Part shown: positions 1 through 64,000 of the stretch, piece by piece
Position numbering within the stretch: position 1 is the stretch's first letter
How the letters are laid out: every line of letters starts with the position of its first letter
Assembly (NCBI GenBank): GCA_965645245.1
Contig: OZ287081.1
Span: 248,001 to 312,000, forward strand
Source: Massalongia carnosa
Taxonomy: Eukaryota
Length of the DNA: 64,000 nt
Reading direction: 5' to 3'
The notes under the pieces: model-generated
Seen by the model: only the letters and a program-made list of their open reading frames with translations
Told to the model about the DNA's origin: nothing
Database searches by the model: none
Translations under genes and position numbers: made by a program

Positions 1-3000
1 CCGATCCACTGCACCAGATACTTCAAGCGATTCCGGAACTTCTTAGAATCGAGGATATCCTCCACTTCATACTCCTCTTCGCCGTCAACTTCGACTGGTG
101 GAGGAGGAGGTGGAACGTGATCAGGGTGAGGATCTTGAGGCACGGGCGAGAGAAGAGATACATGAAACACGGGATGAATCTTCATGCCGATGGGGAGATC
201 GAGTCGATACGCATACTTGCTTACCACATTAGATATCTTGAATGGGCCTAGATTCTTCCAATCGAGCTTTCGAGCGGGTCGTTGTGTACGTATGTTTTTT
301 GTGCTTAGCCATACTGCGTCTCCTACTTGATAAACCGGTGCTGGCACGCGATTTTCGTTGGCCCCTGCTTCGTATCGTGCTTGCGCGAATCTCATTTCCT
401 CTTGCAGCACGATCGTGATATCTTGCATTTTCTTGGCGAATTCCCCTGCGTTCAAACTGGCCGGGGACCTAGAGGGTTCCATTGATTCAAATCCCATACG
501 CGGGTGGTATCCCATCTCCGCAAGAAAAGGGCTGCACCCAGTCGTTTCGGACACGACATTGTTTCCTGTAAATTCCGCCATGGGCAACCAATTTGCCCAG
601 TCATCCTGAAGATAATCCGTGTAACTGCGAAGGTATTGTTCCATGGAGGCATTTACTCGCTCCGTCTGCCCATCTGTTTCTGGATGGAAGGCTGTCGACA
701 GAAGACTCTTGATTCCCAACCCTTGACACAGCTTTTTCCAAAACTCCGCCACGAAAAGCACTCCTCGATCTGATACAATGGTGCTTGGTAGTCCATAGAG
801 TTTCCAGATATCCCGAAGAAAGAGCTCAGCCAATTCTTGAGCGTTGATTGTAGTGAGACATGAAGAGAAGTGACGTCTTTTCGACAGACGATCGATCACG
901 ACCAGTATAGCGTCGAATCCATTGCTTTCCGGCAGTCCAGTGACAAAGTCCATTGAGATATCTTGCCAGCGACGCTCGGGAATGGGCAGTGGTCTGAGAA
1001 CTCCCATTTTCCCTTGACGAGATGATTTGCTTCGTGCGCATACTTGACAGTGCTGTACGTACTTCGCTACGAACTGATAAAATCGAGGCCAGTAATAGTG
1101 GCGCTGTAAAAGATCAAAGGTCTTGGCTCGGCCGGGGTGACCTGCCACTGGACTATCATGAACAGACTCGCAGAGCCTCATTTTCAAAGCATGAGAGTCG
1201 GGAACGAACATTTTCTCTCGATAGTGTAATCGACCGTCGATTTCGGTGCATTCCGCTAACGAGATATCCTTGGAGTGCCTTGCTCCTGACCGCAACAGGT
1301 TCAGTATCTTGACAGGGAAAGGATCATTTTTCAGAGCCTCCTGCCATAGTTCTTCCAGGGTCTTGACTTCCTCTTGATCTGAACCTGATTCAATATCGTT
1401 CTCTTCCGAAGATTCCTTTGCTAACCCGTTCGCTAGAAGTTCAAGATTTCGAGGTTTCAAGACCGTTTGATGTTGGATCTTCACTCGTGGATCATCCCCC
1501 CCCTCAGGTAGGTCTTGAGACCTTCTGGTAAGGGCATCGGGCTTTCCGCCACTCTTCCCTGGGCGGTACACAATCTGAAAATCAAAACGAGAAAGATATT
1601 CGGACCAGCGTGCTTGCCTTCTACTCAATTGCTTCGTTGTCATGAAATATTCCAGATTCTTATGATCGGAAATTACTTGTATTGGAAATGCGGCTCCTTC
1701 GAGTTCAGCTCTCCATTCCTCAAAGGCACGAACGATAGCCATAAGCTCTTTATCATAAATCTCATAAGTTACTTCCGCTGGTGAGTGTTTCTTTGAGAAG
1801 AATGCCACAGGTCTTAGAATTCCTTCGTCGTCATGTTGCGAGAGCACTCCCCCCACTACCCAATCCGAGGCGTCAACTTCTACAACGATCTTTTTCTCAG
1901 GATCAAAATGCATCAGAAAAAGGTCGCTCATGAACGCGTCCTTTAATCTTTGAAATGCGGTCTCGCATTCCTGATTCCAAGAAAAGATCACACTCTTTCG
2001 AGTCAGCTTTATCAGAGGTGCGGCAATGGCGGAGAAGTTTTTGACGAAACGGCGATAGAAGTTCGCGAATCCTACAAAGGCTTGAATATCTTTAACATTC
2101 TTGGGCGTGATCCAGTCCTTGATGGTTTGAACTTTGCGAGGATCCATTCTTATTCCTTTATTGGAGATAATCAATCCCAAATATGTTGTCTCGGTGACGA
2201 AGAACTCGCATTTCTCAATGTCCAGTTGCAACCCCGCTTCTCGTAGAGCTGTTAAAACTTTTCTTACGTGGATACTGTGTTCTTTTCTCGATTTACTGTA
2301 AATCAAGATGTCATCGATGTACGCGGTGCAAAAAGCGTCTAGATATTCGCGGAGTACATCGTTAATGTAATGCTGAAAGGATCCAGGACCTCCAGACAAT
2401 CCGAAAGGAAGAACATCATACTCGAAAAGCCCATATCTTGTTTTGAAGGCCGTCATCCATTCTGTCCCTTCTGCATGCGCAGCTTATTGAAAGCCGCTAC
2501 AATATCAAATTTCGAGAATATAACGGCTTTTGCGAGCCTATCGAGGGTCTCCTGAATCAGGGGTATTGGGTAGCGATTCTTTACGGTGATCGCGTTCAGG
2601 GCTCTGTAATCGACACAGAATCGCAGTCCGCCTGGAGGCTTTCGTGCGAACAATACCGGCGAGGAACAAGGAGAGGAACTGGCTCGAATGAATCCCTTGG
2701 CTAAGTTTTCCTTGAGATATTTCTGCAAAACTAAAAGCTCGGGAGCTGACATCTTGTATAGAGGACCCGAAGAAGGAACTGCGCCCTCCATCAACACGAT
2801 CTTGTGATCGTATGAACGATGCGGAGGCAGTTTATCGGCCTCTTGTTTGGAGAACACGTCCAGGAGATCATGAAATTCCTCGGGTACTACGGTAGCAGGA
2901 TCGATGAATCTCTTAGGTTTCAAGGATTTGGCCACATCATCCAGAGATGCGGCTGCAAGGCTGAGGTTGCTCGGGTTTTTCAAGGCTTGTATGGCTTTTT

Positions 3001-3994
3001 CGATCTCGTACAAGGACGCAGTGAAGATTTCGTTCTTTCGATCCTTCATCAGGGTGGAAAATGGCGCGGCTCCTATCATACAGATTTTCATGGGCAAGGC
3101 GCTGGACTTCTTAAGTTCTGGGACGAGACTCGGAGGCTGAGAGTGTTCAGTGTACTTGGTGATTTTCGGGGGTTCAAGACGTGAACTCGGGACTCGGATC
3201 ATGGGCTCGGGATGTTCAATAAACTCGATATGTTCAATAAACTCGGTGGGTTTCAAGAATTCAGGATTCGCGTGAGAGACCTTGTTCTCACGGATTTCAA
3301 GAGGGTCAAGACGCACTGAGGAAGCAGACTCCGGGGGAGGAGACTCTTCGGAAAGATCAGAAAGGCCAGGAATAACAAGAGGGACGTGTTTATTCTCTAA
3401 ACACTCCAGACGACAATACGAGGACGAGAAGGTCAGAGTATTTCGAGACCAGCTGACGAAAGGGTCGTGAATTTGAAGCCATTTGACTCCCAGGACTACC
3501 GGATAGTGACCCAACTGGGTCACAAGGAATGAGCCGTGCTCGTGATGCCCGTTGACGCTCATCTTCAACTTGGCCAGGTGTGTGAGCATACCAGCCGCGG
3601 CTGGTCGGCCGTCCACAACTTCGAGAACGCGAGGGCGGACAAGGGGGGTGAGAGGCAGGGAATTTCTTTGCGCGAAGGACGAATCAATGAATGCATAGCC
3701 AGAAGCGCCGCAATCTATTAATGCATGTGTGTGTAAAACGCGATTTTCTACAGAGAGTTCTATGGATACGACGAAATGTCTACCATCTAACGAGTCTTCT
3801 GATATGGAAAAAGCCGAAATTGACACAGGAAATCCTTCCGTCGGTCTTCGAGAGCGACTTAGCTCGAAGACACAGCGTTTTCCGTCGACTCCGCAAGGGT
3901 AGACTCGTTGAGTCGTGACGGCTTGGGTTTCCCCCCTCGTGCCAGTTTGGGACAGTTGGCCGCAAAGTGCCCGGACTCCCCGCAGTAACGGCAC
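1..3994 (-). pseudogene. pol: pol of element A (PR-RT-RH-IN-chromo), disrupted
   Basis: ORF 2453..3994 holds protease and RT N-terminus; remaining domains continue in other frames. Confidence 0.85.
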
Positions 3995-5069
3995 AGCCCC
4001 TCGTTCATACGACGAGTTACTTCCGCCGAGGATAACTTGCCTCGAGAGAAGGCGGAGAGGTCCATGGCGTCTGGAGGCGAGGCGGGAGCGGCAGCGGCGG
4101 GGGAGACGGTTCGGGGTAGGGCAACCCCCCCAGACGGAGGGTTACGAAGTGTGGTCCCCGCATCAGAAGAAGATGGGGCGGACCGGGGCGAGTAGGGCTT
4201 CCGGAACAGGGCATTGACATTGCGCTGGCGAGTATCTAGCCGTTGCAGTAACGAGATCAGCTCGTTGAGGTCCTCCGGGACCAGCTGCGTTACCATTAGC
4301 TGTTAAAGTTCTTCGCTGATACCTTGTTGCAGGGCAGCGCGTTGAGCTTCCTCATCAAAATTGGTGTCCGGGGCGATGCGTTGGAAATCTGCTAAGTACA
4401 CATGGAACTCTCGATTTGCCTGACGAAGGGCACGCAGCTCACGCTGCGCGGTGGCCTTTCGGTCAGGGTCCCCGAACGCACGTTCCAACAGCACCAGGAG
4501 GGACGGTACATCCGGCAGAGAGATTTCGTGCTGTGACTTGACATACGGTTGTACCTGGGAGAGCGCACGCCCCTCCAATCGGCTGATAGCATAGATGAGT
4601 CCTGATTTTTCTCCGGTGAAGCGGTCTTTATTGACGAAAAGTTTCAAGTGCAGTTGGGTTGTCCAGGAACGTAAATCCTCCTTCTTTCCCGAGAACTTGG
4701 GAATATCCGGGAGTCTCTCCGATCGGGAGTCTGCGTGGCTGATGGGGGATGGGTGTCCGCGAAGGCTGATGATCAAGGCTCGAGCCGCGATCAGCTCGTC
4801 ATTGGAGTCACGCAGCTGACGGCGGATTTGATCACGCTCCGATTCTAAAGACTCGCACTGACTCGTTTTTATGTCCAGGGAGCTCGAGAGGGACGTGATC
4901 TGATTGGCAGCTTGAATAGAAAAATTGTACCACTCGTGGGGAAATTTCTGGATCGAGTGGCTCCAAGAGGGGCAAGAGAGGCTTCCTTTTTGAAGTCCGG
5001 AGGGGGAAGATTGAAGGTCTGGCCTTCGGAGAGAGAGGTAGATGCCTCGGCGGAGAAGCTGGAGGCCAT
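3859..5069 (-). pseudogene. gag: gag of element A (probable frameshift near 4920, in-frame TAA at 4303-4305)
   Basis: ORFs 4303..5163 and 3859..4296 are in frame across a TAA; capsid-like motif (FSGKKEDLRSW, LRQ...YLADF) and CCHC knuckle. Confidence 0.8.
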
Positions 5070-5131
5070 CCTTTTCGGGAGAAGGACCTGGGGACGAAGG
5101 ACCACTTGAGGTATGGGGGAGGTGTTCGTAA

Positions 5132-5417
5132 TGTAACGGGTGGGCAATAGAAGGCCTACTCAAGTGGTGGTGATGATGGTCTTGATGGCTAGCTAATAGC
5201 TATGCTAAATAAACAAGACGAACACAAAGAAGAAAGCAGCAATTGCTGCAGAGATTTTCTTATAACTCCTTGATCCCTTTACTAACCTTGATGAGGTTAG
5301 CTTCCCGCTAAACCCAATGCGCTACCTCCCGCGACGCTAAATGTCGGTATCGCTTAGCAATCTTAGCAACCTTCTTGTGACTACCTTTCCTAGATTATCC
5401 TTATTCGCACCATGACA
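5132..5417 (-). repeat. Putative 5' LTR of Ty3 element A
   Basis: TG...CA bounded segment (tgtaac...atgaca) directly upstream of gag. The partner LTR is not in the window, so boundaries are inferred. Confidence 0.5.
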
Positions 5418-5579
5418 ACTAGGATACGGCTCGTGTTCGTAATCTTCTTTTCATTGTACCAATCATAATCACTGTAATTAAATCAACGGACTGGTGACCC
5501 TATGAAGTGGGGCTATAGGATTAAGACCTGATCGCCAACTTCTTTCGAGGGGTCACTGATCAATTTATTGATTTACCAC

Positions 5580-5752
5580 TGTCAGGGTCCTGAGGTCACC
5601 TGACATCAGACTAGCATCGATTAGGTAATGTGCCGAGGAACCGACTTTTCAGGGGTTATATAGAACTCCGCCCGAGTAAAGCTTTTAGACTTCGTCTGAA
5701 GATTTTGGTGTAGAACTAGGCTATTGAAATTGAACTCGTTTTATCCCTCACA
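5580..5752 (+). repeat. 5' LTR of element B
   Basis: tgtcaggg...ccctcaca; matches 13627-13799 except the first base. Confidence 0.95.
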
Positions 5753-6523
5753 CAATCTTCAGACCTACAATCAGAATCATTAGGCTAATCAGAAAACATG
5801 AACTCATTAGAATCATCCAGCAGAGATGTCGCTCCCTCGGGGCCGGCCTTCAACACTAGAGCTCGCTCCATGTCGCGACAATCGACACAGAGCATACCAG
5901 GCGAATATGAACCCGCCGACGAAGAGGTGGGAAATGACACTGTTTTGCCGACAAACAAAGACAAAGGCAGGGAACCGAAGATCGAGGCCCCGACCTCAGA
6001 ACCGAAAATCGACATAAGCAATTATACCATTTATCGAAGTCTGACGGAAAGCAATCCGTCGAAATCAGCTATGATCATCAAGGTGGCCAATCGAGAAGAG
6101 TTGAGAAGGGCCCTCGTCCTAAAAGGAGACGGCGACATATGGTACACTGTTCTAGCCGGCACGCTCCTACAACATGAGGTCTTGATCGAGAAATATCAGG
6201 ACTTGAAAAAAAGAAACAAAGATCTAAAAGGTCTACAGGCAGAATGGACCCGAATGATAAAGAGCTGGGATCACGAGAGACTAGTATCTGAGGAGGATAT
6301 CGCGGCTGAAAAATTGGAGACTCAGAAGGTCAAAGCGGAAAACTCGGACCTCATTCGTGAAATATCAGAGATGAAACGTCTAGCTCGCGAAGCTACTCAG
6401 ACGTCGACCTCATCGACTGGTCAAACTGAAGATCAATCCGCCGTCGCTGCCCCCTTAAGCAATTATCGACCCAAAGGCACCAACCCGAAGGAGGCCCTCG
6501 ACGGTTCCAACTCAGACGCCTAT

Positions 6524-8691
6524 CCCTCTCGCTGTCATTCTAGCACCCCCCCCCCCAAGCTAAACCATTGTTGGTTAGAAAGCGCTAAACCTTAAACTTT
6601 TGACCAATCAATGTTATTCCTATTCACAAGAAGTTGTACGGAGTATCAGATACCTATTTACTCGTCCCCTATCATATGAATAGCTTCCCAACAGCTGGCT
6701 TTCTTACAGCAGGGCCTGATTGGATTACATCCTCCACAAGCCCATATAGTCTGAGCACCCCTTCGCCTTCTTTAACGCCCATCGACACTTATTTCAGCCA
6801 GTGGCTCTCCCTTCCGCTTTGAAGGTCGTTTTTTCTCGGCGTTACATTGCACACATCTTTTTCTGCCTTCAAGACGAACGTAATGATGAATGGGAGATGG
6901 TACTAAAGCATCAATCGTGGTATTGATGCTTATCTTTGATGAGCCGGGCCTGATGCCCGCTTGATTTGATATCAGTTCAAGAGCAATCCGACGAAGAAAT
7001 TCAGAACGAGTAAATTTTATCTCCTTGGAATCGAAAGAGTTCAGCGAGTAAAGTTTATAGGCATTCAATCCGGCTGCATCTAAAATAAAAATGAACAAAG
7101 GCCACCAGTAACGATCCGTTCGACGATTGTATGAGTAAATCGCTCGTTGCTGAGCGTTTCCATCCGATCCCCCCATATGAAGATTATATTCTTTGATTGG
7201 GGCTGGTATCGGTAATCCTAAGGGCCGTTGAACCTCTTGATTGAGCAAGGGAATGGAGTGAGCCAGAGTTGATGGGAAATACGATACAATAGGTTGAAGA
7301 GAGGTCTCGGGAATTCCATATCTCTTGTGCGGATTTATATAGTGCATTTCGTACAAGTCCTGAGGAGAATGACCGGTGGTCATATACTGCACACCATTAT
7401 TATCCACCCAGCCCATACAAAGCACCTTATCGTCGACCACCATATGGGCCTGAAGACCCCAGTCTTTTCCTTTTGAAGTGACGTCCCGTATGGCCAACAA
7501 TTCTTCTGGAAAGCCCGAGCCCTTTTTAGCAGTTCCACTGGCAGCTATTCCGATTGATCGAAGTGCCTTGAATAATTTCGTACTAGTAAAGAAATTATCA
7601 CAGAAAAGATGATAATTCAGTGAGGATGGAAGTTCTTTACATAACTGAATCACTAGCAAAGCACTAGGAGTTAGTTTATCTTTTGGCAAAAATCCCAATT
7701 GTCTGACTGTTTTCAATTCACTTATTCTGCTACTCTTCGAGGCAAACATAAATGACAACAGATAATTATCCTGACAGAGACTGTAGATTTTAAATCCTTT
7801 ATGGGCACTTTTTGTAGTAATCTGCAAGGTATGTCGAGAACGGCCCTTGAATAACACCAGCTGTTCATCTATAGATATCATACTTCCTGGTCTGCAATGT
7901 TTCAATGAAGTCTTTCGGAAATCAGTAGCCAACGGTTCCAGTTTCTTCCACCAATCAGGTCCTTGACCAAGTCCGATAGGCTCAGTCTGTCCATTATTGA
8001 TTTTCAAAAATCGTTTGATTTGTTGAAATCGACCAAGCGACATCGCGGACAGAATAGGCATGATAACTGGTTTGTCAGGACGTTGATTCCAATAATCCTC
8101 TGTAGCAGGTAGATGATCGAGTCCCATAAGAATTAATATGCCCAAAAAAACCTCAATTTCCGAGTCAGTAGTGTCAGTCCAAACCCGATGATTGTTCTCC
8201 TTCTCCTTTTCCATGTAGTTATTTGCCTTGATATTGGTATGATTTGCGATGATACGACAATGCTGCCTTGTTATAAATAACCGAAATAATCCCAAAGGAT
8301 TTCGAGAATCGTTTTCAACGAGCGGAACAAAAGGCCTGTTTTCAACCCGAATGGGGGTATATTTTGAGGAAATAGGGGGAAGGTCGATTAAAATATCCCG
8401 AACACTTCTTTTGCGATTTATTTTATGTTGCTTCGCTGAAATGGGAGATTTGTCTGATACACTCGGGATTTCTTCTTCATTGAGCGTCATACTTATAATA
8501 TCAATTCCGAAGCTAGAAGAATAGTAATTTATGTGATTTATTTTGATTGAATGACCGAATAGTATTCTTTGAAAAGTAAACAAACGCGCAAACACTCTAG
8601 AGAAAACTAATGTTCTGATGACTCATCGGTGCGGAAGCTAGTCCAATATAGATTAGCTTGGGAGGGGGGTGCTAGAATGACAGCGAGAGGG
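6524..8691 (-). mobile_element. piggyBac-like DNA transposon 1
   Basis: About 39-bp TIRs ccctctcgctgtcattctagcacccc...caagctaa; flanks TAT|CCC ... GGG|ATA; internal transposase. Confidence 0.93.
6772..8490 (-). CDS. piggyBac-family (DDE_Tnp_1_7-like) transposase; C-terminal Cys-rich domain cut off by a frameshift (continues to about 6670 as WACGGCNPIRPCCKKASCW)
   Basis: SIDEQ, CDNFFTS, GTAK and YNLHMGGSD motifs; ATG at 8490 chosen as the likely start. Confidence 0.88.
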   Translation of the reverse strand: MTLNEEEIPSVSDKSPISAKQHKINRKRSVRDILIDLPPISSKYTPIRVENRPFVPLVENDSRNPLGLFRLFITRQHCRIIANHTNIKANNYMEKEKENNHRVWTDTTDSEIEVFLGILILMGLDHLPATEDYWNQRPDKPVIMPILSAMSLGRFQQIKRFLKINNGQTEPIGLGQGPDWWKKLEPLATDFRKTSLKHCRPGSMISIDEQLVLFKGRSRHTLQITTKSAHKGFKIYSLCQDNYLLSFMFASKSSRISELKTVRQLGFLPKDKLTPSALLVIQLCKELPSSLNYHLFCDNFFTSTKLFKALRSIGIAASGTAKKGSGFPEELLAIRDVTSKGKDWGLQAHMVVDDKVLCMGWVDNNGVQYMTTGHSPQDLYEMHYINPHKRYGIPETSLQPIVSYFPSTLAHSIPLLNQEVQRPLGLPIPAPIKEYNLHMGGSDGNAQQRAIYSYNRRTDRYWWPLFIFILDAAGLNAYKLYSLNSFDSKEIKFTRSEFLRRIALELISNQAGIRPGSSKISINTTIDALVPSPIHHYVRLEGRKRCVQCNAEKKRPSKRKGEPLAEISVDGR

Positions 8692-9556
8692 ATAGTGCAT
8701 GGGCGTTTACGGTGGAAAGAAAAATCAGAACCGACTCCCCAATGTACACTAGTGAGGAGTTGAAAATCGACTACGCCTTATCGCAGATGAAGGATCCCAT
8801 TTTCGACGCCATACACACCTGGGTAGTGGATGCCGGTCCCACTCTCTCTTTGAATACGTTCTTAAAGGAAATTGAGAGCTATCTCGGGATAGCATATTTG
8901 ACAAAGGACGCGAAGAAGGAATTGAAAGAAATAAGCATGAACAAAGATGAAACGGTGACTGAATACTATCATCGAATGTTCAAACTCTGGCAACGTGCAA
9001 AAACCCCCGCGGATGAGAGAATTGAGACGTTCAAGGACACCCTGCGGCCGAACATCGCGCTGTCTCTATTGGGACGGGACTTCATCAGTCTAGAAACCCT
9101 CTTGCATGAAGCCAGGAAAATCGAACAGGGAAGAAAGGAGATGAATCAGAAGTACGCGAAGTCGGAATCTCAGAAGCCCGCGAAAACGACGACTTCTCCT
9201 TCTTCTTCCGTCGGTCGTGGTTTAAACAAAACCACGACCGCCACCTCCAGTACCTCGATCACAGTCAAACCAAAAGCGACTACGACCAACTCCGCCATCT
9301 CCGCCAACCCGAACTCGAAATTCGGACAGGTCTCGACCAAACCGGAAGGATGGGTAGGAGCTTGGTACGAGGGGACGCTTCACCCGCCCAAGTTGGAGGA
9401 CGGGGAACGAGAGACTCTGTCACGACAGGGCCGATGTTGGTCGTGCAGAGGATCGGGGCATAGGGGCCGAGACCCCTGTTGCATTAGGCAAGCAGTGAAT
9501 CTCAGTAGAGTCGCCATTCGAGAAGACTCATCCGAGTCCGAGGACTCGGAAAAAGA

Positions 9557-12500
9557 ATGATTCCTGATGATAGTCGCCATCAGGAATGTCGAGAAGTTTC
9601 ATTAAGGGTTGTTAGAGCATCTGTTCTTTCTGTCGATCATCTCGTTCCGGGCAAGCATCTTTTATTTAGATGTAGTATAGCCTCTAATGAAAATCAGTTG
9701 ATGATCGATAACGGAAGTGAAGCTCAATTTCTTCATGAATCCTTTGCGCGCAAAAGAAAACTAGAGACCATTAGACTAAAAAAAAGAGACAGGGTCAGAC
9801 TGGAACTTGGGGATGGAAAAGTCCATCAAATCATTGATAAGGCCGTTATCGTTCCCGTCAGAATCGGAGATCATGAGGAAAAGTTATTCTGCTATCTGGC
9901 CGACATAGGTAATCATACCTTGATCATCGGTGATGGATGGCTGCAGGAGCATAACCCTCACATTGATTGGGTTGAACGCACCATGACGTTCTCCAATCGG
10001 TGCGTCAGTAAGGGATGCGCACCTCGATCTCATTCAGTCTCAAAATTTGAATCCACAATCTTGGAGAAGGAAACGACTGCCTCAGCAAAGAACGAGGCCT
10101 TTGAAAATTTCGATATTCAGTCCCTCACCCCGAAGCGATTTATGAAACTTCTTCGAAGATCGGGTCATCAGACTTACTGTTTCTATCCGAGGGAAAAGCT
10201 CAACAAGAAGTTAGATAGGTACGAGAAGAAGCTTCTGACTGCTTCAAGTATCAACGCAGTCACCAGCGACGATCATGAGAAGTTCATGAAAGACAAAGTC
10301 GAATATACTCTGGAAGAATTGAAAAAACGAGTACCCGAGGCCTATCATGGCGAGATTGAAGTCTTCATGAGGGCTAAGGCAGACGAGTTGGCACCTCATC
10401 GAAAAGAGGATCACGAAATCAATTTGATGCCCGGGATCGAGCCCCCGTTCATCAAGAATTATCGGCCCATGTCCGAACAGGAATTGACCGCGGTAAGAAA
10501 ATATCTAGATGAGCACTTAGCAAAAGGGTTATTCGTCCGAGCTCGTCAAAGGCGGCCGCGCCGGTACTATTGGTCAGGAAACCAGGCGGGGGTCTTCGCT
10601 TTTGCGTAGATTATCGAGATCTGAATAATATCACGGAGAAAAGTCGATACCCCATTCCATTGATCAGCGAGACATTGGCGAAACTCGCCAAAGCAAAGTG
10701 GTTTACTAAATTGGACGTCATTCATGCATTCAATAGGATGAGGATTAAAGAGGGACAAGAGTGGCTCATGGCGTTCAATACTCGATACGGTCAATTTGAA
10801 TATCTTGTGATGCCCTTCGGACTATGCAACGCTCCATCAACATTTCAGAGCTATATCAATAACTCCCTGCGAGAATACTTAGATTATTTCGTCACCGCCT
10901 ATCTGGACGACGTACTGGTGTTCAGTGAAACAGAAACGGAGCACATCGAGCAGGTACTGAAGGTACTTCGTCGTCTGAAAGAAAGAGGACTTCAACTGGA
11001 CATAGACAAGTGTGAATTCTCTGTCTCCGAAGTCAAGTACCTCGGAATGTTCGTGGGGGTAAATGGCGTTAGAATGGACCCAGAAAAGGTGACGGCCATA
11101 CTAGAATGGAAGACGCCCGCGTCAGTAAAAGAGGTGCAGTCCTTTCTTGGATTCGCTAACTTCTATCGTCGCTTCATTGAGCGATTCTCCGAAAAGGTGA
11201 AGTGTCTGACCGAGCTAACCCGCGGAGAGCAATATGTCACGAAAGGCGGAAAGAGACGCACCAAGTATCAAGACTTCGTGTGGACCACTGAATGTCAGCA
11301 AGCTTTCGAAGACATGAAGATTTCTTTTACCTCTGCGCCGATTCTTGCTCATTACGACCCAAGGCTAGAGACCTGGGTGGAGACAGACGCATCTGACTTC
11401 GTAGTATCGGGGATACTCTCTCAGATGCATGAAGGCGTTCTGAAACCCGTGGCTTATTTCTCGAAGAAGATGAGCCCCGCCGAATGCAATTATGAGATCT
11501 ACGATAAAGAACTCCTAGCCATCGTAGAAAGTTTTGTCATCTGGAGACCGGAGCTAGCGGGAGTGGAGCAATCAACAAAGGTCTACTCAGATCATAAGAA
11601 TCTGGAGACCTTCATGACTTTGAAACAACTAAATCGCCGTCAAGTGCGTTGGGCTGAGATGCTGGCGGAATATAATTTTCGCATTATGTATAGACCAGGC
11701 AAGCAAGGGGGCAAACCGGACGCCCTCACCAGAAGAGAGCAAGATCTGCCGATGGACGCGGAGGATGATCGCACCAGATATCAATATCAGGTGCTGCTAA
11801 AAGAAAATCAGCTGGACGATGAAGTGAAACAGGACCTGAAGCTGTACGTGACAACCAGATCCATGGCCAATCGAGAACGGGTTGAAGACAACATTACTAC
11901 TGACTCATCCGATCAAATCAGGGATGAGGAAGTAGAGGACTTGACGGTAGAGGAGCTCACAATCAATTCGAATGATGATTCGGATGCAGAAAAGCCTGAT
12001 GAATTATTAGAAAATCTTTTAGCGGAGGCATATCAAGAAGACGCAATGATTCAGGAAGTCATGAAGGCTAAGTTGGAAAATCTGAAGAAATTGCCCGATA
12101 AAATTCTAAGCAACGGGCTGAGACTGGCGATGGGTGACTTGGAAGTCCGTCACGAAAGACTATACTACAAAACACGCCTCTTCATTCCGAATTTCGACAA
12201 GCTGAAGCTGCGTCTTTTATCGGATCATCATAATCCCCCGATGCAAGGACACCCCGGGTATCGAGGCATGTATGCCAAAATGCTGGAGAACTATTTCTGG
12301 ATGTCCATGAAGGATGATTGTCGAAGATACGCTACTAACTGCTCTACATGCCGAAGGTCCAAGGCGTACAACGATCAGAAACAGGGACTATTAGCCCCAC
12401 TACCCATACCTCAAAGAAAATGGACAGACTTATCTCTGGACTTTGTAGTCAAACTGCCCAAATGTCACAGACGGGGCCGGACGTACGAAAATATCTTGGT

Positions 12501-13626
12501 TATCGTGGACAGATTGACCAAACGTAGGTTGTACGAACCTATGGTGGATATAGGCACGAAGGACGTACTAGAAGTCCTCAAACGTCGGGTCTTTTCAACA
12601 TACGGCTTGCCAAACTCCATCGTCCACGATCGCGGGACGCAATTGACAGCCCATCTGTGGAAGCGAATTTGTCAGCGATTTGGAGTCAAATCGAAACCGT
12701 CCTCCGCGCATCATCCAGAAACAGATGGTCAAACCGAAAATGCGAATAAGGTTATGAAGAACTACCTGAGAGCATACGTCAGACATGCTCAAGACGACTG
12801 GGTGGACTACTTACCAGATGCCGAATTTGCAGTCAATAATCATACGAACGCTTCAACCGGAATGTCCCCCTTCTTCGCTGATCACGGTTATCACCCTCGT
12901 AGTGGCTCGGAGCCGCCTCAGCCTTTTGACTCAAATGTCACCGGACGCGCGGAACTGATTTCGGCAGACAAAATAACCGCCCGACAAGAAGCCATGACCA
13001 AATGGCTTATCGAGCACCTAACCTGGGCACAGGCAGATCAGATGAGATATGCCAATGAGTCGCGGGCCCCACATCCAGACTACAAGATAGGAGACATGGT
13101 ATATGTCAACACCAAAGATTTCTCCGTCGACAAGCAGAGTCGCTCCCTGAGTTCCAAAAACGCGGGGCCATGGAAAATCATCCGAAACATAGATAACAAG
13201 GCCTATGAATTGGAAATTCCCGAACACTTGAAAAGAGTGGGGCTCACACCCATATTTCATCCATGGAAACTTCATCTGGCTCCTACGAACCCATTCCCCG
13301 GTCAACTTATTGAACCGGGTCCCCCGATACTGATTCAAGAAGACGCCGAATCCAGTCCTCATGAAGAATATGAAGTCCTCGAAATCGTCGACTGCCGTGA
13401 AACTAAGAAATACGGCACTCAGTATAAAGCAACCTATATCGGCTCATGGGATGACTGGAACGCAAACCCACCTTGGCAGCCATGGACTGATTTCATTCGC
13501 GCCAAAGAAGAAATCAGAAAATTTCATACAGACAATAAAGGAAAACCCAACGCCCCAAAGGATGTCCTATTCATGAATAACAGTCAACCATCGACGTCCG
13601 GAGCCGCCGTCTCAGAGGAGGGGTAG
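9557..13626 (+). pseudogene. pol: pol of element B (PR-RT-RH-IN-chromo), one frameshift near 10530
   Basis: MIDNGS protease, YLDD RT, TDAS RNase H, HHCC plus DDE integrase, chromodomain-like tail; ORFs 9557..10609 and 10570..13626. Confidence 0.93.
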
Positions 13627-13799
13627 GGTCAGGGTCCTGAGGTCACCTGACATCAGACTAGCATCGATTAGGTAATGTGCCGAGGAACCGACTTTTCAGG
13701 GGTTATATAGAACTCCGCCCGAGTAAAGCTTTTAGACTTCGTCTGAAGATTTTGGTGTAGAACTAGGCTATTGAAATTGAACTCGTTTTATCCCTCACA
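13627..13799 (+). repeat. 3' LTR of element B
   Basis: Direct repeat of 5580-5752; starts GG instead of TG. Confidence 0.95.
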
Positions 13800-13877
13800 A
13801 CCACTCTCTATTCGTACATTCATCACGAATCCATATAGTAGTCACGCTGTTAGATTTGACCCCTTACATTTCTCTTT

Positions 13878-13935
13878 ATCTTTATTGTATTCGTTTATAG
13901 TGTCCCTATGACTTGTCTCTAGGTAGATCATAACA
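13878..13935 (+). repeat. 3' remnant of an LTR, same family as the solo LTR at 58233-58483
   Basis: atctttattgtattcgttt(a/c)tagtgtccctatgacttgtctctaggtagatcataaca is shared with the end of the 58.2-58.5 kb LTR. Confidence 0.8.
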
Positions 13936-15841
13936 CTTATTCAAGTTTCATATCTAGTCATATCTGGATAAGTGAGCGAGTATCCCTTCGTCTGGCAATT
14001 TGGTAGCCACCTTAAATAGGCTTAGTGAGATACCGTAGGGCTGAGTCGCGAACTTCAAAACATTCTCCCCTTTTTTGTAAATAAGAAGGTAAACATCAGT
14101 TGAAAATTATTAAAACATCTACACTTTGTTTAGAATAATCATGAGAGGCATTGACATAGAAGTTCCTGACCAATCAGACGCTTTGCCCCCCTCAATTCTG
14201 AAAGAACAGGCCAAAAAGAATAAACCCAGCGTACAAAGCATAATTGACTCCATGCCCCCTCCGTCATCAAATTATTGTCCAATTTCGATCCCATTTCGAA
14301 ACCACAGCCGGACGAGACGTTGCGCTTGATAAATCAGACTCCTTTCAGTTTATTCTGCCTCTTCTTTAGCTTTGAAATGCTTGAAATCATAGCTAAAAAC
14401 ACCAATCTTAAAGCGAAAAAGAAGTATGCCCTAAACGACATCAAGAGACGTCAATGGCATGACACCTCTTCTTCTGAAGTAGGAGCTTTTCTGGGAATTC
14501 TGTTATATATGGGGTATACACTGATGCCACGTCTTACTGACTATTGGAACACGTCTCCTAAATTTGCCATACATGACATGGTGATTCAAGCCATGAGTCT
14601 TCGAAGATGGGAGCAACTCAAGCGATTTTTGAAGATATCCAACCCCGACGAAGATGAGATCATTGATACTCGAGGCCCTGATTGGTGGAAAAAGCTGGAA
14701 CCATTGGCCACAGACTTTCGAAAAGCATCAAAGAAATACTGGATTCCTGGAAGTCATGTGTCAGTTGACGAGCAATTGATTTTATTCAGGGGTAGGAGCT
14801 GCCATACTATGCAAATAGCCACCAAGGCGGCTGGTGTAGGCTTCAAAATCTATAGTTTATGTCAGGAAAATTATCTTATTTACCTCCAAGGTGAGTAGAA
14901 AAGGCCTCAATTTGCATCGTACTAATTGCAAGACAGGTGTCCAAAATTAGTGAGTTAAAAACGCCTGGACAATTGAAATTTCCGACAACCAAATGGGATT
15001 TGTCTCCTTCCTCCCTAGTCGTCATTCAACTGGCTCGAAGTTTACCGTCTGATGAAGGCTTGAAATACGTCATCTTTCTGGACAACTTCTTCACAAATAC
15101 GAAGCTATTCAAAGCTCTGAAAACCATTGGAATTGGTGCCTGTGGGACGGCTAAGTCAGGATGCGGTTTTCCTGTTGATCTTCTACGTCTGAGGGTTGCA
15201 GCCACCAAGAATAAGGACTGGGGAAAGAAGGCATTGATGACGGTACCTGCAAATAAAAGTAAAAAATCAAACATTGATGACGGGGACATTCTGTGTATGG
15301 CATGGGTGGATTTAAACACCGTGCAATTCATGACCACGGTTCATACAATTGAGGATTTGAAGACTTCTTTCTACAAGAATTCCCGTCGACGTCACGGAAT
15401 TCCTGCAAATTCTAGAGTCATCGTTGATGATGAAGAAGAAAAGCTTCCATTTCCCATGCCCATCGTGGAATATAACCAGCACATGGGCGGGTCAGATGGG
15501 AATGCTCAGCAAAGAGCATATTATTCACCTCAAAGATCTGATCGTCGCTACTAGTGGTCAATTTTCATCTTTCTTCTGGATGCAGCCGTTCTAAATGCCT
15601 TCAAATTGTGGAGAATTCTGTATCCGAATTCAACACTCAGCCATTTGGACTTTCAAAAAGAAATAGTAAATGCCCTACTATCCAATCAAGCCGGTGCCCT
15701 ACGGAAACGTCCGACAGATGTCATAGTTACTACTAATCAAGACGTTAATAAAGACGTCGAGTCAACTTGCAAATGGGAGCATTTGAATAAGAAGGACTAT
15801 TGTTTGGCCCGCAAAAGGCAAGTGCCAAGACTCAAACGACG

Positions 15842-16218
15842 TGTAAGACGTATGCTTCTACTCAGAGGGCGTGTTGGTCACGTGAATGGGGTGTCTCAAT
15901 AATGTATGTTATTGATCTATGCCCTTAGAATAAGGTGGGCATCGACCTCTTTATGCTACAGACGTGTCTCCCCCTAAGACTCCCTTATCGGATAGCCCCC
16001 AGCTATCTGATTGGTCCAAATGGCTCCCGGCCCCTTTGGGCGGTTAGTGCCATCCTACATGGGTTTCCAGCCGTCCCCCTCGCCAGCCGTCCCCCTGAGA
16101 CGGCATGTGGCCGACAGCGGAATCAGCCCATTAGGGTCGGGCCGGGTTCGGCGGCCGAGTCCATGCTGATGCCCCTTTTCCGTATCCTTCTCCGTAGTCT
16201 CTATGGCAGGTCCTGACA
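15842..16218 (-). repeat. 3' LTR of element C
   Basis: tgtaagac...cctgaca; direct repeat of 22311-22687. Confidence 0.95.
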
Positions 16219-16423
16219 TTATCCTCCCCCTAGGGCTCATGTCGCAGGAGGCTTCGACTCACGTGATATCTTCTTTTCGTTGTTGGTGATATTCTTTGTT
16301 GTCGGATGCCCTCGTAATGCCAGTAATTCGAGCATAAATAGCCACTTGGCCTGTCTATCTCCCCTCAGTAGTCCCCAATCCATGACTTACTTTTCATCAG
16401 TTCAATCCTCCAATTTCCCAATT

Positions 16424-16983
16424 ATGTCTGATGTACCACCCCCCGCCGCCAGTCGCCGTCGGCCACCCCGAGCGTACGATGTCCATTTGCCCGACTTTCC
16501 TCCCCCTGCTGCAGCGGTGCGGGTGCCTCCCAAATGGGTCGGCCCCACTTCGGAGGCTTCTCTCTGCCATCGGTGTTCCCAACACAATCCTGAACTTAAT
16601 TTCAACTGCACCACCGATAACCAGCCTCGGGGAAGTGCGCTGATTGCATTCGTCGAAAGGAGGTTTGTCGCCCGATCCCAGTTCCTTTTCGGCGGACGGT
16701 CCTTCGGTTGCTGTAAGAGGCAACCGCCATCAACAACCTGCCGACCCCAAATCGGGCCCGGTTCGCTGCTCTCGCTGCCAAGCATGAGCGATATGTCGCC
16801 CGTGTGGCCATTTGGGAGCGCGCCCGTGCCAAGGCCTTGAAAACCGACAGCGTGGAGGGACTAGATGCCCTTGCGCAGATCCGACGGCAGGCCTTTGAGA
16901 CCGACGCCCTACTTCGGTGGGAAAAGGGGCTTCCCGTGACCGTCCCGGAGGGTGAGGAACAGGTGTCGGATCATGAGGGGTAG
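16424..16983 (+). pseudogene. Antisense accessory gene inside element C, about 186 aa with a Zn2Cys6-like motif (frameshift near 16628, TAA at 16714)
   Basis: MSDVPPP...LCHRCSQHNPELNFNCTTDNQP joined across a -1 shift to GKCADCIRRKEVCRPIP...RLL*EATAINN...SDHEG*. Confidence 0.6.
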
Positions 16984-17083
16984 CTAGCTTTCTTTTTAGC
17001 AATAATCAAAGCTGTTTACTTAACTGTGTCTTAGGTCGATAAGATAAGATTATATTTTTCGCATGCCCGGTATGGGAAAAGAT

Positions 17084-20000
17084 CTATTTGCTTATCTTTC
17101 TTCTCTTTTCCCCGCTTTTCGACGGGTTCGATGGGTATGTCCGATGATAAATCCTAATTAGGTCTTGTGACCCTTCCATGTCTTCCAATGACAGCCATTG
17201 ATTGTCCAAATCCGGATATCCTTTCCATTTGACCAGATATTGCAGTTTCCCGTATCGGATTCGACTGCTCAGTACCTCCTCCACCTCGTATTGCTCCTCG
17301 CCGTCGACCTCGATGGCCGGGGGGAGCTCAGGACCTCTTGCTGAGTCTTCATTGTATGGTTCTAGAAGGTTGACGTGAAAGACGTCGTGGACGCCTTTTA
17401 GTAGCGGCGGTAGTTTCAGACGATACGTTTGCTTTCCTATAACCTTGGTTATCTCATAAGGACCGTAGTATTTATAGTCCAGTTTCTTTGAAGGCCTAGT
17501 AGATGAGATGTTTTTAGCATTAAGTAGTACCTTGTCCTTGACCCGATAGGTCATCGGGGTGTGCTTCTGATTGTAGTACTTAGCTTGATCTGATGATGCT
17601 TTTTGCAGCAGAGTTTCGAGACGACGTCTCTTTTCGAGCGTTTCTATCGCCCTGTCTTTCGCTGCTGGCGTTTCCTTTTCGGTTTTCGTTATTTCCTCCT
17701 CCCACCTCGGTGCCTCTCCGAAAAGGGCCTCGAATGGGGACATTTTCAGTACGCTATGCCGACTGTTGTTGTAGGCGTATTCTGCCATCGGTAGCCAGTA
17801 CACCCAGTCGTCTTGTTGATAATTGACGTAGCAACGAAGGTACTGTTCCAACGTCTGGTTTTGACGTTCCGTTTGCCCGTCGGTCTGGGGGTGAAAGGCC
17901 GTACTGTAATTGAGCCGTACCCTCAGATGATAGCAAAAGTTGGACCAGAAATTCGAGGTGAACAGGCTTCCCCTGTCGGTCACCAGCGAGACCGGCATTC
18001 CAAAGCGGGTGAAGACTTCTTCTACCAGGGCGTCGGCAAGGTTCTCCGCCGTCCAGTCTTTCCTGGCCGCGATGTATCGGGCGTACTTTGTATACCTGTC
18101 AACAATTACTAGTATTGCATCAAAAATAAGGGTGCGGCGGATGCTCGGGGGCAAATCCGTAATGAAATCTAGTGTCCAATTCTGTCTTGGACCCAGAGGT
18201 ACTGGCAAGGATTCTAATTCGCCGAATGGTCTATGCCTGACTGCCTTGACTTGATGACAGCGAGTACAGGTATCAACGTAGTGCTTGACATCAGGGACCA
18301 TTCGGGGCCAGTAGTATTTTCGTTGGAGAAGTTCTGTCGTTCTGAGGGTACCGAAATGCCCTGCGTTTGGATCATCATGATTCCTTTTTAGCAGTTCGTT
18401 TCTCAGCAATCCAGGCGGTATATACCACCTGTTATTTCGACAGAGGATGTCATCTTTGAGATGCCAGAGCCCGTCTTCTTTCTCATCGGCAGGAAGGTCG
18501 TCTCCTGCGACCCCCTCCATTCCCTCGGTGGGCTGCCTCTGACCATCCCTTTCCTGATCCAGCTCTCCCTGCAACGACGATGCGGCGAGGGGCCGTCTTC
18601 GCTTCGCAAGGTGATCAGTCTCTTGAAGAATACGAAGGACGGTGCTGAGTTCCAGGGGGGGCGATGCAAAGGCAGCTTCCGACTCAGTCACGTCTAGGAC
18701 GCGCTGGCTTAATGTGTCCGAGTCCCTCTCGGCCTCGACGAGTCGGAATCCCACAGGCTTGGAGTCAGCCGCGGTCTCGTCTGACTTCGGAGGGGCAGGC
18801 TTTTTGCCCTTTTTCTTCCCCCCCTTGGTCCTTCTCATTGCCGCCTGGATATCAGGATCCGACGCCCGTGCAGCATTCGGGGTGGTATCCATCCCTACGA
18901 CAGCAATTGAGGATTCCGTGCGCGTCTCCGGTGGAGTATTGTTGAAGACGAAGGATTCCTTCGGCCCTTGACCGACTTCATCTGAAGAAACTAATGCGTA
19001 GGCTCTCGTTTGATATACCTCGCTTTCCCCCCCGACGACCCCCTGACCCAGCAGCGTGGCCTCGTCTTGACGATGCAAGCCTGGCCCTGCGTAGTCCGGG
19101 CGTCGCGAGGGTCCATCTGCCGGATTATTCCGACCAGGTCTGTACTCGAGCTGTAGGTCTAGACTGGATAGTCTTTCCCACCAACGCGCTTCGCGTCTAG
19201 ATAGTGTTTTGGTTGTGAAAAAGGTGCGAAGGTTTCCATGATCGGTGAGCACTTTGACGGGGAAGTTTGCCCCTTCAAGATAGTGTCTCCAATTTTTGCA
19301 CGCTTCCACGATTGCTAACATTTCCTTCTCCCCGACCCCATAATTGATTTCTGCAGGGGTCATTTTCCGGGACCAGAAGGCGATCGGGTGCCATTGGCCC
19401 GTTTCTTCGACTAGTTGACTGAGGATTCCTGATAGGGCGAAATCTGACGCATCCGTCTCGAGCTTAATACGCCTTGCAGGATCGAAATGCAGCAACATTG
19501 GGGCGCTAGTGAACGCGATTTTTAACGCCTCAAAAGCCCCCTTTGCCTTGTCCGTCCACACGAACTTCCCCCGGAAACGGCCTTTGTCCCCACCTTTCAG
19601 CAAGGAAGTGATTGGCGCCACTATGCGCGAGAATCCTTTGATGAAGCGTCTATAGAAGTTGGCGAATCCAAGAAAGACTTGAACTTCTCGATGAGATTTC
19701 GGCTCCGGCCATTGCGTCACCGTAAAAATTCGTCCTGGGTCCATGGCGATGCCTTTTCGGGAGAGTATGTAGCCCAGGAAGTCCAGCTCGTACGCGTGGA
19801 AGATGCATTTCGATAACTTTGCGTGTAGTTTCCATTTCCGCAATTGATCCAGAACCCATCGAACGTGGCCCGAATGCTCCTCTTCCGTCTTGGAGAAGAT
19901 GAGGATGTCGTCAAGATATACTACTACGAACTGGTCGAGATTCTCTTTCAACACCTCGTGAATGAACGCTTGAAAGGAGGCGGGGGCATTGACCAGTCCG

Positions 20001-21163
20001 AAGGGCATGACTCTATACTCAAAATGGCCATATCTACATCTGAAGGCCGTCTTCCATTCGTCCCCGGCGGCGATTCGGAGGGTGTTGTATGCGTCCCTCA
20101 AATCCAACTTGGTGTAGATAGCCGACCCGCTGACGATGTCGAACAGCCCCTGGATCAGGGGTAGAGGGTACTTATTCTTAATCGTAGCAGCATTTAGGGC
20201 CCGATAATCGACACAGAGACGTAGACTACCATCTTTCTTCTTGGTGAATAGGACGGGCGCGCCTAGTCGTGAGGTGCTATGGGTAATATACCCTTTTGCC
20301 AGGTTGTCGTCGATGTAGTCTTTTAGGGTTTCTAGTTCGGTGAGGGAGAGGTTATACATGGGCCGGGTCGGGGGTGGTTCGCCTTCCAGATTGATTTTAT
20401 GGTCGTGGGGCCCTCGTTCTGGTAGCACTGAAGCTTTTTCATTGGAGCAGACGTCACTGTAGGATTGATACAGAGGCAGAAGTTTATTGCTAGACGTAGA
20501 GATGGCACCAACTATTGACTCCGACTCCGGGCTCCCACCGAGCACTTCCCGAATGTCTATTAGGAATGCGTCGACGCCCTCGCATTCGCAGATGTCAAAG
20601 ATCTCCTGCTCACTCACCATTGCCACTACTGGGAGATTGATACTTCGATGAGGGGTTTCCTCATCGCCTACAGTGACCCCGGGACGTTCCCCTGGCAGGT
20701 CATCTCGTACTTCACCCTCGATGAGGTGGCTTTCATGGATTATCCTCCTTTCGCGCCAGCCGATGGATGGATTGGCATGACCCAACCAGGGCAAGCCCAG
20801 GATCATGTCCACCCCATACATGTCTGACGCGACGAACGCCTGCTCGGCCACTCGCTCAAGACCATTGTCATCAACAACCCCGACGCGCAGGGCATGATCA
20901 AAATAAGTCTGGAAGGGGGTTCCATCGAGAGTTTTCAACCCAGATGGTGGAGGGGAGCCGGGAGGATCTCGAACACCTACCTCATTTAGCCAGGTTTGAG
21001 CGATAAGGTTCCAAGTTGCTCCGCAGTCGATCATTGCTCGGACACGATGCTGACTGTTGTCGTAATATAGGAAAACCGTTGAGAAGAGGTGGCGGCATGG
21101 GGATTTCCTCATTTGCCGGGCCAATACGACGGAGGCAACGTCTATTGGCCCCGACCTTTTCCC
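17084..21163 (-). CDS. pol: pol of element C (PR-RT-RH-IN-chromodomain), reached by -1 frameshift
   Basis: Uninterrupted frame of 1386 codons with MIDCGA, YLDD, TDAS, HHCC, DDE and chromodomain EQYEVEEVL...YLVKWKGY. Confidence 0.95.
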   Translation of the reverse strand, partial: GKRSGPIDVASVVLARQMRKSPCRHLFSTVFLYYDNSQHRVRAMIDCGATWNLIAQTWLNEVGVRDPPGSPPPSGLKTLDGTPFQTYFDHALRVGVVDDNGLERVAEQAFVASDMYGVDMILGLPWLGHANPSIGWRERRIIHESHLIEGEVRDDLPGERPGVTVGDEETPHRSINLPVVAMVSEQEIFDICECEGVDAFLIDIREVLGGSPESESIVGAISTSSNKLLPLYQSYSDVCSNEKASVLPERGPHDHKINLEGEPPPTRPMYNLSLTELETLKDYIDDNLAKGYITHSTSRLGAPVLFTKKKDGSLRLCVDYRALNAATIKNKYPLPLIQGLFDIVSGSAIYTKLDLRDAYNTLRIAAGDEWKTAFRCRYGHFEYRVMPFGLVNAPASFQAFIHEVLKENLDQFVVVYLDDILIFSKTEEEHSGHVRWVLDQLRKWKLHAKLSKCIFHAYELDFLGYILSRKGIAMDPGRIFTVTQWPEPKSHREVQVFLGFANFYRRFIKGFSRIVAPITSLLKGGDKGRFRGKFVWTDKAKGAFEALKIAFTSAPMLLHFDPARRIKLETDASDFALSGILSQLVEETGQWHPIAFWSRKMTPAEINYGVGEKEMLAIVEACKNWRHYLEGANFPVKVLTDHGNLRTFFTTKTLSRREARWWERLSSLDLQLEYRPGRNNPADGPSRRPDYAGPGLHRQDEATLLGQGVVGGESEVYQTRAYALVSSDEVGQGPKESFVFNNTPPETRTESSIAVVGMDTTPNAARASDPDIQAAMRRTKGGKKKGKKPAPPKSDETAADSKPVGFRLVEAERDSDTLSQRVLDVTESEAAFASPPLELSTVLRILQETDHLAKRRRPLAASSLQGELDQERDGQRQPTEGMEGVAGDDLPADEKEDGLWHLKDDILCRNNRWYIPPGLLRNELLKRNHDDPNAGHFGTLRTTELLQRKYYWPRMVPDVKHYVDTCTRCHQVKAVRHRPFGELESLPVPLGPRQNWTLDFITDLPPSIRRTLIFDAILVIVDRYTKYARYIAARKDWTAENLADALVEEVFTRFGMPVSLVTDRGSLFTSNFWSNFCYHLRVRLNYSTAFHPQTDGQTERQNQTLEQYLRCYVNYQQDDWVYWLPMAEYAYNNSRHSVLKMSPFEALFGEAPRWEEEITKTEKETPAAKDRAIETLEKRRRLETLLQKASSDQAKYYNQKHTPMTYRVKDKVLLNAKNISSTRPSKKLDYKYYGPYEITKVIGKQTYRLKLPPLLKGVHDVFHVNLLEPYNEDSARGPELPPAIEVDGEEQYEVEEVLSSRIRYGKLQYLVKWKGYPDLDNQWLSLEDMEGSQDLIRIYHRTYPSNPSKSGEKRRKISK

Positions 21164-22245
21164 GGCCGGCGGGACGATCCCCGCGGCGACGGCCGGGACC
21201 GACATTCGAATTGAAGGTGCCCCATTTTCCCGCAGTTCCAGCAATCCTTATCCGACCGATTTCCTTTTGGTCTCGTAGGGGGCGGGGCTTCTTGATCTTG
21301 CTGATCTTCCTGATCATCCAGCTTTCTTTTGTTTGATTGGTGGTTCGGATTAATCACGGGTGCCTGTGGAGCGTCAGCGGGTCCATCTTCTTCAGGTTTG
21401 GGGGTTGAGGAAGATTGATTGTTTCGATTTTGATTCCGGCTTTTATTGAAAGTCTTCTTCCATCCATCGGGTTTTGGCTCAACCCTTTCCGCAATCCTCA
21501 CCGCCTCGACCAGTTCCGCCCTGGTCGTCCCCTGACTATCCGCCCGGATCACAGCCGTCTTCAAGTAGTCGTGCACGCTGTGTAGGAGGTTGGAATGCTT
21601 CTGCATTTCCGTGGGGGGTTCGGGGAGTTGAGCTTCTAGGCTTTCCAGATATGTGACAAAATCGGACACGGTCTGCCCCTGGAATTGGCGCAATTTCTTC
21701 AGTTGTCCCCCCAGATCCATCAAGCGTAGATGCTTCGGTTTGAGCTTTTCCTGGAGGAAGTCAGCAAAGATTTTCCAGGTGAGCTCACCTTCCGCCGCCT
21801 TCGTCGTCGCTTCCTTCTCACGGTGCCAATCGTCGGCAGGGGCTCCGGATAGATAGTTCTCGGCGTAGAGGACCTGTGCCGAGGGCGATTCGTATGTGAC
21901 TGGCTTCTGCAGAAAAGTTCTCTTGCAGTCACGTAGGAATGTGTCAAACGCCCGCTGATTGTCGCCGGCGTAGGTCGTCGGGTCTACGGAACGAAGAGAC
22001 CTTTCCAGGGCCAGCGGGTCGACGGGTTTGGTTCGATCCGTGAGAGTGGGGAAGCCGGCGGCCTTTTCCTTCTTCAGGTCCTCCAGCGTTTTGGCTAGGT
22101 GCGCCTGCTTCCGTTCAGCCTCAATGGCCTCAACTTCTCGCTGCATGTCTGCCATGGTGGCGGAAATTAGGGTCTCGTCCGGGTTAGGTGTCGGGTTCGC
22201 CCCGGAAGCGGTGGACGAAGACATTTGCGATCTAGTTAATACCAT
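21142..22245 (-). CDS. gag: gag of element C
   Basis: 367 aa with CWNCGKMGHLQFEC knuckle. Confidence 0.92.
   Translation of the reverse strand: MVLTRSQMSSSTASGANPTPNPDETLISATMADMQREVEAIEAERKQAHLAKTLEDLKKEKAAGFPTLTDRTKPVDPLALERSLRSVDPTTYAGDNQRAFDTFLRDCKRTFLQKPVTYESPSAQVLYAENYLSGAPADDWHREKEATTKAAEGELTWKIFADFLQEKLKPKHLRLMDLGGQLKKLRQFQGQTVSDFVTYLESLEAQLPEPPTEMQKHSNLLHSVHDYLKTAVIRADSQGTTRAELVEAVRIAERVEPKPDGWKKTFNKSRNQNRNNQSSSTPKPEEDGPADAPQAPVINPNHQSNKRKLDDQEDQQDQEAPPPTRPKGNRSDKDCWNCGKMGHLQFECRSRPSPRGSSRRPGKGRGQ
21157..21163 (-). promoter_or_regulatory. -1 ribosomal frameshift slippery heptamer G_GGA_AAA
   Basis: XXXYYYZ heptamer in gag frame four codons before the gag stop; pol lies in the -1 frame. 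Confidence 0.7.
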
Positions 22246-22310
22246 AGGTTGAAATGTCGAGGTAATGAGGAATGACCAACGGGCTCCCTAGAAGGTTGGA
22301 TAGATCAAAG

Positions 22311-22687
22311 TGTAAGACGTATGCTTCTACTCAGAGGGCGTGTTGGTCACGTGAATGGGGTGTCTCAATAATGTATGTTATTGATCTATGCCCTTAGAAT
22401 AAGGTGGGCATCGACCTCTTTATGCTACAGACGTGTCTCCCCCTAAGACTCCCTTATCGGATAGCCCCCAGCTATCTGATTGGTCCAAATGGCTCCCGGC
22501 CCCTTTGGGCGGTTAGTGCCATCCGACATGGGTTTCCAGCCGTCCCCCTCGCCAGCCGTCCCCCTGAGACGGCATGTGGCCGACAGCGGAATCAGCCCAT
22601 TAGGGTCAGGCCGGGTTCGGCGGCCGAGTCCATGCTGATGCCCCTTTTCCGTATCCTTCTCCGTAGTCTCTATGGCAGGTCCTGACA
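22311..22687 (-). repeat. 5' LTR of element C
   Basis: Direct repeat of 15842-16218. Confidence 0.95.
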
Positions 22688-24289
22688 CGACGCCGACCAC
22701 TTGCGGAAATTGATGAAAATTGCACCAAAAGACGACGTGCAAGTCAGACCAGATGGCAATGTAAGAGCTGTGGACCATGTTGCAAAAAGGAGGCATGTTG
22801 GGAAATTTTACATAGATCATTAGGGGTGATTGAGGTGTTGTACCCATTATCGTTGAAAAGGGAAAATCTGATTGGCCAGATTAAAGTTATTAGTCATTAC
22901 CCGGAGACGGCGCGTGTAAAATTGAATATTACCTAAATGGCTGCCAAATTGCCAGACGAAGGGATATGTTCACTCACAACTGCATCTTTTGCTTGTTTTT
23001 CTTTCTGCATCTTTGATATTTTTTGTGAATAGAAACCAAGTAGATACTGTCAATTTCTATCCTTATTGAACCGTCACATAATCTAATATAACTAGTGATT
23101 CGTGTTATATTTTGTAATACGGATGGCGCTAGAGGGATACGTGATCGCCTATGGCGGTTGCGGGATTAACTAGCGTGGACCATGCCGTAGTACGAAGTCG
23201 CATAAGCCGTCGAGGCTGACACACTGCCATCTTGCCCCGAAACTTCGGAGTTATTGTTATCACGTTCTTGACTACTTACAGATCAAACACCTGTCGAGGC
23301 CGTGGTGGTAGATTGCCATGGAGTGTAAGGCGGACTCCTGTGGAGACGCCAAGGAACTCTATATGGGATCTACTGGCCTACTCGGAGCTACTGGATCTCT
23401 TGATGGTTCAAGAGAGGTAGCAGGAGGCACGGCTCGCTGGACGCAGCTTGAGCTAGGCTCCCCGGTGTAAACTTCAGCTTCAACCTTTATTACTACGTTG
23501 GTAGTGATGTCGGCTGAATGAACCTACATGACCTCGTTGTCTAGACCTTGTGTCTAGAGGCAGGTCCGCAGTGTAGCGAGGTATTCAGTCGGAGGTAACC
23601 TTCCATCACTAGGTAGTGGTGACGGCGAAAAGAAGCTACATAGCCTGAGGCATGTAGTGAGGGATCTAGCCGGGGGTAGAATTGTTCTACCTTGCAAGGG
23701 AAGATCTAGAAGGCTGCTCGAGGCTGACTAGATGATCCAGCGAACGCCGAGTTCGTGGATGGATCCTGAGGGATGGTTGGATGTAATGCGATAAAGTCAG
23801 ATGTGGATTGCAAGGCTGTAATGCTCGCAAGACTCCCAAGGCTTGCAAGGCTCCTAAGGTTCCAAGGCTCCCAAGGCTATAGGCTTGGGGTGAGTAGGAT
23901 AAATATCAGAACGAATCTTGTAGTATTCGTTAGCAATTAGTCTTTATTCTATGAACAACCTACGTTTGGGTCTCGGACGAGATCTCTTGGTCTAAGCACT
24001 TCCACATCCATTAGTTCTTTGGATCACGTATACTCTCGGAGACTAGCACGTAGTAGCTATCTTCCTCCTCTCACGCTGAGCATTTCCCCTTTCGAGATCA
24101 GTGTCGCTCGTGATAAGCTTACTGGTCTCGTAGCCCATTACATATTTACAGTAGGTCATGCTGTCTCGATCACGCATTTCCGAACCGTTACACATTCGAT
24201 TCTAACAATTTTTATCTTAAATTTATCTCAAATGGAAAACTCCTTTCTGATTGTGCAACGTATTTGAAATGAGATAATCAATATTGAAT

Positions 24290-26425
24290 TCAACTGATTA
24301 TTTCTACTGTCAAGTCATCGGGCCATTTGGACTTGTCAACGCCGTTTCCTCTGGTACCCACGTTGTATTTTAACTCAACAAAATTATCCTTGAATTGAGC
24401 GACTGGTTTGACTTTGATGATTGTAACGTCAATCGCCTTGGATCGATATTTTTCAAAGAACGATGACTTAAATAAAATCTTCTCATCGTATTGATGGAGC
24501 AATTTCAACATTTCTGGGACTGTTCGTCGCGTATTGTCATAGTGTCGGAAGACCGGTGAAGCGTGCTTTTTCCAGACCTCATCCCAGATGTCCTTATCAT
24601 ACATGCCACATGAACGAACAAGCCATTGCGAATAATAGTTGAGGGAAACCTGCATCGGGATGTTTAAATCAGAGCCAGACACCTTTAGAGTCGGGAATTT
24701 CTCAAGTTCTGCCTTACGTCAATCCCGTAACTGCCTCCTTGCTCAGCTCGCTTGATGAGGGCGTGTAAGACACCAGTACATCCGCTAACGCCGGTGCTAT
24801 AGATGATTCATCAATTTCGATAGTTGAGGTGATTTGCTGCGATGGGGAAACACCAGGAATCAATTCGTATAGGAGTTGTCAACTCACCAATGGTCCGAAT
24901 TAGGAAAAGGAGGAGTCACAGCTTCATCCACTCCCATCGCCTGGCCAAAGGCCAACGAAACTCCGCAGCACTGAAAGATGTACATGAGTTCATGATCTCA
25001 AGAGCGCCGTAAGAGATCACTCGGAGCACATACCGCATCACTGATCCCCTGCCAGCCGCTTCGGTGGGCCCAAGGACCGTAAAAGCCATAGCAATTTTCA
25101 CGAACATGGATGATACCGCGATCTCGGTTCTTCACCAAATTATATATCGCCTCTCGTCCAAACCCGAGTCTGTCCATCACGCCAGGGCGATAACCATCAA
25201 CCACCACGTCGGCCTCCAGGATCAAGTTTCGGAGCTGTTCCTTATCTGCTTCATTCTTAAGATGCAGAAAACAGTTCCATTTGCCCCAGTTCAAGTCGCG
25301 GTGCACAGATGTAAAATCCACGACTTGCGATGACGTGACCCGCATCACGCTGGCACCCAGTTCCGCAAGACTTCTTGTGATGGTAGGACCAGCAATGACT
25401 CGGGTGAGGTCTACCACCTTCAAGCTAGCCAGCGGGCGATTTGGGGTGGAAGGTAAGCTGCTGTGGTCCGGCCACCAAGCTACTGGCTGTGATGAGGACG
25501 GGTCCTGTACGAGCTCATATAATCCAATTTTACTGTTCTGTTGTCCGTGCTCACTCGAAAAATACTCTTCTGAGCTCCACGCAATTGTTCCTGCCTGCCG
25601 GTATTGCTCATTCACAAGCTCATCAAGCGCAGCTGCATCGAACTGGGCGACCTTATTCTGGATTCTTTCCACCACATTTTGGAATGTGTCATCTGTCTCA
25701 CCATCCAGCCGCAACCCAAGCAATTTCAACGTATAGTCTGGGTTCAGGCTACCTACCACGAATGAACCATCGAAGTCCGTCAGTGAGAGCCTGGAATTTA
25801 CACTCCTCCGGGTCTGGGGTGTTATTGTACTGGATGGATATACTAACCGTGCACATGGTAAAACCGATTGTCTTGAGTCCGGTAGATGTTGGTCGCCAAA
25901 GTTCGGTGGAGACTTTCACGCGGGCGTTGTTCATCTTGACTGTACATGGGCTTCAACGTATCCGGATCAATGGCCTTAGTAGGCGAAGCTGTCCCGTTTT
26001 CCTCCAAGATTTGAGCTAGCGGTGGTGACATGATAAACAACGATGCATGATCCCTGATATGATCAATGTTAGTTTGTTGTCTGATTGTGGAAATTTTTTC
26101 ATGTTTCTGTGTTTTGGCCTTCGACCAAGATTTTCCGACATGCATGAACATACGTATTGATCGTCACCTCCACCGGAGCGAGTTTATATTTCCGGGTCAA
26201 TAGACAATTCAGCATTGTAGCCTCCAAAGCCTTTAAGGCAGAGATGCTCTCCGCCCACCGCCAATTGACCGGGATGCTAGGAAGCGCGTTCCCTTCGAAA
26301 TGAACGAACCGACTCAGTTCTTTCAAGCTTGCCGGCAGATGTTGCATCAATGGATTCTCCAGGATTCCCTGCTGGAAGATGGCCTCCGCTTCTCGAGGGA
26401 CCGAATACGGCGACGGGGCACCCAT
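24290..26425 (-). CDS. CoA-transferase family III (CaiB/BaiF-like), multi-exon
   Basis: LKVVDLTRVIAGP...LAELGASV, DLNWGK, EADVVVDGYRPG and GPWAHRSGWQ motifs; exon pieces joined by GT-AG introns. Confidence 0.88.
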
Positions 26426-26747
26426 GGTGATTTTTCGGAAGTAGTAAAAACCCACCAGGTGATAAAGTCAGGTTCTTCCACTAAATCTATGCTTCCCGTG
26501 AGTACTAGTACCAGAAGTTCCTCACCCTTTGACATCATGACATCATGACATTATCCGCTACAGTGTCACCCAACAAAACTTCATGCACGTATCACCAAAT
26601 ACGCTGGTCAGATCCACAGTCGCATGTGCTTTCGATGCTTGAGTAAGAATTTTTTATTCCTCGATCATTTTGACGAAAAGTCTTGTCGATAAAGAATTTA
26701 GTGTAGTTTCTCGATGAAACGAATAAAAACACAATAAAGTAGGGTCG

Positions 26748-29497
26748 GGATACGGGCACATCCTATTAGCTACCTTAACACCCTACTTTGCTACCTTCAC
26801 ACCCTACTTGGATACATTCACACCCCCGAAAAAGTAACCGCAAAAGGAAAAGTTTCCGCCCCCTTTCCCGAGTAGGGTAAGCGGTGCGAAATTCTGTCGC
26901 CTGAGATGGGGAAGGAAGAAATTCCATGTTTTCGAACCTCAGGAATCGGAGTCGATTGGCACCATGTTGGCCATTCGCACCTTGATTTCAAGCTACTAAA
27001 CTTAAAGCAGACTAGCTACCTCATTTCCTGCCTGATCTATTGCTGCTTCATTCAACCCTCATTTTCGCCGTCTCCATCTCTGACATCTCCCTCACCTCCC
27101 TGAATCTCTCGCGCATTCCGAGCACTTCTTCGAATCCCTCGCGCACCTCGAGTCCCTCGAGTCTCCTGCGCATCCTGCTTCCCCCGCGTCCCCCGCGCAT
27201 CTCCACCACCTCGATCAGCTCGATCAGCTCGAGCTCTTCTGCCTCGCGCCCTTGTCGGGGCTGGATCCGCCCGACGAATGACCCGTTCCACATCCGCTGG
27301 CACCTCTTCATCTTCTGCCGTCTCCATAATAACTCGCTCAAATTGAGAAGGTTGTCGACCCGTAGAGGCATTGAAAGCTTGAGTTCTTCTGTTTTCCGCT
27401 CCCGAAGGTCGTCCACGAGGTCGAATAATGTCTGGTTCTTCCACTATCAGCAGATTGAAATCATTGGCGGGAGCGTTTCTTTCAAATCTCCGATGTGGAT
27501 GAACGTCTTCCAGCAATAAACTTCCTTCGCCATACAATCTTTCCTGAATTCTATGACTGCAAGGCAGTCCGGTGCTGGTTGTAAAAGAATTCGTACATGC
27601 TAGCAGAGCCGTCGGTCTCCCGGTCAGTAAATCGTACTGAGAATTAATTCTTCTGATTGCCTTAGTACTGATGAATGGAGATATTTGCTGAAAAATTGAT
27701 TTCCGAAGATCTAGCGGATATCGCGTTTTGTCCTCATTCAATTTGATCCAATAGTTATGATACTCGTTCATCAATAAAAGACTGATTCCGTCCACCACCG
27801 TTTTCAGATCTCCGGTCGACGTTCCTAATTGACGTTTGATCACTGCATGCCCTCCCTCACCTCGAGAAGTAGTGGTGGTGTCAAAATGCAGTACTCGATT
27901 GGTAAAGCATCTTACGAAATGCTGAACATGAGTAATGTAGGTGGTAGCCAGATATTCCACTACCTCATAGTCCTTGTATTTGATCGAAAACTGACCCCAG
28001 AGCTCCCATAGTATGACTTCCGATGAGGCGTAAGTTATCGCTTTCCATTCCGCAAAGAAGGTGTCCCATTCTTCCTTGCTGAATTGTCTTTTGCAATTGG
28101 CGACGACATTCTTATTGATATGCCAAATGCAAAGCAGATGATTGGTACGAGGAAATTGCGCACGAAGAGCAAGCATCAGACTTCTTTCCATGTCGGTGAC
28201 AATGACGGTCGGATCTGGAAGCTCTATTTGCAAATATAGAGCTTTGACTTGCCTCAAAACCCAGGTGTAGTCAAATTTTGTCTCACTGGCCATGAAGCAA
28301 AAAGCCATATAGAAATTGGTATGCAATGCGATTTGACCGCTGATGATCAGAAGAGGCATTTGGTAGCGATTGGTTTTATAAGTGCAATCCATGATTAGAA
28401 CCTCATAGTTGGACTTTAAAAAGGTTCGGGAACTTCCTTTTACAAAGAATAAATGAGTTATCTGATTGCGATCCTCCTCATTCTTTTGCATTTGATACAA
28501 CCAATCGTCGCTCTGATCAAGCTCTCGAATCAATGCCTGTATGGGAGTCAACGGTCCCAAAGCCTCGCGACGAAGTTGAGCCTTGAGATTGTAGATGTCT
28601 CGAGGTTTGATCATGGGATTGACGACTCGAGGATTGGCCGGATCGTCCCAATTGATTCCGGTGGTAAGATCAGGTATGCGCAGACTCGAAATCACTTTCG
28701 ATGGAGCAGTCTGAACAGTTAGCTGACGCGATATCTCATCTTTTACCTCGGCGGTGATAGCCAACTTTCGATGCACTGGATGAGCCCCTGCCAAACTCGA
28801 GGCATGATTATGTTCCGATTTGACCACTTCCAAAAACCAGATATCAGACTCTTTTTCCCGAATCGCAATCATTGAAAAGGGACAAGCAATGGCTCTGCTG
28901 GCAGTATGACGACGACTTTGTCCGCGAGGTTCTCTCACTCTGCCTCCTCGATCGCAAATCAACCAAGCTTTGCGCGTATTTCCATCCTTATTCTTCTTCG
29001 TACGAGCGAGAACAATTGCATAACCGCGCGGGCCAGCATGCTCATTGACTCGTTGAATCAAGTCTTCCAAAGACTCAAAGGATTATCCTTCTTCCGGAGC
29101 AGCAAGAGGTGCTGAAGCTGACGAAGGGGGAGAAGCTGGCGGAGGGGGAGAAGCTGGCGGAGGGGAGGCAGATGCGACTCTTTCGAGGATGATGAGATTG
29201 GGAGCGGAAGAATTGGATTCGGTATCAAAACCATTGAATGTGTCATCGGAAGATGACATTCTGCAGGAGTAAGAAGAAGGTTGCGGCGAAATTCCAAGAT
29301 GCGACGAAATTTTGCGAAAGACGCAGCGAAATTTCAGGTGCGGCAAAATTTCGCGCCGCTTACCCTAATTGGGAAAGGGAAGGGGGCGGAAACTTTCCCT
29401 TTTGCGGTTACTTTTTCGGGGGTGTGAATGTATCCAAATAGGGTGTGAAGGTAGCAAAGTAGGGTGTTAAGGTAGCTAATAGGGTGTGCCCGTATCC
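26748..29497 (-). mobile_element. MULE/Mutator DNA transposon 1
   Basis: About 145-bp imperfect TIRs starting ggatacgggcaca; intact transposase; no TSD found. Confidence 0.92.
27052..29070 (-). CDS. MULE transposase (FAR1-like, DDE, SWIM-like, RG-rich tail); N-terminus may extend to about 29260
   Basis: LIMDCTYKTN, IVTDME, LCIWH (CxxH), TSRGEGGH and TGLPCSH motifs. Confidence 0.92.
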   Translation of the reverse strand: MEDLIQRVNEHAGPRGYAIVLARTKKNKDGNTRKAWLICDRGGRVREPRGQSRRHTASRAIACPFSMIAIREKESDIWFLEVVKSEHNHASSLAGAHPVHRKLAITAEVKDEISRQLTVQTAPSKVISSLRIPDLTTGINWDDPANPRVVNPMIKPRDIYNLKAQLRREALGPLTPIQALIRELDQSDDWLYQMQKNEEDRNQITHLFFVKGSSRTFLKSNYEVLIMDCTYKTNRYQMPLLIISGQIALHTNFYMAFCFMASETKFDYTWVLRQVKALYLQIELPDPTVIVTDMERSLMLALRAQFPRTNHLLCIWHINKNVVANCKRQFSKEEWDTFFAEWKAITYASSEVILWELWGQFSIKYKDYEVVEYLATTYITHVQHFVRCFTNRVLHFDTTTTSRGEGGHAVIKRQLGTSTGDLKTVVDGISLLLMNEYHNYWIKLNEDKTRYPLDLRKSIFQQISPFISTKAIRRINSQYDLLTGRPTALLACTNSFTTSTGLPCSHRIQERLYGEGSLLLEDVHPHRRFERNAPANDFNLLIVEEPDIIRPRGRPSGAENRRTQAFNASTGRQPSQFERVIMETAEDEEVPADVERVIRRADPAPTRARGRRARADRADRGGGDARGTRGKQDAQETRGTRGARGIRRSARNAREIQGGEGDVRDGDGENEG

Positions 29498-29876
29498 GCA
29501 CCCAATCTTTATCTCCTGGGAGGAGGGAAAAACCCGCCTTCAGAATTATGCCTTTACTTGTAGAAGTATGAGGTGATTCATTTTGTTATATTCATGATTC
29601 TATAACTCTCTCCTTCTAAAGTCTAAAATCATCCAAGTCCAGGATGCGTGCCGCATACCGGAATAGGTCTACTGTTACACGGTGACCATAATATTGTCTA
29701 GCGCCATAGGTTGGTATCCAACACCCCTTACAAGCTATGCGCTAGTTACGTAAGAATCGCCCACGCTAACGAATCGATTTTCATCTCGTTTTTTTTTGGA
29801 AGAATCAGCAGCTGTTGGTTGCATCGGTTCATTGGTAGGTTGTGGCTCCAGGTAGTGTGGCTGTGCTGATTTGGCT

Positions 29877-32800
29877 CTAGGTCATCTGCATCTGTTCGAC
29901 AAAGGTGTGGAACTTTGCGTGCGTTAGAGCCTTCGTCAGGCCGTCGGCGATCATCTCCCCAGTTGGCACGTAGGTCAACTCGATTCTCTTTGCCTCCACC
30001 TCGTCTCGGATGTAATGGTGCTGGATATCGATGTGTTTGGTCCTGGCATGGAATACTAGGTTGTGTGCCAGAGCAAGAGATCCTTGGTTGTCACCTTTGA
30101 GTGAAACAGTGGGGTCTCCGTCGCTGGGCTTGAGGCTGTTGAGGTCTCTGTTGATCGCTTGTACGCACGAGTTCTTGTTGGAGACCTTGATCTCAGCATG
30201 CTGTTGGTCCGCTTCCAACACCCCAAGCTCTGTGAGAGTAGACGAAGCCAGGTGGCTTCTTTGGCGGCCAGCGTGAGTGCGATGTATTCCGCTTCTGTGG
30301 AAGAGAGAGCAACTGCTAATTGCCTTTTAGAGCACCAGCTTATCGGTCCCCCGTTCAGCACGAAGATGAAACCGGATGTTGACTTCCGGCTGTCCTTTTC
30401 ACCTACCCAATCCGAGTCCGAATAGCCTTCGATTTTCAGTTCTTCATCCCCCCCATAGGTTATGCCTCGATGTTTCGAGCCCTTGAGGTATTTGAGGATG
30501 GTTTTGACTGCTTCGGTGTGCTGATGGCTCGGGTTCTTGGCAAAGCGACTTACGAGGGACGTGGCGAAGGCAATATCTGGTCTGGTCTCTATCATGGAGA
30601 ACATTATGGACCCCGTCATTCCTTGGTATCTCTCCTTCTCTGGTGGTGAGGCTTCTCCTTCCTCGCGTTGGGAGAGTGGCACAGATTCTTTCATCGGGGT
30701 GTTGACGGGGTTGGCTTTGTCGAGATGGAATCTCTCCAACACTTTTTCGATGTAGGCCGGTTGAGACAGTTTGATGGTTCGTTGCTTTCGATCCCGATCT
30801 ATTCTCAGTCCTAGGTAAAAGCTGATGGGACTCATATCTGACATAGGGAATGCAGCTGTGAGTTCTGCTTTGACTCGCTTGATTATCCCACTGTCCTTTG
30901 GCGCCATAATCTTGATGTCATCTACGAAGACGCTGAGTACGGGACCTTTCAGCCCTGCACCCGATACGAATATACTGTGGTCTGCGTGGATGCGTTTCAA
31001 GCCTAGTTTCTCGAGGAGGAAGGCTGAAAAGCGTTCGTAACAGAGGCGGGGAGATTGTTTGAGGCCGTAGATAGCTTTCAACAGTTTGCAAACCATATTC
31101 TTTGTGGCTTCTGTCTCAGTTCCCTTTGGAATCTCCATATATATCAGTTGATCAATGAGGCCATAGAGAAAAGCCGTTTTTACGTCCATCTGGTCGATGT
31201 CCAGGTCGAAGAAGGCGGCAAGGGCGAACAGGGTTCTGAAGGCCATTGGCTTCACCACGGATGCGTAGGTTTGATCGAAATCAACACCAAACTGTTGTAG
31301 GTACCCTTTGATAACCCATCTGGCTTTGAATCTAGATACCTTGCCTTCGACATCACGCTTGACCCTGTACACCCACTTCACCCCCAGAGGTCGATGACCT
31401 GACTCCATCTCGTTCTTTGGTATGAGAACCCAGGTCTTGTTTTCGTGTAGAGAGTCTATTTCTTCTTTCATTGCCTGTGCCCACTGCGAGGCGTGGGGGC
31501 ATTGCATTGCCCTGTTGTATGACTCAGGTTCTTCGACATCTAATTGGGTGGCAAGGACGTAGTCTCCTTTACTTTGGGCGTTGGCCTGAATGAGCCTCGA
31601 AGTCAAGATTCTGTATGGGTCGTCGTCTGCGTCATGGCCGTCCTCCTCGCATTCGATGTTTGTCAGGAACGCGTTTGCTTTTTCTTCCGAGTTGTGTTCC
31701 CAGTCAAGGTCTAGCAGCTTGCTGAGATGTACTATCAGATCTTGATCTTGAGCCTTTTGTGTAGGCCTTATCGTTCGGCCAGACCGAGACTTCCTTGTCT
31801 CCGTAGTTTCATTTGACGCTCCAGTAGTTTCATCTCTAGTAGTGACCTTTCGGCCCTTCCTAGGGGTTACTTTGCTGGGAGTTGACTCGCTTGCACCTGT
31901 TGCATTGTTGACCTTTCGGCCTACATCCAACATCTGTGTCGCTCGTCGCCTCGTCATCGTCATCGGAGAGTAAGAAACCTGAGAAGGTGGGAGTGTTTTT
32001 GTATTCAGGAAGCTCGGTGGACGTCTTGGCCTTGTAGTCTTCAAAGGTTCTGAGATCTTTGATGCGAATAACTTTGTTTTGTTCTCGGATATAAACTCTG
32101 TAGATTGTGTGACCATTGTATCCAACAAGAGTACCGCGTAAGGCTCGTGGGTTCCACTTCTCTGACTTTAAGGCTCGCTCCTCTTCGTGTAGGAGAACGT
32201 ACACTGTCGAGCCTAACACTCGGAGGTGTTGGATATCTGGGTGGATTTTCTGCTGTGCATGGTAGGGGTTGTCTCCACCTAAAGCCTTCGTGGGGCGAAC
32301 GTTTTTGACGTACGTCATCGCAAGAACAATTTCAGGCCACAGCTCGTCATCAAGGCTTCCATCTAGGATTGTCGCTCTTGTCATATCCATGATGGTTCTT
32401 CCCATTCGTTCTGACACGCCGTTTTGTTCCTGAGAGTACGGTGTTGAGGGTTCAAAAGTGATGCCCTTCTTCGCAAACCATTCCTCTACCCTTTTGCTCT
32501 GCAGTTCTGATCCATAATCTGAACGTAGGCGTTCGACTGGTCTCTCCTTGTGTGACCTGGTTTTGCAGAGGTTGTAGAAGGCCTTGAGACATTTGAACCA
32601 ATCGCTTTTCCGGGCACCAGTGTACACTTCGGTATATCGCGTGAAGTCATCCGTAAATGTGAAGAAGTATCTCTCCCCTCCAAAACCAACAGGGTTGATG
32701 GGACCTACTAGGTCTGTGTGTATAAACTGGTACGCCTCGCTTGCTCATTTCTGAGGCTCGTGGCGGTTGTAGATTTTTGTGGCTTTCGCACGTTGGCAGC

Positions 32801-33404
32801 TGTCACACACGTACTTTTCTGAGTCGTCCACGTAGTCGATCTCCAGTTTGTGGAGATGTTGCTTCAGTGAGGGGAAGTTGAGGTGGCCGAGTCGTTTGTG
32901 CCAGGTGGTGAGAGGGAGTTTTGATGAGGTGGTGGTCCTGTAGGCGTATGGTGGCCACTCGTACGTGTTGTCGTCGATCTGCTTTAGATGAGTTGCAGAG
33001 ACAGAAAGGTTGGGAGGGTGAAGAAGGAAGCTGGTCCTCCACCTTTCGGCGTAAGCCAGGGTTTCCTTTGTTCTTCTATCATAGAGTGTCTCGTTCTCAT
33101 TATCATAGAAAATTCCATGAATATTGAGAAGGCCGAGGCTGACAAGATTAGAAGGACTGTGGGGAAGGAAAAACACGTTGTTCAGGTTCAGGATCACTCC
33201 TTCGCGACCGTCTTTCAGGCTGAGGCGAAGGCGCACCTTTCCACGGCCTGGTGAAACCCCATCTGCAGTTGAGCCTCCGATCCGGGTAGGCTTTTCGTGG
33301 TACTCAGTCATCAAGCTTCGATCATTGCACACGTGCACGTCCGCCGCGCTGTCAACCAACCAGGAAGCGTCTCTCGGCCCTTTGACCGCTAGTACCTTTG
33401 GTTG
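29877..33404 (-). pseudogene. pol: Copia pol (PR-IN-RT-RH) with TGA at 32745-32747 and frameshifts near 31900 and 30230
   Basis: WLVDSAA, WHKRLGH...CDSC, LRSDYGSE, QMDVKTAFL, FVDD, YSDSDW and RTKHIDIQHH motifs. Confidence 0.92.
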
Positions 33405-34208
33405 TCAACTTTCGCGGGACGGGGTCTCGGAAGGGCTCTCTGTCTGGCTTTGGAGGTTTTGCCTAGAGCCTTTTGTTCTCATCTGGTGCAGCGAGTGTTT
33501 TGGCCGAACTTCGGGGTATCTCAGGAAACAACGGTCTGTGTAGTGCTGTGTATTTCCCTTCTTGATGCAATCTGGGTTTGTGCAGGTCCCCAAGGGTGCT
33601 CGATTACTAGGCTTTGGTGGTTTGGAGGTGAAGAGTGCCGATTGTTTGGGTGTGCCGGATTGTCCTGGAGTTTGGTCGTTCTCTTTCCTGATTTCTGCAA
33701 ACCGGATAAGCTTTTTAGTGCTCTCGGCGATGTTTTTGTTCCCCATTTTCCACTCTGTCTCCATCATGGAGACGATCCCCAAGTATTCGTTTCCCATTCC
33801 AGTGAGCAATCCTGCCTGCAGGAGTTCCTCGGCTCCTTTTGCGGGGATCTCGGAATCAGTGGGAATGAGGCCGCACACAGTGTCGTAGGCCTCTTGGTAT
33901 TTGCTGCAATATTCGTGAATGTCTGTGCAGTCCGATAGTCGTAATTTGGTGGTCTCCAGGATGAGTCGCGAGATGCTCATTGGAGAGATGTACTGAAATT
34001 TCGTTTGTAGGGTTTCCCACATTTCCTTGGCTTCTTTGCCCTCGATAGCTGCTTGGTGTTTGGAGGCTACCGAGTTTTTGATGATGCCCTCCGCTTTGTT
34101 CTTCTGCTTGAGCTCTCCCAGAATGTAGGATCGCCATAATGTATAGTTCTCGGAGCCTTGGAGGATGATGCGGGGAGCCTTCTCCTGCTCTTCTCGTCGG
34201 TCTGACAT
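33405..34208 (-). CDS. gag: Copia gag
   Basis: ILQGSENYTLW, AKEMWETL and Cys/His motif CTNPDC...HYTDRC; start MSDRREE inferred. Confidence 0.8.
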   Translation of the reverse strand: MSDRREEQEKAPRIILQGSENYTLWRSYILGELKQKNKAEGIIKNSVASKHQAAIEGKEAKEMWETLQTKFQYISPMSISRLILETTKLRLSDCTDIHEYCSKYQEAYDTVCGLIPTDSEIPAKGAEELLQAGLLTGMGNEYLGIVSMMETEWKMGNKNIAESTKKLIRFAEIRKENDQTPGQSGTPKQSALFTSKPPKPSNRAPLGTCTNPDCIKKGNTQHYTDRCFLRYPEVRPKHSLHQMRTKGSRQNLQSQTESPSETPSRES

Positions 34209-34287
34209 TTTGTGGTTTTTTGGGCGAAGAGTTCTCAACGCCTTTGGGTTGTAGGAAGGTGTGTTGCCTTGTAGCTGTTGTGGTATG

Positions 34288-34545
34288 CGAGCGTCTTCGC
34301 TTCGTAACCTTTGGTATATGAGCAAGTTCTCCGCCTCGTAGCCTTCGGTATGTGAGCGTTCTGCTTCGTATGAGCGTCTTCGCCTCGTAGCCGTCTGGTA
34401 TGTGAGCGTTTGCCTCGTAGCCTTCGGTGTGTGAGCTTTCTGCTTCGTATGAGCGTCTTCGCCTCGTAGCCGTCTGGTATGTGAGCGTTTGCCTCGTAAC
34501 CTTTGGTATATGAGCGTTCTACTTCGTATCCTTTCAGTATGTAGC
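34288..34545. repeat. Degenerate tandem repeats in the Copia 5' leader
   Basis: Recurring units such as gagcgtcttcgcctcgtagccgtctggtatgtgagcgtttgcctcgta. Confidence 0.75.
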
Positions 34546-36910
34546 ACTCTTCCTATCTATTGTGGTAGGTGGTCAGGCGCATTGGCTTGATTCCACACCG
34601 CCATTTCAGAATTGGCTCCTTTTGGTAACCAAGTGGTCTTAACCCTCCTGCCTCACACCGCTCCTCCTTTTCGGGTAGGAAGTTCTTCCAGAGGTGGATC
34701 GGACTTTCGGTCTGATACTGATTATGCCCCTTTTGTTCTAGGTGCTTTGCTCTGGGGGTTGTGGGGTATTTGTGGCCTGTCGCTAGCGAAGATTAATGAG
34801 CTTATGAGCTGGCCGGGCTCATAACCTGTAGAAGTATGAGGTTATTCATTTTGTTATATTCATGATTCTATAACTCTCACCTTCTAAAATCATCCAAGTC
34901 TGCCGCATACCGGAATAGGTCTACTGTTACACGTGACCATAATAATGTCTAGCGCCATAGGTTGGTATCCAACATTACTCAAGGCTTTGCATTGGTCACA
35001 GAGACTAATGATAAGAATCATCTCGTTATACTAGATTGCACCCGTCATCACAAAAGAGAAAAAACACTAGACAGCTAGAGGAGAAGGACCGCGTACGAAA
35101 AAACACGAAGGTCTCGTTCAACGAGTGCAAATATCGACTAAGACCGAAGTAAAATAAAGACGAATCGTAGAGATTAATCATCACCAATCCTGATCACAAT
35201 CACGAGATGGCTACAGACCCCTTCGGTTTCAAAGAGCATCGTAGCCAAGCCCTCGATCGAGCAACTGCCCTAGATCAAGCAAAAAGTCTCCGTGATGCAT
35301 CAACTAGATACGGTCAAGCATCTCGCGTTTTGGGAATGACTGGCCTGCGCCTTTCGAAGAAGGACTATTACAACCTGGCTCGATCCTAGGGCAAACATAC
35401 ACCTGAAGAAGAGTTGACCTATGCACTTGGATTTCTAGAAGAAGAAGGGTTTCATGTACGGACTTTGGAGAAATATCTCGTTGAAAACAATACTCCCCGA
35501 AGCCGTGTTGTTGAATATTTCTTTTTCTGTAACGCTGAACAGATCCGACTGACTAGACGATTCGTCAGTCGATTTTTGATAGAAACGGATGCTACGTTCA
35601 ATACAAATCAGTTGAACTTACCTCTATCGGTGTTGGTTGGCATCACCAACACAAATCAGACTTTCCCCGCGGCCTATTGTTATATAACTTCTGAATCGGC
35701 TGAGTGCTTTACGTTTCTACTTGATTGTATGAAAGATCTCTTTTTTCATGATACAGGTCCTGGTCCCTAGGGTCATCCTCGGAGACTTCGCCGCTGGATT
35801 GACTGCAGCGATGCATAAAAAACGGGCTAAGGAAATAAACCCGGATGCAGCAATGACCGTTGCATGCCAAGTCGCCCAATCAATACACGAAACCGACCCT
35901 GATTGTGTGTTGCAATTATGCACGTGGCCTGATCAGGGCGGGTTCATATCCTTTAGAAGTACGGAAAGAGCTGCATGAATTGATATGGGAGTGGATCAAA
36001 ACTCCTACCGTTGAACAGCTGGATGAGAAGAGAAACGCGTTGATATTGAAGCTTCATGCTTCAGAAAAGGTATGAAGCCATCAAAAAACGTTAATAAGGG
36101 CTAACTCACTCCTATTTCCAGGAGTATTTTACTAGCTATTATCAACGTCAGGAGTATCAGTTTGTTTCCGCATACACCAGAAAGTTCCCTAATTTAGGTG
36201 CACATAGCACACAAAGGGTGGAAAGTTTGCATCCGTTGGTAAAGAATGTGACAAATAGGCATACACCTATTAAGGACTCGGTGCGGAAAATATGCGAAAC
36301 AGTGCAAAGGGTTCAGGTTGACTACGAAATATCAACCAATCATCAACGAATCAACAACCCCCGGCTAATGGATAGAAGTGCGTTCAAAGACCTTATAGGT
36401 TTAATAACTCATCATGCTATTGACCTCATATCTAGAGAGTTGGATGCAGCTAAACTTTTAGCCGAAGATTTCAATCAACAGGTTTCTTTTGGAGTTGAAG
36501 GGACTGCATTAACCGAACCAACCGGTGAGGATTGTATGTATGATTGTGATTTGCCTCCACGATACGGTCTTCCGTGCAGATGCTGGTTGTATCGTTGCGT
36601 CATTGATGTTATCCCCATACCTATCTCCCTCATTCATCCCCGCTGGTTTTTCGATGGCCCGCCTTTTGTGGTCTCGTGGAGCATGGTTTTCGACCCCACC
36701 ATAAATTTCGCTGAGATGTTTCGGAGAGCAGCTCACAGGAAGACCACAGAAGAGCAGGATGAGGAGGCGGATGAGGGGGGGAATGCTCAACAAAGACAAG
36801 AATCTGAGCCGGAAGAGGAGATCGAGAAGGCAGTTGACAATGATACTGGGGATAGATTTCGTCGCGGGGGTGTTGATTTGCTGCATGCGGCCGCACATCA
36901 ATCTATTGAT

Positions 36911-38559
36911 GATGATGATAAAATCTTACACCGATATGTCACCGGCCGAAGGCCGGCCCATGCGGGCGTGGTTCTATATGACTATTGTACATAGGAAAAC
37001 CTTTTAAGGAATAAAAACCTAGTAACCAAAATTATCGCCTGCGGGATCCCCATGACCCCTCAGTGTACCTAATAACGTGTATCTGTGAGGTCCTTGAAAG
37101 AAAAAGGAAAAGAACGAAAGAAAAGGGGAAGAAGTCAAACATTTCAAATGCTGTGTCGACGGGAACTATCCGTACAGCATGGTTGCTGCAATTGAAAACT
37201 GTTTTATTATATCTGCCCGCATTAACCATGCTGTCAGCTTTTTCAATTTTGCGGAATTTTCAATTATCGTGCGATAATTGTTAGTTTTCACTTGATTAAA
37301 TAATTCATTTCTTCCGTCTATCAGCTGACAGTGCATGATGACGTGTTTGGCCGTCTGCCTTGGCCATCCACATATGCACGCCGGTGAGTTTACATTGGGT
37401 ACCCTTCGGTTGAAAAGAAAGTTGGCTAGCCCGATTTTCTCCGTGCGAATTTGCGTTGCTAGTGAACTCTCCGCTTTTGCCAAATTGCTGTGAATTTTTA
37501 ATCTCTTTTTGTCAAGCGAAGCTTGTTGAGCCTCGGTGGGGAGTGGAATGCGATTTTGATAAGTCGCCCATGTTGACTTCCATATTTTCATATGATGCTC
37601 CATGAGCCGCGTATGATGTGCCCGTTGGGCCGTTCGCGCTTCTCTCAGCTCCTTGAGATATTCTGGACTGGCCTCGTACCACGGGGGCGCGGAAGGCGGT
37701 AATCTGACGGCGGCCTCTCCATTTAACATTGCCTTGGCCCATGTGTGTTTCAGTTCTCCGGGTGTTGGCGGCGGAGTTTTTCTTCGACCCGCTCTTTCCC
37801 GTAGCTTATTAGCTATTATCTTGCATGCGGAGTTAGCGAGTGCTTTTTGCCCCGTGATTCGTAGTCGATATCTGGCTTTAGCCTGCAGTTGATCCAAATA
37901 CACATCTATTGGGGCTATGTGTGTTTCTGCCTCCAGCACCGGTATCGGGGTAGCCTTGAACGCTCCGGCGACTGTGCGTAGGCATCTGTTCTGAATGACC
38001 GCCAATTTGGACGTTATAGATTTATTTCTATTTACGTCTTTCGGGGTGTGCCAGACGATTGAACCATATGTCATGGCCGGCTGCACCACCGCCGTGTATA
38101 CTTGCCTGGCCCTAGCGAACGAAGCTCCCCAGGTAGACGTGGAAATTTTTGTTAAGGCCATGCTCTGCTTGACCATCTTCTCCTGCGTTTTCCGTATGTG
38201 AGCACCCCACTTAAGTTTGGTATCTATTTGAAGACCGAGTGTTCTTATATCCGCTTTTGGTTTGATTTGGATTTCTAGATAAATGAATAAGCTCGTACTT
38301 AGTCGGAGCAAATAAGGATCCGTGCCGTAGAGCCCATCTTTCACATTCTCTGTGAATTCTTTCTAGCGTTCTGCAATTTTCTTGCGTGCTTTTCCCATAT
38401 GCTAGTACATTGATGTCATCGACGAATCCGAGTCCGCTCGTTTTCGTGCCGGGCCTGTTACATATGTCTAGTAAATCCGCATTGTAGAACAAATACAGAA
38501 CGGGAGAGATGGGTGAACCTTGCGGAATTCCGGTTCTCGCATCAAACTCGTCGGTGGTT
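36911..38559 (-). mobile_element. 5'-truncated Tad1-like non-LTR retrotransposon (LINE)
   Basis: GIPQGSPISP and FVDD RT motifs; C-terminal CICG...AKHVIMHC; (ATC)n 3' tail; 16-17 bp TSD cacatcaatctattgat (36894-36910 and 38560-38576). Confidence 0.93.
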
Positions 38560-39655
38560 CACATCAATCTATTGATTTTCATAAATCAATAGAAAATGTT
38601 GCATAGAAGGGAGGGATACGCTCGTGAATTCGCCAAATTCACAGCTATTTTCAATAAAAAATGGCAGGATAAGGAGCTGGCGAGGCCACTTATCCCTACA
38701 ACTTTCCCCGACGAAATCCGACCGAAGGACAACCTCATGTATAAAAAGAGTGGGAGTCGCCGGCGGGCTTACACTGGCCGTGAGGCAGCTGAGGCAGATG
38801 AAGCTAAGCAGCGACGTGCTAAACGTAAGGACTCGATTGAAGAGGGGAGGAGAGGAAGGCATAAGGATGAATTGCGGGCAGGCGGTGAAGACAAGGGTAT
38901 GATTGATGATAAAAAACTCACGATATCAGCAAATCGATCGATGTAGCGCGGCTATTATTCGGTATAGATTCCGGAGATGCTATCATCGTATCTGACGACG
39001 ATGACCTGCAATATATAGCAACTCAGCCTACCCCCGATCCTCCGCTCCCTCTGAATGAGAATGATGATTTTATGCCTCCATCCCCGGCATCTTCTTCCGA
39101 TTCATTTGAGAATATTGATGAAGTGCTGGCGAAAAATAGCCAAAAGGCTCTTTCCCAAACGGTTCCTTCTCCAAAAGCTCCTTCCCTTTATAGCCTCAGT
39201 CAAAAAACCATCCGCGCTAGCCAGCTACCATCCACATCGTCTGCAACAACAACACGAGGGTCACAGGTGTGGTAGCCAAAAAATCGAAGGCTCAGTTGGA
39301 GTTGGAGTCTTAGCAGAGGGCCGACCAAGCGGCCAAACAAGCAAGGGCTGAGGAGAGGAAAAACGCAGCTGCAAGAAAGGTTGCTAAGACTATGAAGCCT
39401 AGAAAGGATGATGTTTCGCAATTGAGTGATGCATTTTCGGAATTGAGATCATCGCAATGAGTGGTAGGAGTAGTAGTAGGAGTAGTAGTAATAGTAATAG
39501 TATGAATAGATGAGGATTTTTCAGAATGCGAGGCTAAGCTAAATCAGCTAGAGGAAGCTTGCGGAGAGATGGACGTGCACATATTTAGTATGGGGAGGTG
39601 GCTTGTAGCTAGTCCTAATTTGCAATGATTTTCGCTGGGGGGGAGGTGGGACTGC

Positions 39656-39737
39656 TCGCTGGTGGACGGGCAACAATAGGAGCAGTTTTACCCTAGTCAT
39701 ATCAATTACCCAGTGCTACCATTTCACAGTTCTAACA
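39656..39737 (-). repeat. Partial inverted copy of the LTR-like element at 47181-47512
   Basis: Reverse complement reads tgttagaactgtga...aatggtagcactgggtaattgatatgactagggtaaaactgctcctat...ccaccagcga. Confidence 0.78.
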
Positions 39738-40415
39738 AAGCAGAATGCATTCTTTTGATATTGAGCTGTCGCGCACAGAACATGAAAGTTGTGATACAGA
39801 GTGAGCGAATGCTTAGTGCTCATAGAAGAGTGATGCTGTGAATATCGTTATTCGACAAGTCGACTTCCACGTCAAGCAGCGTTAGAATCACGTTATACAT
39901 AATCGGAGAAGTTGAATCATTAGTACTAGTTTATTCTATGGACTTGATGGACTTGATGGAGAAAATGTCTTCCTTCCCGTTTAACTCGATTATGATCTTG
40001 TGGAAGAATCCTCAGGGTTAGAGAGTAGTGCTTGACGTAGTAGCCGACTTCTCGAATAACGATGCTCACAGCAGTGTTAGAACACGCCATGCATACTCGG
40101 AGAAGTTGAATCATTAGTTCTATTCTATGGATTTGATGAACTTCGTACCCGTTTAACTCGTGGAAGAACACATCAAGATGTAGCCTTATCTTATCTACCT
40201 CGAAGATCATTGGCGATGACGTGTCTGAACTATGTACGCCGCCTAGATGCATTCGGTGAAACGAGTTGGAGCAATCAGTGCTAAGAAAGCAAAAGGCTGC
40301 GCCCACTTGTCTTGGAGAAATTTTACTCTCTCTTGACCACCAGTACACCTCAGCATTGTTTTGAGGAGTCTACTGTTGCCAGCGCAATACCTTAGTCTAC
40401 AACTATCATTATTTG

Positions 40416-43400
40416 ATGCAGGATTCGATGGAAAGCTCTTCGAAACGGGAGCGATTGAGGTCCTTGTTTAGTCACAAGGCTAGTAAGGCAAAACAGGACT
40501 CGTGCGGAATTTCAGTGCAAGGATCTTCCACATCACAATCAACGAAACCTGATTATGCCTCTATTCCGACATCAGCTGTCAAGGTGAACACGGGCTCCGG
40601 ATCGGTTCCGAATTCAACTGAAGAGGCGAGATCGATCAAAACATCTTCTTCAGCGGGTGGGCAAGCTCTGAATGTTCAGAGTAGTCTCTGGGACATTACG
40701 CTACAGAAACTATCATTAGAGGAGAGAGCGGCTATTCAACAAACAACCTTGAATTCAAAACTAGAAATCGTGGAAAAATTACACGGTGTTGTTCAGCAGA
40801 AACGAGATGAATGCCGCGAGAAACAATGGAAATTTCGTTTCCAAGGCCAAGAGATCATCCTTCGCGATTTAGCGGAGAAAATTATCTTTGGACTCAACAA
40901 ATTCAAGGAAATTGGAGACGTGGCGGTAAATTTTGATCCCGTTCATGCTGCGTTGCCATGGGCGGGAGTCAGGTTTTTGCTTCAGGTGAGATTGGATCTT
41001 CCTTTCACATGATCTTGAAAAGACCTAACCCTGGAAAAGATGGCGGTGGGAGAAAGAGAGTTGATGGCAGCTTTACTTATTGGCGGAGAGAAGGTGACGC
41101 AACTTATCAATCGGTGCACAATATATGAACTCCTTTACCTTCCTTCGGATGTATCCGGACCGTTCACACTTGCAATAGAGAACTTGACAACGGCGTTGAC
41201 AGCCTTGTATCTCGCTGTGTTAAGATTCCTTGCCCGTGCAAAGAAGGAATATGATAAAGGATCTGTATCTCGAACTCTGGGGAGTGTGTTGGGTTCGAAA
41301 GTTCTCGAATTTGTTGAGAGTTGTAAGGACTTAGAAACCCAAGTAGATACGGAGGCAGGAATTTTGGACCGCATACGAGGCCGAGGGGCAAACATGAAGC
41401 TTGAGAGCTTGTTAGAAGATTTGAAAAATCCTATCCTGCGCATCGAAGATCAAGTGGGTGCCTTGAGCAATATATATGAAGAGGATAAACAATGTAAAAT
41501 ACTCTCTTGGATATCCGACATTCCATACAAGGACATCCACTATGTTGCTCGCGAAGGATGGACGAAGGGGACAGGAAATTGGCTGCTGGAGCATGACCGA
41601 TATGTAAAATGGCGTGCGTCTAGCGCATCTACAATATTATGGCTGCACGGAATGCGTAAGTGTATATACAATATCTAGCATTTCTTACTGACTGTGTCCA
41701 TCAGCTGGCGCTGGCAAAACTAAACTTGTGTCAACAGTCGTCGATGATCTGACTAAAAGTTTTGCTCAGCAATCGAATGACGAGGCGCTGGCCTACTTTT
41801 ATTGCGATCGCAATCAGCCTAATCGTCAAGACCCAGCAGTGATCATGAGCAGCTTCGTGCGACAATTGTCGAGAGTCAAAAGCAGCAACACGATTCAACG
41901 TCCGATAATTCAAAAGTATGAAATAGAGCAAGAAAATGGCTTTGCCTCAAGAGGGCTCAAGATTGAGGAAAGTTTTAATCTTCTACTTCAGCTGATTGAA
42001 AGTTATCCTCAAATCACGCTAGTTGTGGACGCTTTGGATGAGTGCAACAAGGAAACAAGGGCCTCTTTCATGGAAAAGTTAAACACCTTGGTCAGCGGCA
42101 AGTCTTCTAACTTGGTAAAAATTTTCATCTCGAGCAGGCCAGACCTAGATATCAAACACCGATTTAGTGATGGATCAAACATGGAAATCAGGGCAACGGA
42201 TAATGAGAAGGACATAGCAATGTTTATTGACGATAAGATCAAAGATAAAAAGGAATGGTATTGCAAGATAAGTCTCGAACTTAGAGAGCTCATCTCCGAG
42301 ACGTTGGTGAGCAAAAGTGACGGAATGTAAGTTTCTATAACTGTCGGCCACTAGCATTGATTTCTAACAGTAGAATAGGTTTCAGTGGGCGTCTCTGCAG
42401 ATTATTCAACTACATAAACTTCTGCCCCGTAGACGCGATATTGAAGAGCGACTAGGCAAACTTCCTAAGGACCTTGATGCGGCATATGACGAAATATATC
42501 GCAGAATCAAGGCTCAAGAAGGAAGTGCGCCCGAAATTGCCAATCGTGCATTTCAATGGATCATGTACTCCGTTGTCCCCTTATCGCCAGAAGCATTAGT
42601 CGCTGGGGTTTGTCAAGATCCTAACACGGACATTGTCGACGCTGTTGATGTCGATATCGATACTGTTCTCGACGCTTGTCAAAACTTAATCGTTGTTGAT
42701 TCTCAGCTTCATATCTGCCGATTTTCCCACTTATCAGTTCAAGAATATCTGGAAAGATACTGGGAATACTATGGTGCAAATGTTCTAATAGCGAAAGTAT
42801 GTTTGTCTTTGTTGAATGATCCAGTTCAACAAAAACGGGATACCGAATTGCAAGACGAAAACAAAAAACTCGACGACATTATTCGCTACGCAAGATTCTG
42901 TTGGGCAGATCACGTACAAAACCACGATAAAGAAATGATTGATTCTCGTTTATCGGCTATTTTAAAGCAATTTCTTGGATCCTTCAATGAAAGCAGCCCA
43001 GCGTACAAGAGTTGGCATGAAATAATAGACATGGATAAAAATAGGAGAGATCGTGATAAGCAAATGTTTAATACCAGTCTGGTAAATAAAGTTTTTCATA
43101 GTATTAGTCCTTCTTCTTTAACTTTACTGGCAATATCAGCGTTTGGATTCAATAAAATCATATTGGATTGGTGGGAAACAGCTGTTTTCGATGTCGAGAC
43201 ACGTAATAAGAATAATGAATCATTACTGTATATTGCAAGTCAATACGGTCATCTTTTCATTGTCAAGATTTTGTTGAAGGAAGGGGCGGACGTGAACGCG
43301 CAAGACGGATACTTTGGCAACGCGCTGCAGGCGGCATCGTGGGGAGGTCACGAGAAAATCGTGCAGTTGCTGTTGTACAACGAAGCGGACGTGAACGCGC

Positions 43401-45484
43401 AAGGCGGACCCTATGGCAACGCGCTGCAGGCGGCATCGTCCCGAGGTCACGAGAAAATCGTGCAGTTGCTGTTGAACAACGAAGCGGACGTGAACGCGCA
43501 AGGCGGAGACTATGGCAACGCGCTGCAGGCGGCATCGTCGGGAGGTCAGGAGAAAATCGTGCAGTTGCTGTTGAACAACGAAGCGGACGTGAACGCGCAA
43601 GGCGGATACTTTGGCAACGCGCTGCAGGCGGCATCGTCCGATGGTTACGAGAAAATCGTGCAGTTGCTGTTGAACAACGAAGCGGACGTGAACGCGCAAG
43701 GCGGAGAGTATGGCAACGCGCTGCAGGCGGCATCGTCGGGAGGTCACGAGAAAATCGTGCAGTTGCTGTTGAACAACGAAGCGGACGTGAACGCGCAAGG
43801 CGGATACTTTGGCAACGCGCTGCAGGCGGCATCGTCGGGAGGTCACGAGAAAATCGTGCAGTTGCTGTTGAACAACGAAGCGGACGTGAACGCGCAAGGC
43901 GGAGAGTATGGCAACGCGCTGCAGGCGGCATCGTTCAAAGGTCACGAGAAAATCGTGCAGTTGCTGTTGAACAACGAAGCGGACGTGAACGCGCAAGGCG
44001 GAGAGTATGGCAACGCGCTGCAGGCGGCATCGTGGGGAGGTCACGAGAAAATCGTGCAGTTGCTGTTGAACAACGAAGCGGACGTGAACGCGCAAGGCGG
44101 AGAGTATGGCAACGCGCTGCAGGCGGCATCGTCCGATGGTTACGAGAAAATCGTGCAGTTGCTGTTGAACAACGAAGCGGACGTGAACGCGCAAGGCGGA
44201 GAGTATGGCAACGCGCTGCAGGCGGCATCGTTCAAAGGTCACGAGAAAATCGTGCAGTTGCTGTTGAACAACGAAGCGGACGTGAACGCGCAAGGCGGAG
44301 AGTATGGCAACGCGCTGCAGGCGGCATCGTGGGGAGGTCACGAGAAAATCGTGCAGTTGCTGTTGAACAACGAAGCGGACGTGAACGCGCAAGGCGGATA
44401 CTTTGGCAACGCGCTGCAGGCGGCATCGTCCGATGGTCACGAGAAAATCGTGCAGTTGCTGTTGAACAACGAAGCGGACGTGAACGCGCAAGGCGGATAC
44501 TTTGGCAACGCGCTGCAGGCGGCATCGTCCAAAGGTCACGAGAAAATCGTGCAGTTGCTGTTGAACAACGAAGCGGACGTGAACGCGCAAGGCGGACTCT
44601 ATGGCAACGCGCTGCAGGCGGCATCGTCCGATGGTCACGAGAAAATCGTGCAGTTGCTGTTGAACAACGAAGCGGACGTGAACGCGCAAGGCGGATACTT
44701 TGGCAACGCGCTGCAGGCGGCATCGTCCGATGGTCACGAGAAAATCGTGCAGTTGCTGTTGAACAACGAAGCGGACGTGAACGCGCAAGGCGGATACTTT
44801 GGCAACGCGCTGCAGGCGGCATCGTCCAAAGGTCACGAGAAAATCGTGCAGTTGCTGTTGAACAACGAAGCGGACGTGAACGCGCAAGGCGGACTCTATG
44901 GCAACGCGCTGCAGGCGGCATCGTCCGATGGTCACGAGAAAATCGTGCAGTTGCTGTTGAACAACGAAGCGGACGTGAACGCGCAAGGCGGACCCTATGG
45001 CAACGCGCTGCAGGCGGCATCGTTCAAAGGTCACGAGAAAATCGTGCAGTTGCTGTTGAACAACGAAGCGGAAGTAAATGACAGCGCGCTGCAGAATGCA
45101 TGCATATATGGTCAAGAGAAGGTGATGCAGTTATTGTTGAAAAATGGAGTGCAAGTTAACGACAAGTTGCTGGTAATGACATTGTCGGAAGGTCACATAA
45201 GGATAATACAGAGCAGATTGGGGGAAAAATGGAAAATTAACGATATAGTATTACTGACTACATCATCGAGATATCACGAGAAGGCAGTGCAATTTTTGTT
45301 GAATAACGGGGTGAACGTCAATGACAGCTCGCTGCAGGCATCAAGGGAAGGTTACGAGAATACGATGCAGTGGTTGTTGGATGAAGGAGAGAACATGTAC
45401 GTGAAAGACAGCTCGCTGCAGGCATTGAGGAAATCTCACGAGAGGGTTTTGCAGTTGCTGGAGGCAGCCAAGAAACCTTGCTGA
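40416..45484 (+). CDS. Fungal NLR-like STAND protein: N-terminal Goodbye/NACHT_N-like domain, NACHT, ankyrin repeats (introns 40986-41039, 41656-41704, 42327-42378)
   Basis: [17 protein letters not shown]; spliced Walker A GMPGAGKT; Walker [15 protein letters not shown]; spliced [19 protein letters not shown]; ankyrin array. Confidence 0.93.
43286..45067 (+). repeat. 18 x 99-bp near-identical ankyrin-coding tandem repeat
   Basis: Unit [33 protein letters not shown]. Confidence 0.97.
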
Positions 45485-46380
45485 TATCAAGTCCTTCATC
45501 AATCATCAATACAATAGAGATGCTCCATTTACAGCTGCTTTCAAATAGTCTTCTATTTTCTTCTTGAAAGAATTATGCGGGATGCGAGACACAATTTGAG
45601 AACGTGAGAGCTTGTAATTGAGAAATCCTAGCGTAACAGATTAGCATTGCTTTCCTATCGTTCGATCTGCTTAATTTCTGGCTATTTTCCCCTAAAGGTT
45701 GTTTTATCTTTTTCGCGTTGAACTTTTCATGAGGACTAGGAGTAAAAGAAAGAGGCAGTTTTTAATGTTTTTATCTAACGTAGTTCAGAAATCGAATATA
45801 ATAATTCGGCTAGGGCGAAAGGTAATGCCGGGACCGAGTGGAGGCAGGCCGTGGATAGCCGACGAAGGCCGAAGGTCGAAGGAGGATGATGCCCAAAATA
45901 GTTGGACAAGCAAGGGAGAGAAAAGGGCATAAATAGGCCTTTTGGCACTCTTCTCCTCATCATCACCATTGATTCCGAGTTCAGCACCAAAAGGTCTTTT
46001 GCCCATCCGCCCACACTCCCTGAATCAGCCGCATAGGTAGACGGAGTTTTTCAGAGTTGCCCAAACATAGATAGAAATTATGTATATGTTCAGCTGACAC
46101 GATTGAGCCCGCGAATTACATATCTCTGGCCAAAATCGTGAGAGTTCGAGAAATCAATCTTGGAGTTAAAGCACTAAGAGTAAAATTAGTCGGGAGATAT
46201 TTAGATGAAAATCATAGGTAGAATCATGAAGTAGCGGAGAGTACTGCGAACTTCATCGTTATTAATATATTGTCTTCAGTAAGAGAGAGAGATGTTACAT
46301 TTGCATTTCAAGCAATGCTTCAGAGGAAAAGACGAAAGCAGAACAAGTCAGCAACCGATCACAAACGATAATAAACCGAC

Positions 46381-46567
46381 CGAGGTGCTTAGGGTCCCGT
46401 CCCTCCCCCCGTGTAAATCTTTGCTAGTAAACAGCCATTTCACTGCTTATCCAGGGTGCGTACAAGCTAGTAATGCAGCTACCAACGGCACATTAAACTC
46501 TTTTCGGTTTAAATCGTATGACGTGTTATTGCTACTAATAATTACCCTACTCGGTCTGATAAAGTAT

Positions 46568-46612
<45 letters not shown>

Positions 46613-48545
46613 TACCATTTGCCCTTGCCTATAAGACAATCGGTGCAGAAAATATGTGATGAGGTGCGGAAAAAACAATTAGATCAGGAGATTTTGTGCA
46701 ATCAACAGCGAATACGCAATCCTAGATTGATCGATAGAAATGCTTTTACGTTACTCATTGGGAAAATTACTCATCATGCCATTGGCCTCGTTTCAAGATA
46801 ACTCGATGCCGCCAAATCATTAGCTGAACGAATCCTTTCTACAGTCCCTGATGGTGGAAGCTGTGTTTATGATTGTGAGTTGCCTTTAAGGTACGGTCTC
46901 CCATGCAAATGCTGGTTGTATAAATGCATCATCGACTCGGTCCCTATTCCCGTTTCCCTCATCCACCCCCGCTGGTTTTTTGATGGCCCACCTTATGCGA
47001 TCTCTTGGCAAATGACCTTCGATTTCGCTCGCGGCTCGGAGCCCGAGGTCGAAAAGATCGTCGATGAGGTCGAAGGGACGGGAGAGATTAAGGCGGATAA
47101 GGATGAGGTCGAGCTCGAAGAAGGCGTGTTGAGTGAGGATAGATTTCGCCGCGGGGGCCTTGATTTGCTACATTCTGTGGTGTTGGAACTGTGACTAACT
47201 GTGACTGCAACAGGCGGAATGGTAGCACTGGGTAATTGATATGACTAGTTCGACAAACGAGTTCTTGCGCATGCAAAACAAACTGGGAGAAACGATTGAC
47301 TTTCTACCACTACGTAGGGTAAAACTGCTCCTATTTATGCCCGTCCACCAGCGATTCCAGAAGCTTCCATTTCCATCTCATCGGTTCCCGCTTCCGATGC
47401 GATTTCCGACTTCATACAAATTTGCCACCGCCACAAGCCTTTCCTTGCCGAGGTAGATGCAAATTGCTTTGTCAGCTGGTTTCGGTACTTGGCATCGGTT
47501 GCCGTTTTAACATGTGGCATATCAATCTATTGACCTGCATCAATCAATAGAAGATTCTCATCGAAGGGAGGAGTACGCTCGCGAGCATGCTCACATCGTT
47601 GAAAAGTTCAATAAGAAATGGCAAAAGAAGGAGCTGGTAAGACTTCTCATCCCCACCACATTCCCCGACGAAATTCGGCCCAAAGAAAACCTCATATATA
47701 AGAAAGGAGGGAGTCGTCAACGTGCCTACACTGGTCGCGAGGCAGCTGAGGCTAGAGAAACTGAACAGCGACGTACTAGGCGAAGGGACTCTATTGAACA
47801 AGGGAGGAGGCTTAGATATAATAGATTGCGTGCTGGGGGCGACGATGAGGTTGAAGGTGAAACAGAAGGTAAAATTCACGATGTTGCAAAGTTATTGCGC
47901 CCGGGTCGGCTAATATTGGGTACAATACTTAGTTATGAAGAGAATCGAAAACGCGCCTATCGTCTCCGACGACGATGACGAGGTGCAGTATAGAAGCACT
48001 CAGCCCATTCTCGGTCGTTCTATGGGTCCTATGCTTCCTTCGGATGACGATAATAATGTTATTCTTACATCAGAAGCCTCGTCGGATTCGCTCGAAGATA
48101 TCGACGATGTGCTTGCCAAGCATAGTCAAAAAGCCCTACCTCAGGCAGCGCCGCCTCCATCTCTTTATAGTCTTAGCCAAAACGTGCGCGCCAGTCAAAT
48201 TCTCCCTACTTCCTCTGCAATAACGCGAAGGTCTCGGGGTGTGGCGAAGAAATCAAAGGCTCAGCCGGAGTTGGAATCTCAGCAAAGAGTCGAAAAATCA
48301 GTCAAACAGGCTAGGGCTCAAGCGAGAAAGGAAACGGCGATGAGAAAGATAGCTAAAACCATGAAGCCTAGAAAAGATGATGTATCGCAATTGGCTGACG
48401 AGTTTTTGGAGTTGAAGTCATCGCAATAGGTAGATTTGTAAGTGTAATTGCTAGCTTGTACGCACCCTGGATGAGTAGTAAAATGGCTGTTTACTAGTAA
48501 AGATTTACACAGGGGGGTCGGGGGGGACTGTCCCTAAGCATCTCG
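46381..48545 (+). mobile_element. MULE transposon 3, internally deleted relative of MULE 2
   Basis: About 90-bp TIRs (cgaggtgcttaggg...gggtgcgtacaagctag); only the 3' half of the transposase remains (RNPRLIDR, YGLPCKC, HPRWFFDGPP, IPTTFPDEIRPK). Confidence 0.85.
47181..47512 (+). repeat. Solo LTR-like insertion in MULE 3
   Basis: TGTT...AACA ends; TSD TGTGG; removal restores LHSVAYQSIDLH. Confidence 0.85.
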
Positions 48546-48660
48546 CCAAATTCTGGTGAGTGGTCCAATTCTGTCGCTTATTTTTTTTTTTACCGCGCAG
48601 TTTCAGGGTTCAAAGTTCGGCACACCATTTTGCAAACGGGTGTATCGAAAGAGTTATCAG

Positions 48661-50560
48661 TTAATTTTCAATAATTCCTGATATCGACTTGATTGATTCA
48701 ATTAAATCGATACTTGGTGTTATGTGTCTCTTCAAAGTGTTGCGTACTAAAGTCCTCTGCTCAAATGCGTAGGCAATCTCGATTAAGGTTTTTTCGCTCC
48801 ACTTGGCCCCTAAAAAACTGATGCCATAAGGAATTCCCGGTGCCATCTCGACCACATCCCAAAAAAGTTCCTTCTCAATCGCGGTATCATCTGCTGCTGC
48901 ACCCAAAGGAACGGTGATTATGGGCGTACCAATCAAGGCTGGAATAGATGAAGCGATCACAGTAGGCAAAACCACAGCATCCAATCCGTGACGCTCCAAC
49001 GCACCCAGAACCCCTCCTTCGCCTCCGAAATAGAGGTTCTCCTGATAGATGGGCAAGAACTCCGGGCAAGTGTTGTTCATCTTTTGTTCGATCGCGGTAT
49101 CCCAATTGCGAGTGTTGCGGGACGGATACTCTTCCGCAGGAAAGGTCCAGGTAAAATCACGGAGATCCTCGATGTTGTGGATATTTTTGGGATTTCGCTC
49201 GAGCTTACTCAAGTACTGCGCAAGATTGGAGACGAAATCCGCTCGAGTAACAGGGTTGTATTCCCGTTTCTTCCATTGGCTGAACGCGGTAAATGTAGTG
49301 TTCTCAACAATTGTCGCCCCGGCATCCTCCATCACCGAGATCGCACGTTCGAAAGCCTCCATGACGTGCGTCACCTTGTCCGATGATTCCTCTATGACGT
49401 TTCGGGCGATACCGATACGCTTTCCTTGAAGGCCGGATAGTTTACATGCCGTCAGATAATCGGGAACACCGTCTTTGAATGGCGAGGCAGAAACGTAATT
49501 GTCATTTAAGTCGACTCCAGCAATGACCTGCAACAGTTTCGCAGCATCCTTGACTGTTCGTGTCATAGGTCCAACAGTATCCTGATGTTCACTGACCGGA
49601 ACGATCAAGTATCGGGACGTCAGCCCCACCGTAGGCTTAATGCCTACGATGTTGTTCCTGTCACTGGGAATCATAATGCTACCGTCCGTCTAGATTGGAA
49701 GTCAATTAAGCCTTTTCTGGGCGAGGAAAAAAGGAGTGAGGTCTCGAATCCTGGTTTTTATCATGTCCTACCTCTGTCCCTAGTGTAGCCCAAGCAAGAC
49801 CAAGATCCGCAGCCACCGCACTTCCTCCTGAACTCCCACCCGGGCACTGTTTAGGATAATAGGCGCCATATGTCTGACCGGAGACTGCATTCCAACCATG
49901 AGACGAGTTGTCGGAGCGGAACATTGACCATTCTGTCAAACTCGCTTTGCCGAGAATTATGAGGCCCTGTTCTCTAAGTTTAACGGCTACGGTTGAGTCC
50001 GCTGAAAGGACTGTGTCCTGAAGCGCATAGGAACCGGCTGTCAAACAGCTACCATTAGATGAGATGACCTCTATCTGACACTTCTCAAGGCATTCGATGA
50101 CTCACCGTTCGTCTGCATCCGATCCCGGGTGCCAATATTGCCTTTAATCAGAACAGGAAGACCATGTAGAGTCCTAACATCATGCTCATAAAGTCATCTA
50201 TAAAACTACCTTCGATTTATATCGCATGCTCTCTGAGTCGTACCCGCGTAGTTTACCTTGTGTCCTCTCCAAATCAAGTTGTTCAGCAATAGACCATGCA
50301 TCTGGATTCCACTCCATAACTGCTCGAAGATCTTGGTTCACTTCATTCGTTCGGTCAAAGTAGGCCTGTAGTTCATCATATCAATCGTCCAAAATTATCA
50401 ACTGTTTAAGAATAAACCGCGGGAAACGACTTACATTCACGAGATCAACACTTGTAAAAAAGTTCTGTCTCAACCCGGACAGGAGCTCATCAGAGGTAGC
50501 ATGAATCAAAGACGGAATTAGACGTTTAATTGCATTTTTCGATTCCACAAGAATGGACAT
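48661..50560 (-). CDS. Amidase-signature family enzyme, multi-exon
   Basis: PGGSSGGSAVA, spliced GTE|TDGSI, VGIKPTVGL and QDTVGPM motifs. Confidence 0.9.
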
Positions 50561-52286
50561 TTTACGAGTCGGATATCAAGATGTGTCAAGTGAATTGATG
50601 ATAGATCTTCAGATTACTCTAACTGTTAATTTGAAATTGTTATCTAGCGAGTTATTCCGGCTCCGATTTCCCAAAACGTCGAAATAGATTTGATCGATAA
50701 GATAATGAATTCAATCGAGTTAGTCATATCTGATCCGGTGTACGACATGGAATCGACATTAACAGAATCGTCCAACGTTTTTTGATTGGTTCGCATTACG
50801 TTACTAGAAATCATTTCGCATAAAAGTTTCCACTAGACTGCTGCACATCTCACCTGCATGACTCGCATCGTGCTGATGTATTTCGATCCTTGATCGATGT
50901 CTATTTGCGGTTAACAATCCAGAATCTTAGCGAGCTGCTTTTTTCGCTTTTGCTCGGCCGATTCGCGTATCGACGGAGTGATCAGTGTAGATGGCGCCGA
51001 CACGACTGCTATAGGCTTCTCCTTCGTCGGCAGGTCATGACTAGTGAGGATAAATAGGATACAGATTTGACAAAGCTCTGGCTCGGTTGAAGTGACGTTT
51101 GTTCGTTTCGCGTAAGTGTCGCTAACCATGGGCCCAGATCACGTATGCTTTATTCCTCGGGATTAACCTTTCCGATAACCTTTTCAAAGTGGCTCTCTGA
51201 CCTCTTCTTTTTCTTATTCTCGTTCGTGCATGACGCACACTTGCATGTACAGAGTTGTCATTTCCCATCATGCACATCTTCTCTCAAAGCAGACTATGAA
51301 GACCGCTTTCGTTCAGTTGACATTTACTTTTCGTGTCTAACGCGAACTCTTGCGAGATCTTGTCAATGCGAGGACACTGTCTCTTAAACAATGCACATTT
51401 CCTCGCTTATAGCCGGCTTAGGTAAACTGCCTGCTATTCGGTGCGATAATCGAAATCATTGTTTCCGTGGCGCTTTGGCGAAAAAGAAGAGGAAATCGTG
51501 CATGTTGTAGATTTGTGTCTTTTTCATCGACGATCGAGTTTGAGTGAATCCTTGAAGCCGAGGTGGCGTTTTAGAGATTACTTCCAAGAAAAGATGCGAA
51601 AACCGAACATCGTTCCCGTCGTGTGACATGCGCAGAAGGTTTCTTTTGTTCTCGACGCTTATTGTGTAATGGTTGATCTTTCCCCTGTAGATAAATGCAT
51701 GTCATTTTGGACCGCCCGAGCAGACCCGTACTAACTAGCAAACAAGACCCTGCGTGTTGGATACGACCTCTCCTGCACCTAAGTCCTGGTTCGCATTGCT
51801 TGTTTGCGCATTAAATCAAGATCCTGCACTATAAAACCCTGTTTTCGAGATATCGAGACGACATAACGATATTGTATGCACAACTGTTCATTTCCCTTCT
51901 AAACTTGTCTAATTGTAGAATTTTCATACTTCCTGTACTGGATTTGATGCGCGTTTGATGCGCGTTTGATACGCGTTTTTGCGTTCTTCCCCTTCCATTG
52001 ACCATGTTCCATGGAGTACTCTCATAAGGTTTTACCTATTTGAAAAATACTTGACTTATAAGATCTTGTTTTAATATGATCCTTGTGTTGGCTACCCTCA
52101 TATCAGACTAGGGTCTTACTTGCCAATTAATACGGTATTTCAAACCCAGGATCGAGTATCAACGCTGTCTCGCGCGGCCTTTAGGTGAACGTTGTCAAAT
52201 TACAGCGTAATCGCATATGCGGTGCTTGGCTTAGAGGGCCCTGCGAGTGATACAACCCCCATTTTGGAGGACACTCGACCATTGTT

Positions 52287-54055
52287 ATGGGGAAAATTGG
52301 GCTGCGTGATGGCGCTGTCGACGAGCGACAGCCTCTATTACGGCAGCAGTCTCCAGAGCTTTACGAGACCCATCAACAGACACTGCCGTCATGGTGGAAG
52401 ATAACATGGCAAAGTATCATTCCAAGCTTCGACGTCGTGTCACCTCGCTATCGATTTGTGCCTCTCCTAGGATGTCTGATCATCTTATTTCATGAATGCG
52501 AGGCCATGTTCACTCACGTGGCCATGACCCGAGCCATCGAAGCGTTGCATTGCCTGGAATACTATGAACAGCACAACTCGGATTTAGCGAAGCTCGGAAA
52601 GAACATTCCTGAAGTTTTTTGCAAGAATGATGAAATCCAAAAACATGTCGCCACGACAGGGGCGTTTCTATTGTTCGTTCGAATGTTGTGTTCGATGATA
52701 GGTGTGTATCGAGAGCTTGTTCGCTTGAGAAGTCACTCTTTCTTATCGAAGAGCAGGAAACTTGCCTCTTGGTTGGCTTGCCGACCTGAAAGGCAGAAAG
52801 ATTGTAATGTCTATGCACAAGATCAACGTCGTGTGTTCTAACGCTCTGCGGATTCTGTTCTGTAAAGTTTGCTCTCCATTGGGTTTCGACCATCAACTCC
52901 ACTGACTCTGCTACAGACATGTTGTATCCGAAAGTGCCGATTTGGGCATTGTACCTGAGCGGAATCCCGGGGCTCATCGGCGGCAACTTGGATCTCGGAT
53001 TAGCGATGCTTTTCGTATGTTACACAGATGTCATGATTTCAGACGCTCAGAGAACGACTCTATACTTCATCACAACATCCATGCAATATCCAGCGCAAGC
53101 TGTCGGGCCATTATTAAGTGGAGCGCTCATGAACTTGAACGGCCAAGGCACTACGCCCGAAGTCGCCCTTTTCGTCGGCTTAGCATGTGGCATCATCTCT
53201 ACCATCCTTACCGTATTCTTCTTCCCTGAGACCATCGCCGAGAGTCGAAAAGCGCGGGCCGCCGCCAACGACTCACACACGAAGCTGAACAACGACTCCG
53301 GCGACTCTGACGACGCGAGCCAGGAAACCAGTGGTTTCCGAGGCAAAGTGCGTCAAAAGCTTCATACCTTATGGCACGATGCGCAGAACAGCGTGCGCGG
53401 GATCGGCGTAACCAATATGTTCCTGCTCAGTGTATCGATCCTGACCGCCGCGGTTGGAATCATGTCGATCAACTATTTCGGGCTCGTGCAGTATCCGGTG
53501 GTCAAGCTTCACTGGAAGTTCTCACAGGCGGCGATCGCGGTGTCGGCGCAAGCAGTCATCACGATCATCAATTACGCCGTGGTGCTGCCGTTCTACAGCC
53601 GCCTGGGCACGCAGCGTCTACGCTTGTCATCGGCGCGCACGTCCCTCGTCATCATGCTATTCAGCACATTCTTGCTCGTCGTCGGCAGCATCATCATCGG
53701 GTTCTCGATCACGGGCGAGTTGTTTTTCCTGGGTCTACTCATCTATACACTAGGTGGCGGCCTACCCGTGGCGACGCAGGTGTACATCTCGAGCTTAAGC
53801 GATAAGGCGAAGATCGGACGCACGCTAGCCAGCTTATCGGTCGCAACGATTGGTGGAAAGGTACTAGCCTGCGTCATGTTCCCGAAGGTGTTGGCCGCAG
53901 GCCTGGACGACGGGCGCGAGTGGATGAAAGGGCTGCCGCTATTCGCGAGCGCGTGCCTCTTTATCGTGGCTGGCCTCGCGATCGTGATTGTGGCCATCAA
54001 GACAGGCGAGAAACCTGCCGGACACGTGGACGAAGAGAGTGAGGAAAGTAGCTAA
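52287..54055 (+). CDS. Major facilitator superfamily transporter, multi-exon
   Basis: DERQPLL N-terminal motif, many hydrophobic helices, FFFPET motif, central hydrophilic loop. Confidence 0.85.
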
Positions 54056-54475
54056 CGGGGTTGGTTAGGAAAAGGCCAAGGAAGAATACTAGAAATTTTA
54101 GAAAAGGAAAAAGGAGAGCAAGTTTCTTTCAGCTCCTGCCATGAGCGTTAATTTTACATAATCTGCTACAATAGAAATTTCAACTAAATCCTTTAGTTAA
54201 TTGAGATTTCCATTGTATCATATAGGAAAATCCGTCAACTAACTTCTTTACACCGGGGATTTCGTTATACGGAAATTTTCTGTAACGGGTTTGGACTGTA
54301 TGTGATTATGATACCGAGTACATACACAAGCTTTGAACCTCCTCACCAAGCATGTGACATCAAGCCCGTGTAGAGCATAATCTCTAATCGGAATGCATTT
54401 TTCACCCCTCGCTTAGGACAAAAAGATGCTCATGTCATCACGTACATAGTTGTATCGCGCGGGTTATTTTTTAAC

Positions 54476-55819
54476 CTAGCCCTTGAACTCTCGCTGCCCT
54501 TTCAAGGCCCGAGCCAATTGTTCCGGATACCACCTCTGCCCGACATCTGGATGACTGGTCAACCGCGCGGTAAAAATCCCCATGCCGGGGCTCTCGAGGT
54601 GATATTGTGCAAAGAATGCCTCCGCGTCCGATTTCACTTTCTCATCCTTGACCAGATCCGCAATGTGGGCCGGGAGCCGTAGGGACGACAGCTCTTCGCG
54701 GGTCAGATCGAGCTTCAACGTTTGAAACACCGGGAACGAAAACCGCGGGCCGAGAGATTTTCGATTCACGTCAAGAAAGTTTCCTGGCCTCAGGTTCACC
54801 CGATGCGTTGTCGCGGTACATACACCGCCGGTCATCGATTCCAACGAGCGGCCAACGTTGACCACCAGCGTATCCGGGATGGGGGGCACCGGAATCCAAT
54901 CGCCGGATTTGTTCTGGGCTTCGAGGCTGGCCTGTGGTGTTGCTTGCAGAAGGTAGGTGAGGAAACCGCCGTCTTTGTGAGGTCCAACCCCCTGGAAGTC
55001 ACCACCGGTAGTGCCTTGGTCATTGACGCCCTTGGTTCCATTGGTTGATGGTGTTGATGGCGATGGCGGTGAAGGATATCTGAGCAGCGACACTTTGTTG
55101 CGCGGCGGATCATTAAAGAATTTCATCAAGGCGGTCGGTTCTAGGTCCAGCGCTTCGGCCACCAGGATTTTCATTACATCTCCCAATTTGCCAATTGCGG
55201 AGAGATATGGTTCCAGCGCTTGACGAAACCCAGGAACAGCCTTTTCATCCGGCCACTACTGGGAATATTGACATTGACATGGACAATCAGTCTAACTCTT
55301 GCGAAACCCTCAGGCAGGGCCAAAAGATAATGATATGTTCGACTTACCTGATTCGGGCCCTGAACGTTGAGATATATCGGCTCATCCGGACCTGGAGCGG
55401 GGAGCGGTGTAAGGAACTCAACACGAAGTTCAGTCCACCAATGTATGTATGCACCAATACTTAAGTTGCTTACTTACATCAATCATCTCGCGATGATCCG
55501 TTTTTCGAGCCGTCCTTTCGCACCCCAGCCGCGAGTATCCTAGGAAATGCTTGCTGTTCACCATATCAATTTCAAGCTTCTTTTCCAGTGGCAATTCAAA
55601 GAACTCCTTTGATTTCTGTACAAAGGTTTTCTGTACTTCTGCCGAGACCGATGTGTTTTTGAGGTAAAAAAATCCGACCATAACCAAAGCCTCTCGAAGC
55701 TCTGATAAAAAGATGGGTTTCGAGGCTGGCGACTCAACGAGCGAAAGATCCAGCACTGGGATTGAGGTGAAGGTGGCTGGGTTTCCTTTCACTTTGCATG
55801 TCTCTGTCATGTCAGCCAT
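54476..55819 (-). CDS. 2-oxoglutarate/Fe(II)-dependent dioxygenase (IPNS/DIOX_N-like), two introns
   Basis: IPVLDLS, GFFYL, GVGPHKD, ATTHRV and RFS motifs. Confidence 0.92.
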
Positions 55820-56506
55820 TGTAGCTATCCTGAGGCTGTTTGGTATCAGCTCCGAGTATGAATTAGTGCCGAGAGACTGAAGCCTAGGGGGATGCTTGTG
55901 TGGTTACCTAGATGTTTATCATGTAAATAGAGAAATAGAGAAATAGATTGAACATATTGTGTAGTGTCCAGCACATAACCCGATTTTGATATGATTGGCA
56001 GATCGCTAAGATGGGGGATTGGGGGTTTCGGCAAAAGTACGGGGAACATGCAAGCCGTACGAATGCACGAATATGCACGACGACAAAGAAAACAAATGGT
56101 TTACAGAGCGTCAGTGGACGATGGGCGTACTGCACGGCCGGGTGGGCTCGATGTGGAGATGTGCTACACGATGCGTGAGAGTCGTACACATCGGGGGGAG
56201 CCGATTTGACGGGGCTTCAAAGGTTCCGATGTTGTTACGGACTTCAGCGGATATAGTTACGGTCAAGAAGTAACGAATGGTGCATTTGCAGAAATCGACC
56301 TTTAGCTTGTGTTGAGCAAGCCACCGTCGATCGTCCGCATGAATCATCATGTCCCACCCTGTCAATGATCCTTATGGTGTTGGGACAGGTTCTTATTTAT
56401 TGAATGGGGTTGTAACCCAGATTCAAACTCATAGTTTTCTAGCAGAAGCAGTGCAAATAGTAACCCATCCAGAATAAACCAACCCCTTCGTCCTGAATTT
56501 GGCAGC

Positions 56507-57781
56507 ATGGCTACGCAGGTGGAGGTGGCCTCGCCACCAGCCTTGAACACACACGTCCATCCGCCTGTGACCAAGCATAAACGTGAGTTGGAGAGCTCCC
56601 TCAAACTCAGACAAAAAACCCCCAAAACGAAACCAGTCCCATATTTTAACGTTAGTTTAGTGGAGTATGCCGACATACCCATCTTGGACTTCAGTGACTT
56701 TGAACGTCCAGGGGGGAAAGAGAAGCTTGTAGCGCAGTTGAAAGAGGCCGTACAGCAAACTGGTAGGTCCGTCCCGCTTTTCATGGGCTTCCTGGAAGCA
56801 GAACGGCAAAGTGAAGGAAAAGATGACAGAAAATAGCGCAGTGGCACTAACGTGTCGCCAACAGGTTTCTTTTATGTCGTCAACTTCGGCCTCTCCCAGG
56901 ACGAAATTGATCGACAATTTTCCCTTGGAAAGGAGATCCTCGAACTCCCTGAGGATGAGAAATTCAAGTACCGTGCCCCGCTAGAAGAGGGAGATTATAA
57001 TGGCTACCGGCCTCTCGGGATGATTGAGCAATTCCCCGGCCTGCGGGATAATTGGGAGTGCTACCATATTTTCAAGTTCATCCCGGAGCAACAGAGGGCA
57101 CATCCGGCGGTGGTCCGCGAACATTATGCGGAAATCGAGAAGTTCCATCGCCATGTGCACCAGAATGTCGCATACGGCGTGCTTCGTCTCATTGCGACAG
57201 TCCTGGAGATCCCGGAAGACTACATGGTAAAAAACCATCTGTACGAAGAGAATTGCTCGTCCTTTCTCCGCTACGTGAAATATCACGCCCGCAGCCCCGA
57301 GGTGAATGAAAAATACAAGGACATTTTCGTGCGGGGCCACACGGATTTTGGAAGTGTCACCTTCCTCTTCTCGCAGCCGATTGGAGGACTACAGCTGCAA
57401 ACGCGAGAAGGAAGTTGGAGAGATGTCCGACACATTCCCGGAAGTATTGTTGTGAATACTGCGGATATGCTACATTTCTGGACCAAGGGGTATCTGCAGA
57501 GCTGCGTGCACCGCGTAGTTGCGCCGCCAGCCGATCAAGTCCATCTGGACCGTTTTGGGCTCATCTACTTCCTGCGACCAAGTGATAAAACGTGCTTGGA
57601 GTTGGTGGATAGTCCGCTTCTTCGTCGGTTGGGGATTACCGCAGCCGACGAGAGTGAGGACCTCAAGGCCAAGCGAAACACCTCGGTGGGAGAATGGGTC
57701 CCAATCCAGACTAAGAGAAACTGGACGCCACATAATCAACAGGCCCAATCTGGAAAGGAATTCCAGTCCATCTTCCGCTAG
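56507..57781 (+). CDS. 2-oxoglutarate/Fe(II)-dependent dioxygenase, one intron
   Basis: IPILDFS, TGFFYVVN, GHTDFGS and SCVHRV motifs. Confidence 0.92.
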
Positions 57782-58232
57782 ATAAGAGAAATGGTGATCA
57801 TGAATACCGCTTCCTTAAAACCAGTAAACAGATCAAATCCTCAATAATTGACAGAAAAACTAGGATGATCAAATCGAGTGAAATGCATTTATTTAAACGT
57901 TTACTGTGAATTGCTTTTTTACTTGACAAATGACAAAATAAAAAAATCAATCAATTTTTATATTAAATTTATCAAAAATCAGAATGAATTAAATGATTTC
58001 AACCGTTGACCCGCATGAAAAATCTCGAACTCGTCCAATCAAATTAAATCCTTATAAATATAAATCGAAAACCGATTTAAACTTGACGAATTTAATTCAA
58101 CTCGTTAAAAGATATAGATTTTTTTTTAATATTTTTTAATATAAGATTATTAATCGTCGGCCTCGCTTAGCTGCCTCCATACGAGGTGTATTAGAGGTGG
58201 TACAAGGTTGGGTGACGTTGGTCCGTGCCCCC

Positions 58233-58483
58233 TGTCACGATTCTACACGGCACGACCTCGGCACTCGGCACCGCCTAGGGCAATCGTAGATAGAACACGC
58301 AGGCGCTTTCGATTTCGTTCCCGCAGCTGCTAGAAGGTTCCATGACGACTATACCACATGGGTACTAGCGCAGTAGAGGATATATAGGGGCAGGTTCTGG
58401 TTGTCGATTGTCTTTTTCCTTCTTCATCTTTATTGTATTCGTTTCTAGTGTCCCTATGACTTGTCTCTAGGTAGATCATAACA
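58233..58483 (+). repeat. Solo LTR (251 bp)
   Basis: tgtcac...ataaca, flanked by CCCCC on both sides, TATATA box, 3' end shared with 13878-13935. Confidence 0.85.
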
Positions 58484-58540
58484 CCCCCCCCCCAAAATTT
58501 CGAAAAACAGTCACAAAACAACAACAAAACATCTTCATTT

Positions 58541-59626
58541 CTACCATTTTGTTGCGTTACCTTCTCTATCTTTACATTGCTTTATACGAGAAGGCATTGT
58601 AGCTACCAAATTGTCAATTTCCTCTTGTTTTACCTCGTTCCATTCGTGCTGAACGGCCTTCTTCATGTCATCCAGAGTAGTGATAACCATGTCATAACTT
58701 CCGATTCGTTGCTTGATTATCCTCCAAACATTCTCGATTATGTTGAGATCTGGTGAGCATGGAGGCCATGCTCCATCATTAAACAAAGGAATTTTGAATG
58801 AGTCTTTCAGTTGTGAAAGATTTCGCTTTCCAAACCCCAAACCATGGGCTCGATTTCTATCCTCCTGAAAGAGAATTTCACCGAACTCTCGGGCATGAAG
58901 GGAATGCTCCGTTCGTTCATAAGGAGAAATATAATTGCTCTCCTGAAAGTACGGAGAAACGACAGGTAGTAGCACCTGTTTTATATAGTCTTCTTTGGTC
59001 ATTCCCCCCCTGGCCCCGGAGAGATTCTGCAAAAACACCAGTTTTGATTTATACCCCCACCCCACCATTCCCCATACTAAAAACGACGTTCTACCACTCC
59101 GAAAATGAGTCTGAATGCAATCAAGACAGTATCGTTCATCCGCCTTGCGAAGAATCTGATCCTTTTTATATTTGCCCGTGTAAAACGTGCTCTCATCACT
59201 GAATCGAAGTCGTTTCCAGGCATGCGTCCAGTTCTCGAACTTTACAGAGAAAGCGAGTCGAATTTTTCGATTCTTTTCATTGATGAAAGGTTTCGGGCAT
59301 GCAGTGCATTTGCGATAGCCCAATTGAGCTAAACGTCGTGCGAGAGTTCGAGGATGAATTGGTAAATTGTGATGTTTACATAACTGAGCAAATGACATAC
59401 GTCTTCCAGAGTATTTCTCCTTTAGCACCCAATTGAGCACCTTTTTGATTTCCCAATCGGAGACTTTTCGTGCTTTTCCAGCCCGTTCAGCACCTTTTTC
59501 TTCTGACTGCGTTTCCAATATCACGCTGTTTTCGCCATTTACGAAGAGTGTCCCGATGCACCCCTGTGACGGCATGAATTCTATGTAGTGATTGCCCTGC
59601 GTCCGAAAACTGCGTGTAATAGTCAT
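58541..59626 (-). CDS. Tc1-like DDE transposase (N-terminus possibly frameshifted)
   Basis: RFSDES, FQED and WPPCSPDLNIIENVW motifs. Confidence 0.88.
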   Translation of the reverse strand: MTITRSFRTQGNHYIEFMPSQGCIGTLFVNGENSVILETQSEEKGAERAGKARKVSDWEIKKVLNWVLKEKYSGRRMSFAQLCKHHNLPIHPRTLARRLAQLGYRKCTACPKPFINEKNRKIRLAFSVKFENWTHAWKRLRFSDESTFYTGKYKKDQILRKADERYCLDCIQTHFRSGRTSFLVWGMVGWGYKSKLVFLQNLSGARGGMTKEDYIKQVLLPVVSPYFQESNYISPYERTEHSLHAREFGEILFQEDRNRAHGLGFGKRNLSQLKDSFKIPLFNDGAWPPCSPDLNIIENVWRIIKQRIGSYDMVITTLDDMKKAVQHEWNEVKQEEIDNLVATMPSRIKQCKDREGNATKW

Positions 59627-60007
59627 GTGATTGACGAATGATCAATGTAAAATGGTGGTAGAAGGGGCAGTTTTTCGAAATTTAGGGGGGGCACGGACCA
59701 ATGTCACCCAACCTTGTACACCTCGTATGGAGGCAGCTAAGCGAGGTCGGCGATTAAAAGTTTTTAGAGTTTTCGGAATTTTTTAATGTCTAAAAAGTCT
59801 AAAAAACACGTTTAAAATTAATATAGAAAATCTACCTAGCAATATTCACAATGCGGAGAAAGATTCTACCGTTTTGAAGATTATAATTTGTGCATGTTCA
59901 TGTATATTGAATCCGATTTGAGAAACATGATGAACTGTGCCTCTTCGTTCGATGTGAATCGCAGTAGAAGTCCTTTCAGTATGAGACTCTAGATTCGCAG
60001 AGAACGA

Positions 60008-62156
60008 TTACTCCTCCACTTGAGTACTCGAGAGAAGACAAGTTCGTTTGACAACGGCGTTACTGTCGAACGGGTCCACGTTAACCGCATCGTTGGTCGA
60101 CAGCGTTCGGCGATCCTGTTCCTGTTGACGCACGTTTCGATATGCTTTCGGCCAGATGCCGGACTTTCCTGGTGATAAAATGCCATTGGGGTCCACGGAA
60201 TCCTATATGTGATGCATCATCCGTACGTCAGCGCTGATATTCGTCAAGGTATGCAGATTCAATTGACGGGGAACCTGGCGGAGCGTACCTTGAGGGTCTC
60301 GATGAATCGCCGAGAGGCGTTATGGTTGAAATTGTAGGATTCCTGCACCACGTCTAGCCCATAATGGTTAATCTCGGTTCCCCGGAACCATCACAAACGA
60401 CAACCGGGAGGAAAGTTGGAGGGGTAATCAGCGGTAGCTCACCCATATAATCCAGGTGCGTGCGATAATTGGCGAAACAGAATTCCTTCGCCTTGGCCGC
60501 AAGATCATGCCATAGCGCCTTCGCGGAATGCATCTGGTCTTGGTCCATGCGGTTGAACAAAATCATGTGGATCAGGACGGAATGCTTGACAAACGCATGA
60601 CCGCCCACAAAGCTGTCGAATCCGTGTTGACGAGATAGGTCGGTTGCGGCTTGAAACCACTTCAACGCCAATTTCCCATCGTGTGGCAAGATCGGAGAAA
60701 AGTCAACATGGCCACCATGTCCCCCGGGAGGGGTGTTGTAATCGATGGTGGAGGCAAAGCGGATGGTGGGGACGCCGGCGTTGGTGGGTTGCCATTCCGG
60801 GGGAATCGTTGTTGGGTCGACCTTCTCCCCCGCGTGGCCTTCAAAGAATCTGGACGAGAGCCGGGATCGCGGGCTGATCCGCGTGACGGTCTCGCGCGTG
60901 ATGGCCAGCCTGGATAGGACCATGTCCTTGGTGCCGTAGAAGCTGAACCATGTCGTCCAATACCCCCAGCCGTGTTCTTTCATCATCCCCTTCACCACGT
61001 CCTCTGGGATCGCCCCTGCGGCTGGATAGACGTGGTGTCGTGGGCCCAACCGGCTGATTCGCCGAAACACGTTGAAGATTGCGGGATCATTCTGGATGAT
61101 GTGCTCCCGACGCAACTCCGCCAGGATTTCGATCAGGTCCTCTAGGTCCTCCAGATCGTCCATGTCGAGGCATACAGCCATGGTCGTATCCGGTTGCGGC
61201 TGCACCCAGATCCCCAGCTTGGTGACGATGCCCAGATTGCTTTGCAGGAAGAGCCCGTCAACTTGCGGACCAAATCCCGCTTTGCACGCGAACGCACTGG
61301 GGGAGTTGTCCACCGCCCACTGTCCAGTGCGGATGATATCGCCGTCGGGGAGCATCGCTTCGATCCCACAGATGTGGTTGTGATGGTCTCCATGGGCGGT
61401 GTATCCGAACCCCCGGTCGAGCGTCTAAATTTTTCGCGACGTTAACCCTCCAGCTGCCCGTTGTCGATCTCCCCGTAAAAGACTGTGTGCATACATTACC
61501 AATGACGCTTCCCCATGCGATCGCTGGGACACTGGGCCACACTGCGAGTTTCTGGTTCCTACAATGGTGGTATAGATCGAAAAATGTCACGCCGGGTTCC
61601 ACTACCGCATACGCGGCTTTTTCGTTGACCTCGAGAATACGTTTCATGCGATGTAGCGACAGGATCACCGATCCTCCCACCCGGGGCGAGGGTCCGCCAT
61701 ACCTACATTCACGACCCATTAGCTGATGACCGATCGTTCCCGACGAGCGCAGGCGAACCAACCCGAGGTTCTTGCCCCGCGACGTCGTCCACAGCGGAAA
61801 ATGGATGCTGTTCGCCAGCGCGAGAATCTTTCCGATTTCTTCCACTGATCTCGGGCTGTACGGATGGGGTCAGTGTTGTGGCATCCGTCGATGGGGGACC
61901 CACATGGGTTTACGCACCAGACCGCGGCGGAGGGGAAGTTCCTGGTATGCGGCGAGAACGGGTCCGAGAAATGCAGGAGCGACTCTCCGGTGTGGACGTG
62001 ATCCTCGCCCACCATGGCCTTCAACGTTTGTATCATCTCGCGGAACTGCGTCTCTGCCATCCCTGGCGGGAAACGCTGTTCCGGCACCGACCGGCCTTGT
62101 TCGAAGACACGGTCATGAGCCTGCTGCACATCATGGTCGTCGTATTGCTGGACCAT
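60008..62156 (-). CDS. FAD-linked oxidase of the vanillyl-alcohol oxidase/p-cresol methylhydroxylase family, multi-exon
   Basis: SRGKNLG|YGG, VVEPGVTF, GSVIGN, QSNLGIVTK, YRTHLDYM and DPNGILSPGKSGIW motifs. Confidence 0.92.
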
Positions 62157-63394
62157 CTCTGGGGGGTGGAACGACGACGGTGGGACGACACACTCTGGGT
62201 GGGTTCCTCGATCGTGGGTGTCGATGTTGTGGGCATGCTTCTCCACGAAAGTCGTTCTCCCGCCACGGGACTCTGCCTCTGCGCGTACCCGGCCGATGAT
62301 GGGTTTTGGATGCCAGGTGTCCTGATTGGATTGTGCGGATCGGAGGGCGTTCCCGCATGAGAATGGCGTCCTCCGTGCTTCGGTCGTGCTTGTTCGTCTT
62401 GTGCGTCGACTATGGCTTTTTTCCGGAAAGCCGTCTGTACGGAGTACCGCGGACAGCATCTGTTCCCCGTTCCTCGTCGCTTTACGATCGGGGGACCACC
62501 AGCGTGGGCTCTCTGATTGACTCTAATACCGCATGGTGATGACATGGCCGACTTGCAGTACCGAGAACTCTTTTCGATCGATCTTCGGCACTTCGTCCCG
62601 TCATGATCTCGGGCGTGATGAGTTCACGATGGTGGACGCGAGTAAGAACTGAGATGAAGGGCCAACGCGGATGTAGAGTATTCTGTACATTTGGCATTTA
62701 ATCTCTCATAAGTACGTGAAACGCTCACGTATGTCCGAGTTTATACGAATGCAAAGTTTCGAATATGCATCGACGCATTCAAGAGCGGTACTCTGCATTG
62801 ATATAGTGCATCCTGGATGATCTACATCGATGTGGTGTTTCCACAGGTTACAAACTCGCTTTGTCAGCAGCATCGATACGATTTGAGGACTAGCTCGCGA
62901 TCAAACGAGGATTAGTACGCGTCGTGGTTCCCACGACATCAAAAGAAAAATCCGAAAATGCGAACGATATCGGAATAAAGAAGCTATCGTGATGTGCGGT
63001 AATCATCGATTTCACGTGGTCCAATCGATACACGCAGATGATCGAGAACAATCAAGATCGTAATAGCCAGGGTGCACGGGATTCCGATTCGAAAAACTCG
63101 TACTCGGTATAATCGGATGACACTCATGGCTCATATCTCACGGCGGGGTGCCTCACCAGGATATGAAGCGGAGCGGATGGGCTTGCATGACTGCATTCGG
63201 AGAACCCGCCAGCATGACGGTGGATACCGCCTGGATAGTTACCGGTGTGAAGCACACATTCGGCCTTCGCGTACGGAGTCAGCGGTGGTGATGAAGTTAT
63301 ATGAGCGTTGGTCCTGGAGTCGGTGATCACCTCGTTATATCATCTTACCATTCCGTCATTCCTCGTCTCCGCCTAAGGGACGTGTCGGTTCGAC

Positions 63395-64000
63395 ATGACG
63401 GTGTCATTCTCACCGAGCCTACCCAATGAGCCCATATTCCGCAGGCTCGTGGAGAATAGCAAATGGATGCGACATGTGATCATTCACGATCCGTCCTGTG
63501 GAGTCGATGCCACATACCCGCAATTACTACACGACATTCTGGCGCTGCGTCAGCGTCTATACAAATGCCTCCCCGTGTCGATGTGTGACGAGAAGGGGAG
63601 AATCAAAGCAGAGACTCCGTACGTTCTCATTCTCTCGCGAGGAAACTACGAGTTTATTGTGGCTGCCTTCGCCGTGCTGGCCATCGGGGGGGCCTTGGTG
63701 CCACTAGGTAAGTGGATGACGGCGGTTGTGGGTGTCCCATTGTTCTCTCGATGCAATGAAATGAGAATGATGCTAAGTGCATGTCGTCTGGCAGCACCGG
63801 ACATTTTACCGGAAGAAGCCCTACACTTTCTACGCAAGTGTGAGTCGGGAGTGATCTTGGCAGGTTCGCCATCGTCGCAACGGGCGACAGAGATTCAACA
63901 ATATGCCGACGTCCACGGTCACCAGATCATCATTCAACCGATTGCGACGAGGAGATGGTCATCCCTCGTCCCCGCAACGGCCCTGACCATCGATGTGGAC
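63395..64000 (+). CDS. AMP-binding (adenylate-forming, acyl-CoA ligase-like) enzyme, N-terminus only
   Basis: MTVSFSPSLPNEPIF...TYPQLLHD...YEFIVAAFAVLAIGGALVPL|APDILPEEALHFL; intron 63708-63794; runs off the window. Catalytic core motifs are not visible. Confidence 0.7.
   Translation, partial: MTVSFSPSLPNEPIFRRLVENSKWMRHVIIHDPSCGVDATYPQLLHDILALRQRLYKCLPVSMCDEKGRIKAETPYVLILSRGNYEFIVAAFAVLAIGGALVPLGKWMTAVVGVPLFSRCNEMRMMLSACRLAAPDILPEEALHFLRKCESGVILAGSPSSQRATEIQQYADVHGHQIIIQPIATRRWSSLVPATALTIDVD

Follow-up and report, generated by a model that had tools for sequence, protein, structure and literature searches.

A piggyBac-superfamily clade that probably inserts at TATA and gains two bases, AT

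TTAA targeting, together with a 4-bp target duplication, is treated as defining for the piggyBac superfamily. Among the relatives of these transposons, the ciliate PiggyMac proteins are domesticated piggyBac-family nucleases that cut TA-bounded ends rather than TTAA; they are host genes, not mobile elements, and the overhangs they produce are 4 bases long with TA at the centre. A 2020 cryo-EM study tied the 4-bp offset to the architecture of the transposase dimer (PMC7351741). In the part of a 2017 survey available to us, TTAA sites are presented as a general shared feature of piggyBac elements, and the non-TTAA flanks ATAG, TTAT, ATAT and ATAA are attributed to mutation (PMC5381638). A more recent mining study (2025) discarded elements that lacked a TTAACC-like motif close to the ends and listed the TTAA preference among the limits of its tool (PMC13461360). 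In the truffle Tuber indicum, Belfiori et al. (2013) described the element Ti_tr1, whose insertion is polymorphic at a locus already known, according to the accessible portion of their report (PMC3864998). The prior art is partial: the truffle element published in 2013 lacked TTAA and was taken to have duplicated TA, and similar flanks were set aside in 2017.

We analysed a 64,000-bp window of the Massalongia carnosa contig OZ287081.1, to which all positions refer. Based on its LTR match and domains, a host Ty3-type LTR retrotransposon (Ty3 B) was located at 5580..13799 on the + strand; its LTRs (5580-5752 and 13627-13799) are identical at 172 of 173 positions, with a 172-bp match at 100%, and ACCAC flanks it on both sides. 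The gag gene of this young Ty3 element is interrupted by element 1, a PF13843-coding piggyBac-family DNA transposon of 2168 bp (6524..8691, transposase on the - strand), delimited by its inverted ends and by the lack of the insert in other host-Ty3 copies. Element 1 is a recent insertion. Comparison of its ends placed the left terminal inverted repeat, which starts CCCTCTCGCTGTCATTCTAGCA and includes a C-run, at 6524..6563 (+) and the right one at 8653..8691 (-). The first 28 bases of the two ends are identical and about 40 bases are alike, with 2 differences within the C-run, whose length in the left repeat differs between copies in the public-run contigs (place 6546). Exact copies of the 22-base end in the window number two, one at 6524 (+) and one at 8691 (-), where chance would give 0.02. 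As shown by the junctions, ...gacgcCTAT^CCCTCTCGCTG...CAGCGAGAGGG^ATAGtgca (^, element boundary or point of joining), the CCC...GGG ends and AT-bearing flanks described in the original prediction are present at 6524-8691. Considering both the junctions and the empty site, the AT at 6522-6523 within the left flank TAT (6521..6523, +) and the AT at 8692-8693 within the right flank ATA (8692..8694, +) are the two copies of the 2 gained bases.

In gag, the left-hand frame, an ORF that runs from 5798, closes on a whole codon at 6523 (GCC TAT) and the right frame begins at 8694 (AGT GCA TGG); thus, the two are joined only by removing 2170 bases. For comparison we used the contigs of the public runs X2, X5, X6 and X7, out of 7 runs listed; the other three, X3, X4 and X1 (a lichen metagenome by its label, with a share of 0.37), play no part in the evidence. 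In three of the four runs compared, the host Ty3 is uninterrupted, 6521 being joined to 8692 with 2170 bases skipped and 2 letters that fit either side. This joint is supported by one X2 contig, whose shorter side has 91 letters, by two X5 contigs, and by X6, the contig of which measures 5765 bp and covers 5800-6521 and 8692-13656. Because the X6 depth is zero on 6802-8471, the Ty3 in that run never met element 1. X7 carries element 1 without the Ty3, so the absence of a joint across element 1 in that run is uninformative. One X5 contig, excluded from the evidence, returns from 8694 to 6517 by way of 15 other letters. The uninterrupted Ty3 copies read GCCTATAGTGCA at the insertion site, and a skip of 2170 with 2 ambiguous letters indicates that the empty site was cTATAg and that the insertion added 2168 + 2 bases. 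Additionally, P0057, a gag protein with 99% identity and a cluster of 46 members, and P0058, a gag protein with 72% identity, continue through the site as DAY-R/S without added residues. The original prediction had held that the gag frame is restored only from cTATAg and had named uninterrupted Ty3 B copies as the check; the codon phases at 6523/8694 and the run joint agree on this point.

Several readings make different predictions at this site. The TTAA insertion and 4-bp TTAA duplication of a canonical piggyBac element were not found, the empty site being cTATAg and the gain being the element plus 2 bases; any 4-bp duplication is excluded for element 1. A 4-bp stagger with carried-over flaps was also rejected, since the observed product is not obtainable from cTATAg. 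If TAT...ATA belonged wholly to the element, the skip would be 2174 instead of the observed 2170. A TA duplication around an element T-CCC...GGG-A, as in Tc1/mariner, is the reading published for Ti_tr1, in the portion of that report available (PMC3864998). Nevertheless, it predicts an empty site cTAg and a gain of 2172, against the observed cTATAg and 2170, and it would add a TAG stop and a frameshift to gag, whereas uninterrupted gags read DAY-S/R-AW; that such a duplication would break gag had been foreseen, and the skip of 2170 and the intact gag proteins rule it out for element 1. The original prediction had left two options, an AT duplication or a duplication-free insertion of TCCC...GGGA, and the net gain of 2170 bases fits both exactly. 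Empty-site evidence comes from this one site, and the element boundaries of the other insertions considered below are set by analogy with it.

On sequence comparison, the element 1 transposase is a member of the piggyBac family, in agreement with the identity first proposed for it. Its gene (6661..8595, - strand; 645 codons in intact copies) was located with PF13843 and by tblastn with the protein P0002, which is 98.9% identical to the window over residues 1-645 and whose cluster has 56 members, 5 of the 15 listed being 645 aa long. The match to PF13843 (DDE_Tnp_1_7) covers the full profile, positions 1-349, with E 8.6e-53 (E 4.8e-52 for P0002). The PDB matches were 6x67, a piggyBac transposase, with E 5.9e-17, and 9c0f, a piggyBat transposase; a profile search gave them E 4.7e-31 and 3.6e-31, respectively. 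The ESM Atlas returned arthropod piggyBac clusters only. The catalytic Asp residues of P0002, D243, D333 and D478, align with the DEQL, DNWFTS and GGVD motifs of 6x67; alignment A2 shows no variation at these three positions, nor at C581, C584, C620, C623, C630, C635 and H640. In the window copy, a TAA at 6772-6774 removes the last 38 residues, i.e., the Cys-rich tail; P0002 has Lys at this place, and other element 1 copies (X2, X5, X7) have T at 6774. Lacking this tail through one stop codon, the window copy would rely on other, intact genomic copies. A PF13843 transposase, like the empty site, sets element 1 apart from Tc1/mariner, in which TA duplication is combined with a DDE/D transposase of the Tc1/mariner type.

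A second piggyBac-family element, decayed element 2 (13984..22963, +), was identified from an end search and from transposase pieces at 14159-15764 and 22697-22813 that are 40-54% identical to P0002. It has a different 26-bp inverted end, of which a 20-base stretch has 2 window copies (0.01 expected by chance), and other copies in the public-run contigs have extra bases at 14070, 14298 and 14873. Its transposase gene is split by a nested Ty3-type element recognised from domains and LTRs (15842..22687, -), whose LTRs of about 378 bp are 99.5% alike and which has CGACG flanks. The junctions of element 2 are gagcgagTAT^CCCTTCGTCTGG...CCAGACGAAGGG^ATAtgttc. CCC...GGG inverted ends, as in piggyBac, are therefore present in both window elements, and the junction pattern TAT^CCC...GGG^ATA is common to them despite their different ends, as the original prediction had stated. 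An empty site for element 2 was sought within the window and not found, and the stretch compared with the public runs stopped short of its right end.

Using a 4-protein alignment, we searched for related loci and obtained 80 metagenome loci, many of them cut by contig ends and yielding no element ends; the transposases of these relatives show 26-43% identity. In an unbiased inverted-repeat search, the transposase lay between long repeats in 20 distinct metagenome insertions, with AT outside the end in 20/20 and TAT...ATA in 19/20. Two more two-ended insertions came from a motif-guided search, for a total of 22 metagenome and 2 window insertions (24). The 64 distinct ends examined comprise the 20 insertions, the 2 motif-guided ones, single ends from an end-16-mer search with the flank unconstrained, and the 2 window elements. 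Before counting, 16-mer matches at window 48808 (+), window 4430 (-) and L045 5510 (+) were dropped as chance, since they are without flank AT and far from transposase ends and about 8 chance matches are expected by estimate. The flank is AT at 62/64 ends and TAT at 59/64, and TTAA was seen at 0/64 by end-finding scripts run without a canonical TTAA element as positive control; at 13,050 control CCC sites, the rates were 7.8% for AT, 2.2% for TAT and 0.32% for TTAA. Many clade ends start CCCTTAA, so that a TTAA search may catch an internal motif. Two single ends, both of decayed copies, depart at -1 or -2 (L011, TAG^CCC; L041, CTA^CCC); a different inverted repeat surrounds the gene in L011/L012, and L007, L008, L009 and L015 are the same locus as L048, with the left end damaged. 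Flank BLAST among the 80 metagenome loci found no further empty sites, and no relatives were found in viral contigs with the P0039 query or in genome contigs with the A2 alignment.

A quick tree sets one group apart from four distant proteins (SH-aLRT 99), and rows with such ends occur in both main branches of this group. The occurrence of TAT^C...G^ATA junctions in element 2 and in the 22 metagenome insertions indicates a property of the clade rather than of one copy, in line with the original suggestion that the altered target belongs to a clade. These flanks also bear on the readings introduced above. A hidden 4-bp ATAT duplication was rejected, since A is present at -4 in just 7/64 ends. 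In favour of a TA duplication, 59/64 ends can be parsed as TA^TCCC...GGGA^TA; nevertheless, L066 (cAT^CCCC...GGGG^ATc) retains AT without the outer T and A and, parsed as cA^T...A^Tc, shows no TA repeat, so that a TA duplication cannot account for it. Together with the empty site and the transposase type, this makes a TA duplication very improbable. A further reading is that these are ordinary TTAA piggyBac elements with mutated flanks, or with ends that include TAT...ATA without target meaning, and the 2017 survey, in its accessible part, did take rare non-TTAA flanks of single elements as mutations (PMC5381638). Given the lack of TTAA at all 64 ends, a young element 1 whose empty site has no TTAA, the 2170-base skip, and the same flanks at independent sites in families only 26-43% identical, we consider this reading hardly credible.

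The reading that we favour, and consider likely, is that a deep piggyBac-superfamily clade joins its ends at T^AT^A of TATA, with a 2-bp stagger that duplicates AT. The transposase would join the CCC...GGG ends to both strands of 5'-TATA-3' at T^AT^A, with a 2-bp stagger in place of the canonical 4-bp stagger at ^TTAA^, and gap repair would copy the central AT to give TAT^CCC...GGG^ATA. Each monomer would still read the T-A step beside the joined phosphate (flank -3/-2 = T, A, as in TTAA), and piggyBac Y439/N440, the residues that touch these flank bases, are kept as Y470/N471; active sites 2 bp apart and one T-A step per monomer would then specify a TA-TA target. In the piggyBac superfamily, seamless excision proceeds via hairpin intermediates; because AT is palindromic, excision here could leave complementary 5'-AT overhangs and may still be seamless. 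We infer that the 2 bases come from staggered strand transfer. Counting against this explanation, a 2-bp offset would require an altered dimer.

Alternatively, the mobile unit could be T-CCC...GGG-A (2170 bp for element 1), bluntly joined between TA and TA with no duplication. T at -1 in 62/64 ends and A at -2 in 63/64 are compatible with this, the inverted repeat formally runs through T...A, and duplication-free cut-and-paste has a precedent in the Spy elements of the PIF/Harbinger group, according to the available part of that report (PMC4122938). Nevertheless, DDE/DDD transposases seldom act with a zero stagger, which also lies farther than a 2-bp stagger from the 4-bp piggyBac geometry (PMC7351741), and blunt ends would forfeit the complementary overhangs that explain the seamless excision of the family. 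Additionally, the flank TAT (60-63/64 ends per base) is steadier than the first three bases of the element (C at +1, +2 and +3 in 61/64, 55/64 and 59/64), which makes the flank look more like a target than like an element end. We regard insertion without duplication as unlikely, although it deserves real weight.

The AT duplication at TATA can be extended to a fuller statement, which we hold with only slightly better than even confidence: that this is a natural, deep and widespread piggyBac clade, probably fungal, with active sites moved from 4 to 2 bp apart, which keeps the T-A reading and seamless excision, targets TATA, duplicates AT, and has been overlooked because pipelines require TTAA. 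Its probable fungal origin is suggested by the other genes of the window and by the literature. With a whole clade using TATA and gaining 2 bases, both target and stagger would be evolvable within the piggyBac fold. If the fuller statement is true, the clade would be a case from nature that contradicts the view that piggyBac architecture dictates TTAA and a 4-bp offset. Structural biology would gain a natural comparison, and genome engineering would gain candidate transposases with another target. Current surveys miss or mis-annotate TATA-type elements, which should not be filed under Tc1/mariner on the basis of TA-like flanks.

Canonical piggyBac elements (Trichoplusia ni IFP2; piggyBat) share with the clade PF13843, the three catalytic Asp residues, Y439/N440, CCC...GGG inverted ends, and a 4-base A/T palindrome as target, with T at flank position -3 and A at -2; the Cys-rich C-terminal tail of the clade may be a further common feature. 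They differ in that they target TTAA and gain 4 bases, rather than TATA and 2 bases (AT); their inverted ends are 13 bp long, compared with 26-69 bp in the clade; and the clade tail is unmatched by Pfam zf-Tnp_2 at E <= 1. Additionally, the residues here that align with piggyBac Y283 and K290, both of the omega loop, are Q258 and H265, and A481 takes the place of D450. Ti_tr1 of Tuber indicum shares an ascomycete PF13843 transposase, long (52-bp) inverted ends, the absence of TTAA and TA-type flanks; in the portion of the report available, its authors interpreted the insertion as having duplicated TA and called its classification 'unclear', whereas here AT is gained within TATA (PMC3864998). 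Tc1/mariner elements share a 2-bp palindromic duplication that arises from a 2-bp stagger, but their transposase is of an unrelated type, they duplicate TA rather than AT, and, as is generally known, they leave excision footprints (PMC7351741). The Spy elements, as far as the accessible part of their description goes, likewise form a lineage that departs from the hallmark duplication of its superfamily and inserts precisely, at a palindromic point; nevertheless, they belong to another superfamily, as PIF/Harbinger relatives, and gain zero target bases, compared with 2 here if the element is CCC...GGG (PMC4122938).

Element 1, a piggyBac-family transposon (6524-8691), is inserted in the gag gene of a Ty3-type retrotransposon (5580-13799), and its junctions in the window read ...gacgcCTAT/CCCTCTCGCTG ... 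CAGCGAGAGGG/ATAGtgca. The 22-base end sequence of element 1 has exactly two matches in the window, at 6524 (plus strand) and 8691 (minus strand), where 0.02 would be expected by chance. The first 28 bases of the two ends are identical, and the likeness extends over approximately 40 bases with two differences, both in a run of C. At window position 6546 in the left inverted end, this C-run is two bases shorter in some copies (one contig of the public sequencing run X2 and nine of the run X5). The single long frame between the ends is a transposase ORF of 607 codons on the minus strand (6772-8595). Its product covers the whole Pfam profile PF13843 (DDE_Tnp_1_7, the piggyBac transposase family; E 8.6e-53), and among solved structures it matched only the transposases of piggyBac (6x67/6x68; E 5.9e-17) and piggyBat (9c0f), which bears out the original prediction of a piggyBac-related enzyme. 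With a profile of four clade members, these structure matches improve to 4.7e-31 for piggyBac and 3.6e-31 for piggyBat. Three catalytic aspartates, D243, D333 and D478, are placed by alignment.

The protein on record P0002 is 99% identical to the element 1 transposase and has 645 residues; it runs on into a Cys-rich tail where the window copy is ended by a TAA at 6772-6774. Contigs of three runs have T instead of A at 6774, giving a Lys codon; therefore, this stop is private to the window copy. The cluster headed by P0002 contains 56 sequences from megabase contigs; of the 15 members listed, 5 have 645 aa. The element 1 family is numerous and intact members exist.

Seven public runs were listed with the region 5800-9400, and the contigs of four of them (X2, X5, X6 and X7) were placed on 5800-15800. 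A joint from 6521 to 8692, which skips 2170 bases and has two letters that fit either side, was found in X2 (one contig, with 91 letters on the shorter side), X5 (two contigs, 25 letters) and X6 (a 5765-bp contig covering 5800-6521 and 8692-13656). The joint was not seen in X7, which has only element 1 and no Ty3. The X6 depth on 6802-8471 is zero, so its Ty3 copies are unlikely to be excision products. According to the joint, the uninterrupted Ty3 reads GCCTATAGTGCA, exactly as had been predicted from the window. One X5 contig (8694 to 6517) carries the right end of element 1 followed by ATA, 15 other letters, and cgcctat with the left end; it could represent two neighbouring copies or a rearrangement.

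The gag proteins independently agree with the empty site derived from the contigs. In the window, ...SNSDAY are the last residues of the left gag frame, and the right frame opens with SAWAFTVERK. Across the insertion site, the uninterrupted gag protein P0057 (506 aa, 99% identical, from a cluster of 46) reads ...SNSDAYRAWAFTVERK, and the uninterrupted gag protein P0058 (72%) reads ...NLDAYSPWAFTIEGK. Neither gains or loses a residue at this site; directly after it, P0057 has R, and both the window and P0058 have S.

If element 1 is taken as CCC...GGG (2168 bp), the gain at insertion is two bases, with AT on both sides. If the ends were T...A and TA were duplicated, the skip would have to be 2172 bases and GCC TAG would be left; the observed skip of 2170 rules this out, as the reading frame had led the original prediction to deduce. 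TAT...ATA as element sequence would require a skip of 2174. A 4-bp duplication is impossible for element 1 because its flanks, CTAT and ATAG, do not form a direct repeat. This leaves two readings, both present in the original prediction: an AT duplication at T/AT/A, or insertion of T-CCC...GGG-A between TA and TA without any duplication. The sequence and its 2170-base skip fit both, and we consider the duplication-free insertion unlikely. The feature is real and was correctly deduced, with one verified empty site behind it.

The host Ty3 encodes gag, protease, RT, RNase H and integrase domains. Its two LTRs match perfectly over 172 bp, start with TG and end with CA, and have ACCAC on their outer flanks. 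The first base of the 3′ LTR (13627) is G in the window and T in the X2, X5 and X6 contigs, T giving the same TG start as in the 5′ LTR (5580); the window LTRs are therefore identical at 172/173 positions. Between this LTR and element 2, a 64-bp piece (13873-13936) recurs at 58421-58484 with 96.9% identity, and the X2 and X7 contigs break beside it, at 13869-13873.

Element 2 (13984-22963) has the junctions gagTAT/CCC...GGG/ATAtgt and a 26-bp end unlike that of element 1; its end 20-mer occurs twice, with 0.01 occurrences expected. Its transposase pieces (14159-15764 and 22697-22813) are 40-54% identical to P0002. Frameshifts disrupt element 2, and other copies have extra bases at 14070, 14298 and 14873. 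A chromodomain-bearing Ty3 (15842-22687), with 378-bp LTRs that are 99.5% alike and a 5-bp CGACG duplication, interrupts the transposase between about residues 567 and 598.

A scan of metagenome contigs with a four-protein alignment gave 379 pattern matches. From the 187 relatives obtained, the 80 best loci (26-43% identity) were retained, and loci that proved to be a single place present in more than one assembly were counted once. In a search for gene-bracketing inverted repeats that ignored the flanks, long repeats bracketed the gene in 20 distinct insertions among these best 80 of 187 relatives. AT lay outside the end in all 20, and TAT...ATA flanked 19, the exception being locus L066 (cAT/CCCC...GGGG/ATc). 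A motif-guided search of the remaining loci, biased because TAT...ATA was required, added L043 and L072; most other loci had lost one side to a contig end. L058, L067 and L070-L074 carry only parts of the transposase (query residues 25-302 or 89-302), which lie inside long inverted duplications with arms of 46-225 bp; these are not normal element ends.

Searching the terminal 16-mers with at most two mismatches and an unconstrained flank gave 87 hits. Merging of same-place duplicates and removal of three hits judged to be chance, all three without AT in the flank, left 64 distinct ends, including the window's four. AT occupied positions -2 and -1 (counted outward from the element end) at 62/64 ends, compared with 7.8% of 13,050 control CCC sites drawn from the same sequences, and TAT occupied -3 to -1 at 59/64 (2.2% of controls). 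TTAA, the flank that would have spoken against the original prediction, was found at 0/64 ends (0.32% of controls). The base counts at position -4 (G 22, C 20, T 15, A 7) rule out a hidden ATAT duplication. The non-TAT ends are both ends of L066 (CAT and GAT), one of L047 (AAT), and the decayed single ends of L011 (TAG) and L041 (CTA, left end degraded). At L011 and L012, an unrelated inverted repeat also surrounds the gene: the piggyBac-type gene, with left flank TAG, lies within a unit (L011 3820-6462) bounded by imperfect inverted repeats of ~60 bp starting TAAAGTACTCG. The right piggyBac end is missing from this unit, which may reflect a nested insertion followed by deletion, or capture.

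In a quick maximum-likelihood tree of 35 rows (L013 was omitted as too short), a branch with SH-aLRT 99 separates all 23 rows with such ends and eight proteins without DNA context from four distant proteins, one of them from a beetle. A canonical TTAA element with known flanks was looked for and none was obtained for this tree. Rows with TAT-type ends occur in both main sub-branches; the TAT/AT flank pattern holds throughout a diverse clade.

The window's other genes, namely those for a DUF7708-NACHT-ankyrin protein, whose architecture we take to be typical of ascomycetes, and copia, MULE and Tc1 elements, suggest together with the literature that this TATA-inserting clade is fungal. ORFs at 41040-45484 carry DUF7708, an NPHP3_N (NACHT-type) domain and a long ankyrin array, and look like an NLR-like gene split across several frames; an amidase, two 2OG-Fe(II) oxygenases and a CoA-transferase fragment lie nearby. 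The window is also rich in other mobile elements (1-5163, 27052-29070, 30056-34547 and 58541-59626), including a further Ty3-type element on the minus strand, a MULE transposase, a copia-type element and a Tc1/mariner-type transposase.

In a full-text search, with Repbase reports and subscription journals outside its reach, no description of an AT duplication or TATA target was found for the piggyBac superfamily. The sole direct precedent found is Ti_tr1 of Tuber indicum (Belfiori et al. 2013; PMC3864998), for which the authors describe a PF13843 transposase and 52-bp inverted ends, no TTAA duplications found, duplications taken to be TA, and an "unclear" classification. In Bouallègue et al. 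(PMC5381638), a fungal 50-bp inverted end is mentioned and odd flanks are ascribed to mutation, as their two sides differ; with the exception of TTTT, these flanks are a four-base view of TAT/.../ATA junctions. A 2025 mining study (PMC13461360) accepted only elements with a TTAACC-like motif no more than 50 bp from the ends. Many relatives (L010, L001, L004, L013, L021 and others) have ends that begin CCCTTAA, with an internal TTAA three bases inside the element, and the L010 end, CCCTTAACC, contains TTAACC. Ends like that of L010 could pass the 2025 filter through the internal motif. For all the CCCTTAA-ended relatives, the internal TTAA could lead pipelines that seek TTAA near the ends to admit the element but misplace its boundary.

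The end-adjacent flank in the clade is N-T-A-T, which shares its T at -3 and its A at -2 with the T-T-A-A of canonical piggyBac. In piggyBac, the 3′-OH of each end first attacks its flank at a distance of four bases; the attacks on the target, which come later, are four bases apart. The four flank bases are read single-stranded. In the clade, each monomer would still read the T-A step beside the phosphate joined, and two joining sites 2 bp apart would give a TA-TA target and an AT duplication; this combination of a T-A step per monomer with 2-bp spacing is probably how these elements insert. Because of the palindromic AT, pairing of the donor flanks and footprint-free sealing would still be possible. 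In piggyBac, A-2 is contacted by N440, and Y439 is part of the pocket that takes up the T-3 methyl group; both residues are kept in the clade, as N471 and Y470, and are invariant in the alignments. The 4-base hairpin loop of piggyBac is held by Y283 and K290 of the omega loop, which align to Q258 and H265 in the clade; piggyBac D450 aligns to A481.
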